Part shown: piece by piece, positions 1 to 64,000 of the stretch
Layout: every line of letters begins with the position of its first letter
Numbering within the stretch: position 1 is the stretch's first letter
Virus record (IMG/VR): IMGVR_UViG_3300027836_000008
From: a virus
Direction: 5' to 3' (one strand)
DNA length: 64,000 nucleotides
The notes under the pieces: generated by a model
Databases searched by the model: none
The model's input: only the letters and a program-made list of their open reading frames with translations
What the model was told of the DNA's origin: nothing
Translations under genes and position numbers: made by a program

Positions 1-513
1 TGACAAGAACCCTTCACTCATGTATGAGTCTGTGTCAATAACTCCTGGCACAATCTCAAATGGTTGGTGATCTTGATGCATGGGCTTCATGAAAAGGGCA
101 CTATAGCCCTCTGATGTCTTTATAGACCACATTGGATTAATGCGTAAAACATCTTTGTGTATATTTGGTGGCATTGGATAATGTGTTACCTGCTCTGGAG
201 AGTGAGTTGTAAATAATTCCTTTTTTAATCCAGCAATCGCAATCGGAATATTATACTCAAGTTTTCCAGGATCAGTTGCATCTACATAAATGTCAACTGG
301 GCAATACAAAGTATATCCTGCAGTCATAGCATCAAAGACTGGCATACATTTCTTAATAGTAGACCCAGATATACCCTTCTTTAAAAACTCTTCCTTGTTG
401 ACATACGCTGGCTGCTTTCTATACCATTCTGGAACATTTCTATGTGTTGGCGTTGGCCTATCAATTAGACCTTCAGCATCATCGCTCCATGGATGAAACT
501 CTATATTTGGCAT
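1..513 (-). CDS. Conserved phage hypothetical protein (PEWY...KCMP.FDAM family), runs off the left edge
   Basis: Read by hand, not in ORF track. ATG at 513: MPNIEFHPWSDD...VPEWYRKQP...TIKKCMPVFDAMTAGY; open to position 1. Confidence 0.8.
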   Translation of the reverse strand, partial: MPNIEFHPWSDDAEGLIDRPTPTHRNVPEWYRKQPAYVNKEEFLKKGISGSTIKKCMPVFDAMTAGYTLYCPVDIYVDATDPGKLEYNIPIAIAGLKKELFTTHSPEQVTHYPMPPNIHKDVLRINPMWSIKTSEGYSALFMKPMHQDHQPFEIVPGVIDTDSYMSEGFLS

Positions 514-525
514 ATTATTACTATC

Positions 526-1191
526 CTATCTACTGTTGTACTTATGATAAAACTCAAGAAGTCTTTCATACTCTGTATGACTCAACTTAATCTTAATATC
601 ATAGATCGGTGTACCTATACTAATTTTACCATGCCCTGGATCTACCATGTGATCCCCGCTTTTTTTAATAAGAAAATGGACAAAGTTAGGCTCTATAATT
701 GTGGCATTTGTTTCAACCCTATTAAGTTTTGTTGGTTTAATTACAAATGGAGTATATTCATCTTCTACCTGCAAAACCTCATACTCTCTTTCTAGGTCTA
801 TGAACCATGGAGAGTATGCTTTATGGACAACTAAAAAGCAGTCGTCTATCTTAAATTTTTCTACTGATGGATAAAATTGTCTAATCCATGGCCTATCTAA
901 AAAGTATAAGCCATCCTTGTAGTTTTTTCTAATTAGAATTTCAGCGTGGGTTCTTTGCCTTAAATATGCATAGCCATCTTCATACTTCACTAGGTCTGGG
1001 GCTTTATATAAATGATAAGCATAGTCATTTACTGGCTTTAAGATTGAGTTTTTGACTAGATCATTTGACAGAACATACTGATACTCAACGTAAAGTCTTC
1101 TGCAATTACTCCCATTAACTATTTCAGAAAATGAAAGATCTACAGAGTTTACCCAGAAATCAGAGGCCCTAGGACTTCTATCCCCACGCAT
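526..1191 (-). CDS. Hypothetical protein
   Basis: 221-aa ORF in gene order with its minus-strand neighbours. Confidence 0.7.
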   Translation of the reverse strand: MRGDRSPRASDFWVNSVDLSFSEIVNGSNCRRLYVEYQYVLSNDLVKNSILKPVNDYAYHLYKAPDLVKYEDGYAYLRQRTHAEILIRKNYKDGLYFLDRPWIRQFYPSVEKFKIDDCFLVVHKAYSPWFIDLEREYEVLQVEDEYTPFVIKPTKLNRVETNATIIEPNFVHFLIKKSGDHMVDPGHGKISIGTPIYDIKIKLSHTEYERLLEFYHKYNSR

Positions 1192-1196
1192 TGAAA

Positions 1197-2525
1197 CTAC
1201 TTATTGTGAGTAACGATGTCGCCAGCAATAACGAGGTCTGCAGGCTCAGCACTGAATGTATAAACTACCTTTGATCCAGTAATTACATCCATGCTAGTAA
1301 TTACAACTTCTTCTGTATTACCAGTTGATGGGTTGTATTTAAATATTGAGTCTCCGACTTCAATTTCTGCGACCATTGAGAACACATGACTAGAAACGCC
1401 ATCTGTGGTTTTCTTAATCAAGATAGGGTGCTCAAGTGTGAACTGAGCAGACTCATCTCCATTAAAGCAAACTGTTTGGCTTCTAACACTTTCTTCAACG
1501 TCAACGATTGTGGTTTCTGCTCCACCCATCAGAGTCAATGATTCTGAGTTCCATGTAAATACTTCATAGTCTGGAGTAGATGGATCAATTTCTGAATAGT
1601 TTAGTGAGAATACTGTATCTCCTATGGCAATGTCTTTTGCTTGCTTAGCAATTACTTCTCCATTAGAGTTTTTAAGTGTTACCTTGCCTGTTTCAGAATC
1701 AGTGTGCTGAGTTCCCTGACCTGGCTTAATTCTGATAAATGTTTCTCCATCGATACACTTAACACCATATGCTGCTGGTGAGAATCCGAATGGTGAGAAT
1801 CCAAATACTCCAAATGGAGAGAATCCGAATGGTGAGAAACCAAATACACCGAATGGTGAGAATCCGAACACACCGAATGGGGAGAACCCAAACGGTGAGA
1901 ATCCGAATACGCCGAATGGTGCGAACGAGAATGTTGTTGTAATGCTTCCTGAAGCAGATGATGTATCCGAGTTACCATTAGCATTAGTTGCATAGACTGT
2001 ATATGTCTGTGCTGTTCCTGCTTCTTGATCAACTGTTACACCTGTTGATGTTCCAGTGCTTCCAGACTTTCCATCAGAAGATGACCAGACATAGTTAGTA
2101 ATTGATGATCCACCATTTGCTGGTGCTGACCATGATACAACGTCCTGGTTTGCATTTGGTGACGATGCACTTGGTGCACCTGGTGTTGCTGGAACTGTTG
2201 TTGCAGTAATGCTATTAGAAGCAGATGATGCTGGAGATGTTCCTGCATCATTTGTTGCAGTTACTGTAAATGTATAAGCAGTATCTGACTGTAGGCCCGT
2301 TACTGAAATTGGAGAAGAAGCACCAGTTCCAGTATACCCGCCAGGAGAAGATGTCACAGTAAACGATGTTGCTGCGTTAACTGGATCAGCAGTAAACGTT
2401 ACATCCGCCCGTCCATTATTATATGCACGTCCAGAACCAACATTTGTTGCTGTTCCGATTGTTGGAGCGTATGGTGCCAAGAAGTCATTTGCTCCTTGAC
2501 TCATTCTACCTGCTTGCTTTGACAT
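1197..2525 (-). CDS. FN3-domain virion/tail protein with F-S-P-F-G repeat and C-terminal Hint domain
   Basis: Two FN3-like units (YTFTVTATNDAGTSPAS; YTVYATNANGNS), FGFSPFGV repeats, then K|CIDGET...FTLEHPIL...IVTHNK*. Confidence 0.85.
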   Translation of the reverse strand: MSKQAGRMSQGANDFLAPYAPTIGTATNVGSGRAYNNGRADVTFTADPVNAATSFTVTSSPGGYTGTGASSPISVTGLQSDTAYTFTVTATNDAGTSPASSASNSITATTVPATPGAPSASSPNANQDVVSWSAPANGGSSITNYVWSSSDGKSGSTGTSTGVTVDQEAGTAQTYTVYATNANGNSDTSSASGSITTTFSFAPFGVFGFSPFGFSPFGVFGFSPFGVFGFSPFGFSPFGVFGFSPFGFSPAAYGVKCIDGETFIRIKPGQGTQHTDSETGKVTLKNSNGEVIAKQAKDIAIGDTVFSLNYSEIDPSTPDYEVFTWNSESLTLMGGAETTIVDVEESVRSQTVCFNGDESAQFTLEHPILIKKTTDGVSSHVFSMVAEIEVGDSIFKYNPSTGNTEEVVITSMDVITGSKVVYTFSAEPADLVIAGDIVTHNK

Positions 2526-2549
2526 ATTATTCCCCTTTGTTTTTCTAAA

Positions 2550-4319
2550 TTATGCTGATAGGTCTCCGAAGACCAACCATCCGCTTGCTGTTTTCATTGC
2601 TGTGACAACTGAGTTAGTTGTTCTGAACTTAAGTCCTGGTGTTCCTACAACGCTGTTGGTTGAAGCAAATGATGCTCCAGTACCTGAAGCCTGGTAGAAG
2701 TCAATTGACTGTCCAGTTGAGTAACCTGTTGCAGGAAGAGTGATTGTGACTGCTCCAGTTAGTGGAACAAACTTATCCTGTTCTCCTGCTGCAAGTGTTG
2801 CACTAGAAGATATTGCTGTTGCAAATGTTGTGATAGAAGGAACGCCAGCATTTAACTGTGTTCCATCAGAGAATACGATTCCAGATGATGGAGTTACTGT
2901 TGTTGCTTCAAAAGCGCCAACCTTAAGTGCGTCAAGCGATCCCTGTGTAAAGTTAATTGTAGTTGTTGGCTCATCTGTTACACCCTTAAACAACTTCCAC
3001 TTTCCATCAGAAGAATCTTTTGCAAGACCCTGATGAGCATAAGTTCCATCATTGTAAGAACCTACAAAACCAAGATCTACTAGGTTGGCGTTATTTCCTT
3101 CACCTAGGTAGATTAGTGGATCTGATGTTGTAAAGTTTGTAGTATTAACAGTTGTAGTTGTTCCAGAAACTGTTAGGTTTCCGTCAACAGTAAAGTTTGT
3201 TTCTACTGTAACATCTCCTGTAAATGTTGCTCCTGCAAGAGAAGCCTTTGCATCAAGTGCTGTTTGTGTAGCAGTTGAAACTGGCTTATCTGCGTCAGAT
3301 GTATTGTCAACATTTGCAAGGCCTACTGAAGACTTTGTAAGTGCTGCTACTGCTGTTGCAATCTTTGTATCTGCTGCTGTACCTGCTGCTGTGATTGCAT
3401 CTGCTTCTGCTGTATCAGCATAAGACTTTGTTGCAAGGGCTGCAGTATCTGAGATACCATGTACGTTTGTTGTAACAGCATTGTGATCAGATACCGCTGT
3501 TGAAACGCCTGAAGTTGTTGCAAGGTTTGCAGTGTTTGCAATTCCGTGTACGTTTGTTGTATCGTCATTGTGTGCTGTAATCTTTGTATCTGCAGTTGCA
3601 GCAGCATTAGTTTCTGCTGATGACTGAGCAGTTGCTGCTTGAGTCTCTGCATAATCCTTTGTTGCAAGTTCTGCAGTATCTGTAATTCCATGGACACCAA
3701 GTGTGTCAGCGATATGATCTGTAACTGAAGATGAAAGTGTAGAAATATCACCTGTTATATCAGTCAATGAAGTTGTGTGGTTTCCAACAGTTCCTTCTAA
3801 AGAAGTAATGTCTGTTTGAGCCGCACCAAGATCTGTCTGAATGTTAGAAATATCTGTTCCTAGTTCATTAGCAACAGTATCAAGTTGTGCTATATTTGAA
3901 ATCAAAGTTCCAGCAATGCTTGAACCATCACCGATAAGTGTTGCGATTTCATTCAAAGTGTCAAGTGCTGCTGGTGCACCACCGACTAGGTCAGCAACTG
4001 CTGCTGAAACTGCTGATTCAATTTCTGAGTCAAGACCAACGAGTGCTGGAATCTGTGATGAAGGAATCTTTCCTGTTCCATCAAGTTGGGCTACACCATT
4101 TATTGCACCCTTTTGTGTTGCCAAGATGTAATCATCAAGTGATCCACCAAGGTCTTCTAAGTTCTTAAAGTAGGAGAGATCTGACCATGCGTTAACGCCA
4201 TCACCAATTTTAAACTGGTTGGTATCTGTTTCAAATCCAATTTCTCCTGCTGCCAAAATTGGGTCTGCGTCAGTCCATTGCTGTGCAGTACCTCTGCGCT
4301 GTTGCATTCTAGTTGCCAT
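2550..4319 (-). CDS. Tail fibre protein with Mtd_N/hyaluronidase-type N-terminus
   Basis: MATRMQQRRGTAQQWT...LAAGEIGFETDTNQFKIGDG; APAALDTLNEIA motif; coiled coil; three VHGI.(D/N)TA.LAT repeats. Confidence 0.85.
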   Translation of the reverse strand: MATRMQQRRGTAQQWTDADPILAAGEIGFETDTNQFKIGDGVNAWSDLSYFKNLEDLGGSLDDYILATQKGAINGVAQLDGTGKIPSSQIPALVGLDSEIESAVSAAVADLVGGAPAALDTLNEIATLIGDGSSIAGTLISNIAQLDTVANELGTDISNIQTDLGAAQTDITSLEGTVGNHTTSLTDITGDISTLSSSVTDHIADTLGVHGITDTAELATKDYAETQAATAQSSAETNAAATADTKITAHNDDTTNVHGIANTANLATTSGVSTAVSDHNAVTTNVHGISDTAALATKSYADTAEADAITAAGTAADTKIATAVAALTKSSVGLANVDNTSDADKPVSTATQTALDAKASLAGATFTGDVTVETNFTVDGNLTVSGTTTTVNTTNFTTSDPLIYLGEGNNANLVDLGFVGSYNDGTYAHQGLAKDSSDGKWKLFKGVTDEPTTTINFTQGSLDALKVGAFEATTVTPSSGIVFSDGTQLNAGVPSITTFATAISSSATLAAGEQDKFVPLTGAVTITLPATGYSTGQSIDFYQASGTGASFASTNSVVGTPGLKFRTTNSVVTAMKTASGWLVFGDLSA

Positions 4320-4374
4320 TTTATATTCTCCTTATGGGGGCTGCCCAATTACTTATCTTATTATAACATCAATT

Positions 4375-4824
4375 TTAATTGAAATTATCTACTACTGAAC
4401 CACCGTCAAGTGTGAGAGCAAAAGTTGTTGTACTTGGGCCTCCACCATCGACTGCTGTTCCTTGTGGACTGTTAAAACTTCCGCCTTCACGGAATGTTGA
4501 AACAATAAACCCAGTGCCATCAATTGCTGTATCGTGAATGTGCTGTGGCAAATTCAATGTATCATCAATTGTTGCTTGTGTGTACCATGATCCTTCATAA
4601 TAGAAATTTACTCTATTTGTTAGAGTATCTAACCATTGTGTACCATTAGTTGGTGAAGAAGGAGCAGTTGTGCCTACAGCCATAGATCTTGCATCTACAT
4701 ACTCCTTGGTTGTTGCATGCTCTGCAAGAGTTGGTGCTCCTACTGTTACTGCATCTCCGAATATACCGCCGTTAGTTACGACTAGTCCATTCTTGACCTT
4801 GAAGTCTTTATCTACTGTTGCCAT
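4375..4824 (-). CDS. Tail-associated structural protein
   Basis: Shares the MATV.KDFK.K.GLVV start with the next ORF; TAPSSPTNGTQWLDT fibre motif. Confidence 0.7.
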   Translation of the reverse strand: MATVDKDFKVKNGLVVTNGGIFGDAVTVGAPTLAEHATTKEYVDARSMAVGTTAPSSPTNGTQWLDTLTNRVNFYYEGSWYTQATIDDTLNLPQHIHDTAIDGTGFIVSTFREGGSFNSPQGTAVDGGGPSTTTFALTLDGGSVVDNFN

Positions 4825-4859
4825 TTACTACTCCTTCTTCCAACTATTTTTATTTTTTG

Positions 4860-6521
4860 TTACGCAATAAGTGTTCCGAGAACAGTAACTGTTGAGTTAT
4901 TGTTAACAGTTGTTACACGAAGTCTTGCATCTGTACCTGAAATATCTGCTGATACTGTAGATGCTGAACCATTGGTTGTAACATTTCCGTATTCAGTGAT
5001 TGCGATATTATCGTTGACATCAAGTGTCATAAGTACCTTTGAGATTTCTGTGTGATCTCCGTATGCTACCTTAACTACGAACTCTGCTGAACGGTAGTCA
5101 GCCTTAGCCCATGAGATTCCTGTAGCAATACCTGCTGTTGCAACAGTTACCTGGTTTGCAACCTGCTTTGTAAGGTTATTGATGATTACTGCATTTGGAT
5201 AAATATCTGCTGCAGATACTGCATCAATTGCTCTTTCATCTGTGAAGTAAAGGTTTCCTGTACCTTCCGCAAGATCGTCAGTGTCAGAATCTGCTACACC
5301 GTTTTCTGCGGTAATAGTAAGTCCTGCACCTGTTCCTGTGATTGTGATGTTTGTAAGTGAAGCACCAGTCAAAAGATCTGCTGCTGATGTCTTAGCACGA
5401 GAATCTGTGAAGTAAAGATTTGTTGAACCCTCTTCAATGTCATCTGTGTCAAGAAGATCGATCTGGTCTCCAATTGTTCCACCAACAGCGTCAATTGCTC
5501 GCTGGTTTGTGAAGTAGAGATTTGTTGTGCCTTCTGCTACATCGTCTGTGTCAAGAGCATCTGCATAATCCTTTGCATTCTGCTCTGCAGTTGCTGCTGA
5601 ACCTGCTGCATCATATGCTGCTGAGGTAGCATCAAGTGCTCTTTGGTTTGTGAAGTATAGGCGTGAAGCATCTTCTGCTACATCTGCTGTATCAAGACCA
5701 GTTACAGAAATTGTTGCTCCTGTAATGTCAATGTTTGATCCTGCAGTTAATGTATCCTGCTTGCCTGCTGCAACATTTTCAAGATCAGCAATGATATCTG
5801 GATTGTTCTCAAGGGCTGTTGCCAACTCTTGAATTGTATCTAGAACTGCTGGAGCAGAGCCAACTAGGTCTGCTACTGCTGCATCTGCATAATCCTGTGC
5901 TGCTGTCTGAGCAACGCTAATTTCTGTGCCTGTCTTGTATGCTGACCAAACCTCTGTTGAAAGGTTAGAAGCATCATTGATTAATCCATCTGCATAGTCT
6001 TCTGCATTTGATTGTGCTGTTGAAGCAGAGCCTGCTGGGTCATATGCTGATGAAGTTGCGTCAAGCGCTCTCTGATTTGTGAAGTAGAGGTTTGTACCTT
6101 CTTCAATATCTGATGTTGTGAGTGCATTAATCGCATTTGTAGCAAATGTTTCTGCTGCTGTCTGTGCATCTGATGCTGATCCTGCTGCATCGTACGCAGA
6201 GTTGGTTGCATCAAGTGCTCTCTGGCTTGTGAAGTATTGGTTTGTTCCTTCTTCAATGTCTGAAGTAGTAAGAGCATCGATTGCTGTTGTGATGTCTCCA
6301 TCTCTTGCAATGTCTGAACCTGCAGCAATTGTAAGGTTACCAGCAGTTACTGTAAAGTCATTTGCATCAACAGAGTTGATAAGTGTTTCTCCACCAATAA
6401 GGTCGAGAATGTATGCATCTCCTGCACCCTCTGTAAGGATGTTCTCTCCGTTGATTGTACCTGTTGCACCCTCAACGACGAGTCCTTGCTTAATCTTAAA
6501 ATCTTTATTTACTGTTGCCAT
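4860..6521 (-). CDS. Tail fibre-like repeat protein
   Basis: Six T.D(I/V/L).E...LYFT..RA repeats; APAVLDTIQELA motif. Confidence 0.8.
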   Translation of the reverse strand: MATVNKDFKIKQGLVVEGATGTINGENILTEGAGDAYILDLIGGETLINSVDANDFTVTAGNLTIAAGSDIARDGDITTAIDALTTSDIEEGTNQYFTSQRALDATNSAYDAAGSASDAQTAAETFATNAINALTTSDIEEGTNLYFTNQRALDATSSAYDPAGSASTAQSNAEDYADGLINDASNLSTEVWSAYKTGTEISVAQTAAQDYADAAVADLVGSAPAVLDTIQELATALENNPDIIADLENVAAGKQDTLTAGSNIDITGATISVTGLDTADVAEDASRLYFTNQRALDATSAAYDAAGSAATAEQNAKDYADALDTDDVAEGTTNLYFTNQRAIDAVGGTIGDQIDLLDTDDIEEGSTNLYFTDSRAKTSAADLLTGASLTNITITGTGAGLTITAENGVADSDTDDLAEGTGNLYFTDERAIDAVSAADIYPNAVIINNLTKQVANQVTVATAGIATGISWAKADYRSAEFVVKVAYGDHTEISKVLMTLDVNDNIAITEYGNVTTNGSASTVSADISGTDARLRVTTVNNNSTVTVLGTLIA

Positions 6522-6539
6522 TTTTTATATCTCCTTTTA

Positions 6540-6986
6540 TTATGCCTTAAGTCCCATACGTGCGAAACGTACAGTGACTGGCTTGATCGCAGAATCTGGA
6601 GTGACTGTTAAAGCCACGGTATTTCCAGTGCGAGAGACATCAATGGTGCCAATATTCCCATCATTGTCGATAGTGCCGTACTCGCTGACGTTTACATTTG
6701 TACCGTCAACAAGAATTGTTAATTCAGTTGCGTAGAACTTATTGTCCCCTGCTGTGGTCTTTGATATTGAAACAATATACTTGACCATACGCCAAACTGT
6801 AGCGTCAAAGTTATCAATAACAGTTACGTTCTCAATACCATTGATTGTATTTTCGTTATTACCCGCTGATCCCAAATCTGTTGATTGGGAAGAAAGGGTA
6901 TCGATTAAATCTACATAATTTTCTTGAGTAGGTCTATCACCTGTTTGGAATAGACTCTTAACTCCTGGAATTGATATTTTAGCCAT
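6540..6986 (-). CDS. Virion structural protein
   Basis: C-terminal domain resembles the C-terminus of 4860..6521 (K(Y/F)IV.I/V...SE...YG); leaderless promoter upstream. Confidence 0.65.
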   Translation of the reverse strand: MAKISIPGVKSLFQTGDRPTQENYVDLIDTLSSQSTDLGSAGNNENTINGIENVTVIDNFDATVWRMVKYIVSISKTTAGDNKFYATELTILVDGTNVNVSEYGTIDNDGNIGTIDVSRTGNTVALTVTPDSAIKPVTVRFARMGLKA

Positions 6987-7019
6987 GTGGTAATTATAAC
7001 ATGCTTTTAATTAGATTAA

Positions 7020-7244
7020 TTAAAGAATATAGTTGCTGTAGCCAATAACCTGTAGTGGAATTGCTGGGGTATTTCCTAAGCCCAGTGCTTGCACCTGTAT
7101 TGTTGTAAATTTAACCCTAAAAGGCAAAACATCGCTTACAACTGTGTTTCTTGTAAAGTCTTTTACCTTAACCAATGGATAATCTATTGGAAAAATTCTT
7201 TTTGTTTTATTGTTTAGTTCATCAAGTATTAATGCTGTTGCCAT
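7020..7244 (-). CDS. Hypothetical structural-module protein
   Basis: 74 aa; stop/start overlap with 7244..7654. Confidence 0.65.
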   Translation of the reverse strand: MATALILDELNNKTKRIFPIDYPLVKVKDFTRNTVVSDVLPFRVKFTTIQVQALGLGNTPAIPLQVIGYSNYIL

Positions 7245-7654
7245 TAATCTGTTACATCTTCAAGAATCTTCATGCTGCCCTGACAAACTGTCCAAACTCT
7301 TGTAGGGTCTGTCAATTGAATATCAAAGATGTCTCCTGTTTGTAAGACATTAGATTCTTCTGCTGTAAGCCAAACTGTAAACTCTCCAACTAAGTCATCT
7401 TCATCTGCTGCTGGAGTTAAAGCCATAATTGTTACTGCATCATCTGTAATTATCCCAGGGGTTGAATTAGGTCTCTTAATCTTCATGGAAATGACCCACT
7501 CAGATCCCTCGCCTTTTAGGACAAGCGGTGCCTTAGCATCATCTGTTACATAAACCTTAAAGCCAGATGTGTCACCACGAACCACAGTCCAAATAACTGT
7601 TGGTGGCTTATTTCCAATATCATATGATCCTGACGATCCACGTGTTGTTGCCAT
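7244..7654 (-). CDS. Baseplate/tail adaptor-like protein (BppU-N-like)
   Basis: W.VVRGDT...FDIQL...VWTV.QG pattern, shared with 16965..17327 and 20230..20607. Confidence 0.55.
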   Translation of the reverse strand: MATTRGSSGSYDIGNKPPTVIWTVVRGDTSGFKVYVTDDAKAPLVLKGEGSEWVISMKIKRPNSTPGIITDDAVTIMALTPAADEDDLVGEFTVWLTAEESNVLQTGDIFDIQLTDPTRVWTVCQGSMKILEDVTD

Positions 7655-7673
7655 TATTAGATTATACCATTCA

Positions 7674-8180
7674 TTAGGATAGACCAGCCTTGAGTGCTCC
7701 CCAAGTTCCGTTTCCTTTTGCCTCTACAATAATTATTCCGTCTACCGCTGCATGTGCAACTATGCCAACTGCTCCATTTGCTGCAACATCGGATAGCCCA
7801 CCTTCTGATCCAACATAAAGAACATCTCCATTTGTAAAAGCAGATGTATTGATACTTTCCATCACACCAGCAACAACGCAAATGCCTTGCTCTTCATCTT
7901 CCAGTTCTTGCTTGAGCAAACCTAAAATTGGTGAAGATGTTGTTGAGATGCATTTATCAACAGTTGTAGTGGTTGAGTATCCATTTGCATAAACAGGAGT
8001 TCCTGCTGGAAGGGTCTCACCGCTGGCATTAATTACAGAAATTTGAAATGCAGAAATGCCAAGTGGTGGCAAAACAATCTTAAGTCTGTCTGCTAGGGCT
8101 TTAATATCACCATGAACATTAACAGGATCAGTTGATTCTGGGAAAGGTAGGTTTAAAACACCATCATTAGTTGTTGCCAT
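7674..8180 (-). CDS. Virion structural protein
   Basis: LPAGTPVY...ILGLL...GDVLYV..GG pattern typical of capsid-cement/fibre domains. Confidence 0.55.
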   Translation of the reverse strand: MATTNDGVLNLPFPESTDPVNVHGDIKALADRLKIVLPPLGISAFQISVINASGETLPAGTPVYANGYSTTTTVDKCISTTSSPILGLLKQELEDEEQGICVVAGVMESINTSAFTNGDVLYVGSEGGLSDVAANGAVGIVAHAAVDGIIIVEAKGNGTWGALKAGLS

Positions 8181-8207
8181 AATAAATTAATTATACCACG
8201 CTTAAAC

Positions 8208-8236
8208 TTGACTTTAGGGGCAAAAGTGGGTAAAAT
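8208..8236 (+). promoter_or_regulatory. Sigma-70-type promoter of the transglycosylase gene
   Basis: TTGACT (8208)-17 nt-TAAAAT (8231). Confidence 0.7.
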
Positions 8237-8268
8237 TATGTTATACTTATCAGTAGACACCTACCAAG

Positions 8269-8856
8269 GTGTTATTGTTTTCTAAGGAGGAAACTATGAT
8301 GAACGAGAAGTTAAAAGAACAAGTAATCATTGGAATACTTACGGTGACTGGCATGTTTGCCGTTTTTTCAAATAATGCTAATGCAGTAACGGTTACACCA
8401 AATAGTAAAAGTGAACAGGTGCAGCCTACGATAGCCCCTTCTGGGGCTTTTTTGGTTTCTAAGACTGCAAATCTTAGCAAACTTACAAAGTATGTTAGCC
8501 ATGACTCATTGACAGATAAAGAACTCAAGGATCTGCTATATCAAGTTGGTTTTAGAGGAAAAGATCTGACAGAGGCTTGGGCTGTAGCCAAGAAGGAAAG
8601 CAATGGTCGTCCATATGCTTTTAACAAAAATGGCAAAACTGGAGATAAGTCTTATGGCATATTTCAAATCAACATGATTAGAGATCTTGGACCAGACAGA
8701 ATTAAGAAGTTTGGACTTAGCGACAACCAAGATCTTTTTAATCCAGTCATTAATGCACAAGTCGCTTTTTGGATGTCTAAAGGTGGCCAAGACTGGTCTT
8801 CCTGGCATGGTATTACTGCCAAAACAAAAATGTGGATTAAGAAGTTTCCGCTTTAA
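8269..8856 (+). CDS. Secreted lytic transglycosylase (SLT/lysozyme-like); start probably 8287-8290 after AAGGAGG
   Basis: Signal-peptide-like N-terminus; AVAKKESNG (catalytic Glu), DKSYGIFQIN, NPVINA..A, WSSW. Confidence 0.85.
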   Translation: MLLFSKEETMMNEKLKEQVIIGILTVTGMFAVFSNNANAVTVTPNSKSEQVQPTIAPSGAFLVSKTANLSKLTKYVSHDSLTDKELKDLLYQVGFRGKDLTEAWAVAKKESNGRPYAFNKNGKTGDKSYGIFQINMIRDLGPDRIKKFGLSDNQDLFNPVINAQVAFWMSKGGQDWSSWHGITAKTKMWIKKFPL

Positions 8857-9778
8857 ATCCTTTGTCTAACATTTTGCTGTAATAGAACTCAGCATAGTGT
8901 AATTGACGGTGAAGCCCTGGGTGTGGAGTACGAGTAATACTCTTTCCTGGGGCTTCTCCTATTTTATGATAATCATAGCCATAATCAAATACATCTGGGT
9001 GCTGATCTAAATAATCTTGATGGCATCTTGCAGAGTCCCACCCTTTCATCTTATAAAACGGCAGTAGCCCATCAACCGTTTTAGGATCTATATAGAACTC
9101 AAAGTGAGGAGGGAAGTCTTTACGCACCTGATCTTGAACATAACTATCAAAATTATCAATCAGGAATTGTTCTTGTTCTTCTGATAAGGAGTTTGTCCAT
9201 GTTGACCAAATCAAAGTGATGTCGTTGACTCTACAGAAAGCCTCCAGCATTTGTATATGGTTTAGGTTGTTTTGATATACCCACTCATAGGGTATTGTTG
9301 CTGAATAATCCCAGGGAGCAGAATCTTTTGTCTTCCTTGGTTTATTGCCCAAACAATAATCAGTCATCTTAGATCCATCACCCGAAACAAAGTAAAACCT
9401 TTCAAGTGGAGCAAAGTTACAAACAACATACTTAGGCAAATAATCATACTTGTTGATCATGCCAAAGAAACTAGAAATAATTTGATTTACAGACCCTCCA
9501 CTATATGAGATATTTCCAACTTCTAGTCCTGTCATACCTGAAAGTATGTTAGACCACCTTAGATCCACTGGAAGACCCTGACCTAGCGTTATAGAGCATC
9601 CTAGGGCTACTACTGGGGGTTTGCTTGCAAACTCTATAGATCGAATACCATCTGAATTCCAACAATAGTTATATTCTTTTCTTGGAACTTCTGCATGGGT
9701 TACAAGTATGTCAGATACGGTCACCTCGCCTGGTCTTGGATGAGAAATTATTCCAGGTTTAAATATATTAAATAGCAT
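8837..9778 (-). CDS. SGNH/GDSL-like hydrolase or acyltransferase domain protein
   Basis: VALGCSITLGQG; NISYSGGS; C-terminal PHPG.H. Confidence 0.65.
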   Translation of the reverse strand: MLFNIFKPGIISHPRPGEVTVSDILVTHAEVPRKEYNYCWNSDGIRSIEFASKPPVVALGCSITLGQGLPVDLRWSNILSGMTGLEVGNISYSGGSVNQIISSFFGMINKYDYLPKYVVCNFAPLERFYFVSGDGSKMTDYCLGNKPRKTKDSAPWDYSATIPYEWVYQNNLNHIQMLEAFCRVNDITLIWSTWTNSLSEEQEQFLIDNFDSYVQDQVRKDFPPHFEFYIDPKTVDGLLPFYKMKGWDSARCHQDYLDQHPDVFDYGYDYHKIGEAPGKSITRTPHPGLHRQLHYAEFYYSKMLDKGFKAETS

Positions 9779-9860
9779 TAATATATCCAGTTCTTCTTTT
9801 TAATACTTTTGTATTTTTTATATTCTTTATATTTAAAAAATATGCGATATATAAAGTTAA

Positions 9861-10064
9861 TTACCATTTGCCAAGCGGACATGTTGCTTCTTCTAGTTTA
9901 ACTTTAAGGTGCATCAAACAGCCACACTTTGCACACTGCTTTGTTAAAGAAATAAACTCTGGACACCAGTTACAGATGTCATATCTTTCTTTAGCAACTT
10001 CATCATTTGATCTTGGCTTATTTGGATTTAGCAAATCCCAAGGCTTAACAGATTTTTTCAACAT
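9861..10064 (-). CDS. Cys-rich small protein (DUF6171-like)
   Basis: CxxC...CxxCGC...CPLGKW; paralogue at 21323. Confidence 0.75.
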   Translation of the reverse strand: MLKKSVKPWDLLNPNKPRSNDEVAKERYDICNWCPEFISLTKQCAKCGCLMHLKVKLEEATCPLGKW

Positions 10065-10081
10065 GTGCTCCTTTTTAAAAA

Positions 10082-11113
10082 TTATAGCATATTGCTATTT
10101 GTTTGTAAAGAGATCCAGTTGTAGGTTTTTTGAATACCATCTTTAAGTGGCGCTGTATAGTCCCACCCTAAACGATGTCTAATTAAATCATTATTAGAGT
10201 TTCTACCCCTAACACCTGTAGGCCCATCAATATGGACAACATTTATGTTTTTATTTTCTACAGCACACGCTATTTTAACTAAATCATTAATACTAACCAT
10301 TTCCTCAGAGCCGATATTGACTGGTCCAGAAAAATCTGACTCCATAAGTCTTCTTGTTGCCTCTATGCACTCATCTATATATAGGAATGATCTTGTCTGT
10401 TCCCCATCCCCCCAGATTTCTATAGAATCTTTTGCCTGTATAATCTTTCGACATATTGCTGCTGGTGCTTTTTCTTTGCCGCCATCCCAAGTTCCTTCTG
10501 GACCAAAAATATTATGATATCTAGCAATTCTAACTGGTATTCCATTATTTTTTTGAAATGCTAAGAACAGTCTTTCGCTAAACAATTTCTCCCAACCATA
10601 CTCACTATCTGGATCTGCAGGATATGCATCTGACTCTTTAAGTCCAGGGTTGTTGGTGTCTAGTTGCTTATAGTCAGGGTACATGCAGGCAGAACTGCTA
10701 TAGAATATCTTAGTTTTATTAACTGAATACTGATTGTTAAACCTTGACTGTGCTCTCAGCAAGTTTAAGTTTATAAGTGCAGAGTTTTCCATAATTTGTG
10801 AATCGTTTTCTCCTGTAAAAATATAACCTGCTCCACCCATGTCTGCAGCAAATTGATAAATCTCATCAAAAGGCTCTACTATGCTGTATGGTATTTCTTT
10901 ATAAAAGTTTCCAGCATACCCTTTAAATAGAATAACCTTATTCATGTTATCTTGTTCAGAAAGGTCACGAACAATAAACTCATCTGCCTGAGTTTCTGAA
11001 AATTCTGGGTGTTTAATATCTACCCCTCTTACCCAATAGCCTTCACTCTTAAGTCTTTTAACCATATGACTTCCAATGAATCCACCTGCTCCTAAAACCA
11101 ATGCTTTTTTCAT
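10082..11113 (-). CDS. NAD-dependent epimerase, GDP-mannose 3',5'-epimerase-like
   Basis: GAGGFIGSH; QFAADMGG.GYI; YSSSACMYP; DSEYGWEKLFSE; GGKEKAPAAICRK; WGDGEQTRSF. Confidence 0.9.
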   Translation of the reverse strand: MKKALVLGAGGFIGSHMVKRLKSEGYWVRGVDIKHPEFSETQADEFIVRDLSEQDNMNKVILFKGYAGNFYKEIPYSIVEPFDEIYQFAADMGGAGYIFTGENDSQIMENSALINLNLLRAQSRFNNQYSVNKTKIFYSSSACMYPDYKQLDTNNPGLKESDAYPADPDSEYGWEKLFSERLFLAFQKNNGIPVRIARYHNIFGPEGTWDGGKEKAPAAICRKIIQAKDSIEIWGDGEQTRSFLYIDECIEATRRLMESDFSGPVNIGSEEMVSINDLVKIACAVENKNINVVHIDGPTGVRGRNSNNDLIRHRLGWDYTAPLKDGIQKTYNWISLQTNSNML

Positions 11114-11115
11114 TA

Positions 11116-12072
11116 TTACTTTATCTCCTGATCATTTTGTATTTGTTTTTCCCAAAATTCTGCTATATGTAGTTGTTTGTGCACACCAGGATGAGGCCAA
11201 TGTGCACCAGGCCCTTTTAATCTTCCATAGTCATATGCAAACTTATGATAATCATATCCGTAGTCAAATATTTCTGGGTATTGATATTGATAGTTTTTGT
11301 GACATCCATTCCAGTCTATCATTGCAAAATGAGGAGTTAGTTCAGACACATCATTGACGACAACACCTAGTTCAAAGTTTGCTGGAAATTCTTTTTTAGT
11401 TGTATCTGGTACATAGTGTCTAAAGTTATCTTTTAAGAATTGCTCTTGCTCTTCTGACATTCCATTTGACCAGCAGGACCAATACAGTTTAATGTTATTG
11501 GATTCACAAAAGGCTTCTAGCATCTTAATATGATCTAGGTTTTGATAGTAAACCCATTCGTAAGGTAAGATTTCTTCGTAGTCCCATGGGGCAGTTGCTT
11601 TTGTTTTTTTAGCCTTATGATTGATATACCATTCATGCATGGCTTCTCCATCTGGACTTATAAAATAAAACCTTTCAAAATTAGCAAAATGTGCAATAAC
11701 AATTTCTGGCTTATACTGATATTGATGGATCATTCCAAAAAAACTAGAAACTAACTTGTTTGCAGCAGCACCAGAATAAGATATATTTCCTACTGGAAGA
11801 CCAACCATGTCAGAAAGTATGTCTGTCCATCTAAGTTCTTCTGGTAATCCTTGGCCAAGTGTGATAGAACAACCTAATGCCACAACTGGTGGTTTTGTTG
11901 AAAACTCTATCGATCTAAGACCGTCACTATTCCATTTGTAGTTATACTCATGTCTTGGAACTTCTGAGTGAGTAGCCAGAATGTCTTGCATTCCAGAATA
12001 ATCTTTTTTTGGATTATTTCTATCAATACCCATATGAGGTATAACTCTAGGACTAAATATATCAAATAGCAT
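11116..12072 (-). CDS. SGNH/GDSL-like protein, paralogue of 8837..9778
   Basis: Near-identical blocks WNSDG.RSIEF.(S/T)KPPVVALGCSITLGQGLP and APWDY...PYEWVY.QNL.HI.MLEAFC. Confidence 0.65.
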   Translation of the reverse strand: MLFDIFSPRVIPHMGIDRNNPKKDYSGMQDILATHSEVPRHEYNYKWNSDGLRSIEFSTKPPVVALGCSITLGQGLPEELRWTDILSDMVGLPVGNISYSGAAANKLVSSFFGMIHQYQYKPEIVIAHFANFERFYFISPDGEAMHEWYINHKAKKTKATAPWDYEEILPYEWVYYQNLDHIKMLEAFCESNNIKLYWSCWSNGMSEEQEQFLKDNFRHYVPDTTKKEFPANFELGVVVNDVSELTPHFAMIDWNGCHKNYQYQYPEIFDYGYDYHKFAYDYGRLKGPGAHWPHPGVHKQLHIAEFWEKQIQNDQEIK

Positions 12073-12142
12073 CAGTAAATTACCTGTCCCCTTTTTATTT
12101 TTCGGTATTTACGCCACATCTTAAACTTGTAAACAATTCTTT

Positions 12143-13174
12143 TTAACATTTAGACTCTGGCCATTCTCTCCACCACATTTTTCTTCCTAGTTCTAGTGGG
12201 TAACCTATCCAAGAATATGGCACTGCCTGTGCTTTTTGTGGATTGTCAAAAAAATCCCAAGTCTCAATCCCTTTTTGATTTCTGTTTCTATGAATATATG
12301 CAGTGTATGTACTTCCAGAAGTTCCAACGAAGTTTGTAGCGTTATGTAAAACTAAGTTACAAATCAAACCAAAGACTACCTCATCTTGAAATGGCAATGC
12401 CATGAAATCATCTCTGAAGTTGTTGACTATGTACTCATCCAATAAAATAAAACGATGCTTATTATCTTGAACCATTTTATGTCCTGGTTCACAAGTAGAA
12501 ACAACAATTGGCAAATCATTTTTAGAAAACTTATCTAACCAACCCTCAAACATATCTTGAGTAGTCTCAAACATCTTAACGTGATCAGAAAGTCGCAGAT
12601 GCATCCCTTGAAAGTTTCCAAGAGACTTTGCTATCTTATTTGCTAAATCTAGATATGGCTTTTTAAATGTAACGGACGATATAGCCTTATTCAGTTGTGG
12701 ACTTCTCTTATAGAAAAATCTTGAATACCACCCTAATGTTAATTTTAAGTGTAGCGTTGTATTTAATGGCAGTTTCTGTCTACCTTCAGCAAAAGCAATC
12801 TCATCATCTGAGACACTAGTAGTGTTAGAATAATAAAAATTATTCAGTAGGTCTTCCACTAAAAATTCTTCTTGCTCAAACCTATCTATTTTTTCATTAA
12901 TAAAGATTAGATTTTGATCAAAGTCTAGGAGATCCAATAGGTGTGGAAACTGATCTGGATTTGTAAAACCCTCTCTTTGCTGATTATAAAACCTGCTTGG
13001 AGTAAATATAGGAATACTACCTGTACTATAAAGTTTTGGATCACTGGCATACTTTGCGTAGTGGACTACAACGGGACTTTTGAGTTCACAAGATAATCCT
13101 GCTGCTAACTCAAGACTCATCACTTGATTAATTAATCCTGTGGGGTTATATAACTGAAAAAATATTTTATTCAT
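12143..13174 (-). CDS. O-fucosyltransferase-family (POFUT/NodZ-like GT-B) glycosyltransferase
   Basis: GLINQVMSLE; GMHLRLSDH (HxRxxD); FVGTSGSTYT. Confidence 0.75.
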   Translation of the reverse strand: MNKIFFQLYNPTGLINQVMSLELAAGLSCELKSPVVVHYAKYASDPKLYSTGSIPIFTPSRFYNQQREGFTNPDQFPHLLDLLDFDQNLIFINEKIDRFEQEEFLVEDLLNNFYYSNTTSVSDDEIAFAEGRQKLPLNTTLHLKLTLGWYSRFFYKRSPQLNKAISSVTFKKPYLDLANKIAKSLGNFQGMHLRLSDHVKMFETTQDMFEGWLDKFSKNDLPIVVSTCEPGHKMVQDNKHRFILLDEYIVNNFRDDFMALPFQDEVVFGLICNLVLHNATNFVGTSGSTYTAYIHRNRNQKGIETWDFFDNPQKAQAVPYSWIGYPLELGRKMWWREWPESKC

Positions 13175-13768
13175 TTACATTTTACTCATAGTTGAATTTT
13201 CATCATTAAGATTTTTTCTAATGTTTGTATACAGGTACTCTGGACCTTCTGTAAAATACCAATGCTCTGGTTCGCAATAAAAAAAGAAAGCATTACAGAC
13301 TATGTTAGTCTCAGGATCTGGAAAGTCCTCTCGCCAGTGTTCTTGATCATTACCATAGGATATTACTGCTTCATTTTCTAATGGTGTAAACTTCTCTCCT
13401 TCTACATAAAAGTCCCATGGAGTTTTAGCAAATACCGTCAAGTTAATATGATATGTGCATGCATTATCATCCTTGTGTTTCCATAGTCTTGCCTCTGTAC
13501 CCTCGTAGATGCTAAGTAAACACCAAGAAGGTTTTAGTGTTTCCGACTCAAACTCTTTTTTTGCAGTAGATAAAAGTTTGTTGTGAAAATACTTTAATGG
13601 TAGTAGATGTTCTGGAACCGATTTGCCCCATACAGCCCACTGATGTCTACCAAACCCTTTATCAAAAGTAGTTTTATCTCTTTGATAGATGTTATTAGCA
13701 TAATCCTGTAAAACCTTAAAATCTGTTTCATTCAAAACATTTTTAATCAAGTATGGATCTTTCATCAC
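13175..13768 (-). CDS. 2OG-Fe(II) oxygenase (prolyl-hydroxylase-like)
   Basis: HKD...EHWRE iron-binding motif. Confidence 0.75.
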   Translation of the reverse strand: MMKDPYLIKNVLNETDFKVLQDYANNIYQRDKTTFDKGFGRHQWAVWGKSVPEHLLPLKYFHNKLLSTAKKEFESETLKPSWCLLSIYEGTEARLWKHKDDNACTYHINLTVFAKTPWDFYVEGEKFTPLENEAVISYGNDQEHWREDFPDPETNIVCNAFFFYCEPEHWYFTEGPEYLYTNIRKNLNDENSTMSKM

Positions 13769-13773
13769 GCCTC

Positions 13774-15186
13774 CTACTTATTGTGGGTTATAATGTCGCC
13801 TGCGATAATAATATCGCCTGGTTCTGCACTGAATGTATAGACTGCATCATTATTAGAAAGTATGTCAATGGATGTAATCTCTGTGTTGTTGTAAAGACCA
13901 CTAGACTGATCATACTTTACAATTATATCTCCAACTTCTAATTCTGCTACCATTGCAAACTTCCAAGAATCTACCCCATTATCTACCTTATTAACAAGTA
14001 TTGGGTGCTCTAAAGTAAATTGTGCTGATTTATCTCCATTGAAGTAAACAGTCTGAGTTTTGTTTAGTTCCTGAACATCAACAATTGTAGTAGTTGAGTT
14101 TTCAACAAAAGTTAGAGAGTCTGATGTCCAAACAAACATTTCATAATCTGGAGCATTGATATCAATTTCTGCATAAGATACAGTCATTACTTCATCTCCA
14201 ATTTCAATATCTTTTGCTTGCTTAGCAAGAAGGTTGTTGTTTGAATCTACGAGAGTAGTCTTTCCAGTTATAGGATCTGTAACTTCTGTTCCAGCACCTG
14301 GAGCAAATCGAATAAATGTATTGGCTGAAATACACTTGACTCCATATGTTGTTGTTGAAAATGAATATACGGGAACTGGAGTTGGTGCAACAGGTGTTGG
14401 TGTAGGTGAAGGTGTAGGTGCAACAGGTGTTGGTGTAGGTGAGGGGGTTGGTGCAACAGGTGTTGGTGTAGGTGAAGGTGTAGGAGCAACAGGTGTTGGT
14501 GTAGGGATTGCGCTGCCACAACAAGCCCATCCTGATGGAATGCTGTACTGTGTAGATCCTCCTAGATATGTTAAACCAAGTTCAGAGCATGTCATAGATA
14601 CTGGGTTTGTGATTGTTCCTGGACAACTTGGTAAAGATGCAACTGGTGTTGGTGTTGGCGTTGGTGCAGGAACTGGTGTTGGTGCTGGTGGACATTCCCA
14701 TTGCTCTTGTGTAGGGTCGCATGACCAATAATATACTGCAACAGTTGTGGGACTTCCATTACAAACTCTTGTCTCATTACCGCTGAAAACCCAAGAACAG
14801 GCTGTTGGCGTAACAGGAGTTGGTGTTGGAACAGGAGTTGGAACTGGTGTTGGTACAGGAACAGGGGCAACAGGAGTAGTTGGTGTAGGGGTTGGTGCAG
14901 GAGTTGGTGTTGGGGCTATTGGTGTTGGAATTGGTGTTGGTGTTGCAACATAAACATAATAAGTAAAACTAATATTTATTTCATAGTCAACAAGTGTTCC
15001 TGCTAGAACAGATTGTGTTGCAATTCTATTATTTAAGTTTGAGTTTGACGTATTTGTTGATCCAGAGTTAGTATAGTTTAGTCCTGCATCCTGAAGGGCT
15101 GTTATTGCATCCGTATACGTTAATGTAGATAGGTCTGGTACTGCTACCATTCCTTTTGAAGATGCCCACCCAAACAAATTTAGCAT
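13774..15186 (-). CDS. PASTA-domain, Pro/Thr-rich, Cys-motif protein with C-terminal Hint domain
   Basis: VPDLSTLTYTDAITALQDAGL...IATQS (PASTA); (PT)n and PVAPTPSPTPT repeats; K|CISANT...FTLEHPIL...IITHNK*. Confidence 0.85.
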   Translation of the reverse strand: MLNLFGWASSKGMVAVPDLSTLTYTDAITALQDAGLNYTNSGSTNTSNSNLNNRIATQSVLAGTLVDYEINISFTYYVYVATPTPIPTPIAPTPTPAPTPTPTTPVAPVPVPTPVPTPVPTPTPVTPTACSWVFSGNETRVCNGSPTTVAVYYWSCDPTQEQWECPPAPTPVPAPTPTPTPVASLPSCPGTITNPVSMTCSELGLTYLGGSTQYSIPSGWACCGSAIPTPTPVAPTPSPTPTPVAPTPSPTPTPVAPTPSPTPTPVAPTPVPVYSFSTTTYGVKCISANTFIRFAPGAGTEVTDPITGKTTLVDSNNNLLAKQAKDIEIGDEVMTVSYAEIDINAPDYEMFVWTSDSLTFVENSTTTIVDVQELNKTQTVYFNGDKSAQFTLEHPILVNKVDNGVDSWKFAMVAELEVGDIIVKYDQSSGLYNNTEITSIDILSNNDAVYTFSAEPGDIIIAGDIITHNK

Positions 15187-15193
15187 CTTGGAC

Positions 15194-15829
15194 CTACGCC
15201 GTCAAATCGCCTATAAGTAGCCAGGTATTTGTATCTGTTTTCAAAAGCACACACCCAGAGTATTGTGCTGCAATTTTTTTATTTGAATTCTTGCTATTAA
15301 TGGTAACTCCAACTGCACCTGCAATCTCAACATTGCCTGTACCGCTTCTAAAGATTTCAATCTTTTGACCATTGATAAATGGAATCGTTGAGTTTGCTGG
15401 AACAGTAATGGTAATATCTGTTGGAGATTCTGATGAAACGTTAATAGTCTTTCCAGCATCATCTTTTGTAATTGTATAGTTTGAAGTCTTGAGCGAAATG
15501 TCTGCAGAATCTCCAGACCATCTCCATTCTCCATTGTGGTAATACTGAATCTGATTAATAACAGATCCGCCGTCTGTTTGTCTAACAAAACAAACAATAC
15601 CATTTGTTGGAGATGTTAGCGCTGCATCTCTTGCTGTTGGATTTTGAAAATTATTAACTCCTGCTTTTGCATTTGCAACCATGTCAAAATTAACTACCGA
15701 AGAAAATGTTTGATCTGCTGTCCATGTGTATTCAGCGTTAGTATTTACTGCGCCACCTAATGCATACCAAGTATCATTAGATTCATTATAGATATAGGCA
15801 ACCTTGCCATCTGAATTAATTGTTGCCAT
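15194..15829 (-). CDS. Tail fibre-associated protein
   Basis: YT...DAGK...TITVPANSTIPF..GQ.IEI...G.G.V...WLLIGDL domain, also seen at the end of 2550..4319. Confidence 0.7.
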   Translation of the reverse strand: MATINSDGKVAYIYNESNDTWYALGGAVNTNAEYTWTADQTFSSVVNFDMVANAKAGVNNFQNPTARDAALTSPTNGIVCFVRQTDGGSVINQIQYYHNGEWRWSGDSADISLKTSNYTITKDDAGKTINVSSESPTDITITVPANSTIPFINGQKIEIFRSGTGNVEIAGAVGVTINSKNSNKKIAAQYSGCVLLKTDTNTWLLIGDLTA

Positions 15830-15941
15830 TTGATGTCAACCCCAATGCTCTAAGTTCTGCTTCTGTAATCTTGGTTGCTGCAATTAACTTTGCAATACCG
15901 CTTTCACGAAGTTGCTCTTCTGTAGTTTTTTCTTTAGCCAT
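15816..15941 (-). CDS. Small hypothetical protein (41 aa)
   Basis: Read by hand: MAKEKTTEEQLRESGIAKLIAATKITEAELRALGL...; fills the gap and overlaps both neighbours. Confidence 0.6.
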   Translation of the reverse strand: MAKEKTTEEQLRESGIAKLIAATKITEAELRALGLTSNGNN

Positions 15942-16366
15942 TATGCACCAATCTCTTTCCATTCAGTTCCAGACCACACATACATTGTTAGTGGTGATGA
16001 ATCTGAGTCTACCCACAAAGTACCAGTTGTTGGACTTGATGGTTCTGATGCTTGATAAGATGCTGTTGCGTATTGTACATCTGCTGTAACTGATGAGGCT
16101 GAGTCTACCCAAATATAACCATTGTCTACTCCAGTTGGAGCGGAAGATAAAATTGATGAACCAAGTCCATCTGACTCGATAGCGTCTACTCTAGTATCTA
16201 GAGCCTTGATGTGACCAACAACAGAGTCAGCAATAATCTCAGATTCTGAAGTTATTGTGTTTGCTGTTCCGTAATGATAAAGTTTTAGCGCTGCCTGAAT
16301 ATCTGCTGGGTCTTCAAGACCAGGGATCTTAGTGGGATAAACAGTTCCTATATTTTCTGCAGCCAT
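15941..16366 (-). CDS. Virion structural protein
   Basis: SAPTGVDNGYIWVDS and EPSSPTTGTLWVDS fibre motifs. Confidence 0.7.
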   Translation of the reverse strand: MAAENIGTVYPTKIPGLEDPADIQAALKLYHYGTANTITSESEIIADSVVGHIKALDTRVDAIESDGLGSSILSSAPTGVDNGYIWVDSASSVTADVQYATASYQASEPSSPTTGTLWVDSDSSPLTMYVWSGTEWKEIGA

Positions 16367-16374
16367 ACATAAGA

Positions 16375-16965
16375 TTATACCACAGTAATAAAGAGTTGTA
16401 CAGACTTTTGACCTGACAACTCAGTGAATGATCCACTGGATAACTCTGAAGCACTTATTGTTATTGGTAGTACACGCTCACCATTTGAGGTGGCAACCTC
16501 GCCTATGCTTACTGACGAAGCAAGAGCATTTTGATTCAAAATACTATACTGGACGTTAAAGTTTTCTGCTTGAACGCTACCTACAAAATCAGCAGGTACA
16601 ATTTCAGCCACAGGAATGTTCATTGACCAAACACCATCTACAAAACTTGTCTCTGTATAGTTTTTGCTATAGATGTTTGAGACTAATTTAAAAAGTTTTA
16701 CCCAGGTATTTGTCCCAAGTACATTTTGAAGTTGATAGACATATTGGTATTCATCATCTGTAGATAAAATGTTTATATAAAGGTCAAAAAGTTGACAATC
16801 TGGAGCAAGGACAGTAAGTCCATCATTTCCAATAACTGGTTTTCCAACATTTGAAAATATTTGACTTCCTCTATCTCCTGTTGGACCAAAGTCTACTTCA
16901 ACGTTTACAGTTTCAGGACCACCAAGTACAGCAAGGTCATCTGTAGCAAGAACAATATCAACCAT
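16375..16965 (-). CDS. Virion structural protein
   Basis: GPTGDRGS; position in tail module. Confidence 0.65.
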   Translation of the reverse strand: MVDIVLATDDLAVLGGPETVNVEVDFGPTGDRGSQIFSNVGKPVIGNDGLTVLAPDCQLFDLYINILSTDDEYQYVYQLQNVLGTNTWVKLFKLVSNIYSKNYTETSFVDGVWSMNIPVAEIVPADFVGSVQAENFNVQYSILNQNALASSVSIGEVATSNGERVLPITISASELSSGSFTELSGQKSVQLFITVV

Positions 16966-17327
16966 TATGCTGTAACGCTCACCTGATCTGTAACAGAAAT
17001 ATTACCTGTTAGAACTGTATGAACCAAAGAGTATGGAGTTGAACTTTTTGTAATTTCAACATCATATACGTATGTAGTTCCTGCTGTTAAATAAGCAGCA
17101 TCTGCTGGTCTAATTGCACATTTAATAGAGTCTTTGGCTGATGAGATAATTGCATATGCTTCATGGTAATTTGCAGTACCAGCAGATCCACGAGCAGTAG
17201 AGAAAGAAAATTTAACTGTATAGTCTGTCAAATCGTATGCTGATCCATCAGCGAGTTTTGGGTATACGACAAACTCTAAAGTATCACCCTTGTAGTATGA
17301 AATATTATAGGTTCCTGGAAATGCCAT
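16965..17327 (-). CDS. BppU-N-like baseplate/tail adaptor
   Basis: YKGDTLEF...YVYDVEI...VLTGNISV. Confidence 0.6.
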   Translation of the reverse strand: MAFPGTYNISYYKGDTLEFVVYPKLADGSAYDLTDYTVKFSFSTARGSAGTANYHEAYAIISSAKDSIKCAIRPADAAYLTAGTTYVYDVEITKSSTPYSLVHTVLTGNISVTDQVSVTA

Positions 17328-17334
17328 GATTTTA

Positions 17335-18069
17335 TTATACCACGCTGACGTATACAGAATTCAAAATTACAGATGCATCATAGTCTGTTCGTATTTGTGG
17401 TGTTGCTCCATTACCCCACATTTTTTGGTTTTCAATAAAGAGTTGCTGAGTAACAGATAGGTTATATGTATGCTGATATTTAAATGATCCGATAATCTGT
17501 GCTATCTCTTGTTCATCTGAAGGAAAAAATGTTCTTATCCAAACCTCTGTATTTGGAGAAAATGTAGTTAGTTCAAAATTATATGTTACAAAAACTTGAG
17601 CCCCAATCTCCAGGCCTTTAAAGTTTAACATTTTAGCATGTTGATTCCAAAGGCTAACACAGTCTTTAGGTAAAAAATTTTCAAACGGTTTAGACTGATT
17701 CATGCTTACATTTACCCAGCCGTCTATTCCTTGTGTAGCGCCCAGTCTAATACTTGAAGAATTTGTACTTGTGTATGATGCCCATCCTGCTTGTTGTCCA
17801 GAAGATGATAGAGAACTGAGGCCATCTTTTCCATTTACCCCTTTTTCGCCTCTAGGACCCTGTTTGCCCTCTGGCCCTTGCTTTCCCTCTGGACCAGGTT
17901 CTCCGTCCCTTCCATCCCTACCTGAAGGCCCTTGAGGGCCTACTGGACCAGGTACTGGTAAAAAGGAAAGCGTATTCTCTTGATAATTAACACCTTGACT
18001 TTGCTCTACTTGTGCAGCATAAGAAGATTTTTTTGCACCAGGAAAATCCATAGATTTAGATACGGCCAT
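17335..18069 (-). CDS. Collagen-like (Gly-X-Y) virion protein
   Basis: About 15 consecutive GXY triplets (GPVGPQGPSGRDGRDG...). Confidence 0.8.
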   Translation of the reverse strand: MAVSKSMDFPGAKKSSYAAQVEQSQGVNYQENTLSFLPVPGPVGPQGPSGRDGRDGEPGPEGKQGPEGKQGPRGEKGVNGKDGLSSLSSSGQQAGWASYTSTNSSSIRLGATQGIDGWVNVSMNQSKPFENFLPKDCVSLWNQHAKMLNFKGLEIGAQVFVTYNFELTTFSPNTEVWIRTFFPSDEQEIAQIIGSFKYQHTYNLSVTQQLFIENQKMWGNGATPQIRTDYDASVILNSVYVSVV

Positions 18070-18089
18070 AGTAGCATTATCTCACCTTA

Positions 18090-19856
18090 TTAAGCAGAAA
18101 TGTATGTACCGTTAACATAAATATTTGTATTTGTTGTTAACACTACTGGAGTATTTTGCTTTAGCATTGCTTCCATTACTGGAGAGTTTGCTCCACCCTG
18201 CTGCTTGATATAGTGAAGATCAAGTGTCTGTGTATTAGGAAGGTGATCAGCATTTACAATTATATGCCCTGCTAAATCTGGGTTTGCTGTTTCATCAACA
18301 AATACCCATCCTGAGAAGTGATTCATTGCTCCTGCTAATGGAGCAAATGGGAGTTCTAGGTTTAGTTGTCCCGTTCCAAAACTTGTGACGGTAGAGCAAT
18401 CAACTGCAATCCAGAATGATACTAACTGTCCCTGCTTAACATAATGTGAGTTATATGTAGGATGTGTAGCATCAGAACCAGTAAAGGTTAGACCAGTTGC
18501 AGTAAAGTTTGGTGTCCATCTAACTGACTGAAATAGATTCCCGTTAGAATTTGCTATTGACTCATCAATATCATCAAGGGTTGCAATTTGATTTCCTGGA
18601 ATTGTTGAGTCATTTAAGAATTGACCAGAATTTGAAGATATGGTAATATCATCAGAGTCACTTGAGTTAGATATAAGTCCACTACCAGGAAACTCTAGTC
18701 CTCCTTCTGAATTCATTCTCCAGTTATGCTCTATTCCACCATTTTGGTAATTTGAAATAAAACGAATATCATCATTTGCATAAAGACGAAGATCATCTCC
18801 ACCAGCAGTAATAGTCACATCATCATCTGAAGAGATATTGATTGCCATGTTGTTTGACTCAATATCTAATGAGCCATTGTCATAGTTGATATCAATAAAT
18901 GAAGATGTTATGAATGAAAAACCAATTTCATTTACTGTTGGGTCCTCTGTTGGTACGGTAGTATTAATGAAAAGAGTAGCGTCTGTACCGTTATAAGAGA
19001 AACCATTTACTGTACCTGCTGGAACTCCATTAATAACCATTGAAGCGTTATATACGCTCTGTGATGATGTTGAAATCCAGTTAAGAATATTTGGAGCATT
19101 AACAAAGTTAATAACGCTTCCAATACCAGGCTCTACTGTCCATGTAGCAGAATCCCAATCAGGGTTTGCTGCAGCAAAAGTTACTACATCTGGATTATCA
19201 AATGCTTGCAGTTTTGCAATTCCATATGGATCAAGAACTAGTTGTGACTTAACTGTGGTTGCATTGTTTGCCTGTACAAGAATTGTTTCATTGTCATTTA
19301 CTGTTGCAGTTCCTGCGGTAAATACAAAATCACCAAGATCTGCTGATCCACCGCCACCAGTAGTGTTATCAGAGAAGATATCCCACTCTGCAGAATTACC
19401 AACTGGATCTGCTAAGCCACCATTTAATTTTGCAATGTATAGATTATTGTCGCTTCCTCTTACAACTGCAATGTTTGCGATATACCCATTGCCTGAAATA
19501 TAATTTCCTAAGTATACAACTCCGCCAGTTGCATCAGTTCCTGGTTCTCCTTGAGGACCTGCATCTCCTTGGGGCCCTTGTTCTCCAGCAGGAATAATTA
19601 AAGTCCACTGCCCTGGTGTAGGAGCATATCCTGCAGCACCAATAAAGTTATTTAATTTCCAAAGACCACCTTGAAAAGTAACTGCATCATTTGTACCGTA
19701 AGTTACTCCGTAATCAAAATCACCTTGATATGTAAAAGGTAGTGGTCCAGTTTCGCCTTGTGGTCCTTGTGCGCCTTCGTTACCTGCTGGGCCTTGTGGA
19801 CCTGTTGCTCCTGGAGTTCCGTCTCCGCTACCACCTGCTGTAGTAAAACGTGCCAT
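18090..19856 (-). CDS. Collagen-repeat tail fibre protein
   Basis: Two GXY runs; F.G..Y/W carbohydrate-binding-like segments; C-terminal WTPNFTA...YVKQGQLV...LELPF fibre-tip domain. Confidence 0.75.
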   Translation of the reverse strand: MARFTTAGGSGDGTPGATGPQGPAGNEGAQGPQGETGPLPFTYQGDFDYGVTYGTNDAVTFQGGLWKLNNFIGAAGYAPTPGQWTLIIPAGEQGPQGDAGPQGEPGTDATGGVVYLGNYISGNGYIANIAVVRGSDNNLYIAKLNGGLADPVGNSAEWDIFSDNTTGGGGSADLGDFVFTAGTATVNDNETILVQANNATTVKSQLVLDPYGIAKLQAFDNPDVVTFAAANPDWDSATWTVEPGIGSVINFVNAPNILNWISTSSQSVYNASMVINGVPAGTVNGFSYNGTDATLFINTTVPTEDPTVNEIGFSFITSSFIDINYDNGSLDIESNNMAINISSDDDVTITAGGDDLRLYANDDIRFISNYQNGGIEHNWRMNSEGGLEFPGSGLISNSSDSDDITISSNSGQFLNDSTIPGNQIATLDDIDESIANSNGNLFQSVRWTPNFTATGLTFTGSDATHPTYNSHYVKQGQLVSFWIAVDCSTVTSFGTGQLNLELPFAPLAGAMNHFSGWVFVDETANPDLAGHIIVNADHLPNTQTLDLHYIKQQGGANSPVMEAMLKQNTPVVLTTNTNIYVNGTYISA

Positions 19857-19858
19857 TA

Positions 19859-20131
19859 TTATTCAAGTCCTGTCTGAAGAACTGCAATATAAATGCTAGG
19901 TGTGCTCCCAATTGCGTAAAGTGCATCTTGACCTGGTAGTTCAACTGACCATGCTGCTCCTGGAGCAAGTCTGTATCCAAACTCTTCAGAGTTAACGCCT
20001 TCTCCACCAAGATAAACATATCCTGAGTCATGGAGATTTTGGATTGTAATATCCATACCAGAGTGAAGTCCTTCTGGTGTTAAGCGAGTAGCATCTGTTG
20101 TGCTAAGTTGTGGGGTCAAGTGAATTGTCAT
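19859..20131 (-). CDS. Hypothetical structural-module protein
   Basis: 90 aa; leaderless promoter. Confidence 0.7.
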   Translation of the reverse strand: MTIHLTPQLSTTDATRLTPEGLHSGMDITIQNLHDSGYVYLGGEGVNSEEFGYRLAPGAAWSVELPGQDALYAIGSTPSIYIAVLQTGLE

Positions 20132-20229
20132 GACTAGATTATATCACTTATTTACTTTAAAAGTCTTATTGCCTATTTTAATTACTGATGGCAGTTCAGG
20201 TCTTGGGGTCGTTACTTTTACTACAGCCA

Positions 20230-20607
20230 TTAGAGTGAACCGCTGACATCGCCTATAACAAGGATGTTTCCTATAACTGGAGTCCAAACGGTATCATCAA
20301 TAGTTACTTGCAAATCAAATGTTAGTTCTGCTAAGGCAGATCCATATCCAGTACCCCAAAATTGTGTAAGGTCAGATCCAGCAACAATATCGACATAGCC
20401 TTCTCCAGGGTTTACTGTAAGTTCATCAATGATGTCACCTTTAGGATCATAAGAACTTGCTACGTATTCCCATTCAGATGTATCAAAGTAAGTAACTTCG
20501 TCGTTATCCAGGAACTCAACTCTAAGTGAAGCGGTATCGCCTCTAACGACATTCCACTTAATTCTTACAGGATCAGCACCAAAAATCTCAGGTCCACACA
20601 TAGTCAT
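20230..20607 (-). CDS. BppU-N-like protein, paralogue of 7244..7654
   Basis: W.VVRGDT...FDLQV...VWT...G.I. Confidence 0.65.
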   Translation of the reverse strand: MTMCGPEIFGADPVRIKWNVVRGDTASLRVEFLDNDEVTYFDTSEWEYVASSYDPKGDIIDELTVNPGEGYVDIVAGSDLTQFWGTGYGSALAELTFDLQVTIDDTVWTPVIGNILVIGDVSGSL

Positions 20608-20897
20608 AATGCGATTATACCATTAAATTAAAAAAAAGATACCCAGGATAGGTGGGTATAAGAAACTATCCTAGGTATCAGATAAAAGTATATCATATCA
20701 GGATAATACGGACATTAGAAATCAAGATATAAAAAGTTTACCAAATCGTTACAATACCTTTTGTCCGTTTTATACTATTAAGTCATAGAATGTCAGAGTT
20801 GCGGATGGTGTATACTTAAATATATATAAGAAGAAAAGACTATCTCTAAAGGGTTTATATCTTATATATTATATATATAGCAAATAGGCAAATTAGG

Positions 20898-21185
20898 TTA
20901 CTTGCCAGATTTAGCAATATACTCAATTAGAATATCATACATATGATCTAATTTTTGCTTTTGCTCTTCTCTAACTTGCTTTGCTTGCTCATTATCTTTT
21001 TTAATAAACTTAATTTCATCACGCATTGAAGATCCGCCGTTAGTTTTAGTTTCGGAGCGAATATCATTTACGGCTTCTTTTATAGGTTCGATTTGAATTT
21101 TGATATACCAACGAATACCGCCGAGGAGGATTCCGCCGATAGATAAAATAGTAAGTATAAAACCTGCCCAGTCTTGCGCTGACAT
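20898..21185 (-). CDS. Single-TM actinophage membrane protein (lysis-cassette type)
   Basis: True start is probably MSAQDW at 21185; TM helix then NGGSSMRD and a coiled coil. Confidence 0.7.
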   Translation of the reverse strand: MSAQDWAGFILTILSIGGILLGGIRWYIKIQIEPIKEAVNDIRSETKTNGGSSMRDEIKFIKKDNEQAKQVREEQKQKLDHMYDILIEYIAKSGK

Positions 21186-21322
21186 AGTACAAATTATAAC
21201 CAGTGTTTTCGAAAAAATGAAACGGTATTTAAGTCGCCGCCGAAATAGAGTGTTCCAAACCATCCATGCACACTATAAGCAACACAGTTGCTAATTTGAG
21301 CAATATATGGTAGTATATCTAT

Positions 21323-21523
21323 ATGACCGATGATGTAAAGTTTTTAGATCTGTTTGATCCAAACATGCCTAGAAGCGATAGAGAGTTAATTGAGTCTAGA
21401 TTAGCAATATGTAATTCTTGCGATTGGTTTAATAAGCGACTTGCAAAATGTAAAAAATGTGGTTGTTTTATGAAGTTGAAATCAACTTTGAAAGCAGCAA
21501 AATGTCCTTTGGAGAAATGGTGA
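21323..21523 (+). CDS. Cys-rich small protein (DUF6171-like)
   Basis: CNSC...CKKCGC...CPLEKW; leaderless promoter. Confidence 0.75.
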   Translation: MTDDVKFLDLFDPNMPRSDRELIESRLAICNSCDWFNKRLAKCKKCGCFMKLKSTLKAAKCPLEKW

Positions 21524-21526
21524 AAA

Positions 21527-21703
21527 ATGCAAAAAGATGAAGTAGTTGGTTTTATGACAGATGTTGTCGTCAGTTGGAATAAGAAGATGGCTGCTGATCA
21601 GAATGTAGATATCGAGCCATGGTTAGAGCAGGCTATGCCTCAACTCAAATATGCCAATGAACTCCTATATGATGCATTGAGTGCTCGTGGACTTATCAAG
21701 TAG
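21527..21703 (+). CDS. Hypothetical protein (58 aa)
   Basis: Read by hand: MQKDEVVGFMTD...LIK*. Confidence 0.6.
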   Translation: MQKDEVVGFMTDVVVSWNKKMAADQNVDIEPWLEQAMPQLKYANELLYDALSARGLIK

Positions 21704-22118
21704 AGAATGTGGTTCTTGCACTAAGTGTTGTGAGGGTTATATATCAGGTGGAGCACATGGCATCAAGTTTGGTAATGGTGTACCCTGCGAATTTTTAGCA
21801 TGGGGTCATGGTTGTACGATATATGAGGATAGACCTTTATCCCCCTGCAAAAAATTTAAATGTTTATGGCTAAGAGATCCAGAGATCCCAGAAAACCTCA
21901 AACCTAATATCTCTCAAGTTATGGCTATGCGTAAAGGACAAAACTTTATTGTATTAGTTAATGTAGGTCCAAACCCAGATCAAGAAGCGATCAATTGGTA
22001 TAGGACTTGGTGTTCTGATAATAAGATCAATTTAGCCTATCGTCAAAACAATATAGATTACTTTGAAGGTGACCCCGATTTTACCTCAAAGATGTATGGC
22101 TCTTTAGGGTCTGCCTAG
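21681..22118 (+). CDS. CxxCxxCC (YkgJ-like) metal-binding protein
   Basis: CGSCTKCC...CEFL...CTIYEDRP..CKKFKC.W. Confidence 0.8.
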   Translation: MLVDLSSRECGSCTKCCEGYISGGAHGIKFGNGVPCEFLAWGHGCTIYEDRPLSPCKKFKCLWLRDPEIPENLKPNISQVMAMRKGQNFIVLVNVGPNPDQEAINWYRTWCSDNKINLAYRQNNIDYFEGDPDFTSKMYGSLGSA

Positions 22119-22301
22119 ATCTTCCCAAAATTTTTCTCTGCCCATATTGTCTGTTTCGATCATAGGCTTAGATTCACATTCCTTGCATACCAAATCTGAA
22201 AATAATTTTTGAGAGAGGTTTTCCATTTCTGGTTTATATATAGGAGAGTCAAAGTAGAACTCTTCATCCCACGAACTTTCCAAATTATCTAAAATTCCCA
22301 T
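22104..22301 (-). CDS. Hypothetical protein
   Basis: TGG-TAAAAT-6 nt-ATG leaderless start. Confidence 0.55.
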   Translation of the reverse strand: MGILDNLESSWDEEFYFDSPIYKPEMENLSQKLFSDLVCKECESKPMIETDNMGREKFWEDLGRP

Positions 22302-22414
22302 AAATCCATTTTACCACAAATCTGAATATTTTTACCAAATGTATGATACAGGATCTACAGAATAAAAAGAGCAAAATATAGTGAGCACATAATAGCACCC
22401 ACTATACGCACCTC

Positions 22415-22591
22415 TTACTTAGATACTCCCTGTAGGTATCCATCAATTCCCAATAGGTCACATGTAATTTTGACTCTCTGATGAGGTAGCAATGTGCTCT
22501 TATATATATCAATAAAATCCATAACTAATTCTTTTGTATCTAGATTGATGTCTCTAGTGTTACCTTGCATTGATGTTAATGTTAGTTTCAT
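22415..22591 (-). CDS. Small early protein, paralogue of 24400..24582
   Basis: Read by hand: MKLTLTSMQG...VKITCDLLGIDGYLQGVSK*. Confidence 0.7.
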   Translation of the reverse strand: MKLTLTSMQGNTRDINLDTKELVMDFIDIYKSTLLPHQRVKITCDLLGIDGYLQGVSK

Positions 22592-22695
22592 TTAATTTCC
22601 TTTAGTAGTGCATAGACATGGGTTAATTGTAATTGTGTTACCCTCTTGGATAACGCTAGCGAGTGTATCGCATGAGTCGCATAGGTAGATGTGCA

Positions 22696-22911
22696 TTAGT
22701 CGCACTCTCCGCAAGGACATTGAGGAAACTCACGCTCTAACTTAATGCGATTAGCAATAGCCATAACCTTATTGTAGGTATCAGCACTAGCACCTCTAAA
22801 GGATAGTACCTCACCATTAGCAACCATAGTTGCAGCAAGGTTAATTCTAGCCTCTAGGTCTAGGTGACCATAGCGTGAGTGTTTAATTGTATTTTTATCT
22901 AGTGTATTCAT
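22696..22911 (-). CDS. Small early protein
   Basis: AGAAAGGTG RBS; downstream of the leftward promoters. Confidence 0.7.
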   Translation of the reverse strand: MNTLDKNTIKHSRYGHLDLEARINLAATMVANGEVLSFRGASADTYNKVMAIANRIKLEREFPQCPCGECD

Positions 22912-23030
22912 TTGATGAACACCTTTCTTTTAATGTGTTAGCACTTTGCTAACGCTTTCCTTGACCTAGGTTATTTGCCTATACTATCATATAGGGCTCA
23001 CTAGGATTTATATTTAATTGTTATAGTAGA

Positions 23031-23179
23031 ATACTAGCATACATATCTCTAAAAGTCAAGTACCAAAACGGACATTCTGGACACTTTCTTTGTGATATGC
23101 ACCACATCTAGGGGGTACTATCTATAGCCTTATTTAATTGTTATAGGAGTATCCTATCACATACCCTGCCAAAAGTCAA
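23031..23179 (-). promoter_or_regulatory. Two tandem leftward sigma-70-type promoters
   Basis: TTGACT-17-TAGTAT (23059-23031) and TTGACT-17-TAGGAT (23179-23151); each followed by CTATAACAATTAAATA. Confidence 0.75.
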
Positions 23180-23414
23180 GTCCTACATAGGCGTGTCGTG
23201 TGTGATGTGTACCACATGGGGCCCGAGCAGTTATCCACATGATGTACATCACACTAAGAATTTACGCTTAAGTTATCCACATGACCTACATCACAATCCT
23301 CTTTATCCTATATGTCCGTTTTGTACCCTCCAATATGTCAGACCCCTCTGTTATACTTCTATATATAGAAGGTTGAGAAAGGTTCTTAATCTAACTAAAA
23401 GAAAGGAAGTCAAA

Positions 23415-23603
23415 ATGACTTCATTAACAATTAACACAGTATGTGTAACACATACACCTAAAACTTCTGCTATCTCTACTGTATCAAACATGGCGTTTGA
23501 TGAGCAGTATACATTCTGCACTACATGTGAACAGAACATTGAAAGATGGGCTGATATAGATAACCCTTATTCTTCATGGTCTAAGTGGAAGGCTTCTAAC
23601 TAA
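23415..23603 (+). CDS. Small early protein with CxxC
   Basis: MTSLTINTVC...; follows AGAAAGGAAG RBS (track start 23193 is over-extended). Confidence 0.7.
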   Translation: MTSLTINTVCVTHTPKTSAISTVSNMAFDEQYTFCTTCEQNIERWADIDNPYSSWSKWKASN

Positions 23604-23800
23604 TGAACGCCTTCTATGTAACACCTAAGTTTTATTTCCTTATCCCTAGCCGTTTTGGTGGTAATGGTCAATGCAAGCATGAGAGTTTCTCAGTTCTTCC
23701 CCTTTATTCTGGAGAAAATCATATTCAACACAAATGCAATAACTGTTCTGTTGCAAGATACTTTCAGCGATATGCTGGAAAGAAAGGTGGTCGTAAATGA
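23603..23800 (+). CDS. Small early protein
   Basis: TAATG and ATGA overlaps with neighbours; CxH...CxxC. Confidence 0.5.
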   Translation: MNAFYVTPKFYFLIPSRFGGNGQCKHESFSVLPLYSGENHIQHKCNNCSVARYFQRYAGKKGGRK

Positions 23801-23964
23801 GCACTTATGTAAATGTCCGCTCCCTATGTGGAGACAAAACAACTAGCATAGATATCTATGACTTAGAATTAAACGAAAACGGAATTATCTGTTGTGATAA
23901 TTGCGAAAGCATTTTGATGTGTCGCAAGGCATGGGGATTTCTTTATCAGAAAGGCAATAAATGA
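23797..23964 (+). CDS. Small Cys-containing early protein
   Basis: Read by hand: MSTYVNVRSLCG...CCDNC...; ATGA overlaps. Confidence 0.6.
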   Translation: MSTYVNVRSLCGDKTTSIDIYDLELNENGIICCDNCESILMCRKAWGFLYQKGNK

Positions 23965-24218
23965 AAACACTACAGGAAAAACTAGATGAGGCTGCTCTTG
24001 CACTTGAGCCAATACTATGGGAAACACTAAAAGAAATTGAGGAAAACTAAAATGGAAAAAGATTTATTTGGATTTGCTGATGCAATTAATTTGGATCATC
24101 TCAACTTAAAACAATTAGAAGAGTTAGAAAAACTTTTAGAAAAAATAAAATAAAAAACCGCTAAAAACGGCCCGAGCCGTCTGTGACCTAAAACACATCT
24201 AAGATACGGCGTGTCGTC

Positions 24219-24247
24219 TTGACTTTTTGACATTTCTCTGCTAGTAT
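24219..24247 (+). promoter_or_regulatory. Early promoter
   Basis: TTGACT-17-TAGTAT with TG extension. Confidence 0.7.
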
Positions 24248-24399
24248 AGTTACTATAAACAATTAAATAATGATAAATAAGCATGAGCCTTAGCAAATAA
24301 ATGTGACTAGTATCACAGTGAGCCTAAGCAAATAAGTGCCCTATTTGTCAGTCCCCTCTGATAGGATAGTCTTATCAACTTAAAGAAAGGATGACTACT

Positions 24400-24582
24400 A
24401 TGTCATACACTGTAACACTTGAAACCTTCACAGGTTCAACTTCCAAAATTGCTCTCCCTTCAAAGGGAGCAGTTGCTCAATTTATTCAGCAGTACCCTCA
24501 GCAGTTGCCTGTTGGTATCTCTGTGAAAATGTCTTGCGACGCTTTAGGCGTTCGTGGCACTTTGAGAGGAGTTGCTAAATAA
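24400..24582 (+). CDS. Small early protein, paralogue of 22415..22591
   Basis: ...VKMSCDALGVRGTLRGVAK*. Confidence 0.75.
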   Translation: MSYTVTLETFTGSTSKIALPSKGAVAQFIQQYPQQLPVGISVKMSCDALGVRGTLRGVAK

Positions 24583-24752
24583 TGATGACTCGTAAAGACT
24601 ATGTAAAGGTCGCTGATATTCTTGCAGGATATAAAGACGGCATGGCTGATAATTTTTGGTGGGAAGACCTGCTAAATGATTTTGCGTTAATGTTCGCAGA
24701 AGATAATCCAAATTTCAAACACGATAAATTTATGGAGGCTTGTAATGGATAG
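24582..24752 (+). CDS. Small phage protein (MTRKDY...NPNF..DKF..AC type)
   Basis: Read by hand; TAATG coupling. Confidence 0.7.
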   Translation: MMTRKDYVKVADILAGYKDGMADNFWWEDLLNDFALMFAEDNPNFKHDKFMEACNG

Positions 24753-24891
24753 TTACTATTTTGATTTGTGGACTGTGTGGGCTGTAATTATTGCACTACT
24801 TAGTTCAATGCTAATGTTGATTTATTCTATGGTAACAATTTACTATAAAGATAAATACATAATTGAATTAGAAGAAAAACTAAAACTATAA
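24745..24891 (+). CDS. Small membrane protein
   Basis: Read by hand; hydrophobic stretch WAVIIALLSSMLMLIYSMV. Confidence 0.55.
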   Translation: MDSYYFDLWTVWAVIIALLSSMLMLIYSMVTIYYKDKYIIELEEKLKL

Positions 24892-25177
24892 AAAGAAATC
24901 CTGAGCATGATCTAAAACTGCTTGAAGTTTCAACTAAAATGCCCGAGGAGTTATCCACAGGCTGTGTATAACCTTACGTACGATGTGAGATTAATCACAG
25001 GACTTGAGCGTCTCAATATATGGAAATACTGGCTAGTAAGTTGATATTTTATGTCTAATAGGCTAGACTTACATAGTAAGAAAAAATAAATAAATAAGTA
25101 TGTACGGCGTGTCGTTTAGGAAATGTCAGTCATATATGCTAAGATATTTATATCAACAAAAAGAAAGTGGTGACACT

Positions 25178-25381
25178 ATGTCAGCAAATGTATACTCAGT
25201 CCAGTCCCTTCTAGTGGGAACAAATTACTCTTCACGCACCTTGCAAGGTGAAATTGTAAGTGCAGAGCCTCACCCTCATGCAGTTTGGTATGAGGGTTGC
25301 GATACCTATCTTGTAGAGGTTGCGCCTAATAGTGGCTATGGAAGAAAATTCCGTACAGTCGCAGTAAAGGTAGGTGCATAA
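25178..25381 (+). CDS. Small early protein
   Basis: MSANVYSV...; RBS upstream. Confidence 0.7.
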   Translation: MSANVYSVQSLLVGTNYSSRTLQGEIVSAEPHPHAVWYEGCDTYLVEVAPNSGYGRKFRTVAVKVGA

Positions 25382-25524
25382 TGGGATATATTGAAATCTT
25401 TAGAATTGACAATGACGGCGCAGGTTGGATAGACTTAGCGCAAGCAAATGAAAATGAACTATTTAATTTAGAGTTGGGCTTACTTAATGAAGGCGCACTC
25501 TTTAGCACTAAGGAGGCTAACTAA
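25381..25524 (+). CDS. Small early protein
   Basis: Read by hand: MGYIEIFRID...; TAATG couplings. Confidence 0.6.
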   Translation: MGYIEIFRIDNDGAGWIDLAQANENELFNLELGLLNEGALFSTKEAN

Positions 25525-25733
25525 TGGAATATAACTACTCACTAACTATCTCATATGACGGAGACCTTGTATCAACAACACGAAGTGCAGATATGCTAGA
25601 AATGGTAACTGCATGGAATAAGTGTGTAGACTTTGGTGACGCTAAAGAATACGCAACCTACAACCTATCAGACCCTATGGGTAAAATGTACACTAAGACC
25701 TTCTATCGTAACGGAAATGTGAGCGTAAAATAA
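25524..25733 (+). CDS. Small early protein
   Basis: AAGGAGG RBS. Confidence 0.75.
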   Translation: MEYNYSLTISYDGDLVSTTRSADMLEMVTAWNKCVDFGDAKEYATYNLSDPMGKMYTKTFYRNGNVSVK

Positions 25734-25734
25734 T

Positions 25735-26019
25735 ATGGGAGCAGTAACAGCACTAGGAATTCAAGATACAGTCCTTGACCTTGAGACTCAGATTCTCTAT
25801 CACTTGAAGTCTAATCACTATCCTCCAGTCCCCTCAGAAATGGTGCAGCCTTGCATAGATGCTATTGACGCATACTATGAGGAAGACTATCAGCGCATGA
25901 TTGACATGCCAATGGTTGGTGACTTTCAGATAACTTATCGTGGCTCAACCCAAGCCCCTGCAAGTGCAATTATTGAACAGCACCACTTATCATTCTGGCT
26001 TCCAGAGGAGGACTATTAA
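25735..26019 (+). CDS. Conserved actinophage hypothetical protein
   Basis: HL.SNHYPPVP...PCIDAID...HHL..WL. Confidence 0.75.
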   Translation: MGAVTALGIQDTVLDLETQILYHLKSNHYPPVPSEMVQPCIDAIDAYYEEDYQRMIDMPMVGDFQITYRGSTQAPASAIIEQHHLSFWLPEEDY

Positions 26020-26020
26020 A

Positions 26021-26263
26021 ATGGCTGATACAATGATAAACATGGAATTTAAAAAGGTAGATGTACTCAACGTTGATCAGTTAGAGGTTGACGATTATAT
26101 TTCAGTCAATGGTGATATCGTTCAGATAACAGGTATCACACCACTATCAGATGGATATGCAATAATGTATCTTGATGACTATGATGAAACAGATTTAATT
26201 GAAGTTGATGACTACGCTACATTCAGTTGGTATATTCCAGTTGATGAAGATGTAGACGAATAA
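26021..26263 (+). CDS. Acidic small protein
   Basis: MADTMINMEF...; GAGGAG RBS. Confidence 0.7.
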   Translation: MADTMINMEFKKVDVLNVDQLEVDDYISVNGDIVQITGITPLSDGYAIMYLDDYDETDLIEVDDYATFSWYIPVDEDVDE

Positions 26264-26329
26264 TTATTCACTGCCTTGCATAAAATGGGGCCCGAGGCGT
26301 TTTGTCCCATATGTCCGTTTTAAGATGAG

Positions 26330-26358
26330 TTGACATTTTCTCCCATGTTTGCTAGTAT
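26330..26358 (+). promoter_or_regulatory. Early promoter with leaderless gene
   Basis: TTGACA-17-TAGTAT-6 nt-ATG (26365). Confidence 0.75.
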
Positions 26359-26364
26359 TAAGTT

Positions 26365-26505
26365 ATGAAGAAAACACCAGAGGAATTACGTAGGCTTATG
26401 GAATTACGCCGTAGCAACGCTGCCTCTGCTGTGCCCTCTAAAAATAAATACAAAAGAAATAGACAAAGTACTAGAAAAATGCTAGACTTATCTAAAGAAC
26501 AATAA
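26365..26505 (+). CDS. Small basic protein (ELRRSNAA type)
   Basis: Read by hand; leaderless start. Confidence 0.65.
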   Translation: MKKTPEELRRLMELRRSNAASAVPSKNKYKRNRQSTRKMLDLSKEQ

Positions 26506-26518
26506 AGGAGACCCCCTA

Positions 26519-26698
26519 ATGGCTAATATGTATGAAGATGAAATGTTCGATGAGTACTACTCAACAACCTGCCCAGAATGTAAAGAAAATGCGGTTGACG
26601 CATATGAAGAAAAGTGCACTCACTGTTTGCTAGAAGAGATGTCTGCAATGTACAATGAAGATATCGCTCTAGAAATGAGTCTTGGCCTTGACTACTAA
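26519..26698 (+). CDS. Small zinc-ribbon protein
   Basis: Read by hand: CPEC...CTHC; GGAGACCC leader. Confidence 0.65.
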   Translation: MANMYEDEMFDEYYSTTCPECKENAVDAYEEKCTHCLLEEMSAMYNEDIALEMSLGLDY

Positions 26699-27422
26699 TA
26701 CACTTAAACTAAAACGCTCTAATGATAGAAAGGTGGCTAACCTTGTCACTAAAAATGGAAAGCAGGCCGCAATTGCAAATACCTTTGGACTACCTGCAGG
26801 AAAAGCCTATTCATGTCCTGGCGCAACGACTGTCTGTGAAACTGTTTGCTATGCAGGCAAGTTGGAAAAACTATTCAAGGGTGTAAAGGTTAACCTACTA
26901 CACAATTGGGACCTACTCAAAGATTCTGATCGTCAGACAATGTACACTTTACTTTCTGAGATGATTGCAGAATTTAAAACTGATTGTGTAAAGAAAGACG
27001 CACCTATGCTATTTCGCATTCACTGGGATGGCGATTTCTTTAACGATGAGTACACTCAAGCATGGCGCATGGTTATTGAAGAACAACCTGATATCCAATT
27101 CTGGGTATACACTCGTGTGAAGAGTGCTGCACTAATACTAAAAGACATTCCTAATCTATCTTTATACTATTCTACAGATAGTGAGAATAAGTCTATAGGT
27201 GTTGAACTTAAAAAAGACCATGGTGTTCGTCTTGCATATCTTGCTAAGAATTTTGCAATTGGTCAAGCGGACATGAAAGAATTAATGGGCAAGCCTGGCG
27301 CTAAGTGCCCTGAGAATAAAAAAGCAATTCCACTTATTAGCACTACAGGTAGCGCTTGCGTTTCATGTTCACTTTGTGTATACTCTAAGAGTGATATTGT
27401 ATTCAGTGCGAGTAAAAAATAA
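26682..27422 (+). CDS. Phage GP88-like protein (radical-SAM-like Fe-S)
   Basis: SCPGATTVCETVCYA; FRIHWDGDF; WVYTR; STD; CP...C..C..C. Confidence 0.75.
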   Translation: MALTTNTLKLKRSNDRKVANLVTKNGKQAAIANTFGLPAGKAYSCPGATTVCETVCYAGKLEKLFKGVKVNLLHNWDLLKDSDRQTMYTLLSEMIAEFKTDCVKKDAPMLFRIHWDGDFFNDEYTQAWRMVIEEQPDIQFWVYTRVKSAALILKDIPNLSLYYSTDSENKSIGVELKKDHGVRLAYLAKNFAIGQADMKELMGKPGAKCPENKKAIPLISTTGSACVSCSLCVYSKSDIVFSASKK

Positions 27423-27653
27423 ATGAGGACCTTTGCGTTTGTCTTGCTCTGGTTATTTTATTTATTCCTGTTGCAGTAAATCCCCTGCGATCCCGTGAAA
27501 GGGCTCGGGGGCAAAACTTTGGATTTGTCAAATTAAGAACACGCTCTTAAGATGTGGGCTTTATCACACCTGAAAATTTCACTTGGATTGGTATTTATGA
27601 CATTTTTCCGCTATACTTATAATATACCCAAACAGAAAGGCAAGACCCCCCAC

Positions 27654-27824
27654 ATGACACTATCAGGATACACATACCAAATTGGCGATTTGTTCACAAC
27701 AAGCAAGACAGGCGTGACAGGTCGTATCAAGGACTTTACTGCAATCAATTCTAAACTAACTAGAGTTTCTTTGCAACTCGCAAACGGCGCACACCGCTTT
27801 GCTATGGTCAAGACCAGCAAGTAA
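27654..27824 (+). CDS. Small SH3/KOW-like protein, copy 1
   Basis: YQIGDLFTTSKTGVTGRI. Confidence 0.7.
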   Translation: MTLSGYTYQIGDLFTTSKTGVTGRIKDFTAINSKLTRVSLQLANGAHRFAMVKTSK

Positions 27825-27828
27825 CGAT

Positions 27829-27857
27829 TTGACATTTCCTGCAAGAAATGTTACACT
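27829..27857 (+). promoter_or_regulatory. Early promoter
   Basis: TTGACA-17-TACACT. Confidence 0.7.
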
Positions 27858-27896
27858 TAATACATAAGCAAAACCCCTAACAGAAAAGAGAAAATA

Positions 27897-28064
27897 ATGT
27901 CAGTAGCAACAGCAACATACAAGGTAGGCGACCTATTCACTACACAGAAGTCAAAGGTCACAGGTACTATCATGGAAATCACACCTAACAAGGACGGACA
28001 GAGTGTTCGTGTAAAGTTAGATGTAAATGGCACACCTCGTTACACAACTTGGACAGCAAAGTAA
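27897..28064 (+). CDS. Small SH3/KOW-like protein, copy 2
   Basis: Read by hand: YKVGDLFTTQKSKVTGTI. Confidence 0.7.
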   Translation: MSVATATYKVGDLFTTQKSKVTGTIMEITPNKDGQSVRVKLDVNGTPRYTTWTAK

Positions 28065-28137
28065 ATTAACAACCTCACCTGAGTAAGTGATAAAACTGCT
28101 CAACACAAACCCCCTAACAGAAAAGGAATACACCCAA

Positions 28138-28563
28138 ATGGCAACAAGAGGAAAAGCAATCTCAGTTAAAATCGCAACACCAAAGGTAATCAAGGCACTA
28201 GAAACAGCACTTGCAAAACTAACATCAGACTATGCAACACAAGAAGCAAACGAAGCAAAGTATCAGAAGGCTTTTGAGAAGCACAAGAAAGAACTTATTG
28301 CTTATGCTGTAAAGAATATCGCAAAGGCAGAAAACTTCCGTACTAACTATCGTTCATGGAATAACTTGCTTAACATTGACTTTGACCTCACAGTATCAGA
28401 GGCAAATCTTCCTAAGCAACCTGAGCGTGATTTCGTAACCATGAACGAATATGAGTTCCGTAATCAAAAGGAAGAAATTGAGAACGCAATTCGTATTCTC
28501 AAGATGACAGATGAAGAAGTTGTAAATACTTCTACATATAATGCGGTAGCCCGTTACCTCTAA
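28138..28563 (+). CDS. Helical hypothetical protein
   Basis: MATRGKAISVKI...; AACAGAAAAGGA leader. Confidence 0.75.
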   Translation: MATRGKAISVKIATPKVIKALETALAKLTSDYATQEANEAKYQKAFEKHKKELIAYAVKNIAKAENFRTNYRSWNNLLNIDFDLTVSEANLPKQPERDFVTMNEYEFRNQKEEIENAIRILKMTDEEVVNTSTYNAVARYL

Positions 28564-28630
28564 TAATCTATCTCCTGAGCATGAGTCTAAACTGCTCACA
28601 ACAAACCCACTAATAGAATTGGAAAACATA

Positions 28631-28783
28631 ATGTACAACTTCACTATCACACAGGGTAAGAAGACTATCCTACAGTTTACAGATAAGACTGCTATCAAGG
28701 CTCATGCTATCGTAACTACCGCCAACGAATTGGCTAAGTACAAGAGCCAGCACCTTTCCTATACTTACCAATACGCTAAGTAG
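28631..28783 (+). CDS. Small early protein
   Basis: Read by hand: MYNFTITQGKK... Confidence 0.55.
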   Translation: MYNFTITQGKKTILQFTDKTAIKAHAIVTTANELAKYKSQHLSYTYQYAK

Positions 28784-28964
28784 ATGGAATTCGCCAGGCT
28801 GATTAGGGCGATCATAGAAATACTATAGAGCAGGGGTACTGCAGCCCCAAAGAAGCAGACCTCCTGGGTATGAGCCAAAACTACCCTCCAGCAATGGATT
28901 TGACTTTGTCAGTGGTCTCGTGTAGACTAGTATTAATACAAACAAACAGAAAAGGTGCCCTCTA

Positions 28965-29384
28965 ATGGAAACAACAAACACAACAATCGTAAACGCAACT
29001 ACAGAATTCCTGCAGTCACAAATCGTGGCCAAGGACCTACGTATTCAAGAAATTGAACAGACACTGGATGCATCACACCGTCGCTACCAAGGTGTGAAGA
29101 ATATGTATGACACACTACGTGATTCAATGGAACAGTGGACCAAGGACCAATTCAAGAATGGTGACCTTACAGAAGAGCAGGCAGAAGAACTTGCTGCAAC
29201 TGTTGGATTTGAATTGTCAGAAGAAGTTGAAGTGCTCGTGACTGTAGAGTACTCAATCACCGTTAATGTTCCACTTGGTGGAGATGCAGAAGATATCGTT
29301 AACAATATTGATTTCGAAACAATTGACTACAACGATGAAAACATTTCTTACTTAACAGGTACCGTAACAGGAATCGATATTTAG
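28965..29384 (+). CDS. Coiled-coil/acidic hypothetical protein
   Basis: Promoter TTGACT-17-TAGACT at 28900; leader and RBS present. Confidence 0.75.
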   Translation: METTNTTIVNATTEFLQSQIVAKDLRIQEIEQTLDASHRRYQGVKNMYDTLRDSMEQWTKDQFKNGDLTEEQAEELAATVGFELSEEVEVLVTVEYSITVNVPLGGDAEDIVNNIDFETIDYNDENISYLTGTVTGIDI

Positions 29385-29629
29385 TAGGGGGCTACTAATA
29401 GACCTGTCACATGTCTTTAAACTGGATGAGGGCCCTGAGCATGGCCATGTAAACTGCTCACTTTTTATTCCCCAAAATTTTGCTCGGGGGCGCTGTGATC
29501 AACATCACAATGTGTTTAAGATCACCTTTAAGAAATGTCCGAATTATCCCCCATCTAACTATCCTGATTTGCATATGTCAGTCCATCCTGCTATACTTAA
29601 AATATCAACAAACAGAAAAGAGATAACTC

Positions 29630-30652
29630 ATGGCACATGACCTAGAAACACAAAACGGCGTTGCATCATTCGCATCATTCCGTGAACCAGCATGGCATGG
29701 ATTGGGTACAGTCTTTACAGAAGAAAAGACAACTGCAGAAATGCTAGAGGCTGCAAACCTCAATGGTTGGAATGTTCGTCTGGAAGATTTAGAGACCCCT
29801 ACCCATCTAACAAGCGACAAATCATATCAATATGTTTTGCGTACTAACCCTACAGAAAAAACACAGACAGACATTCTTGGAATTGTTGGTGAGCGTTATG
29901 TTCCACTACAAAACGAAGATTTGTTTTCATTTGGTGATAACATCCTAGACGGCGGTGGTCGTTGGGAGACTGCTGGCTCAATCAAGGGTGGGCGTGTAGT
30001 ATTTGGCTCACTTGCTCTTGAGCGTGAAACAGTTCTTGACCCTAATGGCGTGGCAGATGTTGTAAAAACTTATTTGCTCATCAACACATCACACGACGGC
30101 TCAATTGCTATTCAAGCATCAATTACACCAGTTCGTGTTGTATGCGCTAATACTCTTAACCTTGCTCTTGGTGGCGTAGGTCGTAAGAAGAATAAGGGCA
30201 TCAAGCAATCTTTCAAGATTCGCCACACACAGACAGCAGAAGGCAAGATTCAAATTGCTCGTGAGACTCTTGGTCTTGCTAATGCTTACATGGATGAATT
30301 CGACATCATGGCTAAGGCAATGATTGAGAAGGAAGTCAATGCTAAGCAATTTAACGACATCTTGCTTGCTGCTTATGCAAAGCCTGAAAAGGATGCTAAG
30401 GGCGCAATCAAGAAGTGGGAAAACAAAATCGATACCATTAACGACATCTACACAGGTGAATTTAATGGCATGATTGCTGGCTCTGCTTGGGGTGCGTTTA
30501 ATGCACTTACAGAACGCCTTGATTGGTACCGCACAGCACGAGGTGGTTCTAACGAATCAATTCTTGCATCTGCAAGTGGATTTGACCCTGCTATCAATGC
30601 AGAAAAGAATCGCTTGCTGAAAGTTGTGCAGAATGTTATGCAACTCGCATAG
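29630..30652 (+). CDS. DUF932/DUF945 phage-plasmid-like protein (TIGR03299 type)
   Basis: MAHDLE...REPAWHGLGTV; Y.PLQN; ETAGSIKGGR.VF; NTSHDGS; TPVRVVCANTL; IRHT; GSAWGAFNA.TE..D. Confidence 0.9.
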   Translation: MAHDLETQNGVASFASFREPAWHGLGTVFTEEKTTAEMLEAANLNGWNVRLEDLETPTHLTSDKSYQYVLRTNPTEKTQTDILGIVGERYVPLQNEDLFSFGDNILDGGGRWETAGSIKGGRVVFGSLALERETVLDPNGVADVVKTYLLINTSHDGSIAIQASITPVRVVCANTLNLALGGVGRKKNKGIKQSFKIRHTQTAEGKIQIARETLGLANAYMDEFDIMAKAMIEKEVNAKQFNDILLAAYAKPEKDAKGAIKKWENKIDTINDIYTGEFNGMIAGSAWGAFNALTERLDWYRTARGGSNESILASASGFDPAINAEKNRLLKVVQNVMQLA

Positions 30653-30698
30653 CATCTGATACAATTAAATCCTGAGCATGATTTAAAACTGCTCACAA

Positions 30699-30772
30699 GG
30701 TCCGTTAGAATAGTTGGTTAGTTCGCTACCCTGTCACGGTAGAGGTCACGGGTTCAAGTCCCGTACGGATCG
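30699..30772 (+). tRNA. tRNA-Asp(GUC)
   Basis: GGTCCGT/ACGGATC acceptor; CTACC-CT GTC AC-GGTAG; GGTTCAAGTCC T-arm. Confidence 0.95.
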
Positions 30773-30859
30773 CAAGCGTAAAAGGGGCCCCGAGGTGAGA
30801 TTTATCGGGGGCATGTGATTAAGATCACTAAGATTTTTCCCTGGAATTCTATTAAGGAC

Positions 30860-30888
30860 TTGACATTATTTTCCTGGAGATGTAGAAT
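30860..30888 (+). promoter_or_regulatory. Early promoter with leaderless gene
   Basis: TTGACA-17-TAGAAT-6 nt-ATG. Confidence 0.75.
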
Positions 30889-30894
30889 TAATAC

Positions 30895-31071
30895 ATGACC
30901 CAAACACCATATAAACCATATACCATAGACGAACTTGTTACCTCTATCTATGAGGATAATTACTCTCACTTTGAATTCATGGAAAACATGAATGGTGGAG
31001 AATGCGATTGTGTACTACATCAAGCCATGTGGCTAATTATGAAGCATTGGGAGGGTGAAGATGTGGAGTAA
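30895..31071 (+). CDS. Small early protein
   Basis: Read by hand: MTQTPYKPYTIDEL...CDC.LH. Confidence 0.65.
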   Translation: MTQTPYKPYTIDELVTSIYEDNYSHFEFMENMNGGECDCVLHQAMWLIMKHWEGEDVE

Positions 31072-31267
31072 GTATAGTTATGTTTGTACTGACTGTGATT
31101 CTTTAATTGAGGTTACTTCCATTACCCCGCCAGTTATGGATCCAGGCTGTATATGTGGTTTTGACACCTTTGTTACCCGTATTGCCATAGAGCCAGCGGT
31201 AGAGCCAGATGTGACCAGTATCACACCCTCAAATGTTGTAAAAATCAACTCAAACCCCTATAATTAA
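31061..31267 (+). CDS. Small zinc-ribbon protein
   Basis: YVCTDCD...CICG. Confidence 0.7.
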   Translation: MWSKYSYVCTDCDSLIEVTSITPPVMDPGCICGFDTFVTRIAIEPAVEPDVTSITPSNVVKINSNPYN

Positions 31268-31291
31268 TATATAAGGAAAAGGAGACCCCTA

Positions 31292-31477
31292 ATGCCAACA
31301 TATGACATTAAAGTAATCGTAGAGTATATGTACGAAGTAGAAGCAGATAATGAAAAACAGGCTGAAGAGCAAGGCTGGATGTATGAGGACTATGCTTACT
31401 CAGGTGATGTTTACTCTATTGAGGTATCTGAGAAAGAAGAAGATGAGGAAGTCGAACTAGATGAGGAAGTAATCTAA
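31292..31477 (+). CDS. Small acidic protein
   Basis: MPTYDIKV...YEVEADNEKQAEE; similar to 32583..32768. Confidence 0.7.
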   Translation: MPTYDIKVIVEYMYEVEADNEKQAEEQGWMYEDYAYSGDVYSIEVSEKEEDEEVELDEEVI

Positions 31478-31677
31478 TGGACATCCTAACATTCAAGGAG
31501 TACCTTAAACTACACCTGCTCTCCCTAGAGCAAGACTCTGCAAAGATAGATGAAGCAATGAATAACTATGCTAACTTTGAGGATGACGAATACCGTGAAC
31601 TAGAGATTGAGGATATCTCAACTAATGGACAGATTATAGCCTGCTATCATTTACTAGGAGTATTAGATGAGCACTAA
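31477..31677 (+). CDS. Small acidic protein
   Basis: TAATG coupling. Confidence 0.7.
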   Translation: MDILTFKEYLKLHLLSLEQDSAKIDEAMNNYANFEDDEYRELEIEDISTNGQIIACYHLLGVLDEH

Positions 31678-31918
31678 GTACCCTTTCATTCCTGACTACC
31701 TAGAGAAGGCTCTAGAGAACACGGAGATACCTCTGATTGATCTCCTACATGGATACCTCAAGGTTGAGATGTTTGAGTGTGAGGAGAAACTAGAGAGGGC
31801 TACCTCCCATGCTGATGAGCGTGAGTGGCTAGACGGGTACATGCAAGCCTTGACAAATGTATACTGCATGACCTATAATTTATCTATAGACAGAAAACAT
31901 ATAGAGGAGACCCAATGA
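31667..31918 (+). CDS. Small helical protein
   Basis: ER...DGY.QAL motif, also in the next ORF. Confidence 0.7.
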   Translation: MSTKYPFIPDYLEKALENTEIPLIDLLHGYLKVEMFECEEKLERATSHADEREWLDGYMQALTNVYCMTYNLSIDRKHIEETQ

Positions 31919-32121
31919 CCCCCCAAGAGATGTTAGAACAGATGATTGATAAAGCAACTCTAGAATTCTTAGAGATTGCTAACGAGGAAGAAGAAGATGG
32001 CTATTCGAATGCTATGCTATCTATGGAACGAACAGAGGCTGATGGCTATGTACAAGGCTTATCAGCAGCCTATCACCTTATCTTTGATAAAGAATATATC
32101 TCACCTGTAGAAGTGGAGTAG
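31915..32121 (+). CDS. Small helical protein
   Basis: ERTEADGYVQGL; ATGA overlap. Confidence 0.7.
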   Translation: MTPQEMLEQMIDKATLEFLEIANEEEEDGYSNAMLSMERTEADGYVQGLSAAYHLIFDKEYISPVEVE

Positions 32122-32125
32122 CCCT

Positions 32126-32596
32126 GTGGATAACTTTAAAGAAATGACCATGGAAGAGTGGGAAGCCACTTACAAGCCTATCACTAATCATATAGATAAG
32201 AATGCCTCATTCCAAAACGAATCAGGTTCAGGTATCATGTTTGAAACCTATGGTGAAGAGTTAGAGTTTGTTAAGTCTGCTAATCCTAACTGTATCTGGA
32301 CCTATGGCGACGGAGACGATGGCGGTAGTTATATCTGGAATGGCTATCACTATATAAATAGATTAGGATACTTCATTACTGAGGTTCCCGCCCCTAGCGA
32401 GGATGAGTGTGTAATCCAAATCAAAGTCTCTTCATACTGGTACTGTTGTGAAGGTTGCGGGGAAGAGATTGAAGATGATGGTCAACTAATTAATGAAAGA
32501 TATAGCGAATACGAACGCTGTCCAAGTTGCATTACTGAGAAAGAAATGCTAGAATTAGAAAAACAAGAAATGGAGACCCAAAATGCCACTGTTTGA
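32126..32596 (+). CDS. Hypothetical protein with C-terminal zinc ribbon
   Basis: MFETYGEELEFV...IWT..DG...GYHYINRLGYFITE; CEGC...CPSC. Confidence 0.75.
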   Translation: MDNFKEMTMEEWEATYKPITNHIDKNASFQNESGSGIMFETYGEELEFVKSANPNCIWTYGDGDDGGSYIWNGYHYINRLGYFITEVPAPSEDECVIQIKVSSYWYCCEGCGEEIEDDGQLINERYSEYERCPSCITEKEMLELEKQEMETQNATV

Positions 32597-32768
32597 CATT
32601 ACTGCTACACGAGAGACGACCTATCAGTTTTCTATTGAGGCTGATACAGAGGAAGAGGCCCTTGAAGAAGTAAGCCGCATTGAACTAACTGATGAGATTG
32701 AATCATATGCCAGCGATTGGTACCCACTAGAAATCACAGACATTGAAGAAGCAGAGGAGTTAGAATAA
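32583..32768 (+). CDS. Small acidic protein
   Basis: YQFSIEADTEEEALE. Confidence 0.7.
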   Translation: MPLFDITATRETTYQFSIEADTEEEALEEVSRIELTDEIESYASDWYPLEITDIEEAEELE

Positions 32769-33118
32769 TGGGAGCACGTATTAATTTTGTATTCAAAGAC
32801 GGTAGCGATTCATCTGTAGTACTGTACTCACATTGGGGCCAGACTGAATGGGAATCTGATATCGCAGGTGCCCTGGAGCATGCACGTCCACGTTGGTCTG
32901 ATTCATCATATGGCACTCGCATGATGATTAGTTATCTCATTCAAGACAGCGTCCTAGACCAGCACGGATATGGTATCTATGCTATCAATAATGAGGGCTC
33001 TATGGACCTAGGAGAGCAGACCGTCGTTATTGACTTTGTTAACAAGACTGTTACAGATAATGTATCTGTTACATGGGACAAGTTTGTGGCTGCTTACTCG
33101 CCACTAGTGTCAGTCTAG
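32768..33118 (+). CDS. Conserved phage hypothetical protein
   Basis: MGARIN...VVLYSHWG...ARPRWSD..YGTR. Confidence 0.75.
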   Translation: MGARINFVFKDGSDSSVVLYSHWGQTEWESDIAGALEHARPRWSDSSYGTRMMISYLIQDSVLDQHGYGIYAINNEGSMDLGEQTVVIDFVNKTVTDNVSVTWDKFVAAYSPLVSV

Positions 33119-33213
33119 TATGGGTCACTAGGCTGATCAAAGGGATGGGGCAGGCTATTGGGTGGCTTGCCCCTCCCATACCTTTCTGATACAATAGACA
33201 TGAGGAGATACCT

Positions 33214-33423
33214 ATGCGTAATAAGATGACAGATGAAGAAAAAGTTGCACTGCGAATCTCTGCCCTTATATCTGACCTTCGACTTGACATCGAAAAGGTT
33301 GGGGTATATATGGCAAGAGTTGGCGGTAATGTAGTAAATCATAGACTAGACCTACTAACAGAAGTAGCACAAGAGGAGCGACAGGGACATGACATCAGAG
33401 CCAACCAATATAAGTTATTCTAA
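33214..33423 (+). CDS. Hypothetical protein
   Basis: GAGGAG RBS. Confidence 0.7.
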   Translation: MRNKMTDEEKVALRISALISDLRLDIEKVGVYMARVGGNVVNHRLDLLTEVAQEERQGHDIRANQYKLF

Positions 33424-33679
33424 GAGATGTTTTATCCTTTCAGATTTTTGGCTGAACTATAAGGATGATGAAGAGTTTGAAGATTTTGTGGAATACAATG
33501 ATATTGGTTTGCCACTGGCCTTCATGATAACAGAAGATATCGTAAAGTCAACTACCGTTGGTGAGGTATATGTCAACGAGGCTTGGGAGTTATTGTGCAC
33601 GGCACTGAAGATTGATTCCAAACAAGACTATGACTCATTAGAAGATATGTTTATGGACGCTGGGGCTCAGGAAGACTAA
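33389..33679 (+). CDS. Acidic hypothetical protein
   Basis: ATGA-type overlap; F.EYNDIGLPLA. Confidence 0.7.
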   Translation: MTSEPTNISYSKRCFILSDFWLNYKDDEEFEDFVEYNDIGLPLAFMITEDIVKSTTVGEVYVNEAWELLCTALKIDSKQDYDSLEDMFMDAGAQED

Positions 33680-33857
33680 TTATCCTGGGCTACGGCCCGA
33701 GAGGTCTTCCAAACATATCAAACCTTATTACGAAGATGATCTAAATTTCCTGGAGTTTGGGATTACGAAGGACTATATAAAATCCTGGAGTATACCAAAC
33801 CTTTATTTGTTTGTCAAACCTTATATCCGATATATCAAACAGTGCTATAATAAATGT

Positions 33858-34127
33858 ATGAGTCCAAGATATTTTGCAAACTATGCTAAAAACCAACCAA
33901 AAGAATATCAAGCATTCTCTGACTCTATGTGGAATGGTTTTGTATCTATCACTAAGCATGTTCCTGTAGTTAATCGTTTCTTTTCCTTTACCCCCGACTT
34001 TTTAGCGGACACAATAGATTACGAAGACCTGGACGCAGGCCAGGCCCTGGGCGAAGCCCTGGGGCAAGTGTACGGTTTTTCCCAGGGAGTACCAATAGAT
34101 CCCTTTGATAATACCAAATCCCTATAG
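33858..34127 (+). CDS. Hypothetical protein
   Basis: TGC-TATAAT-6 nt-ATG leaderless start. Confidence 0.6.
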   Translation: MSPRYFANYAKNQPKEYQAFSDSMWNGFVSITKHVPVVNRFFSFTPDFLADTIDYEDLDAGQALGEALGQVYGFSQGVPIDPFDNTKSL

Positions 34128-34267
34128 TACAAACACCCTATATACAAACATATAGTTTTCAAACATTTTGTTTGATATATTTAAATATAAAACAATTTAT
34201 TTAATTTTATTACGAAATTCGTCAAAATATCCTGGACATTTGTCATATGTTTTGTGTCAAAACAAAG

Positions 34268-34296
34268 TTGACAAACACTAATGTTTGGTATATAAT
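34268..34296 (+). promoter_or_regulatory. Consensus promoter with operator-like palindrome in its spacer
   Basis: TTGACA-17-TATAAT; CAAACA-CTAA-TGTTTG overlaps it. Confidence 0.7.
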
Positions 34297-34969
34297 GCAT
34301 GCCCCATATGGTGGATATAAGGTTTGGAAGGTTTGGGAATGTTTGGATATGGGGTTTGGAAAAAGCGGCATTACGAAGCGCCCTCTATGAAAGTGTTCTA
34401 TTCTCCACTATCCTCCACATCACTCCACTTCTAGGACATCTAATAATATAATCAGTAAGATCTATCTGTGGATAAACCTGTGGATAACTATGTGAAAAGG
34501 TACATTCCAAACCATAATATCAAACCAAATGTACCTATTTGCCTGTGGATAACTCTTATCAAACCTAACAATAGTTCCAGTATCAGAACAATAATTCCAT
34601 ATCAAACCTAACAATCTTAAAGTAGACTTTAACTTTTTGTAAGGTTTTAAAGTAAAACGCACTTTACTTTAAGTCACTATAACACCTTAAGATGATCCAA
34701 CATAAGGTGCTACAATGCCTATATGGACATAGGACTACTATACATTTATTGGATATATGGCATGTTAGGGCTATCCGCATTTATGGTTTGTCTATCTATT
34801 TATGAATACTTTAGGTCAAAATGAAACGGTATAACTTAGAAGACTTTTATGGCGTAGGGGCTGCTATCGCTCTTATGTTCCTTATGGGGTTTATGGCTTA
34901 TTGTATATTGTACTAGGGGTAATTGGCTCTCATTTGACTTCCCCCGCCAAATTAGGCTATAATAGATAC

Positions 34970-35140
34970 ATGACTAAAATATACAGATCCCTTATTAACG
35001 GAGCACCTTTTATCCTAGGTATGGCTTTAGGTCTATCCTTTATGGATAATCAGATCAATTACTGGAAGAGTGCATTCATTGCCCTCGCACTTTTGAACAG
35101 CATTAAGTATCTACTAGATTACGAATACTCCAATGAATAA
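34970..35140 (+). CDS. Small two-TM membrane protein
   Basis: TTGACT-18-TATAAT-6 nt-ATG; hydrophobic segments. Confidence 0.65.
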   Translation: MTKIYRSLINGAPFILGMALGLSFMDNQINYWKSAFIALALLNSIKYLLDYEYSNE

Positions 35141-35362
35141 GGAGTTACGAATCAAAGATAAGTACTGGGTCCATGTTGGCTACTCTAAAGGCTTTGGGCT
35201 AGGCTTTCGTATTGATAGATACAGTTTTAACATAGACTTTCTATGGTTCTGGTTTAGCATTGAGTACTAGAGTTATTATCTGTCCTAACTGTAAACGTGA
35301 GATTGAGGTTAGGTCAGCATTTGCACACCATACCCTAACTAATCATATTAAGAAAGAGCACA

Positions 35363-35563
35363 ATGGCTGATCCAACACAAACACCTGCAAGAGGAGATTG
35401 GGCATGTCCTTGTAGTGGCTGCCAAAAGGCTGTTGCATGGGAAAGAAAACAACTTATTGCCCTTATTGAAGAGTTAAAGGTTGACGCTTACTCTGATTTA
35501 GCGTATAATCAGATTATCGAACTAATCAAAGAGCGAATGCCAAAGCCAAAGGTGAGAAAATGA
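35363..35563 (+). CDS. Small protein with CxCxxC
   Basis: WACPCSGC. Confidence 0.65.
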   Translation: MADPTQTPARGDWACPCSGCQKAVAWERKQLIALIEELKVDAYSDLAYNQIIELIKERMPKPKVRK

Positions 35564-35680
35564 CCAAGTGTTATGTATGTCGTAGACATATTGAAAAATC
35601 AGATGCTATCTACGTTAACCCTGCTAATGCTCGTATTGCTAAGACTGGTGTAGCCTTCTGTTCTGAATGTGTACCGCCTC

Positions 35681-35888
35681 AATGATCAGTCTAGAGATTC
35701 CAGATCCATTTGAGACTTTTGTAGCCAATAAGTATGCTAACGCCAAAGGCTTGGTTTATGACTTCTTTGCTAAGGAGTGGCACCTAACCACATTGTGCTG
35801 CGGAGAAGAACTATATGCTCCAAACAAAAAGATTATGAATAAGATTAGGCTTTACCATACAAGAAATGAGTGCCTAGGTGGTTATTAA
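35681..35888 (+). CDS. Hypothetical protein
   Basis: MISLEIPDPF...CCG...H...EC. Confidence 0.6.
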
Positions 35889-35970
35889 TTATTTAGACTG
35901 GCTTAGTATTAATAATATAGATTGGGAATAATGAAAGAGCCTAGCATTATGAGAATGGACTGGAAGTCCC

Positions 35971-36252
35971 TTGGATATGAAAGAGAGTACAAAGATGGAA
36001 GATTACGATGGGTTCCAATGGAATTTGCGAAAGATTCACAGGACGAAGATTCTTCCTCTTAGGTGGTTTGCTAACCTTTGCGAGAAGCCTGCACATTATC
36101 ATTTAAATATGTATTTGCATCATAGCGATCACGATGACTATGGCATTGCTTGTAGACTTCATGCTTATGTTTCAAATATTTTTTACAAACCCTATATTAA
36201 ATGGGGCACGGTGTATGAGTTAGTAACAGATAGCGAGTCGAAAGACTCGTAA
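35971..36252 (+). CDS. Hypothetical protein
   Basis: 93-aa ORF in the plus-strand run. Confidence 0.55.
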   Translation: MDMKESTKMEDYDGFQWNLRKIHRTKILPLRWFANLCEKPAHYHLNMYLHHSDHDDYGIACRLHAYVSNIFYKPYIKWGTVYELVTDSESKDS

Positions 36253-36290
36253 GGTTGTTTGGCTACCTCTATTTTGCGCCGAACTTTAAA

Positions 36291-36363
36291 GCCCTTATAG
36301 CCCAGCGGTAGAGGCACACGACTTAAAATCGTGCAAGCGTTGGTTCGAATCCAACTAGGGGCA
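36291..36363 (+). tRNA. tRNA-Leu(UAA), short variable arm
   Basis: GCCCTTA/TAGGGGC; CACGA-CT TAA AA-TCGTG; GGTTCGAATCC. Confidence 0.9.
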
Positions 36364-36399
36364 CTTGACATACAATGAGGCTAAGGGTACAATTATTAT

Positions 36400-36582
36400 A
36401 TGAAAACTGATGAAATTGTGGACATGCTGTTTGCTATTGTAGGTAATAACGTACTACATGCTTTACAATGGCTATATGGACACAACACAGCGCTTAAAGG
36501 TATTCCAATGGAATTGATTAACTCAGGTAAAGTAGATGAAGTTTATTCATATCTTCATTTTAATTGTTATGGACCATACTAG
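36400..36582 (+). CDS. Small protein (antitoxin Xre/MbcA C-terminal-like)
   Basis: WL...N.ALKG.PMELI..G...EV..YL; promoter TTGACA-17-TACAAT. Confidence 0.55.
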   Translation: MKTDEIVDMLFAIVGNNVLHALQWLYGHNTALKGIPMELINSGKVDEVYSYLHFNCYGPY

Positions 36583-36590
36583 GAGATAAA

Positions 36591-36869
36591 ATGGCTAAGA
36601 AAAAAGAAGTAGATCGTCCACGCTATATCATTGAAGTCCATCAAAACTGGCGTTATGGTAAAAGAGCAAGGTTTTGGGATATTAAAGAATGGAAGACTTC
36701 ACCTAGTCATAGTGATGGTGGGTATTGGGGTAATGCTTGCAAGGGTGGTCTAGCATATACTGAGTGGGGTATGTGGAGAGCAATTAATAAGCGTTTAAAG
36801 AAGATGCAGTTTGGATATAAAGAAAATTATTATACATTAGATAAACAACTATATGTAAAGGAAAAGTAA
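36591..36869 (+). CDS. Hypothetical protein
   Basis: GGAG RBS; MAKKKEVDRP. Confidence 0.65.
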   Translation: MAKKKEVDRPRYIIEVHQNWRYGKRARFWDIKEWKTSPSHSDGGYWGNACKGGLAYTEWGMWRAINKRLKKMQFGYKENYYTLDKQLYVKEK

Positions 36870-37120
36870 TGACTCACGATGAATTGCTGACAAGAGTAAA
36901 AGAAGGACAATGGGTAGACCGCCAGGAAATGATGGTTCGCTCAAACGCCCTTCGTGCAGTAGTGGAATTGCATAAACCTATAATGAAAACGTATCCTAGT
37001 GTGTTTAGTTCAGGACACGATAGCCACGAACAACAACTAGTTACCAGAAATTACTGCGAACAATGTGGTTATCGCTACCCTTGCTCAACTATTCAGGCTA
37101 TTGAGAAGGAGTTGCAATGA
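36869..37120 (+). CDS. Small phage protein with CxxC...YPC.T
   Basis: ALRAVVELHKP...CEQCG..YPCSTIQAI. Confidence 0.7.
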   Translation: MTHDELLTRVKEGQWVDRQEMMVRSNALRAVVELHKPIMKTYPSVFSSGHDSHEQQLVTRNYCEQCGYRYPCSTIQAIEKELQ

Positions 37121-37505
37121 CACACGATATTAAAACTCAGGCTGGTAAAGATATGTTTAAATACTTTAATGATAACTATGGGTCATCTATCTGGGGACCA
37201 GTCCTTGAAGGAATTAAAGCCATTGAGAAGGAGTTGGGATGGATCAAGAAGAGCGGGACAGAATTTTAGATGAAATGATTGATCATGCTATTGAAAATGA
37301 TTTATATGAAAAGACTAAGGGCTTATTGCCTAAGAAGGAGTTAAATGACTAAAGATGAATTAATCTCAAACCGTGATGCTCTGATTAACATGGCGGGAAT
37401 ATCATGGAAAGAACTAGAGTCATTAGGTAAGGCATTTCAACTAGATGATGATAGATACAACATATATAGAACTATTAAATCAATTAACTGGGTGTTAGAG
37501 GGTAA

Positions 37506-37754
37506 GTGATGATTAAACTATTATGGATAGCGTGTTCAATCCCAGTTTTTATTTATGCTGTAAAGTATTTTGTTAATATGGAACTAGAAGCCTATGGAGA
37601 AATTGATCCATTTCTGCTCATACTATTTGTATTTTTAGGAATTCTAATAGCAATTTGGGGTCCCTTTGCAATTTTGGGGTATATTGTGTATAATGTAATA
37701 GCGGACATTGCAGAGGCAATTGGTAAAAACTATAGAAATAAGGAGACAAAGTGA
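37506..37754 (+). CDS. Membrane protein
   Basis: Two hydrophobic segments. Confidence 0.65.
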   Translation: MMIKLLWIACSIPVFIYAVKYFVNMELEAYGEIDPFLLILFVFLGILIAIWGPFAILGYIVYNVIADIAEAIGKNYRNKETK

Positions 37755-37972
37755 CTTCACCAATTATTATTTTTAATCCAAGCGGATTAAATGAATATCA
37801 AGTAAAACAAGTTAAGCAAGCATTAGATGATGCCTACCGTGCAGGATATGAAACTGCTAAAGAATTCTATCAGTTGAAATTTAATACTGAGACTACTAAG
37901 AATCCACAACCTCAAACATGGATTACTGGTGACGCTCTTTACAACAACTGCTCACACGCTAGTCATTTCTGA
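37751..37972 (+). CDS. Hypothetical protein
   Basis: GTGA overlap; GGAG RBS. Confidence 0.6.
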   Translation: MTSPIIIFNPSGLNEYQVKQVKQALDDAYRAGYETAKEFYQLKFNTETTKNPQPQTWITGDALYNNCSHASHF

Positions 37973-37980
37973 GGTTTGTC

Positions 37981-38502
37981 ATGGAACTAGGACTACTACT
38001 TACCAATACCCCTGTGCAGTCATATGAGGCTGATTGGGCTACTGATGGACTATCTTTGATAGCAGAAGTCATTGCTGAATTCCGTGGCTATTCCTACGAT
38101 CAGTATGGATATGGCAATCTGCTAACTTCTAACTCTGGTGAGCCTGATTATACTAATGATGTTTTTGAGATGCGCTCTTATTGCTGGTGTGATGCTGGGT
38201 GGGACATAGATGAAAATGAAAACAGTAATCATCCACATGCCAAGGGTTGTCCACCAAACTTTTTATATAAGAAGAACGGTCTAATCATTAATTGGTATAA
38301 GCATGCTGGACGAGGAATTACTTCTAATATGGAATATCCAGGGGCAAAGAAGTGGGCCAAGGCTATAATGACTTGTATTGAAAGTGTTAAAGAGCATACT
38401 AACCCTACTTTATATTGTGATCATATGTTTGTTACCCCCGAAAATAAGGCTAAAGGTATTTGCGGTAGATGTGGAATATTATTTGATGAGTGGCATGGAT
38501 AA
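37981..38502 (+). CDS. Conserved phage hypothetical protein
   Basis: FEMRSYCWCD...PNF.YK...INWYKH.GR. Confidence 0.7.
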   Translation: MELGLLLTNTPVQSYEADWATDGLSLIAEVIAEFRGYSYDQYGYGNLLTSNSGEPDYTNDVFEMRSYCWCDAGWDIDENENSNHPHAKGCPPNFLYKKNGLIINWYKHAGRGITSNMEYPGAKKWAKAIMTCIESVKEHTNPTLYCDHMFVTPENKAKGICGRCGILFDEWHG

Positions 38503-38570
38503 TGTTAATAAGTACAGTCAGTAATTTAGGTGTTATTTTTTAATACTAGCGTGTGTGCTATAATAAAAAT

Positions 38571-39380
38571 ATGAGTATTGAATTTCATTGGATGCATCGA
38601 AACAATTGGGAGAATAGTCAAGAAGGACTTCTCGAAATGGCACAACAGTTAGAAATTGCTGGAATTACTTCTGTATTGCTTCCATACAGTCCAGAAGGTA
38701 TCGACTTTTCTTTGCACCTACCTTTGATATTAAGAAGAACCAAGAAGATAAGAATGATGCTTGCAATTGCAGCATATAGTACAAGCCCAGAATATTTATC
38801 AAAAACATATCAAACTCTTGGCTTTAGTTCTCGTGGTAGAGTTGACTTAAACCTAGTTGCTGGTAAATATGAACAAGATAAGTTTGACATGATGATGAAG
38901 TATTATCCAGGAGACAAGTCTTTAGTAGATGGCCACGACAAACGAGTTGAACTTACTGAGCCATGGATGGAAAAGTTTTTTGAATTATCTAAGGAAAAAG
39001 ACTTTGTTACAAAGTTGTGTGTAGTTGGATCATCTGATACAACCATTAGGATTGCAGATAAGTTTGCAGATTATATTATTATTGCTGACTACCAGACAAC
39101 TGATGAGTACTTATCTAGATTAAAAAACACAAAGCCTATATTAGTAATCGATCCATTAGTCTTAGATGAAGGACAATCTGAAAAGGACGTTCAGTACATT
39201 CAGTACAAGTTTACAAAACAGCCAGACCACTCAATCAAGGGTACTCATGATCAAGTTGTGGCACAAATAAAAGAAAAATCAAAGCAAACTGGTGTAAATA
39301 ATTTTATGATTCTCACAGATCAAGTAGATTTAACTAAAATCTATAAGGTTGTGCAGGAATTGACCAGCACCCATGTATGA
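38571..39380 (+). CDS. Luciferase-like (LLM class) flavin-dependent oxidoreductase
   Basis: LEIAGITSVLLP; RMMLAI; RGRVDLNLVAG; VVGSSD...IADKFAD; leaderless ATG at 38571. Confidence 0.75.
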   Translation: MSIEFHWMHRNNWENSQEGLLEMAQQLEIAGITSVLLPYSPEGIDFSLHLPLILRRTKKIRMMLAIAAYSTSPEYLSKTYQTLGFSSRGRVDLNLVAGKYEQDKFDMMMKYYPGDKSLVDGHDKRVELTEPWMEKFFELSKEKDFVTKLCVVGSSDTTIRIADKFADYIIIADYQTTDEYLSRLKNTKPILVIDPLVLDEGQSEKDVQYIQYKFTKQPDHSIKGTHDQVVAQIKEKSKQTGVNNFMILTDQVDLTKIYKVVQELTSTHV

Positions 39381-39675
39381 TATAATCATATAATGATTGA
39401 AAATAGACCAGAAGATAAATGTCACTATTGCAGTGGCCCAGGTCAATACACCCAACTTGTAGGCGAAGAGCCAGACTATTTTATGTCTTTGGTTTGTAAA
39501 AACCATTTGGTAATGGACACAACTTCCTAACTGTGGTATGATTGACATATGAAAAATACATATAAGTGTGCAGAATGCAAAACCTCTATTGTTATTGATA
39601 CAAAGGTACATGAACTTCCAGAGTCAATCCTTTGTCCATGTGATAACGTAATGCCATTGGCATCATCTAAGTAAT

Positions 39676-39885
39676 ATGTGGTCTTGGGTCTTAGCCGTTA
39701 TTGGCGTGTCTGGAATCTTTCTTGTTGGTCGTAAGACTATATGGGGATGGCTTATCCTATGCGTTAATGAATGTCTTTGGATCCTTTATGCCCTTGCAAC
39801 AAAGCAGTATGGTTTCATTGCTATGGCTATAGCATATGCAGCAGTATACATTAAGTCTTTTATACACTGGAAGCGTGATGAATAA
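39676..39885 (+). CDS. PnuC-like small membrane protein
   Basis: GIFLVGRKTIWGW...LWILYA...YGF...SFIHWK. Confidence 0.6.
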   Translation: MWSWVLAVIGVSGIFLVGRKTIWGWLILCVNECLWILYALATKQYGFIAMAIAYAAVYIKSFIHWKRDE

Positions 39886-40011
39886 GACATGCGTGTGCGG
39901 TAAAACTATGCCATATGAAACAGCAGCAGATATTAGGTTTTATAACCTTTATCATTCAGAATGTACAGATGATTCTAGCATCTTTGACTCTACGATGGTA
40001 TACTGATAACT

Positions 40012-40428
40012 ATGACTTTAAACTTTCAATCAGAATCTAAAAAATCTGGGGATGACTTTGAATCTTTAGTATTACAAGATCTTTATAATAGAGGGTTTAC
40101 CAATATAAAGAAAAATGTTTACATGGCACACACTGGTTGTGAAGTAGACTTTGTTGCACAAGGAGAAAGATTTGAGTACGTTGAGTGCAAGGGTGGCAAA
40201 GAAGGGGAAAAGAAAAGACCTGGAGCCAAAAGAACTGATAATGTAAAAAAGGCTATTGCTAATGGTTCAATAATGAAAAAGGTTTACGACTCAATGTATT
40301 ATGTTGTTTACTTTTCAGATACACCAGAGCCAGGTTCTTATTCAGATGAGATGATCACAATAGCGCTTAAGTATAAGATTATTGATGAAGTAAGATATCT
40401 TAAGCCATCTGATATTCTGGATCAGTAG
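40012..40428 (+). CDS. PD-(D/E)xK nuclease-family protein
   Basis: GDDFE...EVDFV...YVECKG. Confidence 0.75.
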   Translation: MTLNFQSESKKSGDDFESLVLQDLYNRGFTNIKKNVYMAHTGCEVDFVAQGERFEYVECKGGKEGEKKRPGAKRTDNVKKAIANGSIMKKVYDSMYYVVYFSDTPEPGSYSDEMITIALKYKIIDEVRYLKPSDILDQ

Positions 40429-40969
40429 TAAACCAAATAGGTATTGCGTATCTAAAATCACTTGCTGCATTTACGCCATGAATTGATCGTTTATCAGCAG
40501 ACTCAAAGAATATAAAGTCTCCTGCTTCTGGCTTGTAGGAGAAGTTTAGTCTAGAAAAGACTATCTCTCCTCCAGTTTCTGGAGTATTTAAATACAAAAC
40601 ACCGCTATACATGTACTGCTTTTGAAAACCAGAGTCTGTGTCCATATGTCTTATTATGTTGGCACCAGGTTGTTGTCTAGATAACCAAACAGTTGAAAGG
40701 TATAAGTCTTCTTTGATGTTGTATAGGACTTTGACAATCTTCCCAGCCCTATCGCAATATTCCTTAATCATCTTACCAAAATCATTATCTGGCAATGGAT
40801 CAGTGTGTCCATTCATATAGTCTATACCGTATCTAATTAGTTTTCTTCTGGCATGATCATTTTTACCCTCGACATTTTCATTGATAAAATCAATTATCCC
40901 AGGGCAATCCCCTAGATCTAAAAAGTTTTTTACAACATATGGAAGGTGGTATGGGGTTTCTTCAGTCAT
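40400..40969 (-). CDS. 2OG-Fe(II) oxygenase (P4H-like)
   Basis: RHMD...YSGVLYLN...GGE...IHGV...RYAI. Confidence 0.85.
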   Translation of the reverse strand: MTEETPYHLPYVVKNFLDLGDCPGIIDFINENVEGKNDHARRKLIRYGIDYMNGHTDPLPDNDFGKMIKEYCDRAGKIVKVLYNIKEDLYLSTVWLSRQQPGANIIRHMDTDSGFQKQYMYSGVLYLNTPETGGEIVFSRLNFSYKPEAGDFIFFESADKRSIHGVNAASDFRYAIPIWFTTDPEYQMA

Positions 40970-41004
40970 TTGACAATTATAGCATGCACTGCTATACTTT
41001 ATAT

Positions 41005-41160
41005 ATGATCAAACTTTTTATAGAAGCGACAATTGATTTGGTGAAGCAATCACTTTGTTCACACAAAGAAACTTTTGATGCTTCATGTCCTTTTACAATG
41101 AGAACTTATACTAGTTGTATAAAGTGTACTAAAAGGTTAAGATCAGTTTCAAGCCTGTAA
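41005..41160 (+). CDS. Small Cys-containing protein
   Basis: Leaderless start; CSH...SCP...CIKC. Confidence 0.55.
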   Translation: MIKLFIEATIDLVKQSLCSHKETFDASCPFTMRTYTSCIKCTKRLRSVSSL

Positions 41161-41166
41161 GGTCTA

Positions 41167-41240
41167 GCACCAGTAGCCAAGTTGGTCAAGGCCCCGAACT
41201 CATAATTCGGTTATCGTAGGTTCAAGTCCTACCTGGTGTA
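41167..41240 (+). tRNA. tRNA with CAU anticodon (Met, or Ile2)
   Basis: CCGAA-CT CAT AA-TTCGG; GGTTCAAGTCC. Confidence 0.9.
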
Positions 41241-41262
41241 CGGTATAATTAAATAGAGTATT

Positions 41263-41333
41263 GCGGATGTTGCATATTGGTAGTGCCTCTGCCTTCCAAG
41301 CAGAAGGGGTGAGTTCGATTCTCATCATCCGCT
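41263..41333 (+). tRNA. tRNA-Gly(UCC)
   Basis: GCGGATG/CATCCGC; CT TCC AA loop; U73. Confidence 0.95.
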
Positions 41334-41340
41334 CAAGTAC

Positions 41341-41414
41341 GCTTCTCTAGTCCAATTGGTAGAGACACAAGATTTAGGATCTTGGTGTTGTAGGTTCGAG
41401 TCCTACGAGGAGCA
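41341..41414 (+). tRNA. tRNA-Leu(UAG), short variable arm
   Basis: CAAGA-TT TAG GA-TCTTG; A73. Confidence 0.9.
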
Positions 41415-41584
41415 CTCAAAGTATAGATCTGAACAATCTATATGGAGATAGTTGTACCGAAACCAACACTGTTCCAGCAGGGATATGAAAGCGTTCAGGC
41501 TCATGGATATCCTGATTAAGCGAGAACTAGGTATAACAGCCAACAGATGGTTTAGATTAAGAATCAAAGTCGTGGTTGGCATTT

Positions 41585-41655
41585 AGGGTCTAAGTGTTAC
41601 GGAAGCACTACCGTCTCCAAAGCGGTAAGCCTAGGTTCGACTCCTAGAGACTCTG
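41585..41655 (+). tRNA. tRNA-Trp(CCA)
   Basis: ACCGT-CT CCA AA-GCGGT; G73. Confidence 0.9.
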
Positions 41656-41770
41656 CGGAGCGTTGGAACTATCCCTGTAATGCGAAAGCATCGATCACAT
41701 AGCCATACATGTGGTGCACCACCTCTGTACCTAAGCCTAACTAGGACGTATATTTTAAAGTTAGGCACTT

Positions 41771-41842
41771 GGCTCCATCGTCTATCGGTTAGGACTCCAG
41801 ATTTTCAATCTGGCAAGACGGGTTCGATTCCCGTTGGGGCTA
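41771..41842 (+). tRNA. tRNA-Glu(UUC)
   Basis: CCAGA-TT TTC AA-TCTGG. Confidence 0.9.
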
Positions 41843-41846
41843 CTAG

Positions 41847-41918
41847 ATCTCTGTAACTCAGCGGAAGAGTGACACCCTTCTAAGGTGTAGGTCGTAGGTT
41901 CGAATCCTACCAGGGATG
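41847..41918 (+). tRNA. tRNA-Arg(UCU)
   Basis: ACACC-CT TCT AA-GGTGT. Confidence 0.9.
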
Positions 41919-41943
41919 CTATAATAAATAAAAAGGGGGCTTA

Positions 41944-42648
41944 ATGCCAAAGGTACCAAAAGCACCACTTCAACCTGGAGAGGTTAAAGAGTTCAATAAA
42001 GATGAAATTGAAAGTGCATATAATCTTAATCAATCTCAGTTAACTAATACAAAGGTATTTGCTACTCGTGAAGAATACGCAAAGACTTTGAAACAGGGAA
42101 TTAAATACTTAGAGATTGGTGTGGCATGGGGCTATTCAGCCCAACTCTTTATTGATGCTAGTAATGCTATAGAGGCAGACCTTTTAGATGGATACGATCA
42201 AGACTTAAAGTGTTGGTCTTGGAGAAAATTTGGTTCCTGTCAGTGTGAGGGCATGAGACATGAATTACTTTATACAAGAGATACACATGAGCAATATATA
42301 AAAGATAAGTTTTCTTATCATGGAAATGTTAATACTATTAAGGGTAGAGCGCAAGATGTACTTGAGTCAGTAAATAAAACATATGACTTCATATATATTG
42401 ACATTACCAATGATAGACATGTAACAAGAACAGTACTATCTCAGGCATCTAAAAAGATTAATGATGGTGGAATCATTGGTTTAAATGACTACCTTATCTA
42501 TGATGGTGTAATTGAAGATAAGCCTTATGGAACGTTCCAAACAGTTAATGAGTTCCTTAATGATAATCCTAATTGGGAGGTAGATGCTTTGGCTCTTCAT
42601 CCCCTTGGTTTTTATGATATTTATATTAAAAAAGTGAATGGTGTATAA
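41944..42648 (+). CDS. Class I SAM-dependent methyltransferase (Methyltransf_24-like)
   Basis: YLEIGVAWG; YDFIYID; GGIIGLNDY. Confidence 0.8.
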   Translation: MPKVPKAPLQPGEVKEFNKDEIESAYNLNQSQLTNTKVFATREEYAKTLKQGIKYLEIGVAWGYSAQLFIDASNAIEADLLDGYDQDLKCWSWRKFGSCQCEGMRHELLYTRDTHEQYIKDKFSYHGNVNTIKGRAQDVLESVNKTYDFIYIDITNDRHVTRTVLSQASKKINDGGIIGLNDYLIYDGVIEDKPYGTFQTVNEFLNDNPNWEVDALALHPLGFYDIYIKKVNGV

Positions 42649-43249
42649 TAGAAATATGAACAGAATCTCCGTCATCGAAAACTTTATTACGCCAGAAGAA
42701 GCAGCACTGCTAATAGCAGAGCAAAATAATCCTTCTGAAACTAATCCATATCCAGAATACTATAAGGATAGATATGGTGGAACATCACTGCCATACAATA
42801 AGCCAGTGATGGATATACTAAAGAAATATGGCACTAAGTCAAATGAAATGCATAAAGCATTAAATGGATTTAAGAATGACATCTATGTCTTTAAGGCATT
42901 TGGTTCAAATTGGGCACCAGGAACAAAAGGCGACTTGCATATTGACGCACAAGGACCTGAGCCATGGATTGAGTTTAGCACAATCATCTATCTCAATGAT
43001 CCTAATGACTATGATGGTGGTGTTATATACTTCCCAAATCAAGGTTTTGAGTATAAGCCTAAGCAATACTCTGCAGTATTTTTTCCAAGTGCAGGAACAG
43101 AATACATACATGGCATAACTACAGTTCAAAGAGGTAACAGATACACTGCGTTGTATATGCATACATCTCTACCAAAGCATGTTGATCCAGAATTTCATCC
43201 TGGTATAAATAAATGGAAAGCAAAGGACTATCCCCTTGTCAAACTTTAA
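42638..43249 (+). CDS. 2OG-Fe(II) oxygenase (start may be 42656)
   Basis: LHID...STIIYLN...GG...IHGI...RYT. Confidence 0.85.
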   Translation: MVYNRNMNRISVIENFITPEEAALLIAEQNNPSETNPYPEYYKDRYGGTSLPYNKPVMDILKKYGTKSNEMHKALNGFKNDIYVFKAFGSNWAPGTKGDLHIDAQGPEPWIEFSTIIYLNDPNDYDGGVIYFPNQGFEYKPKQYSAVFFPSAGTEYIHGITTVQRGNRYTALYMHTSLPKHVDPEFHPGINKWKAKDYPLVKL

Positions 43250-43904
43250 TGTTGAGGTTTTAGATCTTGGAATTGCTTACTATACGAATGTAATTAAAGA
43301 TCCAGCATCATTAATTAAACAGATTGAAGATCTAGATAGTCGATACTCTGAAGACAGCCAGCCAACCTTAACTTCAGTTAAGCCTTGGGTGCCATGGACA
43401 TATGGCGAAGGTGAAAACAAACTAATGTTTTGCTGGCAAAAATTCATTCCACAAGTTAGCGACATACCAAATAATGATGTTTACTACGATGAACAAGTAA
43501 ACATATCCTCACAACTTTTTGGTGCACTTGATGCAACCCTTAAGCACTACACTACAGAACTATATCCATTTGCTGAAAAAAATATTAAGTCTAGAGAGCA
43601 CACAATGCATCTTCTTAAATATGATGAAAGTGGTCACCTTCCAGCACATCAAGATCAAGGGATTAGTAGTAGAGTTTTATCTGTTCTGCTATATCTCAAC
43701 GATGATTATGAAGGCGGAGAGATTGAATTTAGACACTCTGGGTTAAAGTTTAAGCCAAAGGCTGGAAGCGTCTTGTTCTTCCCTTCAAACTTCTTATATG
43801 TTCATGAGGTATATCCTGTAACAAAGGGTCCAAGATATGCCCTTCCAAATTGGTACCATAACATACCTATACAGTTCAAACGAGACTCGACAGGACAAGA
43901 ATGA
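43236..43904 (+). CDS. 2OG-Fe(II) oxygenase
   Basis: AHQD...SVLLYLNDDYEGGE...VHEV.PV..G.RY. Confidence 0.9.
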   Translation: MSNFNVEVLDLGIAYYTNVIKDPASLIKQIEDLDSRYSEDSQPTLTSVKPWVPWTYGEGENKLMFCWQKFIPQVSDIPNNDVYYDEQVNISSQLFGALDATLKHYTTELYPFAEKNIKSREHTMHLLKYDESGHLPAHQDQGISSRVLSVLLYLNDDYEGGEIEFRHSGLKFKPKAGSVLFFPSNFLYVHEVYPVTKGPRYALPNWYHNIPIQFKRDSTGQE

Positions 43905-45337
43905 TAATCCTAGGGGTCAATGAGACTTCACATGATGCATCTGTTTCTTTGATCCAAGATGGAAAGATTCTATTCGCTGGTCATGCTGAAAGATATAGTA
44001 AGCAAAAGAATGACTGGTATGTTAATGATAGTTTAGTTAATGATGCTTTGCAGTACGGGACACCTGATGCTATAGCCTACTATGAGAAACCCCTTCTAAA
44101 GGCCTCCAGACTGCTTATGAGGGGTGGTGCAGGGGATTGGAAGCCACGCTTTGATCTTCCTAATATCCCCAGAAAATCATTTGGTCATCACTACTCACAC
44201 GCTGCTGCTGGATACTATACTAGTCCTTTTAATGATGCAGTTATCGTTGTCCTAGATGCTATTGGAGAATACAATACCTCGACAATTTGGGTGGGCGAGG
44301 GTGATAAGATTAAATTAAAGTACAAACAAAACTATCCTATTAGTTTTGGATTGTTCTATTCAGCATTTACTCAACTCCTTGGACTAATGCCAAATCAAGA
44401 AGAGTATATTATGATGGGTATGGCTGCTTATGGAGACTGGAAGAGATACTATAAAGAAGTAGATGAGTACTTTCCAAACTATCATACACAAAAGTATAAC
44501 TTTCATAAAGGCATCCACGACTGGGGAATGCCAATAACTGAGCAGGATAAGTTTGATATTGCTGCTGCAGTTCAAGTTGTTTATACAACCAGACTCATGG
44601 AATTTATGAGGATGGCAAAGTTAATTACTGGTAAAAAGAATCTTGTTTTTATGGGTGGATGTGCACTTAACTCATCAGCCAACACATCTTTGTGGAAGTT
44701 GTTTGATATGATATGGATTATGCCTAACCCAGGGGATGCAGGAAGTTCTTTAGGTGCTGCTGCTGCGCTTTATGGCAAGCACTTAGATTGGGAAACTCCA
44801 TATCTTGGTTATGATCTTGGTGGAGAATATCCAGTACAAGAGATTGTTGATACTATTTTAAAAGATGGTGTTGCTGCAGTTGCTACAGGTAGAGCAGAGT
44901 ATGGTCCTCGTGCTCTTGGTAATAGATCAATCCTGGCTGACCCAAGAGATCCAAACATCAAGGATAAAGTAAATATGATTAAGAAGCGTGAACTGTTTAG
45001 ACCATTTGCTCCAGTTGTGCTAGAAGAGCATGCATCTAAATGGTTTGACATGGACTTTGCTTCTCCATATATGCAGTATACAGTTAAGTGTTTACAGCCA
45101 CACAAAATACCCTCAGTTGTTCATGAAGATGGAACATCTAGAGTTCAAACTGTTAATAAAAAGGATCATAGAGATTTATGGAGAACAATAAATAAGTTCT
45201 ACTTGCAAACTGGTGTACCAGTATTGCTGAATACAAGTTTAAACATCAAGGGGCAGCCCCTACTTAATGACGAAAACGATGTTACACTTTGGGAACAAAC
45301 CTACAATCAAAAAATACTAAGGGGCAAAAATGGATAG
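43901..45337 (+). CDS. O-carbamoyltransferase (NodU/CmcH/TobZ family)
   Basis: HDASVSL; HHYSHAA; GGCALNS; PGDAGSSLGAA; YGPRALGNRSILADP; FRPFAP; LLNTSLN.KG.P. Confidence 0.92.
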   Translation: MIILGVNETSHDASVSLIQDGKILFAGHAERYSKQKNDWYVNDSLVNDALQYGTPDAIAYYEKPLLKASRLLMRGGAGDWKPRFDLPNIPRKSFGHHYSHAAAGYYTSPFNDAVIVVLDAIGEYNTSTIWVGEGDKIKLKYKQNYPISFGLFYSAFTQLLGLMPNQEEYIMMGMAAYGDWKRYYKEVDEYFPNYHTQKYNFHKGIHDWGMPITEQDKFDIAAAVQVVYTTRLMEFMRMAKLITGKKNLVFMGGCALNSSANTSLWKLFDMIWIMPNPGDAGSSLGAAAALYGKHLDWETPYLGYDLGGEYPVQEIVDTILKDGVAAVATGRAEYGPRALGNRSILADPRDPNIKDKVNMIKKRELFRPFAPVVLEEHASKWFDMDFASPYMQYTVKCLQPHKIPSVVHEDGTSRVQTVNKKDHRDLWRTINKFYLQTGVPVLLNTSLNIKGQPLLNDENDVTLWEQTYNQKILRGKNG

Positions 45338-46028
45338 GCTAAGAATACTAATAAACTCATCACCAAGATCTGGACATACTTGGCTACAATACTTGCTTTT
45401 TAATTCTTTAAAAAATTCAAATAATGTAAACTTAGGTGCAACTGTTGATGATTTTATTGTAAGAACTAATGTGCCAGTAATCCTTAATGCAACATTTAAA
45501 GATATTGTTCAGGTAAGCATATTGCGAAGTCCACAAGACATAATTCCTTCTATTGTTACCAAGACAATGGGTGGGTTAGGAAATAATATAACTTCTGGTA
45601 TACCTATGCCACATGAAATGGGTAGTTTGCCTTCCCTTGAAAAGTTAGTTGATGATCAATTTGGCATATACAGGTTGTGGTCTGGCACCATGCTTGATAA
45701 TTTAGATAAAGTTATGGCCTTTACATTTGAACAAGCAACAACAGATACAGAGTTTGTTATGAGGTCCATAATGAAAAATTTCAATGTTGATTATAATATA
45801 GTTTTAAATGAAAACATTCCTGCATCAATTGAACATGCAAGAAGAAAGATTATGCAGCATGATAAGGGCGAGGTAGGTTTTAATAACCCAGTCCCAATTG
45901 ATAAAAAACCAGATGTCTATTATAAAATTAAAGAAATTGTAGACAATCATAAACTGCTTGAACCAACATTAAACTTTTATAAAGATGCATGTGATTTAAT
46001 AAAACAGTCACAATTAATGTGGAATTAA
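45330..46028 (+). CDS. Sulfotransferase-like protein
   Basis: 5'-PSB-like SPRSGHTWL; 3'-PB-like LRSPQDIIPS. Confidence 0.65.
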   Translation: MDRLRILINSSPRSGHTWLQYLLFNSLKNSNNVNLGATVDDFIVRTNVPVILNATFKDIVQVSILRSPQDIIPSIVTKTMGGLGNNITSGIPMPHEMGSLPSLEKLVDDQFGIYRLWSGTMLDNLDKVMAFTFEQATTDTEFVMRSIMKNFNVDYNIVLNENIPASIEHARRKIMQHDKGEVGFNNPVPIDKKPDVYYKIKEIVDNHKLLEPTLNFYKDACDLIKQSQLMWN

Positions 46029-46034
46029 CTTTTA

Positions 46035-46970
46035 TTACTTTTGGTTAAAGATTAAACCTCTGTTTATTAATTCTTCTTTAAAACCTTTATACCATAGTTC
46101 ATGAGCAATTCTTCCTGGATGACCATCTCTAAAATTAATATCATCTTTTTCAATTTTTCCATCAGGTCTTACTGCGCTTATTAATTGTCTATCAATTTTT
46201 TGTGTTTCAAAGAAGGTAGATTCAAAAAATTTAGAGTTTCTAATGTTTTCATTTTGTTCAGTAGCCCATGTACTCCATAAAAACTTTGTGCCAACTGATT
46301 CGCAGTACGCTATAAACAACGCCATTGCTGTGACCCAATCAGGAAATTTATTTCTATATTCAAGATCTAACTCTTTTTCACTTGCATCTCCAGTGTTTCT
46401 TTGAATATACTTCCAACGTCTTGCTTCTTCTTCCCATTCATAATGCCTTACCATATTTGGATGCAAAACAAAGTAATAGTCAGGCGCTCCATATTTCTCT
46501 ACATAAACTTTAAAATTTATAAATATCTGATGCCATCCGTAACCACCCTTGGCAACACTAAAGAACCCACTTGTTTTGTTGTATTGAGAGATATCTTTAT
46601 ATAATTTATATGACCAATTGTCTTGGATGTTTGATCCAACCCCCTCTGTGTTAGAACAGCCACCAAATAAGATGTGTAGTCCATCATGTTTATCTGTAAA
46701 ATGATCAGATCTAAAGAGTTCGTTGTTATATGAATATTCTACTTCCCAGTCTTCTTTTCCTGGCTGGATGCGTTCTGGTGGTATGTTGTTAAATATGTGG
46801 TAATCATTAATTTTTCTGTAAGTATACTTTTTATTTGTTTGCGACTCATCGTTTTTTATCATACTAAGGATAAACTGTTCAGAATCCATATTTCTGATCC
46901 ACATTGTATTAAAACTATTAGGGTTTATTGTGTCATAAGGCTCATTGCCTGGTACATTACTATGATTCAC
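46035..46970 (-). CDS. SGNH/GDSL-like protein
   Basis: LFGGCSNTEGVG; DGHPG..AH. Confidence 0.65.
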   Translation of the reverse strand: MNHSNVPGNEPYDTINPNSFNTMWIRNMDSEQFILSMIKNDESQTNKKYTYRKINDYHIFNNIPPERIQPGKEDWEVEYSYNNELFRSDHFTDKHDGLHILFGGCSNTEGVGSNIQDNWSYKLYKDISQYNKTSGFFSVAKGGYGWHQIFINFKVYVEKYGAPDYYFVLHPNMVRHYEWEEEARRWKYIQRNTGDASEKELDLEYRNKFPDWVTAMALFIAYCESVGTKFLWSTWATEQNENIRNSKFFESTFFETQKIDRQLISAVRPDGKIEKDDINFRDGHPGRIAHELWYKGFKEELINRGLIFNQK

Positions 46971-47098
46971 AAATACTCCCTTGATATTTTAACAAGTATA
47001 GCATATGGTATACTTATTTTTATGATTAAAAAAATTATTAAATGGTACAGAATAAGAAAAGCAGTTAAAGAAATTAATAAACCAAGAAAATATATTTA

Positions 47099-47248
47099 TT
47101 AATTACGCTCTGACTTTGGCTTTAATTGTGTTGTTTTATCATAATAGCGCTCAATCTTGGACTTAATAGTTCCATCCTTACGCATCTTAACAATCCATCC
47201 ATCTTTAATTTGGGTATCGTTAAATGATCCCGCTTTCTTTTTTGGCAT
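47099..47248 (-). CDS. Small basic protein
   Basis: Read by hand: MPKKKAGSFNDTQIKDGWIV... Confidence 0.55.
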   Translation of the reverse strand: MPKKKAGSFNDTQIKDGWIVKMRKDGTIKSKIERYYDKTTQLKPKSERN

Positions 47249-47250
47249 TA

Positions 47251-47766
47251 CTACTCCGCTCTGTATATGTTAGTGGTTGATCTTGTATAGTCTTTTCCAA
47301 TACCTGCAAAAATTGATGAAGATTTTGCAACAGGCACACAGTTAGGCACTGGCTTTCCGTTAGCCCCTGGCTTCATGCCACGTTGTACATATCCATCCCA
47401 ACACGGTGACTGCTTGTTTGCCTGGTATGTTTCTGTTGGAAGAATTGGATTTTCTGCCTTACCAACTGATGCATCGTATTCAGCCATCGCCATTTCAGAA
47501 TCTTCTACTTCTTGTGGTAGTGGATCAATTGCAACCATCAATGACATCATGCATCCAGTATATAGGTTTGTTGCTTCCCACATTCCATTTTCTTCTTGTT
47601 CAAATAGTTGAATTAGTACCGCTGGATTTTCTGGAGATGCTTCTAGAGAGTATTCTCCTCCTGGCACACCAAGCATTCCTTCACGCATTACGTGAACTAC
47701 CTGACCAATATGAACTTCTTCATCGGATCCGTGTGCAGTCATGGCAAAATCGCCTTCTTTTAACAT
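47251..47766 (-). CDS. Hypothetical protein with CW.GY...GMK...VPNCVP motif
   Basis: Leaderless start MLKEGDF at 47766; the track extension runs through a tRNA. Confidence 0.7.
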   Translation of the reverse strand: MLKEGDFAMTAHGSDEEVHIGQVVHVMREGMLGVPGGEYSLEASPENPAVLIQLFEQEENGMWEATNLYTGCMMSLMVAIDPLPQEVEDSEMAMAEYDASVGKAENPILPTETYQANKQSPCWDGYVQRGMKPGANGKPVPNCVPVAKSSSIFAGIGKDYTRSTTNIYRAE

Positions 47767-47790
47767 ATAATTATTATACCATGATACTTG

Positions 47791-47861
47791 CTTCCCCTCA
47801 TGGATTCGAACCACGATGACCACCTCCAAAGGGTGGCGTATTGCCGTTATACGAAGGGGAA
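47791..47861 (-). tRNA. tRNA-Gln(UUG)
   Basis: CCACC-CT TTG GA-GGTGG; GGTTCGAATCC. Confidence 0.9.
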
Positions 47862-47862
47862 A

Positions 47863-47939
47863 TGGTAGGGCAGGTTGGACTTGAACCAACGACAACCACC
47901 TTATAAGAGTGGTGCTCTAACCAACTGAACTACTGCCCT
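47863..47939 (-). tRNA. tRNA-Ile(UAU), CCA encoded
   Basis: AGGGCAG/CTGCCCT-A-CCA; CCACT-CT TAT AA-GGTGG. Confidence 0.92.
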
Positions 47940-48202
47940 TTAACAGTGCACCAAATGATACTTTCTTGAAGTTCTTGGTGTGTTTCCCAAAAGTCTTCAT
48001 CGTTTGAGTCATCTAGGCATTTCATACAGGTTTTAACATTACTTTCTGTATAGTCAAAGTAGTCTGAACGCATTATTCTTGATCTACTTTATACGTCATT
48101 GCAACATAACAAACAACATAGCCCATTATAAATGCTGGGATAAGTAGTAGTGAATGTATCATAATATCTCCTTAGTGTTACTATAAGTATACAGCAAGAA
48201 AA

Positions 48203-48469
48203 CTAGGATGTCAATCTTTTATGTGTTCTTATTCTATGGCAATTTGCACATACTACTTCACATTTGGCTATCTCTTTTTTGATCGCTGCCCACGAAAATC
48301 CATCATGAATCATCCTAGATATGTTATACTTTTTATCTCTTAAATGATCAAAGTCTAAAATTATATGATTACCTATTCCACAATCAACACAGCCAGAAGC
48401 CTCTTTGATCTCAGCAAGTTTTCTTTTATACTCTTGCTTGTTATAGTGTTCTAACTCTTTGTTAGTCAT
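48203..48469 (-). CDS. HNH endonuclease
   Basis: CVDCG...LDFDH...CEVVCANCH.IRT. Confidence 0.85.
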   Translation of the reverse strand: MTNKELEHYNKQEYKRKLAEIKEASGCVDCGIGNHIILDFDHLRDKKYNISRMIHDGFSWAAIKKEIAKCEVVCANCHRIRTHKRLTS

Positions 48470-48496
48470 TGATATTATTATACCGTAAAATATTAA

Positions 48497-48614
48497 GAGC
48501 CCCACGTAGGCGATTCAAGCACAATGGCCCAGGTCGTATAGAATAGGTAACTAATCCATCCCAAGGTCCTACGTGAGGCATACCAGGTATTTAACGTCGC
48601 TGTCTCCCCCGACA
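48497..48614 (-). ncRNA. Candidate structured ncRNA with its own extended -10 promoter
   Basis: TGGTATAAT at 48628-48620; 5' stem GUCG/CGAC; 12-bp stem GCCUCACGUAGG/CCUACGUGGGGC; no ATG after the predicted TSS. Confidence 0.6.
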
Positions 48615-48620
48615 TTTAAA

Positions 48621-49328
48621 TTATACCAGAAGTTGTTTAAAGAGCCAGTCACCATCTATAGGTGAAGGATTATAGGTTTGCATATCATACTCTGGGAATA
48701 TTTTTTCTACTTCAGAAGCAATCTCTTGTGACACTATGGTTTTCCACAAGTTTGGATCACCAAGGAAAACTATACCCTCATTATACTTTTTCTTGCTTTT
48801 TTCTATGTCTTTAAGGATTACCTTTGCACCTACGTAATCACTGAGTCTGTCAAGTTCTTCAATGTCCCCTGAAACTAATTTATCAAAACTAAAGCATTCC
48901 CCATGCTTAGACCAGTCTGATGTTATTTCTCTATAACTAGAAAACTGTCTGCTACCTATGTAAGAAAGGAACTGTTCAGAATTTGGCAACATCCCCTTGA
49001 ATAGGTCTGAGTTAAACATTTTATTATCAGGCCAGTCAGGGCTAAATCCTCTGTTGTGCATAAAAAGAATAGATAATGCCTGACCTATTGGATGTCTTTC
49101 TGTTGTTATGATCTTGTGTGTTTTTGCAAATTCTAAAAGTTGATGATCTTTTGTATCTGCGTGTATTCCAATAACTGGATTTGTTCTAGAAGATACCGTT
49201 GGATGTTTCCAAAACTCTTCATCATATTTTGTAAATCTCATACTATGAGACTTAGTGGCAAATGCAATAGAGTCAACAAGTAGGTGTGTTCCACAACGTG
49301 GTGGTGTCGATATAAAAAAACCAGGCAT
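48621..49328 (-). CDS. Sulfotransferase-like protein
   Basis: True start MPGFFISTPPRCGTHLL at 49328; TERHP.GQALS; FSFDKL. Confidence 0.65.
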   Translation of the reverse strand: MPGFFISTPPRCGTHLLVDSIAFATKSHSMRFTKYDEEFWKHPTVSSRTNPVIGIHADTKDHQLLEFAKTHKIITTERHPIGQALSILFMHNRGFSPDWPDNKMFNSDLFKGMLPNSEQFLSYIGSRQFSSYREITSDWSKHGECFSFDKLVSGDIEELDRLSDYVGAKVILKDIEKSKKKYNEGIVFLGDPNLWKTIVSQEIASEVEKIFPEYDMQTYNPSPIDGDWLFKQLLV

Positions 49329-49385
49329 ACAATAAGTATAGCAGAAAACACCTATGGTATAATTATTGAGAGCAAAGGATGTGTT

Positions 49386-50087
49386 ATGGATCAGCAAAGA
49401 CTTGACAACGCTAAAAGAGGCGTTACAGTTAATCAAGAAGGTAAAGAGTTTAGTTTTACATCTCCAATCCCTGGAGTGCATATTTATGATAATGTTTGGC
49501 CAGAGTCTGATGCATTTTTTGAAAAGTTGCTTACGCCAGAATTTTGGGAAACAAATACAGACATTCCTGGTGCTAGAAAATGGGTACGTGAAGACTTCTT
49601 TGATGATGTAGAGTATACAAAAGATAATGGCAAGAAGTCTGATACATGCTGGGTTTATTCTCACCCAGAAGCAAATGAAGCATTTAAGGATGTTGTTAAT
49701 TCATATACATTCCACTGGAATATTGATCCACGAAGCAGAGAGAGTTTAAGAATTTCTAGATTCTCAAACGGTGAATTCTTTGGGGCTCATGCAGATGATA
49801 CATATGCGACACCAAGAACTGTTTCCCTAGTCTATTATCCTAATGACGACTATGAAGGTGGAGAGTTAGAGTTTATTCACTTTGGTGTAACAATTAAGCC
49901 AAAGGCAAAGCAGTTGTTTATATTCCCTTCAGGCTATTCTTATGAGCATAGAATTACAGAAATTACTGCTGGTAATCCTAGATGGACTATCGTTTCATTC
50001 TTAGAGTTTGGTGATGATTTTGAAACAACAAAGAGAAGAAAAGATCTAGACTTTCCATACAAACCAATATTTAAAGAACTATTTTAA
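49386..50087 (+). CDS. 2OG-Fe(II) oxygenase
   Basis: AHAD...VSLVYYPNDDYEGGE...EH.I...RWTI. Confidence 0.88.
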   Translation: MDQQRLDNAKRGVTVNQEGKEFSFTSPIPGVHIYDNVWPESDAFFEKLLTPEFWETNTDIPGARKWVREDFFDDVEYTKDNGKKSDTCWVYSHPEANEAFKDVVNSYTFHWNIDPRSRESLRISRFSNGEFFGAHADDTYATPRTVSLVYYPNDDYEGGELEFIHFGVTIKPKAKQLFIFPSGYSYEHRITEITAGNPRWTIVSFLEFGDDFETTKRRKDLDFPYKPIFKELF

Positions 50088-50089
50088 AA

Positions 50090-50140
50090 TAAAAAAATAG
50101 GCTAAGAGGTTTTATTCTCCTAGCCTATTTTCTTTTTTAT
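50090..50140. terminator. Bidirectional intrinsic terminator
   Basis: A-tract, AATAGGCT...AGCCTATT stem, T-tract; lies between convergent genes. Confidence 0.7.
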
Positions 50141-50141
50141 A

Positions 50142-50411
50142 TTACTTCTTCTTTGGCGCAGCCTTCTTACGTGCTGGTGCCTTCTTAACAGTTGCCTTCT
50201 TGACTGCAGCATCGACTGTTGCTACGTCTGGCAAGCGACCAAATGCAGTGTCACTTGGATTGATTGCTCTCAATGCCACGGGTGCAAGAGCAGCCAATAG
50301 TGAGTATGCAAGTGTCTTAGGATCAGTAACCCCAGACATGTATAGTGCAAGTCCTGCACCAAGAACAGATCGTCCGTATGATGCTAGTAGTGCCTTTAGT
50401 TGTTCATTCAT
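50142..50411 (-). CDS. Holin-like membrane protein with Lys/Ala-rich tail
   Basis: SYGRS.L...two TMs...RAINPSD.AFG; KKAPARKKAAPKKK. Confidence 0.65.
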   Translation of the reverse strand: MNEQLKALLASYGRSVLGAGLALYMSGVTDPKTLAYSLLAALAPVALRAINPSDTAFGRLPDVATVDAAVKKATVKKAPARKKAAPKKK

Positions 50412-50421
50412 ATTATTCCTC

Positions 50422-50580
50422 CTAGGATATAGTTCGTGTTAGTACTGTAAAGCCAATCCATAGCCCAATAATTCCTGCGACTCCCGCAAAAACTGGTGGT
50501 GCTGGTACTGGCAATTTGAATGCAGCAAACACGATGCCACATCCAAAACCTGTTAGTGTTGATAGTATTACATCTTTCAT
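50422..50580 (-). CDS. XapX/DUF1427-type small membrane protein
   Basis: Read by hand: GIVFAAFKLPVPAPPVFAGVAGIIGLWIG. Confidence 0.75.
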   Translation of the reverse strand: MKDVILSTLTGFGCGIVFAAFKLPVPAPPVFAGVAGIIGLWIGFTVLTRTIS

Positions 50581-50668
50581 TATTTCTCCTTTTAGTATAA
50601 AAACTTTTTTTGTTTATTAATTTCTTTTTTTATCTTTCTAAATCTGTACCAATATAATACTTTATTAA

Positions 50669-51625
50669 TCATAGCCATCCCCTATCTTTTATTTCTTTAT
50701 CAAAGACATCTGCCCAATACTCATTAATAAGTATACCAGCATGACCGTCTCTTCTGTTAAGATCAAACTTTCCCATCTTTCCATCAGGTCTTTTTTTACT
50801 AATAAACTTCATTAATTCTTTAGCAGATAGTTCCACATAATTTTTAGATAGATTAATTAATTTATAGTTTTCATTTTCTGTATAGTCCCAGGAAGCCCAA
50901 AGCATCTTAGTTCCAATAGACTCACAATACTTTTCAAATAGTTTCCACTCAATTGCAAAATCAACCAAACATTTTCTATGCTCAGTTAGTGTCAAAGGCT
51001 TTGCAATAAGTAAGGGATCTAGAACTCTATCTCCGTCTTCTTGCTCTCTAGTGACAACACTACCATTAGGGTATCTTTGAACATATACATATCTATTTGA
51101 ATTAATGTCCCATTGAAAGAATCTACCTACATTTGGCAACAAAACAAATAGATGCTCTGGTGCACCGTACTTCTCTACATAGATCATAAAGTTTGATACA
51201 ACTTTTTGCCAACCAAACCCTGCTTTTGCTATTGTATAAAATCCAGACTTTTCCTGTTTATCTTGGTTTATTTTATTAAGAAGTAACTTTGACCATACAG
51301 TTTCTAGTGGTGCACCTAGACCTTCTGTTTGTGAGCATCCAGCAAAAAGAATGTGACTACCTTTATGCTCACTTGTAAAATCCTCGCACCTAAAGTAGTC
51401 TTGGTTTAAACTATACTCTACCGTGCCATCATCTTCTGCAATCTCAGTTGGTAGTTTAGTCCAAGTGCGTGACACTGGACTCCCATCTTCATTTTGTATT
51501 TCTGCCCAAGTCTTATCAAACCTATTATAGAAAACATCAGGAACATCTCCATTTAAACCATTAAGAAGAAACTTTTCGCTTCTACCTGTGCTGGCTTGTA
51601 ACTTTTCTACTCTTTTGTTTTTCAT
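50669..51625 (-). CDS. SGNH/GDSL-like protein, paralogue of 46035..46970
   Basis: FRCEDFT..H.G.HILFAGCSQTEGLG; YGAPE..FVL.PN; RRDGHAG. Confidence 0.65.
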   Translation of the reverse strand: MKNKRVEKLQASTGRSEKFLLNGLNGDVPDVFYNRFDKTWAEIQNEDGSPVSRTWTKLPTEIAEDDGTVEYSLNQDYFRCEDFTSEHKGSHILFAGCSQTEGLGAPLETVWSKLLLNKINQDKQEKSGFYTIAKAGFGWQKVVSNFMIYVEKYGAPEHLFVLLPNVGRFFQWDINSNRYVYVQRYPNGSVVTREQEDGDRVLDPLLIAKPLTLTEHRKCLVDFAIEWKLFEKYCESIGTKMLWASWDYTENENYKLINLSKNYVELSAKELMKFISKKRPDGKMGKFDLNRRDGHAGILINEYWADVFDKEIKDRGWL

Positions 51626-51634
51626 GTTGTCGTC

Positions 51635-52063
51635 TTATAGTTTTTCTGTTTTATCATAGTCTTCAGGCAATAAACTTTCTATCTTTTTATAAGCCTGAGA
51701 AATCTTTTTCATAGAGTAGTAATGGGGGTAGGCAGATCCGATTACACCATACTCATCAAAATAATCTATCTCTGGCTTTACTTCATCAATAAATGTCTTC
51801 AATTCGTTTTGGACTTCCTCAATATACTCAAAAGCCCAGTCCCTTGACTGTGTTACAAAGTTTAGGAATCCCTCTGTCTTCTCTACATCTTTACTTTCTC
51901 TAGAGTCAAGAGACGCTTTCAATACTTCGTTTCTTTGTATGAGATCAATAATCTGTAACTTAAGTTTGATATTCTTACTACGCATTCTTACTATGTTAAT
52001 GCTCACAGCAAAAAATGCAAATATAAAAACAATAAAAGATATAAAACTAATAGTCTCAGACAT
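51635..52063 (-). CDS. Single-TM coiled-coil protein
   Basis: N-terminal TM; FL.F...SRDWAFEYIE.VQ. Confidence 0.7.
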   Translation of the reverse strand: MSETISFISFIVFIFAFFAVSINIVRMRSKNIKLKLQIIDLIQRNEVLKASLDSRESKDVEKTEGFLNFVTQSRDWAFEYIEEVQNELKTFIDEVKPEIDYFDEYGVIGSAYPHYYSMKKISQAYKKIESLLPEDYDKTEKL

Positions 52064-52292
52064 CTTCTCCTCCTTCTCTCATTAGCATTACGATTGCTCC
52101 ATTATCCTCAAGAGCCTTCTTTACTCTTACCATATATTCTGCTGCTTCAAACTTTTCTTCTCCAGTTAAAGACATGAAGTCTTTTTCTTTTGCAAGAACA
52201 GTTATGAAGTGCTCCTCGTCAATAATGTAGACATTAAAGTTTTTTGGTGGTGTAAGAGACCTAAAGGCACGTTTCATGGCATCAGTATACAT
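52056..52292 (-). CDS. Conserved actinophage hypothetical protein
   Basis: MYTDAMKRAFRS... Confidence 0.7.
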   Translation of the reverse strand: MYTDAMKRAFRSLTPPKNFNVYIIDEEHFITVLAKEKDFMSLTGEEKFEAAEYMVRVKKALEDNGAIVMLMREGGEDV

Positions 52293-52313
52293 TATTGATC
52301 CTCGCACCCGTAT

Positions 52314-52598
52314 TTAGTCTGACATAGTTAGACTGCTCCAAGTCTTCCACCAATCTTCCTTCTTCCTGTGGTTATTAAATTCCCTCGATATAGCGCCACC
52401 TTCAAGATAGACACCACCCCAAACGCCCCACTCTTTGCCAGTAATGCCAACAGCAAAACAGTTTTTGCTTATTGGACATGTAGAACAAAGTTTGTCAATT
52501 GCTGGTCTTAGAAGTTCATCTTCTTCATACTTATCAAAGAATAGATTAGTGTCGTAGTCCAAGCATAAGGCTTCGTCTTTCCACTCATGCTTTTTCAT
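52314..52598 (-). CDS. whiB: WhiB-family Fe-S transcription factor
   Basis: WKDEALC...LFF...CSTCPISKNC...GVWGG: four Cys plus G(V/I)WGG. Confidence 0.92.
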   Translation of the reverse strand: MKKHEWKDEALCLDYDTNLFFDKYEEDELLRPAIDKLCSTCPISKNCFAVGITGKEWGVWGGVYLEGGAISREFNNHRKKEDWWKTWSSLTMSD

Positions 52599-52601
52599 AT
52601 G

Positions 52602-52811
52602 CTAAACCGCAAACTTTTGTGGTATATCCCAGCCACTGCTACCTGGTACAAAGCGTTGCTGCAAGTACCACTTGGAATCAACAAGAACACCATTCTTTGA
52701 TGTTCTACCCTTCTCTGATGGATACTGGTTAATAACAGTCCATCCATCCCAACTCAAAGTCTTGTTTGATGCAACAATTTCTTCCATACGTTCTAGTTCT
52801 TTAATGATCAT
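52602..52811 (-). CDS. Hypothetical protein
   Basis: LSWDGWTV...F.P...GW.IP. Confidence 0.7.
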   Translation of the reverse strand: MIIKELERMEEIVASNKTLSWDGWTVINQYPSEKGRTSKNGVLVDSKWYLQQRFVPGSSGWDIPQKFAV

Positions 52812-52822
52812 TTTATTCCATT

Positions 52823-53185
52823 CTAGTATCTAAAAATACCGATTTCGGTATTGTTTTGTTCTGCTACTGCTACCAATGAGGAAACGGTTTCCTTTGGCTG
52901 ACTTAAAAATGCAAAGTAGTCTACGTCCTTCATGTTTTCTTCGATCCAACTTGGAGGAACCTTGAATGACTTAATCTTCTTGCCACGAGATTTCATGCCT
53001 CGCTCAGATAGATTGACAAACTCTGAGACCATCGAGTTAATCTTTACAGGTCCAGCGGTATAGATGTAAAAGTATTCATCTTGCTCAGACATACCAGACA
53101 TTGCCACAGCCATAGCACGTAAAAATACGTTATAGTCTGTGAACTGGTTAGTTCCCTGCACTCCCACTATCATCTTTTTTCCCAT
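52823..53185 (-). CDS. SLOG/YspA-like protein
   Basis: IVGVQGT..F.DY...F.R. Confidence 0.5.
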   Translation of the reverse strand: MGKKMIVGVQGTNQFTDYNVFLRAMAVAMSGMSEQDEYFYIYTAGPVKINSMVSEFVNLSERGMKSRGKKIKSFKVPPSWIEENMKDVDYFAFLSQPKETVSSLVAVAEQNNTEIGIFRY

Positions 53186-53573
53186 CTCTAAGTTGATCTA
53201 TTATGAACAACATCTTGTCTAATTGTACCTTATCCATATTCATTGTGTCAACTACTGATGTTGTTTCTTTGTCAACACCTTCATTGGTCATACGTGCTGT
53301 ATAAAAGATATTATCCTTAATCCAGAACGCCTCATCTTCAACAATGATGACTCTTAAGTTAGTTTTATCATAATGCTTCCTTGTTTGAGTCGACCTTTGT
53401 GGTTTTATTAAGTTATTTTGATTAATAAAAGGACTAACTATGTGATGTATAGTGCTTTGACTATATTTATAAATATTAATTTTTTTAACATTTTCTTGTT
53501 CTTTATAAAATAGTTTGGCATAAACATACATGGCAAATATTGTGATCAATGATCCTAAAAAATATTTGGTCAT
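53148..53573 (-). CDS. Single-TM hypothetical protein
   Basis: N-terminal TM; AFWIKDN.FY.A. Confidence 0.7.
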   Translation of the reverse strand: MTKYFLGSLITIFAMYVYAKLFYKEQENVKKINIYKYSQSTIHHIVSPFINQNNLIKPQRSTQTRKHYDKTNLRVIIVEDEAFWIKDNIFYTARMTNEGVDKETTSVVDTMNMDKVQLDKMLFIIDQLRDGKKDDSGSAGN

Positions 53574-53585
53574 GATTTAATTATA

Positions 53586-53915
53586 TCAGTATTCTGGTAA
53601 CATTATGCGGATTACTTCTTTTAGGGTAGCCCTCTTTGCATCATCAAGTTTATCTACATGAGTTGCACTAAATGCTTTTGGTGTTAAAGTTACCTTTGGA
53701 TTTGCCTCCATTGGATCTAAATTAACAAAGCCATCTTCCCATAACGACATAATCTCTTCATGAAACATTGCCTGTTGAGTTTCATACAACTCTGGAGATA
53801 TTTCTTTTAGTTTATCAGTAAACTTATATAAAGCCTCACCAGTTTCCATATCAATAGCAGCGACCTCTAAGGCTCCATTAAGAATCAGTGCGTCAATAAA
53901 GTCATCCTCACTCAA
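53586..53915 (-). CDS. Hypothetical protein, paralogue of 53908..54135
   Basis: TTG start after GGAGG; L.L.GALEV...D..TGE.LY..TDKLK. Confidence 0.7.
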   Translation of the reverse strand: MSEDDFIDALILNGALEVAAIDMETGEALYKFTDKLKEISPELYETQQAMFHEEIMSLWEDGFVNLDPMEANPKVTLTPKAFSATHVDKLDDAKRATLKEVIRIMLPEY

Positions 53916-54135
53916 CGTTAATCCTCCATTGCATAATTTTTGGACCTGCATCAATCATTTGATACATGTTGTATTTAAAGGTTTGTTCAAGATCTTCGTA
54001 CATGTCTGGATAAACAGTCTTTAACTTATCTGTAATTGTGTACAGTGTTTCTCCAGAATCAACGTCAAATCCAGATACCTCCAGCGCCCCTTGAAGCACA
54101 AGATGCTCCATTAGGGCTTGATTCTTTATGCTCAT
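53908..54135 (-). CDS. Hypothetical protein
   Basis: LVLQGALEVSGFDVDSGETLYTITDKLK. Confidence 0.7.
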   Translation of the reverse strand: MSIKNQALMEHLVLQGALEVSGFDVDSGETLYTITDKLKTVYPDMYEDLEQTFKYNMYQMIDAGPKIMQWRINVE

Positions 54136-54386
54136 TATTCTCCAATAAAGTCTAAGAAGTCTTGTTTTGTTTTTGCACCATTCATTCGCTTAACTTCTAA
54201 ACCATCTTTAAGAAGAATGTATGTTGGAATAGTCTTAACACCAAAGTTTTGAACAAGTTCTGTTTCAGAATCTGCGTCTACAAAGACAAAATCGATGACT
54301 CCATCACGCTTTAGTTCTTCAGCAACTGGTCTTGTACGCTGACATGGGTTACACCATTCAGCAGTGAAGTAAAGTACATGACTCAC
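54135..54386 (-). CDS. Thioredoxin
   Basis: FTAEWCNPC; IPT. Confidence 0.92.
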   Translation of the reverse strand: MSHVLYFTAEWCNPCQRTRPVAEELKRDGVIDFVFVDADSETELVQNFGVKTIPTYILLKDGLEVKRMNGAKTKQDFLDFIGE

Positions 54387-54790
54387 TTGCCAGACTTCTT
54401 TCTAGCCTTTGCAAGGGCATCAAAGTCCTTAACCTTTGTATCTCCTAAGTATCCCCATGCATAACCATCATTGATCATCATGTCGTTAAGTGATACAGTG
54501 TTTCCATCTACATATACCCAGCCCAAAATGCGACCATACTTCTCAGATGAATCCATCTTTTCAGTCTTAATAACAACAGCCTTAGCATCCTTCAGAGCCT
54601 TCTTTAGGTACTCCTTGGCTTCTAGACCTAGTGCCTTCTCAGCAAGGTCTTTTGTGCGTGACTCAGGGGTATCAATACCAGCCAGTCTTACACGAGATGC
54701 AAACAGGATGTCAAACCCTAGATCAATAAGCACATCGATAGTATCTCCATCGACAACTGCTTCTACTTTTCTTACATAGTACTCATACAT
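54383..54790 (-). CDS. Thermonuclease (SNase-like)
   Basis: VVDGDTID; RVRLAGIDTPE; KYGRILG. Confidence 0.92.
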   Translation of the reverse strand: MYEYYVRKVEAVVDGDTIDVLIDLGFDILFASRVRLAGIDTPESRTKDLAEKALGLEAKEYLKKALKDAKAVVIKTEKMDSSEKYGRILGWVYVDGNTVSLNDMMINDGYAWGYLGDTKVKDFDALAKARKKSGK

Positions 54791-54955
54791 ATTATTCTCC
54801 TTTTATCACTGGATCTAGTCTATCCCAATAACCATTTTCGTTACCCTGAAAGACTTTACCTGTTTCTCTATCTAAAAGTAGCCACTTGTTTGGCGACTTT
54901 GTGTACACTTTAAGTTCTACAGCAGAGTCTAATTCTTTAAATTCAAAAGACTCTC

Positions 54956-55159
54956 TCATTTTCTACCCCACTGAACATTATTCCAGCCACGCTCATGTGC
55001 GTAGTAAATAAATATTTTCACTACCGTTTCCCAGAATGCAATTGCACCAGATAGGGTAGCATTTCCTGTTAAGACATATGCAACAACAAATGAGGAAAGC
55101 GTTCCCCAAATACGATAACTCATTGCCTTAGCAAATGATCTAGCCCTTGTTACTGTCAT
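54956..55159 (-). CDS. DUF2061-type membrane protein
   Basis: RSFAKAMSYR...YY.HER.WN...WG. Confidence 0.85.
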   Translation of the reverse strand: MTVTRARSFAKAMSYRIWGTLSSFVVAYVLTGNATLSGAIAFWETVVKIFIYYAHERGWNNVQWGRK

Positions 55160-55218
55160 CTTTATCCTTAAAGTATAGTTGGGCCTCTTTATCTGCCCAA
55201 TCGTTAGTTAAAAAGAAA

Positions 55219-55986
55219 TTAAATACCCATCTCTTTACGTTTTTGAGTAGCCGAAATAGCATGAACGTCTGCCCCCAAGTCTACTTGCTCAATCTTGTAT
55301 CCGACATCACGCCCATATACAATGTTGGTAATGTTAGGCATCTTAACTACAAATGCATCTGGAACATCATTAAGGATATGCTGCTTTACTTCATGGAAGT
55401 GTAGTGGATCCTTGGGTGTCATACCTGATGTGTGACGAACACCAATTACAACTTGGTAGGCTCGCTTCTTTGCCTCTTCGTAAAGGGCACGGTGACCTTC
55501 ATGCCAAGGCTGGTAGCGACCAAGAAGAAGAACTGTATCTTCCTTCCAGTCAATTAGACCAAACTTACGTACAACTGTAATTGCTCTTGTTGGAAGAGAG
55601 TCTAGGTAGTCATCTCCTGTAACCTCAATACGGTGATCGTAGTGCTGAGGATCTTCCCAAAGTTTATTAGTGTCTTCGAAGCGACCTTCTTTAATTGTAT
55701 CAACCCATACAACTAGGTCTGCTTCACCGAATGCTCTGCGAGTTTCTTCTGTTGGACAAACAAAATCAACGATTACTGGACGATCCTGACGTTGTTCCAT
55801 CAATCGTGCGAGTTCTCCCATGCGACGTGCTTGTTCGATTCGATCTTCAGGTGTAAAACCAAGATCTTTATTTAGGCCATTACGAACTTCATCTGCATTT
55901 AGATGAAGACCATTGACTCTATCACTTACTGCGCCTGCAATACTGGTTTTACCAGCCCCTGGCAATCCTATAAAAAGAACAATCAT
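55219..55986 (-). CDS. cysC: Adenylyl-sulfate kinase fused to an HxGH nucleotidyltransferase domain
   Basis: GLPGAGKT; LNADEVRNGLNKDLGFTPEDR; then LGRYQPWHEGH and ISATQKR. Confidence 0.85.
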   Translation of the reverse strand: MIVLFIGLPGAGKTSIAGAVSDRVNGLHLNADEVRNGLNKDLGFTPEDRIEQARRMGELARLMEQRQDRPVIVDFVCPTEETRRAFGEADLVVWVDTIKEGRFEDTNKLWEDPQHYDHRIEVTGDDYLDSLPTRAITVVRKFGLIDWKEDTVLLLGRYQPWHEGHRALYEEAKKRAYQVVIGVRHTSGMTPKDPLHFHEVKQHILNDVPDAFVVKMPNITNIVYGRDVGYKIEQVDLGADVHAISATQKRKEMGI

Positions 55987-56066
55987 TTATTTCCCTATCG
56001 CTTAGTGACTACACTGTAGCCAATCATCTTCCTATTATACTACTAAAGTATAGAGTTTGCAACCCT

Positions 56067-56630
56067 CTACGTCAGTTCTACTTCTCTTGTTGGCATAATA
56101 TCAATTAGTAGGTGTACTCTATCTATATCGCTATTATTTTTTACTGAGTGAAGTCTGGTATTGTTAATTTCCCAGCACTCACCTTCAAGCATATTGATCT
56201 TTTCTAGACCAACACCAAACTTTGTTTCTTGACTTGTGATAATGGCAACGTGATGTCTTCTTGAGTATACAAGGTAGTCCCCGTCATCAAAGTGACTAGG
56301 GATATTCTGGTTAGCCTTTAATTTTATAATCAAGACGTTCCCTCTAACACCTTCGTGTATTTTTTCTAAATCCTTGATTATTGGCTCTACCATTTCGAGG
56401 AGTAGATCATCATCTGATTTGACCTCGTAATTAAACTTGGTACCCTTGCTCCAACCAAGGTCTGATTTATATAAAAAATATGACTCAGTATCTTTGTGAT
56501 TACTGTATTGCTCTTGTCTAGAAGTATCCAAAAACCATTCGTCTGCAAACTTTAAGATGTGGGATTTAATGGCATCGATATTATAGGTACCATGATTTTT
56601 AAAATTAAAGTCTTCAGATATCTTACTCAT
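56067..56630 (-). CDS. Aspartyl/asparaginyl beta-hydroxylase-like 2OG oxygenase
   Basis: SHFD...RHHVAI...WEINNTRLHSVKN...RVHLLID. Confidence 0.85.
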   Translation of the reverse strand: MSKISEDFNFKNHGTYNIDAIKSHILKFADEWFLDTSRQEQYSNHKDTESYFLYKSDLGWSKGTKFNYEVKSDDDLLLEMVEPIIKDLEKIHEGVRGNVLIIKLKANQNIPSHFDDGDYLVYSRRHHVAIITSQETKFGVGLEKINMLEGECWEINNTRLHSVKNNSDIDRVHLLIDIMPTREVELT

Positions 56631-57226
56631 TGCAAATCTTCCAATTCTTCAAAGTCTTTAGAATATTCAAAACGATCAAAGTCTGATTTATATATTTTTT
56701 GTACTAAATCTATGGCTTCGTCTGTATAGTCTTTGTTGTATAATTCTATCACATACTTGCCAGGGTTGTCAAATCCCAGTTCCAAATCAAAATCATTTTT
56801 AAGTTCGCTAAGATCTTCAAATCTATATATCTTATCTGTTGATACAACTCCATGCTCATTAATTACATATAGGTATTGTGGTAGATGTAATAGTGGAGTT
56901 ATCCTAGATATATTATTTCTTTGAATATTTTTTAAATACTCTGAAAAAGATATGTTGGTTTTATTAGTCTTGTTAAACTGGTGAAAGCAACTATAGGTTC
57001 TTGTATATGGATTCCTAACAACAGCAAAAGAAAAAACTGATTCGCTGACTATATTTTGTTGCTTTAAGATTACTAATGGCAAATGACCTCTAGGATATTC
57101 GACTGATCTTCTATCCCAGGGATCCAAGCCTTTATCTTTAAGTACATTTAGTATAGATGTTCCAGCAGTTTTTGGTATATGAACAAACAATGGTTTGTCA
57201 TATTCTTTACCATCAATAAGCATCAA
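56627..57226 (-). CDS. Sulfotransferase family 2 (HNK-1/chondroitin-type)
   Basis: FVHIPKTAGTSI; FAVVRNPYTR..S; H..PQ; YRFEDL; YKSDF.RFEY. Confidence 0.85.
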   Translation of the reverse strand: MMLIDGKEYDKPLFVHIPKTAGTSILNVLKDKGLDPWDRRSVEYPRGHLPLVILKQQNIVSESVFSFAVVRNPYTRTYSCFHQFNKTNKTNISFSEYLKNIQRNNISRITPLLHLPQYLYVINEHGVVSTDKIYRFEDLSELKNDFDLELGFDNPGKYVIELYNKDYTDEAIDLVQKIYKSDFDRFEYSKDFEELEDLQ

Positions 57227-57460
57227 CTACCCTTTAGATAGTTTTTCTCGTTCATCAACAACACTGATCATAAATGACATCATCTTGCTATAACCTTCTG
57301 GGTTATCCATGATCTTATTATAGTGGTGACCACAAAATAATAGATCTCCGTTAAGTCCAGTAACCTGTACCAATGCTTCTGCTGCACAGGAATCACACCT
57401 ATCGGTTGCCTTGAGTTTCCACTCTTTCTGAACTTCTGTAGATTCAATCATCGTATCCAT
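57227..57460 (-). CDS. Small actinobacterial-type zinc-binding protein
   Basis: LKATDRCDSC...LLFCGHH. Confidence 0.75.
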   Translation of the reverse strand: MDTMIESTEVQKEWKLKATDRCDSCAAEALVQVTGLNGDLLFCGHHYNKIMDNPEGYSKMMSFMISVVDEREKLSKG

Positions 57461-57466
57461 AGTATA

Positions 57467-57652
57467 CTACTTCTTTCTATTATCTGTGCTATAAAATCCC
57501 GAACCATTGAACTGAGCGCCAACGGGTGTATAATGTCTTTTCATATCAGAACCACAATCACCACAAGGATAAGTCTCTTTGTAGTTTGAGATACTGGTAT
57601 TAAATGGAATGATCTTACTATTGCATTCGCATTTATATTCGTATATAGGCAT
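57467..57652 (-). CDS. FmdB-family zinc ribbon
   Basis: MPIYEYKC.C...C..CG..M.R...F.GSGFYSTD. Confidence 0.85.
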   Translation of the reverse strand: MPIYEYKCECNSKIIPFNTSISNYKETYPCGDCGSDMKRHYTPVGAQFNGSGFYSTDNRKK

Positions 57653-57755
57653 TACTTCTTCTTTGCTTTTACTGTCCAGATTGGTGCACTGAGATTATCT
57701 CCGCCCCATTCATATCCTAAAACTTTGACTACAAATCTAATAATTTTAATACGCA

Positions 57756-57956
57756 TTACTTTACCTCCTTGCCGAACTTTGCCCATACTCTTTCATGGAT
57801 AAAGTATCCAAGTGCTTCCCAGCCAATATAAAGAAGTGCACCAAGTGATGCGTACTCCCATTCACCAGTGAAAAGATAAATAACTCCAGCGACTCCAACA
57901 AGGTGAAAGGTTTCCCAACTTGCCGTCTTTAACAATGTTCTCTTAGTTGATTCCAT
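57756..57956 (-). CDS. DUF2061-type membrane protein, copy 2
   Basis: RTLLKTASW...YFIHERVW. Confidence 0.75.
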   Translation of the reverse strand: MESTKRTLLKTASWETFHLVGVAGVIYLFTGEWEYASLGALLYIGWEALGYFIHERVWAKFGKEVK

Positions 57957-58748
57957 TTATGCCCCCAAAATTTTCTTATAAGTAATTGTATCAACGATAC
58001 CATTGATAGTCAACTTATTCTTCTTTTGAAAATCCTTAACAGCCTTATCTGTTCCTGGACCAAACTCTCCATCTGCAGTAAGTCCAAGGGCTTCCTGAAT
58101 CTTCTTAACAGAAGATCCTTTTGCCCCTACCTTGAATGGCTTAAACTCCTTCTTAGCAGCGGTTGTAGCAGGCTTTGAAGCCTTTACAGGTGCATCAGAG
58201 GATCCCACCTTTGAAAGTAGTGGAAGGTTTTCTTCACCAGCGTATACTGGACGACCCCAACCAACGATTGCATTCATCAACTTAGGCTTATTATTCTTTA
58301 CATATGCACGAGTCTTTTCTACACACATTCCGCCATTTCGTTGGTCTCCCTTTGCAGTTCCTGAAGTATTTCCTTCGATAACCTGAATTGTTCCATCTCC
58401 ATTGTTTTTAATGCAAAGACCGACATGTGAAATTCGATTTACGCCATCATCTGGGAAATCAAAATAGATCCAGTCTCCAGGAGTTGGGTCATCATTACGA
58501 GCATCTGCCCAGCGATCATTCTTCTTAAACCAATCAGATGCTGCAACCGTTGCTGCACTCTTTGGATACTTCTTTGGATCTAGTCCTGCAGTAAATGCAC
58601 ACCATGAAACAAATGACTGACACCATGGAAGGAAGTTTGCACCTGTCCACTTACCATACTTTGTTTCATTATCTTTTGGACCTTCGATAGTCCCAATTTC
58701 TTTCTTTGCAACCTCAATGATTGCTTCTAGTGAACCTTTTGTTGCCAT
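57957..58748 (-). CDS. Endolysin: CHAP amidase plus peptidoglycan-binding domain
   Basis: PWCQSFVSW; HVGL; IEGNTS; C-terminal LGLTADG.FGPGT..AVK.FQ...L..NGIVD. Confidence 0.92.
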   Translation of the reverse strand: MATKGSLEAIIEVAKKEIGTIEGPKDNETKYGKWTGANFLPWCQSFVSWCAFTAGLDPKKYPKSAATVAASDWFKKNDRWADARNDDPTPGDWIYFDFPDDGVNRISHVGLCIKNNGDGTIQVIEGNTSGTAKGDQRNGGMCVEKTRAYVKNNKPKLMNAIVGWGRPVYAGEENLPLLSKVGSSDAPVKASKPATTAAKKEFKPFKVGAKGSSVKKIQEALGLTADGEFGPGTDKAVKDFQKKNKLTINGIVDTITYKKILGA

Positions 58749-58789
58749 TTTATCCTCCTACGGATCTTATTGTATAATTATACCATTTG

Positions 58790-58862
58790 CTGGGCTGGCA
58801 GGTATCGATCCTGCGACATCCGAATTAACAGTTCGGCACTCTACCATCTGAGTTACAGCCCA
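58790..58862 (-). tRNA. tRNA-Asn(GUU), atypical T-loop AUCGAUA
   Basis: TGGGCTG/CAGCCCA-G; CCGAA-CT GTT AA-TTCGG. Confidence 0.88.
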
Positions 58863-58870
58863 CCATTCTC

Positions 58871-59656
58871 TTAGTTAGAGAGAATTGTTACAGCAGTGCT
58901 ACCTGCTGAAATTGATTTTGAATTTGCTGCAAGTGCAACAGTTGCTACTGAAGTTGAAAAACCAATGGTTTCACCATTTGGAAGCAACCCCTTGATTGTT
59001 GATAGATTTTCAGGAGTTACTAGTGTAGCAAGAATGTCAACCTTTGCTCCTGCATAAAGGTATGACCCAACAGACACAACTTCTGACACACATGCAGGGA
59101 AATCAATAGGCTTTGCTGCGTTGTTTCCTGCTGCTGCATAAACCTGAATACCCTTTTGGTTTAGTGAGATCACCGAAGACTTCACCTTATCAAACCCCGT
59201 TTGTGGTGTGTATGGCGCTGATGCTGGAGGGAAGCACTGTCCAGCCAACTTTCCTGTAGCATTCATGTATCGTGAAAATGATACACCAGATACACTAGCA
59301 GAATTGTTGTTTACAAATGTTAGTGCATCAATAAATCCAATAAGATTGACATCTGCAGCAACACCCTTCTTGCTTACTGGTGCTGCTTGAATCAAAACTA
59401 GTGTTGCAGATGGATTCTGCTGACGAGCAACAAGTGCCATCTGAGTTCCATGATCCTTGTTTGATGCTGTCTTATTAGTGCAACGATCTGATGCAACACA
59501 CACAAACTCAACGCTTCCGCCAACTTGTGTTAGATTAAATGCATTATCAATAATTACAATGCGCTCACCTACTGCTGCCTGTGACTGTACTGGTGCTACA
59601 ACTGAAAACAATACTGCTACTAGTGCTACGATCTTCTTCATTTTATTCCTTTTCAT
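58871..59656 (-). CDS. Secreted subtilisin-like (S8) peptidase
   Basis: Signal peptide; VIID, DHGTQMA, AAAGNN, FPAC, STSVAT. Confidence 0.75.
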   Translation of the reverse strand: MKRNKMKKIVALVAVLFSVVAPVQSQAAVGERIVIIDNAFNLTQVGGSVEFVCVASDRCTNKTASNKDHGTQMALVARQQNPSATLVLIQAAPVSKKGVAADVNLIGFIDALTFVNNNSASVSGVSFSRYMNATGKLAGQCFPPASAPYTPQTGFDKVKSSVISLNQKGIQVYAAAGNNAAKPIDFPACVSEVVSVGSYLYAGAKVDILATLVTPENLSTIKGLLPNGETIGFSTSVATVALAANSKSISAGSTAVTILSN

Positions 59657-59657
59657 T

Positions 59658-59861
59658 TTACGATATCATCAATCTGATGACATGACAACATGGGTCGCCA
59701 CCTGCGTCCCACTCTTCTAACTCTTCTTCACCCATATATTCGTATCCACCATCATGGGTATTGCAGTAAGGAGGTGTAACCCAACCTCTTTCAATACCGT
59801 TTGAAAGCCAGATGCCAAACTCTTGTTCTTCTGGTGACAAATCTTCGTGCTTGTGATCCAT
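59658..59861 (-). CDS. Hypothetical protein
   Basis: W...GIERGW...C.THDG...GGDPC. Confidence 0.7.
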   Translation of the reverse strand: MDHKHEDLSPEEQEFGIWLSNGIERGWVTPPYCNTHDGGYEYMGEEELEEWDAGGDPCCHVIRLMIS

Positions 59862-59876
59862 ATACTAAGTATACCC

Positions 59877-60401
59877 CTAAAGACTAACTACGTCAACTGG
59901 GCCCATGCATGATGGGCTAAATTTAATTGCTGCAGAGACTGCAGATACTACACGATTTCTTGCATTCTTTTGTTTATCTGTAGCATAAAGTACACCATAT
60001 GCGTACTCTGCTCCAGAACCCATAGCAAGATATGGAAGTGTATATTTAGATAAAGACATATCTGCAGAACTATGTTCATAAATTTCACCACGAACTGCGA
60101 TGATCAAACCAAGATCTCCATCCTTAGATGTGTCTACCCAGAACTCATTATAGAATTCACGAAGTTCTTTAACAAACTTTGTTTGCATAAACTTATCTGT
60201 GTCCTTGATATTTGGTGCAGTTGGTTTAAAATTGTAACGGATTCTTTCTCCGTCCATTGCTCCTGCATAGCCCATAAGATACGGACCAATTTTCCAAACC
60301 TTGGGTGCATCTAATGCCAATATGGTACCGTCATCTGAGGCACCACGATCTCCAGCCATGTAGATTTTATCTTCATGTTTTACTACAGCAATACAAGTCA
60401 T
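59877..60401 (-). CDS. HslV/proteasome-beta-like Ntn hydrolase
   Basis: M-T-C-I N-terminal Thr; MAGD; AMGSGAEYA.G. Confidence 0.8.
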   Translation of the reverse strand: MTCIAVVKHEDKIYMAGDRGASDDGTILALDAPKVWKIGPYLMGYAGAMDGERIRYNFKPTAPNIKDTDKFMQTKFVKELREFYNEFWVDTSKDGDLGLIIAVRGEIYEHSSADMSLSKYTLPYLAMGSGAEYAYGVLYATDKQKNARNRVVSAVSAAIKFSPSCMGPVDVVSL

Positions 60402-60482
60402 GGCAGAAGCCCTCTCCAGATAGATATACTCAAGTATACCACCACCCAGAGAGGGCTGTCAACTATAATCAATAATGATTAA

Positions 60483-60782
60483 TTATGCTGTCTTTGATGA
60501 CTTTCTGCGTGTTTCTACTACTGCATCCTGCACTGTTACTGCATTTTTGTCTGTTGTAGAAAATGCTGCATTAATCTCATCTCTTGTGAGTTTGCCGTCG
60601 TCCATAAATGCACGAGCCAACTTCTCAACGACAACTGCCACTGCACTAAGGCCTGCAACTGTCATAGCCTTTGCTACTGAGATTCCTGCAATAGCACCTG
60701 CTCCGATTACTGCTAATGCATTTGCTGCAAATACTGCAACAATACGCATAAGAATATTCCAAATATTTGTTATACTGTTCAT
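60483..60782 (-). CDS. Holin-like membrane protein
   Basis: Hydrophobic Ala-rich helices; DDGKLT.DEINAAF. Confidence 0.65.
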   Translation of the reverse strand: MNSITNIWNILMRIVAVFAANALAVIGAGAIAGISVAKAMTVAGLSAVAVVVEKLARAFMDDGKLTRDEINAAFSTTDKNAVTVQDAVVETRRKSSKTA

Positions 60783-60948
60783 ATTTAGTCCTCCTCTCTA
60801 TTTCTAATTGGATAACTTAGTATCCAAGTAAGCATCGTGAATCCAATTCCATAACCAACAACTGTTTTTGCACTGCCGTCCAAAACAACCCAAGCGATAA
60901 ACATGCCTAGGAGAGTCCATTGTTGATCAAGAATATCCTTGATTAGTT

Positions 60949-63195
60949 TTACCATTTTTCATTCCTCCTTGAACCACCTGAATTTGCTCCAGTTGCTGAA
61001 CCACCAGATGGGGCAGCAGGTGCTGATCCTCCAGTAGCCAAACCTACAGCGTTAAGTGCTGCTCCTGTTGCAACTACTGTTGCTACAACCATATCGGTTG
61101 CCTCTTCTCTTTCGCTTGGAGTCATATCTGCTCCAATGCTTCCAAGTGCTGCAATCGCTGCTCCTGGGTCTGTAAATGCTGCCTCAAGCAATGCTCCTGG
61201 ATCTTGTACAAGTTCTACATTTGCTGCCACCTCTGCAGTAATAACAAGCACCTCACCGTTCTCAGATGTTCTCAATTCAATTGGTGTTGAAGGTGGAAGA
61301 TCAGAGTATGAGACTCCAGATGCTTGAACTTGTGCTGCTGAGATTGACTCTCCAGCCTTAAGGTTTGCTACTAATGCTTCTACTACAACCTCTTTTTGTT
61401 CTTCAGTTAACTCTTTTCCATCTTTTGCGTCTTCAATAATCTTTTCTAACTTCTCTTCTTCTGCCTTGGCCTTTTCTTCTTCTGCTTTAGTTGCTTCTTC
61501 TTCTGCTTTAGCAGCATCTAACTCTGCTTGTTTTGCTTCCGCTTCTGCCTTTGCATCTTCTTCTGCTTGTCTTGCAGCCTCAGCCTCTGCTTCTTTTGCC
61601 TCTGATTCAGCCTTTGCATTTTCTTCAGCCTGTCTTGCTGCCTCTGCTTCTGCTTCTAATCTTTCTGCCTCTGCTTTTGCCTCTGCTTCTGCTTGGGCTT
61701 CAGCCTCAGCCTTTGCTTGGGCTGCTGCTTCTTCCGCTGCTACTCTGTCTGCTTCTGCTTTTGCTGCTGCTTCTTCCGCAGCCTTGGCCTCTGCCTCTGC
61801 CTTAGCCTTTGCCGCTTCTGCTGCTGCAGCCTCTGCCTGTGCTCTTACTGCTGCAGCCTCTGCTGCAATTCTAGACTGCTCTGCTGCGTATGCTTGCTCT
61901 GCAGCAATACGAGCATTCTCTGCTGCGATGGCTGCTAGCCTTGCTTGCTCTGCTGCTTGTCTTTCAGCCTCTTCATTAGCAAGTGTCTGGCTAACTGTTG
62001 TATTTGCGTATGAAAGTTTATTATTCATAATGCTTACTGCGGTTCCTACCTGCAATAGCAATGAATCTAAATTATTTTGGGCATTTTGAAGATTATCTTC
62101 TGCCTCGATTAAGTCCTCTTCTGCTGTAGTAAGATCTGCCTCAAGAATAGTCAGCGCATCCTGTGCAACATCTAGATTGGTTCTTGCAGTTGCAAGGGCT
62201 TGAAGTTGTTGTGGCGTAGCAGTGGTTGTGCTGAACTCTGATGCAGGAATAACTTCCCATCCAGAGCCTGTATATCTCATTAAAGATACGTTAGCCCCTC
62301 CACCATTTTCGTAATACCACATTTTAAACTGCTTTGCAACGCCAGCGGTAGTCATAACATCTGCAGTGGATCCTCCGCCCCCCTTGTCAAACCAGTCATC
62401 AATAACTAATTCATTATCAAGATACAGTCGTACTCCGTCATCTGCTGGTGCTGTGATATATTGTGTTCCAGTAGTCTGTGGTGTCCAAATACCCTCCCAC
62501 TTGACCTGAAAATCTTCTGGGTATGTATTAGCAGGGCCACCTCCACCCCAAGGCTCATTAATTCCATTTGTATCAGTAGTGACTGATGTTACATATCCTG
62601 CACCCTCTGGTGGTCTATTGTTATATCCTAGATCTTGATATACAGTCATGGTAAGACCTGGAGATGTGTTTGCATTTACTGTAGCAGTAGCACTATCCAC
62701 AATTGTCTGTGTCAAACCAACAGTAGCAGTTTGAGAGTCTACTGCTATTTCTAGAATAGCAACATTTTCCTCAGCATCAGCAACCAAAACGGTAGCAGAA
62801 TCAACCTGAGCCATAACCACAGTAGCACTATCTACTACTGTTTGAGCCTGTATTATAGAGTCCTGAGCCTGTGTGATAGTGGCTGTAATGGTCTCTGTAG
62901 GGCTTGTAATGGCTGCTGCTTGTGTTTGTATTACTGCCGTAGCAGTTTCAGCCTGAGTTATAGCAGTCTGCGCTGCCTCAATTACGGCTGTTGGTGTAAC
63001 GGATACGACTGTACCAGTATCGGATGTTTGTACATTAAGTGTGGTGTCTGTTGAAATAGTTACAGTGCTTGTTTCTGAGGGGGTTACTTGGACAGTACTG
63101 ATATCATCAGCGTGAGCGGTATCCTGTGGAAATAAAAATAAACACAGGGCTAAAAGTGCTGTTATAAATGCTGATCTTAGTATTAATCTTTTAAT
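60949..63195 (-). CDS. Large secreted/membrane protein: Thr-rich region, PA14 domain, EAK-rich coiled coil, C-terminal anchor; probable ATT start
   Basis: Frame is open 125 codons upstream of the track start, to a signal peptide IKRLILRSAFITALLALCLFLF..AHA; PA14 ADDGVRLYLD..LVIDDW; (AEAE/AKAE)n. Confidence 0.8.
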   Translation of the reverse strand: MKRLILRSAFITALLALCLFLFPQDTAHADDISTVQVTPSETSTVTISTDTTLNVQTSDTGTVVSVTPTAVIEAAQTAITQAETATAVIQTQAAAITSPTETITATITQAQDSIIQAQTVVDSATVVMAQVDSATVLVADAEENVAILEIAVDSQTATVGLTQTIVDSATATVNANTSPGLTMTVYQDLGYNNRPPEGAGYVTSVTTDTNGINEPWGGGGPANTYPEDFQVKWEGIWTPQTTGTQYITAPADDGVRLYLDNELVIDDWFDKGGGGSTADVMTTAGVAKQFKMWYYENGGGANVSLMRYTGSGWEVIPASEFSTTTATPQQLQALATARTNLDVAQDALTILEADLTTAEEDLIEAEDNLQNAQNNLDSLLLQVGTAVSIMNNKLSYANTTVSQTLANEEAERQAAEQARLAAIAAENARIAAEQAYAAEQSRIAAEAAAVRAQAEAAAAEAAKAKAEAEAKAAEEAAAKAEADRVAAEEAAAQAKAEAEAQAEAEAKAEAERLEAEAEAARQAEENAKAESEAKEAEAEAARQAEEDAKAEAEAKQAELDAAKAEEEATKAEEEKAKAEEEKLEKIIEDAKDGKELTEEQKEVVVEALVANLKAGESISAAQVQASGVSYSDLPPSTPIELRTSENGEVLVITAEVAANVELVQDPGALLEAAFTDPGAAIAALGSIGADMTPSEREEATDMVVATVVATGAALNAVGLATGGSAPAAPSGGSATGANSGGSRRNEKW

Positions 63196-63257
63196 TAACC
63201 TTTCCCCCTTAGACAGACAATGTCTGTTAAGATGATTATACCATTTTATTACACAAA

Positions 63258-63287
63258 AAAGAGGGCTAGCACTTGGCTAACCCCCTT
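63258..63287 (-). terminator. Intrinsic terminator
   Basis: GGGGTTAGCC-AAGT-GCTAGCCCTC followed by a T-run on the minus strand. Confidence 0.55.
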
Positions 63288-63301
63288 AGTTGTTGGATTA
63301 A

Positions 63302-64000
63302 TTAAGCACGAACCTTCTTCTGGATCTTGACGACCAAAGCGGTAAGTGATGTCAACTGCTTCTTAAGTGAAGCAATTAGTGATGCAACCTGTGCTGATAG
63401 AGTAGCAACTGCTGTTACTGCTTCCTGAGCCTTTAGTGTTGCTGCATCTGCTGCCTTAGTTGCTGCTTCTGCTGCGAGGACCGCTGCATCTGCTGCCTTT
63501 GCAGCATCCTTTGCAGCATCTGCTGCCTTGTTTGTAACCTTTGCTGATGCAGAGACTACAACCTGACCTGCTACAGGAAGTGATGAACCGCCTGTTGCTG
63601 AGATCTTAACTTCAGTTTCAGTCAAAGGCATGAATACCTTGAATGTCTTAACTGTTGATGTATCTGTTGTTATAGAAACTCCAGTTAGAACATCTGATCC
63701 TGAACCAAATGCATATGTAGAAGTGATTCCACCTGTAGAAAATAGGTTAGAGTGTGTCTTTGCAGACAATGCAAGCCCTGACGCATCTACTGGAGTTACA
63801 GTAATAGTTGCTGCTTCTCCTGGAAGATACTCAGCCTTGTCAAATTCGATCTTGACTGAGGCAAGTGCACTCTCCACACGTACTGGTACTGCAATTGCTG
63901 AGACAATTCCAGACTTAACTGTAACTGCTACTCCGCCTGTTGCGACACCTGTAAGTGTAAATAGGGCTTCTCCGTTAACGATAGTTGCTGCTGTACCTGA
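63302..64000 (-). CDS. Ig-like/S-layer-type surface protein, C-terminal part (5' end beyond window)
   Basis: Frame is open to the window edge; beta-rich V/T/S segments; terminal coiled coil VATLSAQVASLIASLKKQLTSLTALVVKIQKKVRA. Confidence 0.75.
   Translation of the reverse strand, partial: SGTAATIVNGEALFTLTGVATGGVAVTVKSGIVSAIAVPVRVESALASVKIEFDKAEYLPGEAATITVTPVDASGLALSAKTHSNLFSTGGITSTYAFGSGSDVLTGVSITTDTSTVKTFKVFMPLTETEVKISATGGSSLPVAGQVVVSASAKVTNKAADAAKDAAKAADAAVLAAEAATKAADAATLKAQEAVTAVATLSAQVASLIASLKKQLTSLTALVVKIQKKVRA

Follow-up and report, generated by a model that had tools for sequence, protein, structure and literature searches.

A small conserved RNA pseudoknot at gene ends in phages and bacteria

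Where RNA motifs of very small size are kept nearly letter for letter across unrelated phages and many phyla, they have mostly proved to act as riboswitches, as ribozymes or as handles for core cellular machinery. The element considered here, which we identify with high confidence as an H-type pseudoknot of 27-30 nt formed on the sense transcript, can be set beside several described systems. The preQ1-I aptamer (RF00522) is likewise an H-type pseudoknot of about 30 nt, with one sequence-free helix, conserved loops and an A-rich L3 in the minor groove of S1. The likeness is, however, one of fold only: S2 of the gene-end element has 6 bp rather than 3-4, L2 is a single unconserved nucleotide, several copies can occur per operon at gene ends, cmscan returns no hit at E≤10, and queuosine/preQ1 genes are absent from the neighbour-gene families returned. 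Frameshift and read-through pseudoknots (of the BWYV/luteovirid type or MuLV gag-pol) share the compact H-type architecture, the C in L1 and the A-rich L3, and minimum spacing would place our element, like them, 5-6 nt after the A-site codon. Yet it follows ordinary stops with no extended frame, and 40% of copies lie farther off. Judged on spacing, which consists of a floor and a long tail with no 3-nt periodicity, and on reading frame, it does not qualify as a -1 frameshift or read-through stimulator.

Like 3' stabiliser hairpins, REPs and intrinsic terminators, the element sits at gene ends and between cistrons, sometimes with a U-run, and would be expected at the 3' end of an mRNA. However, REPs are species-specific, terminators need GC-rich stems plus a U-tract, and our element is a pseudoknot with weak helices and a primary sequence common across phyla. 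A working analogy may also be drawn with flavivirus xrRNAs, small conserved pseudoknotted folds that protect adjoining RNA from a processive exonuclease. These stop Xrn1, which degrades RNA 5'-to-3', by means of a ring-like three-way junction some 70 nt long, whereas the gene-end element is a plain H-type pseudoknot whose putative resistance would act in the proposed 3'-to-5' direction.

We analysed a 64,000-nt stretch of viral DNA (the window; IMG/VR record IMGVR_UViG_3300027836_000008), for which an initial annotation had reported six plus-strand copies of an RNA hairpin. A scan with the degenerate pattern CCTGRGYA-N5-12-AAACTRCYY finds exactly six sites, all on the plus strand (24900, 28078, 28574, 28863, 29434 and 30671), and none in 100 dinucleotide shuffles. 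A covariance model derived from 145 homologues and applied without filters to the entire window recovers the same six copies and none besides (E = 8e-10 to 6e-3; next hit E = 0.24), confirming the reported set. The features discussed below are:

24898..24924, plus strand: pseudoknot copy 1, 34.7 bits (pattern and covariance model)
28075..28102, plus strand: pseudoknot copy 2, 35.8 bits (pattern and covariance model)
28572..28598, plus strand: pseudoknot copy 3, 38.8 bits (pattern and covariance model)
28861..28887, plus strand: pseudoknot copy 4, 30.1 bits (pattern and covariance model)
29403..29428, plus strand: decayed copy, 12.6 bits, E = 0.34 (covariance model)
29431..29460, plus strand: pseudoknot copy 5, 19 bits (pattern and covariance model)
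30667..30695, plus strand: pseudoknot copy 6, 44.3 bits (pattern and covariance model)
30699..30773, plus strand: tRNA-Asp(GUC)

The 6-bp helix of the reported hairpin is real and corresponds to S2, but a simple hairpin the element is not, since bases of the supposed loop pair upstream of the CC to form a pseudoknot. From 5' to 3' it comprises S1a (2-4 variable nt plus C), L1 (C), S2a (UGAGCA), L2 (U, A or C), S1b (G plus the complement of S1a), about 2 nt, AAAC and S2b (UGCUCA), with some 6 G-poor nucleotides downstream. S1 is thus made of the 2-4 nt ahead of "CC" plus the first C, pairing with the G and following nucleotides of the 11-nt "loop", and its sequence is free to vary while complementarity is kept. 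In 122 distinct IMG/VR instances picked regardless of S1, Watson-Crick runs at the correct register average 2.8, compared to 0.62±0.08 in 1000 permutations, and other registers are at background. S2, too, has compensated variants (TGGACA/TGTCCA, TAGACA/TGTCTA, TGAACA/TGTTCA, TGGCCA/TGGCCA and TGAGTA/TACTCA), for which shuffled sequence yields 0 hits. Across 145 sequences, 95.9% of cells are paired (24-38% in slid registers), double-change cells number 244 versus 74±6 in shuffles, and the closing pair itself switches from C-G to G-C in two relatives (L065 and L097). Two interleaved helices on one strand, with covariation in each, define an H-type pseudoknot. Because G·U pairs far exceed A·C pairs (59 to 10 overall, 29 to 1 in S2 pairs 2-6), it is the sense RNA that folds. 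What is conserved is the CC, the G, the AAAC and the junction-adjacent C-G and A-U pairs, while distal pairs covary; G is excluded at +1 after S2b (2%), so that the C of L1 stays unpaired. The selection on RNA structure originally proposed is therefore well founded: both helices covary, the G·U pairs are strand-specific and the copies are oriented like the genes.

In the window, copies end each of five consecutive genes. Copy 1 lies 8 nt past the stop of the ORF at 24745-24891, with a promoter-like site downstream at 25041; its S1a is AT plus C, L1 is C and S1b is AT, and S2a (TGAGCA) is followed by TG, S1b, CTA-AAAC and S2b (TGCTTG), with two G·U pairs. Copies 2 and 3 are intercistronic, the former 13 nt past the stop of ORF 27897-28064 and 35 nt ahead of the ATG at 28138, the latter 10 nt past the stop of ORF 28138-28563 and 32 nt ahead of the ATG at 28631. 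S1 pairs TCA/TGA plus C-G in copy 2 and CT/AG plus C-G in copy 3; S2 is TGAGTA/TGCTCA with one U·G in copy 2 and canonical in copy 3. The wobbles initially noted in two copies are thus those at 24900 and 28078. Copy 4, 79 nt past the stop of ORF 28631-28783 and 13 nt ahead of a promoter-like TTGACT-17-TAGACT, has S2 TGGGTA/TACCCT with the first pair unpaired, and the two compensatory swaps ascribed to it are indeed double changes (A-U to G-C and C-G to U-A). Copy 5 (S1 GGC/GCC plus C-G, S2 canonical) carries a 7-nt insert before the AAAC, which is, as observed earlier, an invariant of the window copies; it looks terminator-like because CTTTTTATT (29461-29469) comes directly after it, and it is the sole window copy with a T-run downstream, which agrees with the earlier remark that most copies lack a U-tract. 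Copy 6 (S1 AAAT/ATTT plus C-G, S2 canonical) lies 18 nt past the stop of a DUF932 gene (29630-30652) and ends at 30695, 3 nt ahead of tRNA-Asp as reported. The order of DUF932 gene, pseudoknot and tRNA-Asp is kept in relatives, and once RNase P had processed the tRNA at its 5' side, the upstream mRNA would have copy 6 plus 3 nt as its end. The element at 29403, previously suspected to be degenerate, scores weakly and retains CC and AAAC, having lost the closing G and two junction-side S2 pairs; we regard it as a decayed copy because a relative (L206) has an intact one at the orthologous place.

At least 119 IMG/VR contigs, drawn from many phage lineages, carry the exact motif, as do assemblies of bacteria and archaea from many phyla, the archaeal occurrence being probable; the view of it as an early-transcript signal of this phage must consequently be given up. 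In each large relative the copies cluster in a single stretch of small genes 4-8 kb long. Five bacterial genomes checked hold one copy apiece, which, with the same sequence recurring across many phyla and phage lineages, eliminates a REP or other species-specific gene-end repeat. The pseudoknot matches no catalogued RNA family in Rfam 15: at gathering score the whole window gives only tRNAs, and nineteen loci give tRNA, tmRNA-like, DUF2800 and hammerhead hits, of which none falls on the pseudoknot itself; at E≤10 the three copies in positions 28040-28920 of the window are without any hit; and at E≤1 positions 7150-7650 of relative L137 give only hammerheads. A known Rfam family would, according to the initial annotation, have removed novelty, and novelty stands. 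These searches also gave no match of the pseudoknot itself to the small ribozymes (hammerhead, twister, twister-sister, pistol, hatchet, HDV-like), and HDV-like ribozymes carry P3 where the interleaved S1 and S2 of our element leave only 1 nt. RAGATH-type orphan RNA motifs come from the vicinity of twister and hammerhead ribozymes (Weinberg et al. 2015, as summarised in PMC11061315). Compared through Rfam families and that summary, our element resembles them as an orphan structured RNA of phage-like intergenic regions with copies beside type III hammerheads and RF02960, and differs from them as a pseudoknot without an Rfam 15 match; it may be some RAGATH motif that is uncatalogued there.

We are highly confident that this is a generic gene-end element and that it lies at the closest distance from the preceding stop codon which a terminating ribosome leaves free. 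An ORF on the same strand precedes 153 of 158 copies, and 103 of the 155 that could be classified are intercistronic in co-directional gene strings; convergent junctions number 13 against six divergent ones, which accords with a place at gene ends; neighbouring genes are heterogeneous both upstream and downstream, with no functional theme. The distance from stop to CC has a sharp floor at 8 nt (23 copies at 8 nt and 20 at 9 nt, only three at 0-7 nt) and a tail reaching beyond 100 nt, about 40% of copies lying more than 14 nt away. With at least 8 nt of spacing, some 12 nt separate the first paired base from the first base in the P site, a position just beyond the ribosomal helicase site. Towards the next start codon, distances are spread widely above a floor of around 19 nt. 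Stops within 14 nt ahead of copies are TAA in 70 cases, TAG in 15 and TGA in three, so that UAA is enriched and UGA depleted. In bacteria, some copies belong to 5' UTRs or run across the stop codon of a very small ORF upstream, a setting in which the pseudoknot must be unfolded by translation and which looks regulatory rather than protective.

What follows the element is equally suggestive. Nineteen copies lie 3-13 nt ahead of a tRNA and none after one; type III hammerheads adjoin three copies, with predicted cleavage leaving the pseudoknot plus 5-11 nt; the orphan DUF2800 RNA (RF02960) adjoins three; and T-rich sequence is found downstream of 29 of 158 (~18%). With a tRNA, hammerhead or T-run just downstream, the upstream RNA would end in the pseudoknot. 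The best reading of these arrangements, to which we give somewhat less than an even chance, is that the pseudoknot serves as a 3'-end cap or marker of processed mRNAs, and the stabilisation or processing role first proposed would fit such contexts at transcript ends. The transcript would be cut or ended a few nucleotides downstream, by RNase P where a tRNA follows, by a type III hammerhead or by U-run termination, and elsewhere presumably by a host endonuclease in the G-poor linker. What then remained at the 3' terminus of the upstream mRNA would be the pseudoknot, followed by too few nucleotides for 3'-to-5' exonucleases to take hold of, and the triplex-type fold of the pseudoknot (single-C L1, A-rich L3) would stabilise or define the end. 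Acting alone or with machinery common to bacteria and archaea, it would account for the same sequence across unrelated phages and hosts. Our confidence in this inferred mechanism is moderate to low. Counting against a 3'-end cap, besides the regulatory look of the bacterial copies just described, most copies have no recognisable cutting element downstream, the surplus of convergent over divergent junctions is small, and the helices are weak (the S2 hairpin alone reaches -6 to -8 kcal/mol, with unremarkable z-scores), whereas classical 3' stabilisers have long, GC-rich stems and no need of conserved sequence.

There are a number of alternative scenarios. The folded pseudoknot might act on ribosomes at the ORF end, as a roadblock or insulator against read-through or sliding ribosomes or as a modulator of termination and re-initiation for the next cistron, with translation of a tiny upstream ORF turning it off in bacterial 5' UTRs. 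We consider this unlikely. In its favour, the floors towards stop and next start match ribosome footprints on both sides, the 1-nt C L1 and A-rich L3 are the architecture of frameshift and read-through stimulators, bacterial mini-ORFs terminate inside the pseudoknot, and preceding stops are biased as described. Yet any structure avoiding ribosome footprints would give equal floors, the distant copies imply that coupling to termination is not obligatory, spacing and frame show neither periodicity nor extension, and where a tRNA, hammerhead, promoter or convergent gene follows, there is no downstream cistron for a copy to regulate.

It is rather improbable that the conserved loops are recognised by a protein of phage or host, whether an RNA-binding regulator, a nuclease or an antitermination factor. 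Conservation of loop and junction nucleotides while distal pairs covary would be expected of such a site, as would clustering in one block per large relative. However, no protein family accompanies the element across its carriers (the most widely shared one is found at 31 of 120 loci and is lineage-specific), and single copies in unrelated bacterial chromosomes, and probably in archaea, would require a universal partner. The protein-binding signal of the initial annotation thus has no candidate partner, and for antitermination, also mooted there, nothing speaks: copies sit at gene ends, not next to promoters.

More doubtful again is an intrinsically active RNA, either a minimal ligand or ion aptamer of preQ1-I size or a very small self-cleaving ribozyme. 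Sequence conserved across phyla without a partner, the preQ1-I-like pseudoknot with its A-rich L3, and scatter through phages and bacteria near hammerheads, a typical small-ribozyme neighbourhood, are all consistent with this, and S2 plus the U-run of 18% of copies could form a ligand-tuned terminator. Against it stand the lack of a functional theme among neighbours, the several copies per operon, the small space that a one-nucleotide L2 leaves for a pocket and the absence of Rfam riboswitch or ribozyme hits at E≤10 (positions 28040-28920 of the window). Self-cleavage, earlier suggested for testing, is unlikely, as copies directly precede elements that already bring about cutting (hammerheads, or tRNAs with RNase P) and would make it redundant.

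That the element terminates or attenuates transcription without needing a U-tract is very improbable. Four of the six window copies do come where a transcription unit ends, directly ahead of the next promoter-like site, in a region where a terminator scan finds no canonical terminators. The same scan flags none of the six copies, though, and the T-run at 29434 and the 29 T-rich cases among 158 leave 82% without one, which rejects an intrinsic (Rho-independent) terminator; moreover, two window copies are intercistronic in co-directional strings, as are most classified copies, the stem is short and of modest G+C content, and carriers' RNA polymerases are very different. Finally, a DNA-level feature (inverted-repeat protein site, recombination boundary or mobile-element scar) is barely credible: TGAGCA-N11-TGCTCA is an inverted repeat and copies lie at gene boundaries of mosaic phage genomes, but the flanks (CC, AAAC) are asymmetric, co-orientation with genes is strict, and the strand-specific wobble pairs and S1 covariation, which a duplex-DNA site would not keep, largely refute it.

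To our knowledge, few RNA motifs so small are kept nearly letter for letter across unrelated phages and many phyla of bacterial and archaeal assemblies, and this one has two clearly covarying interleaved helices, a sharp position relative to stop codons and no Rfam entry. It is possible, if doubtful, that the element represents an undescribed class of small autonomous RNA, a conserved pseudoknot of about 28 nt that alone blocks or directs the RNA-processing machinery of bacteria and archaea as a prokaryotic and phage counterpart of xrRNAs, with which phages would punctuate polycistronic transcripts into stable monocistronic mRNAs, sometimes with hammerheads or tRNAs doing the cutting. Whatever the role of the element, simple reporter and nuclease assays can test it directly. 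Should it instead control ribosomes or sense a ligand, it would constitute a new functional RNA class. If the 3'-end cap is true, the way in which phages derive separately stable messages from long early transcripts would be explained, the hammerheads and tRNA genes that lie between phage genes would have a purpose, and synthetic biology would gain a portable module of about 28 nt for insulation or stabilisation.

The element repeated along the plus strand of the window, described in the initial annotation as a simple hairpin, is instead an H-type pseudoknot of 27-30 nt with two interleaved helices, S1 and S2: from 5' to 3', S1a and a C, a further C (L1), S2a (UGAGCA), L2, S1b (a G and the complement of S1a), about 2 nt, AAAC and S2b (UGCUCA). 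The hairpin alone gives weak RNAfold z-scores, and it is covariation in S1 that replaces it by the pseudoknot. Scanning IMG/VR for the exact pattern CCTGAGCA-N5-9-AAACTGCTCA gave matches in at least 119 contigs, a seed that carries ascertainment bias by virtue of the exact pattern. In the matches listed, the 2-4 nt directly 5' of the conserved pair of C at S1a/L1 (CC) are complementary to the nucleotides after the second base of the former 'loop'. Because instances were selected by S2 and AAAC alone, S1 constitutes an unbiased test: across 122 distinct instances the mean Watson-Crick run is 2.8 at this register, compared to 0.62±0.08 when upstream partners are permuted, and no other register rises above background. 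An invariant G is the partner of the first C of CC, and the pair is swapped to G-C in two of the carrying loci (L065 and L097). From the second pairing and this C-G pair it follows that S1 comprises 3-5 bp and that L1 and L2 are one nucleotide each, a C in L1 and unconserved in L2; in 194 of 225 cases the stretch before AAAC is 5 nt long (S1b plus about 2).

S2 also covaries (TGGACA/TGTCCA, TAGACA/TGTCTA and TGAACA/TGTTCA, and further TGGCCA/TGGCCA, TGGGTA/TGCCCA and TGAGTA/TACTCA), and a descriptor of S2 variants has no matches in shuffled sequence. When the pseudoknot is written explicitly into an alignment of 145 sequences, 95.9% of cells are paired, against 24-38% in slid registers, and double-change cells number 244 (74±6 after shuffling). 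Pairing at the third S1 position, which played no part in selection, is seen in 80% of sequences, with six pair types. The conserved core consists of CC, the G, AAAC and the two junction-side S2 pairs; S2 can do without its first pair (U-A). G·U outnumbers A·C by 59 to 10 overall and by 29 to 1 in S2 pairs 2-6, and the position just after S2b (+1) almost never holds a G; we therefore conclude that the sense RNA forms the fold, with the L1 C kept unpaired. We regard this fold as established. Mechanically robust triplex pseudoknots are of the same type: L1, a lone C, crosses the deep groove of S2, and the A-rich L3 occupies the minor groove of S1. The triples predicted for this fold join the L1 C to the C-G pair and set AAAC in that minor groove. 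A relaxed descriptor with L1, L2 and L3 left free returned mostly noise (74 non-canonical matches versus 41 in shuffles).

Features of the window
24900, plus strand: pseudoknot copy
24951-24959: perfect DnaA-box sequence (TTATCCACA)
29494-29509, 30814-30829 and 24987-25000: CRP/GlxR-type boxes (TGTGA-N6-TCACA) and accompanying G/C-rich elements
27630-27650, 27870-27895, 28105-28135, 28944-28955 and 29608-29625: common C/A-rich leader (AAACC.CCTAACAGAAAAGG or AAACAGAAAAG)
27654-27824 and 27897-28064: adjacent paralogous genes of 55-56 aa (…Y.[IV]GDLFTT.K[TS].VTG.I…)
28078, plus strand: pseudoknot copy
28574, plus strand: pseudoknot copy
28863, plus strand: pseudoknot copy
29434, plus strand: pseudoknot copy
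29630-30652: DUF932 gene
30671, plus strand: pseudoknot copy
30699-30773, plus strand: tRNA-Asp gene

All six copies first proposed are recovered by a degenerate pattern search that finds none in 100 shuffles, and a covariance model built from 145 homologues and applied with filters off to all 64 kb of the window returns exactly these six, at 44.3 to 19 bits, with no further match at E < 0.24. Reading the sequence from 24700 to 31000 bears out the details noted initially: compensatory swaps in the 28863 copy, G·U pairs in the 24900 and 28078 copies, an AAAC invariant among the window copies, a T-run after the 29434 copy only, and a tRNA-Asp that starts 3 nt past the last copy. The degenerate copy suspected at 29403 is not significant by itself (12.6 bits) and is orthologous to an intact copy in a relative, L206. 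Five consecutive genes (27897-30652) each have a copy at their end, and four copies precede the next promoter-like site. A terminator scan found no canonical terminators in this region.

Several other elements share this region. The CRP/GlxR-type boxes lie between pseudoknots and next promoters, each with a G/C-rich CCCGAGG or CTCGGGGG element ahead of it, and relatives L015 and L089 carry the same TTATCCACA and CGGGG elements 3' of pseudoknots. The C/A-rich leader, conserved in relatives L005, L089 and L044, stands in place of a classical Shine-Dalgarno before many start codons of the block. Each of the 55-56-aa paralogues has its own promoter-like site, with a pseudoknot 3' of the second only.

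Across loci, the pseudoknot is anchored to the ends of ORFs and fits ribosome footprints on both sides. A same-strand ORF precedes 153 of 158 viral copies, its stop codon mostly UAA. The stop-to-CC distance has a hard floor (23 copies at 8 nt and 20 at 9 nt, only 3 at 0-7 nt), beyond which the distribution decays with a tail past 100 nt. At that floor, an S1a of 3 nt puts the first paired base about 12 nt away from the first base of the P site, a distance at which, as frameshifting studies show, an mRNA duplex can survive beyond the helicase site of the ribosome. Downstream, the spacing to the next start codon varies widely above a floor near 19 nt, and positions +1 to +6 are G-poor. Crude gene calls place 103 copies between cistrons, 13 at convergent junctions and another 6 at divergent junctions. 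Neighbouring genes show no functional theme; the commonest annotated family among the 89 non-redundant viral genes ending in a pseudoknot is that of Hsp20-type small heat-shock proteins (phrog_432; six genes).

Copies also often stand just ahead of devices for cutting or terminating RNA. A T-run follows about 18% of copies. A tRNA lies 3-13 nt downstream of 19 copies, and no copy lies downstream of a tRNA. Fifteen of these tRNAs are Asp, and 15 of the 16 tRNA-Asp genes in the loci examined follow a copy, an association that arises mostly because one gene order (DUF932 gene, pseudoknot, tRNA-Asp) is conserved in the window's phage group; we have accordingly not adopted a functional tie to queuosine-modified tRNAs. 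Type III hammerheads adjoin three copies (two in locus L137, one in L004), and cleavage by the ribozyme would give the upstream RNA a 3' end consisting of the pseudoknot and a further 5-11 nt. At L137:7180-7620 (minus strand) the order is pseudoknot, hammerhead, small ORF with RBS, pseudoknot, hammerhead: if both ribozymes cleaved themselves, a monocistronic RNA would be released that begins with a folded hammerhead and finishes with a pseudoknot, and joining of its 5'-OH and 2',3'-cyclic-phosphate ends into a circle would in principle be possible. The orphan DUF2800 RNA (RF02960) adjoins three copies, its 5' end meeting the pseudoknot with a 0-nt gap (L020:260-445, L164:5407-5592 and L193:5051-5233, minus strand), and the pseudoknot may be its unrecognised 5' extension or neighbour. 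Short tmRNA-model matches (about 75-80 nt), covering only the two ends that form the tRNA-like domain, occur within a few hundred nucleotides of a copy in phage contigs L001 (2105-2185, beside tRNA genes) and L072 (11486-11558); these may be phage tRNA-like RNAs.

Grouped by common proteins, viral carriers form five large communities, with about 29 further small groups or singletons; the window's community comprises 34 loci. The window's DUF932 protein is ~53% identical to proteins of Streptomyces phages (records of 130-133 kb), and megablast of the region against INPHARED phages gave no match. Near-complete relatives (100-117 kb) have 4-6 copies each and a 79%-complete relative three, mostly on one strand within 4-8 kb; reversed-pattern controls gave none. 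An exact-pattern scan of one-genome-per-species prokaryote assemblies yielded at least 120 instances, and among the 120 listed, 72 have S1 pairing and the G, the remainder, without S1 pairing, looking like chance matches. Among the carriers are Saccharibacteria, Chloroflexota, Actinomycetes, Deltaproteobacteria, Bacteroidota, lactobacilli, Omnitrophota and Methanobrevibacter bins. In some, the copy evidently lies on phage DNA within a bin; in others it is chromosomal, for example beside genes for ValRS and HIT, or for amidase, HD and phosphorylase. The five bacterial and archaeal genomes checked have one copy each, and the degenerate pattern occurs in 14 of 301 genomes sampled from the Saccharibacteria carrier's phylum, several looking like chance.

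A conserved bacterial mini-ORF of about 20 aa (MKRYxIPRxAHCSEGC…S; across loci MKR[YF]x[IV]PRxAHC[SD][ED]GC…S) has as its stop codon the UGA inside S2a, an arrangement that looks regulatory. It is found in several phyla, in chromosomal contexts that are unrelated (L163:6845-6927, L146:5497-5588, L160:7497-7579 on the minus strand, L169, L179, L211, L218, L236, L144, L177 and L190), is coding, judging by third-codon-position changes, and has its own promoter and RBS; in several copies a terminator hairpin follows a few nucleotides past the pseudoknot. It has no NCBIfam match, and a protein-database search with the stop-to-stop frame found no homologue. In Saccharibacteria chromosomes (L155:3754-3832, also L122, L167 and L204) the 5' UTR of a 138-aa gene holds the pseudoknot 21 nt before the start; a possible 14-codon upstream ORF overlaps it, with its UAA in L3.

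What might the pseudoknot do? Our tentative preference is that cutting or termination would leave it as the last structure at the 3' end of the upstream message, followed by a tail too short for 3' exonucleases, so that it might stabilise or define that 3' end. The weakness of the helices, the 5'-UTR copies and the mini-ORF all argue against this mechanism. An element directed at the ribosome is an unlikely alternative. That the pseudoknot is the site of a universal protein seems rather doubtful; clustering ORFs around copies gave no family common to carriers. We consider an aptamer or ribozyme improbable: no riboswitch-like association was found among neighbouring genes, and self-cleavage is disfavoured, the cut being supplied already by hammerheads and RNase P. 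A terminator lacking a U-tract is very improbable. A DNA-level site is refuted by the strand-specific wobbles and S1.

As for known families, no Rfam 15 entry matches the pseudoknot at gathering score or E≤10, which upholds the novelty initially supposed. The preQ1-I aptamer and luteovirid frameshift pseudoknots resemble it in fold only, REP and terminator elements in position only, and the theta ribozyme of the literature is a different element, namely HDV-like ribozymes associated with tRNAs. Keyword searches of the literature found no description of the motif, and searches by sequence string returned primers only. The pseudoknot may be among the uncharacterised 'RAGATH'-type motifs found near ribozymes, and an earlier description outside Rfam is possible. 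On present evidence it represents an undescribed, widespread RNA family, the function of which is testable.

Follow-up and report, generated by a model that had tools for sequence, protein, structure and literature searches.

Lytic phages produce promoter-driven non-coding RNAs with a high degree of structure, among them species 1 and 2 RNAs of phage T4 (rnaC and rnaD) and the pRNA of phi29. The T4 RNAs sit in a tRNA cluster, beside tRNA genes, and we know of no function for them, while the pRNA folds into a three-way junction, its 5' and 3' ends being paired, and works via complementary, covarying loops. In type III toxin-antitoxin systems, the ToxI-like RNA lies ahead of the toxin gene and consists of a unit of 34-45 nt repeated in tandem. 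To our knowledge, actinophages of uncultured lake-type hosts are abundant and almost nothing is known about their regulatory RNAs. The pistol ribozymes, which occur in phages, possess a loop-junction pseudoknot, a two-base GU cleavage junction and ten highly conserved nucleotides (RF02679; Harris et al., 2015; PMC4604425).

The locus described here lies on the minus strand of a 64,000-nt stretch of viral DNA (IMG/VR record IMGVR_UViG_3300027836_000008), which is referred to in its full length as the window. An original prediction had proposed that a discrete, promoter-defined and structured non-coding RNA is encoded at this locus and that it is not simply the leader of the HNH endonuclease gene downstream. 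The -10 box at fixed spacing and the strand-specific model scores reported below argue for this proposal and, judged by sequence comparison, the window encodes a genuine folded RNA that is non-coding, conserved in evolution and equipped with a promoter of its own, and that matched no described RNA family. The sequence features on which the proposal was built, namely the overlap of the -10 box with a stop codon, the GUCG/CGAC hairpin and the 12-bp stem with the 57 nt that it encloses, are all present where they had been placed. The locus is laid out as follows, listed in the direction of transcription:

48620-48628, minus strand: extended -10 box TGGTATAAT, identified by reading the sequence
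48595-48614, minus strand: Z module, a 5-bp hairpin (U48614.G48595 plus GUCG/CGAC) with the 10-nt loop GGGGAGACAG
48580-48594, minus strand: A-rich linker UUAAAUACCUGGUAU, part of the Z module
48499-48579, minus strand: T module, a three-way junction, from covariance model R1 and covariation
48568-48579 with 48499-48510, minus strand: stem P1 of the T module, 12 bp, enclosing 57 nt
48562-48567, minus strand: junction strand J1/2 of the T module
48556-48561 with 48541-48546, minus strand: stem P2 of the T module
48547-48555, minus strand: P2 loop
48511-48540, minus strand: variable J2/3 and P3 region of the T module (30 nt)
48487-48498, minus strand: U-rich tail UCUUAAUAUUUU after the GC-rich P1, a probable 3' end or weak terminator
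48203-48482, minus strand: small HNH endonuclease gene (88 aa) with its own -10 box, assigned by PHROGs

The open reading frame upstream of the element (48621-49664) ends with a TAA stop codon (48623-48621) inside the -10 box TGGTATAAT. It had been named a sulfotransferase, an identity that stays unconfirmed, since Pfam and PHROGs returned no match for this frame at the thresholds used. GUCG (48613-48610) begins 6 nt past the hexamer and is followed by the loop GGGGAGACAG, CGAC (48599-48596) and GUUAAAUACCUGGUAU. The same arrangement recurs in relatives: a TAYAAT hexamer stands 6 nt ahead of the Z module in 26 of 27 promoter-adjacent copies, and where the T module occurs on its own a -10 box lies 3-10 nt (mostly 6 or 8) ahead of P1 in 87 of 89 copies, whichever gene is found upstream. 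The sequence that precedes the -10 box can be hsp20, a sulfotransferase-like ORF, a tRNA or a pseudoknot. The window RNA would start at the Z hairpin or one base before it, and its 3' end would fall in the U-rich tract after the closing stem. As had been predicted, the HNH gene possesses a promoter of its own, with a -10 box at 48482-48477, 7 nt before its ATG at 48469. Across 108 contexts the 12 nt after P1 contain on average 6 U, and the next promoter comes after this tract. A scan of the region for terminators found no canonical one; an intrinsic terminator is a compact GC-rich hairpin with a loop of 3-8 nt and a U run directly after it, and in the window RNA a U-rich stretch does come after the GC-rich P1, but this stem encloses 57 nt. 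Read-through from the RNA locus into the HNH gene is possible because a canonical terminator is lacking.

The hairpin of the Z module is found as an exact motif in at least 120 IMG/VR contigs and is present once in the window. Its G-rich loop of 10 nt is invariant, and the pair flanking GUCG/CGAC is formed in 71 of 82 distinct copies and covaries, with UA in 36, AU in 23, UG in 5, GC in 4 and CG in 3 of them. A double change within the stem, to GUUG/CAAC, was seen in a single copy (L401), which was retrieved with a loose Z-variant pattern whose other matches were nearly all due to chance. When 91 distinct copies are followed downstream, 18 lead into a T domain of the type present in the window and 69 into a short H-type pseudoknot, the other four being chance matches in GC-rich coding DNA. 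In both kinds of RNA, Z is followed by NNUAAAUA(A/C)CUG. Pairing of the CUG in this linker with the CAG in the Z loop could give a small H-type pseudoknot; both trinucleotides are invariant, so that the CAG:CUG pairing offers no covariation to be read. The H-type pseudoknot that usually follows Z in other phages also has a copy that stands by itself (CCUGAGCAUG...AAACUGCUC), which is present at 28574-28597 on the plus strand of the window, right after a stop codon.

Some of the Z-pseudoknot loci are more elaborate. At L046:3795-3850 (plus strand) and at many others, two further conserved hairpin modules can precede Z, one consisting of UCUGCACCCC..GGGGAGUCGCAGA and the other of GGGCAUCGCUGCCC plus AGGAUA. 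These hairpins share the promoter after hsp20 and, together with Z and the pseudoknot, make up composite RNAs of up to ~150 nt, for which Rfam gave no match. In two loci (L045 and L076) another promoter-driven RNA lies just downstream of the Z-pseudoknot RNA; its 3' part resembles the T-arm and acceptor end of a tRNA (..GAAGUCGAAUCUUCGUGACCA) and its 5' part fails to complete a cloverleaf.

The comparison of homologues speaks strongly for a conserved fold of the T module. Its covariance model R1 assigns 84 bits to the window copy and 49-101 bits to the T copies on the sense strand, versus at most 24 bits on the antisense strand. Conserved pairing in homologues, the check that had been named for the proposed RNA, was found: across 49 distinct T sequences 98.7% of cells are paired, a value that falls to 31-53% when the partners are shifted by one to three columns, and the covariation score of the same 49 sequences was reached by none of 500 shuffles. 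In P1, changes on both sides occur in 10 of 11 pairs of this set. P2 comprises six pairs and a loop of 9 nt; its outer pair appears in five pair types, and an exchange of G-C for G-U is also observed. Positions 3-9 of the P2 loop (UAGUUAC) are invariant in 122 contigs that were retrieved by a pattern in which the loop was left free, and positions 1-2 vary. The 5' junction strand has either CUUAG or CUUGG as its conserved core. The third arm (P3) is variable in sequence and in length among homologues, and a consensus helix sought for it across the T classes was not obtained: some classes form a helix of 6-7 bp (ACC..UGC with GCA..GGU) with a bulged G, and the commonest class has only GGC/GCC and a possible 3-bp outer helix. 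The folding energy of the window RNA (-39.6 kcal/mol, z = -1.5) is unremarkable.

A pseudoknot between GGGG and CCUC, which had been suggested as well, did not gain from the comparison, since the two can pair in 95% of cells but do no better than shuffled columns and show zero compensatory changes. Readings of the junction as a K-turn (box C/D-like), a hammerhead core, a loop E or a T-loop were considered by eye and rejected, since GAUGG contributes its GA to P2, a stem with a covarying outer pair, and since the bases that would have to make up such a core vary.

The exact 12-bp stem pair of P1 recurs in nine IMG/VR contigs. The locus was also recovered via the upstream ORF, at 70-88% protein identity, and conservation in those relatives is much higher for the RNA than for its flanks. 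Altogether the number of viral contigs with the element lies well above one hundred, the two modules being present in hundreds of uncultured actinobacterial phages, and a search by the apical hairpin also found T alone, as an RNA of ~85 nt directly behind a -10 box. Five large T-bearing contigs contain exactly one T each, two of them being 100% complete genomes of 100 and 116 kb, and Z is present in two of the five. A whole-contig search of five Z-pseudoknot contigs, three of which are at least 90% complete, found T in none. Since T occurs without Z and Z without T, the comparisons identify the window RNA as a fusion of two independent modules. The RNA of ~115 nt that had been predicted is thus upheld as a structured RNA but not as a single unit. 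T is a single-copy gene in phage genomes of 100-116 kb and is under selection for structure.

WhiB proteins are typical of Actinobacteria and their phages. A WhiB-family protein of 94 aa is encoded in the window (52314-52598, minus strand; 42 bits against a Pfam cut-off of 23.6), and in all five T-bearing genomes searched a WhiB protein scores above the Pfam cut-off at a distance of 3-5 kb from the T RNA; the T-bearing phages are therefore actinophages. A pattern scan of one genome each of ~185,000 prokaryote species did not find T, the single match lying inside protein-coding sequence. With blastn against cultured phages only the HNH part of the locus matches, T being absent at the sensitivity of blastn. 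The RNA represents a widespread family that is specific to uncultured actinophages and matches no Rfam family.

In most relatives the gene upstream of the RNA is hsp20, for which IMG/VR contains 553 relatives and whose identity to the hsp20 of any cultured phage does not exceed 43%. The 88-aa HNH protein matches PHROGs HNH families (E = 9e-22), and the same small HNH gene directly follows T in ~85 of 108 distinct contexts. Behind divergent T copies, the place directly after T is taken not by HNH but by another gene, for example a Dps-like gene or the gene of an MPYHVG... protein. In one relative (L083) a gene of 254 aa is inserted between T and the HNH gene, which is found ~0.8 kb further downstream. 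The two arrangements, L083:7070-9760 (plus strand) versus 48209-48626 of the window, constitute a gene-order polymorphism in which the inserted gene looks thiol-peroxidase-like by eye; the L083 DNA after the insert matches 58092-58759 of the window, so that the region has been rearranged among close relatives. Elsewhere in the window, a thioredoxin gene (54135-54386) and a staphylococcal-nuclease-like gene (54383-54790) lie next to each other on the minus strand (54135-54790). The latter comes after a Z-pseudoknot RNA in many other phages, and the window copy is preceded by neither Z nor pseudoknot.

At the gathering score, Rfam 15 returned only tRNAs for the window, where ARAGORN places 11 tRNAs outside the element. 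With permissive filters, cmscan of an 800-nt region against Rfam 15 gave nothing relevant at E<=10, and 13 related loci searched at E<=1 had no match on the element. The families that had been named for checking, namely pistol, SRP RNA with its Alu domain, 6S/Ms1 and HEARO, did not match at E<=10, and no covariance-model match to the element was obtained for any other Rfam 15 family either. ARAGORN finds no tRNA or tmRNA at 48487-48614. The repeat array of a ToxI-like type III toxin-antitoxin RNA is absent, Z occurring once in the window and T once per genome.

The explanation that accounts best for these observations, to which a probability of roughly 0.55 is given, is that the window encodes an independently transcribed actinophage non-coding RNA of ~125 nt that is stable, acts in trans and shows an invariant loop to one partner. 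Transcription would run from the Z hairpin to the U-rich tract, and both ends of the RNA would be locked in helices, which would render it stable. The rigid junction would then present the invariant loop and the junction strand to a single partner, which might be a protein or an RNA and might belong to the host or to the phage. The Z module may act as an accessory, cap-like element at the 5' end that stabilises the RNA or protects this end, or may recruit a factor. It must be considered, however, that the near-identity of T among otherwise diverged phages may not be due to purifying selection alone but partly to joint spread with the HNH gene next to it. When the window and the 2 kb around each of 108 loci were searched for sequences to which the two invariant loops could bind as antisense, matches occurred at chance level only.

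Several features of the locus would also suit an element that acts in cis, be it a structured 3' end or terminator by which the message upstream, in most relatives that of hsp20, is stabilised, or a processed 5' leader that controls the HNH gene by read-through from the promoter upstream. The RNA comes directly after a gene end, its -10 box overlapping the stop codon, a U-rich tract stands behind the GC-rich closing stem, no strong terminator precedes the HNH gene, and the same phage carries a small pseudoknot at the end of another gene. What makes a role in cis doubtful is that the RNA has its own promoter, conserved at fixed spacing, and that the HNH gene has a separate one together with a leaderless start. 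Moreover, the upstream gene differs by context, the downstream gene is not always HNH, and neither a terminator nor a stabiliser needs an invariant loop of 7 nt. The frequent neighbourhood of T and the HNH gene, in ~85 of 108 contexts and still nearby in L083 despite the insertion, raises another option, in which T would be the conserved target beside which a free-standing homing endonuclease gene was inserted or an RNA that binds or restrains the nuclease. Far better conservation of T compared with flanking proteins that are 70-88% identical would be expected near a homing site. Yet divergent T copies exist without an HNH gene directly after them, the compensatory changes reveal selection on the RNA structure and not only on the DNA sequence, and the 88-aa HNH protein has no known RNA-binding domain, all of which renders a tie to the endonuclease unlikely.

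The invariant P2 loop allows for a further proposal, according to which the RNA would be directed at the ribosome: P2 would copy the 790 loop of 16S rRNA and complement the loop of 23S helix 69, and the RNA would bind at the interface of the subunits or sequester a factor of that site, e.g. IF3. If this were true, initiation could shift toward the leaderless messages of the phage. Taking the E. coli rRNA as reference, UAGUUAC complements 23S 1910-1916 (the helix 69 loop) perfectly, the complementary stretch leaves out the variable loop positions 1-2, and P2 equals the 790-loop hairpin save for one loop base and a swapped pair. In addition, J1/2 of the main class (ACCUUAG) complements 23S 1925-1931 with an equal spacing of 8 nt, and nine bases of the Z hairpin, eight of the loop and the first of the stem, complement 23S 1989-1997. 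However, the ACCUUGG of the window itself, with G48560, could pair with 23S 1924-1931 only through a G-U wobble, and J1/2 is matched over a longer stretch, a 9-mer, at another site (23S 998). Matches of this kind are also common, as ~35% of the 7-mers of these RNAs are complemented somewhere in rRNA, three 9-mer matches were observed versus about two expected, and the local alignment with 16S scores 21 versus 19.9 +/- 2.2 for shuffles. Only the clustering of the three matches is unusual, at ~1e-3 by a post hoc estimate, and the matches are spread over Z and T, which are independent modules; a ribosomal role is accordingly considered quite improbable and is kept as a lead, not as a finding. Self-cleavage was likewise weighed, but a ribozyme, whether of a new class or derived from pistol by insertion of an arm, appears very improbable. 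The P1 hairpin of pistol followed by UUAAAUA is mirrored in the window RNA, as is the order of hairpin, linker, long stem, junction and hairpin (PMC4604425), but no Rfam ribozyme model matched at E<=10, no hairpin loop-junction pseudoknot covaries, ~30 nt take the place of the two-base cleavage junction of pistol, and Z and T are each found alone elsewhere, which a single catalytic fold would not allow. Finally, the statement that no ATG follows the transcription start proved inaccurate, as an ATG (48615-48613) overlaps the start and opens a frame of 40 codons (48493-48615) from which a peptide of 40 residues could be translated. Its ATG is present in the window only and is replaced by GTG, TTG, AAG or CTG in relatives, indels of 1 and 2 nt shift the frame, and the substitutions in the stems are compensatory. 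Start-codon loss and indels refute the coding reading of this frame, and the peptide is left with next to no chance.

Taken together, a widespread, strongly constrained, single-copy RNA gene with a clean promoter and two exchangeable modules points to a phage function that is not based on protein. At ~85-125 nt and with one invariant loop, the RNA provides a defined and inexpensive experimental handle. Should the proposed trans-acting RNA turn out to engage machinery of the host, for example an RNase, a defence protein or the ribosome, it would reveal a new way in which phages take over the cell. Even if the RNA turned out to be a mere stability element, the shuffling of Z, T and the pseudoknot would show phages building small RNAs from parts.

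Pistol shares an outline with the window RNA, as in both a short 5' hairpin is followed by a UUAAAUA linker, then by a longer helix and, beyond a junction strand, by another hairpin, and both occur in phages. On inspection, the resemblance suggested in the original prediction shrinks to the P1 hairpin and the UUAAAUA linker. The Z hairpin (5 bp with a covarying outer pair) corresponds to the short 5' P1 hairpin of pistol. A loop-junction pseudoknot is not apparent, the Z loop being invariant and the GGGG:CCUC pairing without double changes, the two-base junction is replaced by the 30 nt of 48511-48540 with a further helix, and the conserved core found no model match (cmscan, Rfam 15, E<=10). 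In contrast to pistol, the two halves of the window RNA occur independently, and the shared UUAAAUA probably reflects an A-rich strand running along a short helix rather than common descent. The T4 RNAs and the phi29 pRNA are comparable to the window RNA as structured non-coding phage RNAs driven by promoters, the pRNA also in its three-way junction and the T4 RNAs in their place beside tRNA genes, but have no known similarity to it in sequence or by model, and the window RNA differs from the pRNA in that one of its loops is invariant and the other variable. P2 resembles the 790-loop hairpin of 16S helix 24 (as described in PMC4613259) in its 9-nt loop and two G-C closing pairs, 12 of 13 core bases being identical; the loops are distinguished by a single base (A792 to U), and the pair just outside the core is exchanged in P2 in a compensatory way. 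Compared with the H-type pseudoknots at gene ends, the window RNA has the 81-nt T junction in place of the pseudoknot, with no sequence shared between the two, and both are alike in their short stems and A-rich crossing strand.

Follow-up and report, generated by a model that had tools for sequence, protein, structure and literature searches.

Sulfate activation is held to rest on two types of enzyme, Sat and CysDN. In the bifunctional PAPS synthases (metazoan PAPSS1/2 and the bacterial and fungal Sat–CysC fusions, as in Aquifex, 2gks), an APS kinase and a nucleotidyltransferase of the HIGH superfamily (HxxH) are united in one chain of ~550–630 aa, while in the NodP/NodQ and CysD/CysN/CysC systems, which are heterodimeric and GTP-coupled and feed NodH-type sulfotransferases, the supply of PAPS is encoded beside the enzymes that consume it. 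The same logic, with a HIGH nucleotidyltransferase building AMP-X and a P-loop kinase phosphorylating the product, is found in the NMNAT–RNK of NadR and in the PPAT–DPCK of CoA synthase, and CoA synthesis shares with that of PAPS the adenosine 3'-OH as the target of the kinase. An APS-kinase homologue can also serve a donor other than sulfate: in Campylobacter the CysC homologue Cj1415, a cytidine diphosphoramidate 3'-kinase, acts with Cj1416 in a pathway that—reportedly, from the Raushel laboratory—builds 3'-phospho-cytidine diphosphoramidate.

The window, by which we mean the whole 64,000-nucleotide viral stretch analysed, encodes a protein of 255 aa that likewise joins an APS kinase and a HIGH-superfamily nucleotidyltransferase (hereafter NT) in one chain, and in the kinase-then-transferase order of PAPSS1/2 (Table 1). 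Compared with the bifunctional PAPS synthases, however, its transferase half, of only ~105 aa, lacks a PUA-like domain, shows no PF01747 match in Pfam, and is related to NadM rather than Sat, and its kinase is lid-less; unlike NodPQ and CysDNC, the phage system has neither a PP-loop CysD nor a GTPase; and whereas NadR and CoA synthase employ RNK and DPCK, the phage kinase belongs to the APS-kinase family and its contexts are sulfur-related. Considering the domain identities, the conservation of catalytic motifs, the gene linkage, and the phyletic patterns, we judge it rather probable that this protein is a PAPS synthase of a non-canonical, one-chain kind.

Table 1. Features of the fusion locus and of the more distant sulfotransferase-like genes, in window coordinates.
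Feature	Position	Strand	Remarks
Small membrane protein (DUF2061), immediately downstream of the fusion	54956-55159	-	Pfam E 1.8e-17
Kinase–NT fusion ORF	55219-55986	-	255 aa
Mini HxGH NT, residues 146-255 of the fusion	55222..55551	-	Proposed sulfate adenylyltransferase
Kinase domain, residues 1-145 of the fusion	55552..55986	-	Short, lid-less APS kinase
AspH/LpxO-like Fe(II)/2OG hydroxylase	56067-56630	-	Pfam Asp_Arg_Hydrox E 7e-14
Family-2 sulfotransferase	56627-57226	-	Pfam Sulfotransfer_2 E 8e-7, passing the cut-off
Second DUF2061 membrane protein, upstream cassette end	57756-57956	-	Pfam E 6.2e-11
Probable Sulfotransfer_1-like enzyme, ~9 kb from the fusion	45330-46028	+	Sub-threshold Pfam Sulfotransfer_1 E 0.014
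Probable Sulfotransfer_1-like enzyme	48621..49328	-	Residues 113-347 of the listed ORF 48621-49664

The fusion is a real gene and no chance ORF, since it has full-length homologues in the thousands, motifs that are invariant in both domains, and an end-to-end match to PHROG 10255 (E 2e-58). A megablast of positions 50000–60000 of the window against phage records gave no match. The two-domain composition put forward in the original prediction—a CysC domain followed by a short domain with GRYQPWHEGH and SATQKR—was confirmed by the ORF call and by Pfam, which placed APS_kinase at residues 2–85 (E 6.3e-16) and CTP_transf_like at residues 154–185 (E 4.6e-5), the GRYQPWHEGH motif occupying residues 156–165 and ISATQKR residues 244–250. 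The chain ends 5 residues past the arginine of ISATxxR.

The kinase half displays the P-loop GLPGAGKT along with the LGF, EDR, FVCP, and RFEDTN motifs, and an LNADEVR loop replaces LDGDNxR, the first Asp of DGDN being Asn. The Pfam match spans profile positions 4–91 of 152 only and passes the cut-off; both the family model (PF01583) and solved APS kinases were matched significantly, phmmer against the PDB retrieving the APSK domain of PAPSS1 (1.6e-10) and the best 50 Foldseek PDB matches of the AF2 model (pLDDT 95.5) being all APS kinases. In the homologue alignment N30, A31, D32, R35, F44, R49, F75, P78, and F103 are invariant, and GLPGAGKT and FVCP are invariant or nearly so. From published APS-kinase structures we take D32 to be the catalytic Asp, and R35, F44, R49, FVCP, and F103 to be the counterparts of the APS-binding residues.

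An alignment with canonical CysC indicated that the mobile lid (RDxKGLYKKAR) is missing from all the short kinases of the clade, and a kinase lacking the KGLYKKAR region and having Asn for the first Asp of DGDN could act on a substrate different from APS. The pair might make some other 3'-phospho-NDP-X donor, in the manner of Cj1416/Cj1415, with the sulfotransferase-like enzymes moving X and not sulfate. That APS-kinase homologues do serve other donors counts against sulfate activation, as does the occurrence on one SAR11 contig of an APS_kinase-family gene beside genes for a PPDK/PEP-utilising kinase, a class-I GATase, and an NTP_transferase—a set like that of Cj1418–1415—and the phage kinase is atypical in being lid-less and in having NAD where DGDN is expected. 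We nevertheless regard such a donor as quite improbable: the glutamine kinase and amidohydrolase required by the phosphoramidate route were found near the mini-NT pair in none of the contexts examined, and the NT of that route belongs to a different fold family (NTP_transferase); at the stacking position of LGF the short kinases retain Phe, where the Cj1415-like protein has His; one of the fusion partners is a canonical CysC; and the genes to which the pair is linked are those of genuine PAPS-type sulfotransferase families, of AprBA, and of the DUF2061 associated with nodPQH.

The NT half bears the motifs GRYQPWHEGH, VRHT, KDP, PNI, YGRDVGY, and ISATQKR. Its membership in the HIGH superfamily is evident from the invariant H162-E-G-H165 and I244-S-A-T-x-x-R250 signatures together with the CTP_transf_like match; invariant in the homologue alignment are G156, R157, Q159, H162, H165, G225, R226, G229, and R250. 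By profile and fold, the NT is closest to the NadM-type NMN adenylyltransferases: the NT family profile, when run against the PDB, matched the archaeal NMNAT MJ0541 (1f9a, E 3e-15) and the Francisella NadM–Nudix protein (2qjt, 7e-13), with the GRFQPFHxGH, NP, and SGTEIR motifs in common, and the NCBIfam NadM-Nudix models matched the fusion with E 5e-7, well short of what their cut-offs demand.

The original prediction had suggested that this domain could be a stripped-down sulfurylase; if Sat is meant, that evolutionary premise is wrong. The PDB profile search returned no Sat at E≤10; hhalign of the NT with a SAR11 Sat gave a probability of 7%, with only the HxxH turn aligned; no Sat was present among the top 50 Foldseek matches of the NT model; and of the Sat motifs QxRNPxHxxH and GRDHAG, the GRD tripeptide alone resembles the latter. 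The fold searches, a comparison with Sat, NadR, and PPAT having been suggested at the outset, placed NMNAT (VIA Z 9.9) and PPAT (9.8) first and one Sat, 1v47, lower (8.1), although VIA does not discriminate among these enzymes: Sat 1v47 was tied with many other HIGH enzymes, and the Z of 8–10 to NMNAT, PPAT, CCT, and Sat extended over 103–106 of the 110 NT residues. We accordingly rejected descent from Sat; and that the detectable relatives of the NT are NMNAT and PPAT rather than Sat counts against a sulfurylase. The Sat motifs HRAH, GRDHAG, and ISGTxxR are nonetheless paralleled by the NT trio HxGH, GRD, and ISxTxxR.

Nor is the NT a true NMNAT. Its profile positions 82–92 correspond to MJ0541 residues 75–110, so that ~25 residues are missing at the segment that forms the nicotinamide-binding helix in published NMNAT structures; for that reason the NMN or phosphopantetheine transferase that the original prediction had set against its own reading does not describe the domain. 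The C-terminal subdomain of NadM is likewise not present in the NT. Conversely, the NT has gained VR(D/H)T and YGRDVGY with respect to NadM and has an APS kinase for its partner, never Nudix; and two arginines missing from the NadM sequence are nearly invariant (R184) or invariant (R226, in YGRDVGY).

The NT might alternatively have no catalytic role and be a structural or regulatory appendage that, for instance, stands in for the kinase lid or mediates oligomerisation; fungal ATP sulfurylase, with its inactive APS-kinase-like domain, offers a parallel. The unusually small size of the NT, in whose models (pLDDT 95.3 for the domain alone) DSSP finds three strands only, and the loss of the kinase lid would fit such a role; but the catalytic HIGH signatures (HxGH, ISxTxxR), along with the family-specific R184 and GRD, are kept in members down to 33% identity, which conservation is not expected of an inactive module, and the NT also occurs as a stand-alone protein of 110–130 aa, so that we hold this explanation to be very improbable.

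As to the surroundings of the fusion, Pfam confirmed all the flanking genes that had been named from the sequence—the family-2 sulfotransferase, the AspH-like oxygenase, and the two DUF2061 proteins—so that the cassette consists of DUF2061, sulfotransferase, AspH-like hydroxylase, fusion, and DUF2061. The sulfotransferase matches phrog_3347 (galactose-3-O-sulfotransferase; E 4e-15) and exhibits both PAPS-binding motifs (5'-PSB and 3'-PB) as PKTAGTS and RNPYTRTYS; the hydroxylase gene overlaps the stop of the sulfotransferase gene. Of 82 related phage loci, only 9 show the sulfotransferase within the available flanks, which counts against the PAPS reading; in all 9 it is paired with the hydroxylase, whose gene is the fusion's immediate upstream neighbour in 6. 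In 75 of the 82 loci a same-strand DUF2061 gene comes directly after the fusion, at a median distance of 37 bp, and two copies flank the cassette in many related loci. This family also accompanies nodH, nodP, and nodQ in rhizobia, namely in nod loci of Mesorhizobium.

The two further sulfotransferase-like genes of the original prediction, at 45330 and 48621, stood in part: their Pfam support was sub-threshold for the former and nil for the 48621-49664 ORF, but both products contain PAPS-loop-like motifs—PRSGHTW, with LRSPQDIIPS, in the first and PRCGTH, with RHPIGQALS, in the second—and the Atlas clusters nearest to each are without exception those of sulfotransferases (score 0.97), the ones for the 48621 product having Sulfotransfer_1 in 88–98% of their members. 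The second ORF probably starts near Met113, its first 112 codons being in all likelihood untranslated. With an APS kinase and a putative sulfurylase in one protein, the phage could therefore make its own PAPS for three sulfotransferases.

The module is no phage invention, for SAR11, SAR86, and soil Alphaproteobacteria carry the pair on their chromosomes. Fusions of the NT with APS kinases exist in both orders. The kinase–NT order is that of phages and soil Alphaproteobacteria; in P0127 (Pfam 5.7e-63, profile positions 2–151) and in L088 the NT is joined to a fully canonical CysC; and in SAR11 and SAR86 adjoining, overlapping genes encode a 136-aa kinase and a 124-aa NT. A kinase is present in ~70 of 81 NT loci. 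For the split SAR86 kinase and NT, complex prediction gave a score of 0.00, which counts neither for nor against binding. The context of the NT comprises sulfotransferases of three families: Sulfotransfer_2 in the phage, Sulfotransfer_1 in SAR11 (directly downstream of the fusion in genome G018), and Sulfotransfer_3 in Sphingomicrobium (~1 kb away in genome G004). The complete SAR86 chromosome (G002) encodes two strong sulfotransferases, its sole APS-kinase match is the partner of the NT, and no Sat, CysD/CysH (PAPS_reduct family), or AprA was found there.

SAR11 is the ocean's most abundant heterotroph. We surveyed 81 SAR11 genomes, the p values given here being uncorrected for phylogeny or genome completeness, and found the NT in 37, Sat in 4, and CysD in 6. 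The NT and CysD occurred together in none (p 0.03), whereas the NT and a sulfotransferase coincided in 25 genomes, 12 having the NT only, 9 the sulfotransferase only, and 35 neither (p 3e-5). The NT was present in 27 of the 28 AprA-positive genomes (p 4e-12), 26 of those 28 being without Sat, and lay 1.4–3 kb from aprBA in ~11 genomes. A strict complementarity between the NT and Sat had to be rejected, since 3 of the 4 Sat-positive genomes also have the NT; moreover, 5 NT-positive genomes had neither AprA nor a sulfotransferase, and 5 sulfotransferase-positive genomes had no activation gene, all of which counts against the PAPS reading. Searches for AprA in SAR86 and in four alphaproteobacterial genomes with the pair or the fusion gave nothing; the Apr link is thus specific to SAR11. 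According to the literature, most SAR11 are without ATP sulfurylase, and their aprAB are under strong purifying selection.

These distributions bear on the possibility that the kinase half alone participates in sulfur metabolism, converting APS from the host's CysDN, Sat, or AprBA to PAPS, with the NT catalysing an unrelated adenylyl or cytidylyl transfer, such as an NAD- or ADP-ribose-related reaction inherited from NadM. The proximity of the NT to NadM NMNAT, the NADAR-domain gene directly upstream of the fusion in Xylella phage Sano, and the treatment of such phage genes in the literature simply as cysC agree with that division of labour; and AprBA, which usually accompanies the pair in SAR11 genomes, could itself supply APS and leave the NT another role. 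We consider it unlikely, however, given the residues missing at the nicotinamide-helix position, the three architectures in which, across phyla, the NT is associated with APS kinases, the mutual exclusion of the NT and CysD in the SAR11 sample, and the fact that in neither the complete SAR86 chromosome nor the soil Alphaproteobacteria with the fusion was Sat, CysD, or AprA seen as a source of APS.

Sulfate activation is well supported by the gene context although the NT is no cut-down Sat; and, of the original prediction, a compact kinase plus sulfurylase that would give the phage its own PAPS is on comparative-genomic grounds the best-supported reading, shorn of the Sat ancestry. We infer sulfate to be the substrate of the NT, and likewise which way the flux runs and that the two steps are coupled. 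The mini-NT, a NadM-derived HxGH enzyme, would adenylylate sulfate (ATP + sulfate → APS + PPi), and the fused lid-less kinase would at once phosphorylate the 3'-OH of APS to yield PAPS, and this immediate phosphorylation would drive the unfavourable first reaction. That PAPS would then supply the phage sulfotransferases, of which the family-2 enzyme most likely sulfates the hydroxyl made by the adjoining AspH-like hydroxylase, while the DUF2061 membrane protein would be a fixed accessory. In the literature searched—on DUF2061, phage APS kinase and sulfotransferase, SAR11 and PAPS, and ATP sulfurylase and NMNAT—the NT domain is nowhere described as a sulfurylase, and fusion-type genes appear only as phage "cysC".

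On a broader proposal we are evenly divided: that the mini-NT represents a third, NadM-derived class of ATP sulfurylase beside Sat and CysDN and, with the lid-less kinase, the smallest known PAPS synthase; that in SAR11 it is the long-missing enzyme turning AprBA-made APS into ATP and sulfate in sulfite detoxification; and that SAR86 and many aquatic and plant-pathogen phages obtain activated sulfate from it alone. If that proposal is true, a third ATP sulfurylase type of ~105 aa would constitute the minimal catalytic solution, and the reading of sulfur genes in metagenomes would change. In SAR11 and SAR86 the kinase–NT pair may account for the "missing ATP sulfurylase" step, and the acknowledged gap in SAR11, where aprAB is kept and ATP sulfurylase mostly missing, would become directly testable. 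The widely reported "cysC" auxiliary metabolic genes of phages, for their part, would be self-contained PAPS factories that serve sulfation rather than sulfur assimilation; and the use of that PAPS by the phage sulfotransferases would suggest that some component of the host or the virion is sulfated in the course of infection.

The 255-residue product of the fusion ORF matches Pfam APS_kinase over residues 2-85 (E 6.3e-16) and CTP_transf_like over residues 154-185 (E 4.6e-5), and carries GRYQPWHEGH at residues 156-165 and ISATQKR at residues 244-250; Pfam and motifs thus confirm the joining of CysC to a short HxGH nucleotidyltransferase (NT) domain that the original prediction had read from the DNA, and the flanking genes are those described there, namely a family-2 sulfotransferase, an AspH-like protein and two DUF2061 proteins. 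The two further sulfotransferase-like genes proposed at 45330 and 48621 fell below the Pfam cut-off or had no Pfam match, but PAPS-loop-like motifs and nearest Atlas clusters, which are sulfotransferase clusters, make them probable, though not proven, sulfotransferases. The ORF at 48621-49664, as listed, has 347 codons from a GTG start, the first 112 being rich in cysteine and phenylalanine; since its sulfotransferase-like part starts at Met113, the gene is probably of about 235 aa. Adjoining the 45330 gene is a run of tailoring enzymes (41944-45337), which suggests part of a larger island for modifying small molecules or glycans.

Features of the fusion cassette and of the tailoring run in the window
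Feature	Coordinates	Strand	Remark
Kinase-NT fusion ORF, 255 aa	55219-55986	-	ORF translation
DUF2061 protein	54956-55159		flanks fusion
Asp_Arg_Hydrox protein (AspH-like hydroxylase)	56067-56630		flanking gene
Sulfotransfer_2 protein	56627-57226		both PAPS-binding motifs in sequence
DUF2061 protein, second	57756-57956		flanks cassette
Methyltransf_24 protein	41944-42648		tailoring run
2OG-Fe(II) oxygenases, two	42638-43249, 43236-43904		tailoring run
NodU/CmcH-type carbamoyltransferase	43901-45337		tailoring run

By nucleotide megablast, window 50000-60000 matched none of the phage records in the INPHARED collection. The phrog_1221 protein (29630-30652) is approximately 53% identical to Streptomyces phage proteins and common to hundreds of actinophages, and a DUF7455 protein is likewise encoded (57227-57460), so that the host may be an actinobacterium rather than SAR11.

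The fusion is a genuine gene with a wide distribution. It matches PHROG 10255 ("kinase") from end to end, with E 2e-58. Phages of Xylella (Sano and Salvo), Stenotrophomonas, Xanthomonas and Clavibacter, among them the large Stenotrophomonas phage DLP6 (168 kb), encode full-length homologues that share 35-39% identity with it, and metagenomes hold thousands of homologues of 250-257 aa. The AlphaFold model, from a 48-sequence alignment, reached a pLDDT of 95.5 and a pTM of 0.87. The invariant motifs are kept in both halves down to 33% identity, and that the NT should be a non-catalytic appendage we regard as very improbable.

Of 82 related phage loci, 75 have a DUF2061 gene directly downstream of the fusion; the domain is also encoded in nod loci of Mesorhizobium, alongside nodH, nodP and nodQ, which form the classic set of PAPS-supply and sulfotransferase genes. 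The phage DUF2061 proteins are single-repeat forms of 66-67 aa, whereas the cellular ones (G003 C3:42865-43248; SAR86 genome G002 C1:457729-458109) have two repeats in tandem, the open frames spanning 258 and 179 aa. The AspH-like hydroxylase and a sulfotransferase are paired in 9/9 phage loci, in six abutting the fusion. A flavin-dependent tryptophan-halogenase-family gene (E 2e-105 in phage contig L070, 3067-4593) follows the fusion/DUF2061 pair at a median distance of some 600 bp in 18/82 related contigs. In Sano (4957-6726), the fusion homologue gp35 is directly preceded by gp33, a weak Sulfotransfer_4 match (E 4e-4), and gp34, a NADAR-domain protein (E 6e-26); two genes further upstream is a protein annotated as a MazG-like pyrophosphatase.

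The NT domain, of about 105 aa, constitutes a family in itself, with 831 clusters when grouped at 50% identity, and is known both as a free 110-130-aa protein and within fusions. Its profile matches NadM-type NMNATs (1f9a, E 3e-15; 2qjt, E 7e-13) and, even at E<=10, no ATP sulfurylase. Modelled by itself with AlphaFold (pLDDT 95.3), the domain was closest by Foldseek to NMNAT and PPAT; in VIA-align, NMNAT (Z 9.9) and PPAT (Z 9.8) exceeded Thermus Sat (Z 8.1 over 106 residues). What is matched is the bare HIGH-fold core, and hhalign with four SAR11 Sat proteins aligned only the HxxH turn. The domain is therefore, by profile and predicted fold, a NadM derivative, and the earlier reading of a stripped-down sulfurylase was rejected. 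Compared with NadM, the domain is some 25 residues shorter in the stretch that leads from the third strand to the GY...ISxT region; in NadM, this stretch bears the nicotinamide-binding helix, absent here. Homologue alignments reveal two gains, VR(D/H)T with a near-invariant Arg and YGRDVGY with an invariant GRD; the trio HxGH/GRD/ISxTxxR mirrors the HRAH/GRDHAG/ISGTxxR of Sat, a likeness that could be convergence.

As to the kinase half, its best 50 PDB matches in Foldseek were all APS kinases. Alignment with canonical CysC and a Cj1415-like kinase indicated retention of the P-loop, D32 (the second Asp of the DGDN loop), R35, the LGF Phe (F44), R49 and the FxxP element, among which are the residues holding APS in solved structures; Asn replaces the first Asp of that loop, and the whole lid segment of APS kinases is missing. 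Because the P-loop and key residues are kept and the lid is lost, we assign this half, from its sequence, to the APS-kinase family with one defining element lost. A plain APS kinase whose NT has an activity unrelated to the sulfur step we consider unlikely in view of the associations of the NT.

A kinase was found at about 70 of 81 NT loci. The kinase-NT order occurs in phages and soil Alphaproteobacteria; the NT precedes a fully canonical CysC in protein P0127 (Pfam 5.7e-63, whole model) and in a gammaproteobacterial MAG; and separate kinase (136 aa) and NT (124 aa) genes that overlap each other are found in SAR86 and in some 55 SAR11 genomes, among them that of Pelagibacter HIMB1495. In the complete SAR86 genome (locus L109, 8643-10369), the gene immediately upstream of the pair encodes a PF03601 (YeiH-like) membrane protein, of a family often annotated as putative sulfate exporters. 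The linked sulfotransferases span three families: Sulfotransfer_2 in the window, Sulfotransfer_1 in SAR11 G018, where that gene and a DegT aminotransferase flank a fusion inside a sugar-tailoring operon, and Sulfotransfer_3 approximately 1 kb from the NT locus of a Sphingomicrobium.

Across a single, fixed set of 81 Pelagibacteraceae genomes, many being single-cell assemblies, the mini-NT was present in 37, Sat in 4, CysD in 6, AprA in 28 and a sulfotransferase in 34. NT and CysD never co-occurred (p 0.03), while 27 of the 28 AprA genomes had the NT (p 4e-12), both values resting on counts that are not phylogenetically independent; 26 of those 28 were without Sat. Among the sulfotransferase genomes, 25 had the NT, 4 others CysD, and in 5 no activation gene was detected. 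Most SAR11 have been reported to lack ATP sulfurylase, and aprAB to be under very strong purifying selection. The kinase/NT pair lies 1.4-3 kb from aprBA in about 11 SAR11 genomes, the order in G012 being Cys/Met PLP enzyme, MFS transporter, kinase-NT, cytochrome c, AprB and AprA; this co-directional run (L179 5064-13112) also holds genes for a TENA/haem-oxygenase-like protein, a SET-domain protein and an unassigned protein of 263 aa, as in some 10 other SAR11 genomes. The complete SAR86 chromosome encodes two strong sulfotransferases, and its sole APS-kinase match is the neighbour of the NT; Sat, a PAPS_reduct-family gene and AprA were sought there and not found.

The factor common to all that the NT is tied to, namely the APS kinase, the APS reductase, the exclusion of CysD and the PAPS consumers, is APS. 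Sat, a distant superfamily cousin, catalyses ATP + sulfate <-> APS + PPi, and this reaction, the simplest HxGH chemistry on APS, is the one that we think the NT somewhat probably performs. In the phage, the fused kinase would drive the unfavourable forward step and yield PAPS for three sulfotransferases, two of them probable only; in SAR11, the NT might also run backwards after AprBA. The gene context thus fits the predicted compact kinase plus sulfurylase giving the phage its own sulfate donor, although descent from Sat is rejected. That the product of the pair should instead be a different 3'-phospho-NDP-X donor, along the lines of the phosphoramidate pathway of Cj1415/1416, seems to us quite improbable, even though such a gene set is present on a SAR11 contig. 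That polysaccharide locus of HIMB1495 (contig 2, L168 3406-9050) encodes an APS_kinase-family protein (364 aa), a formyltransferase, a PPDK_N/PEP-utiliser (775 aa), a class-I GATase (207 aa) and an NTP_transferase (252 aa), which is the Campylobacter Cj1415-1418 O-methyl-phosphoramidate set, so that a surface glycan of some SAR11 may carry phosphoramidate.

The literature that we found regards phage genes of this kind as cysC serving sulfur assimilation, and contains no description of the NT half. The fusion would resemble a PAPS synthase in its proposed working, but with an NT from outside the Sat family; if biochemistry confirms the proposed activity, the NT would constitute a new enzyme class.
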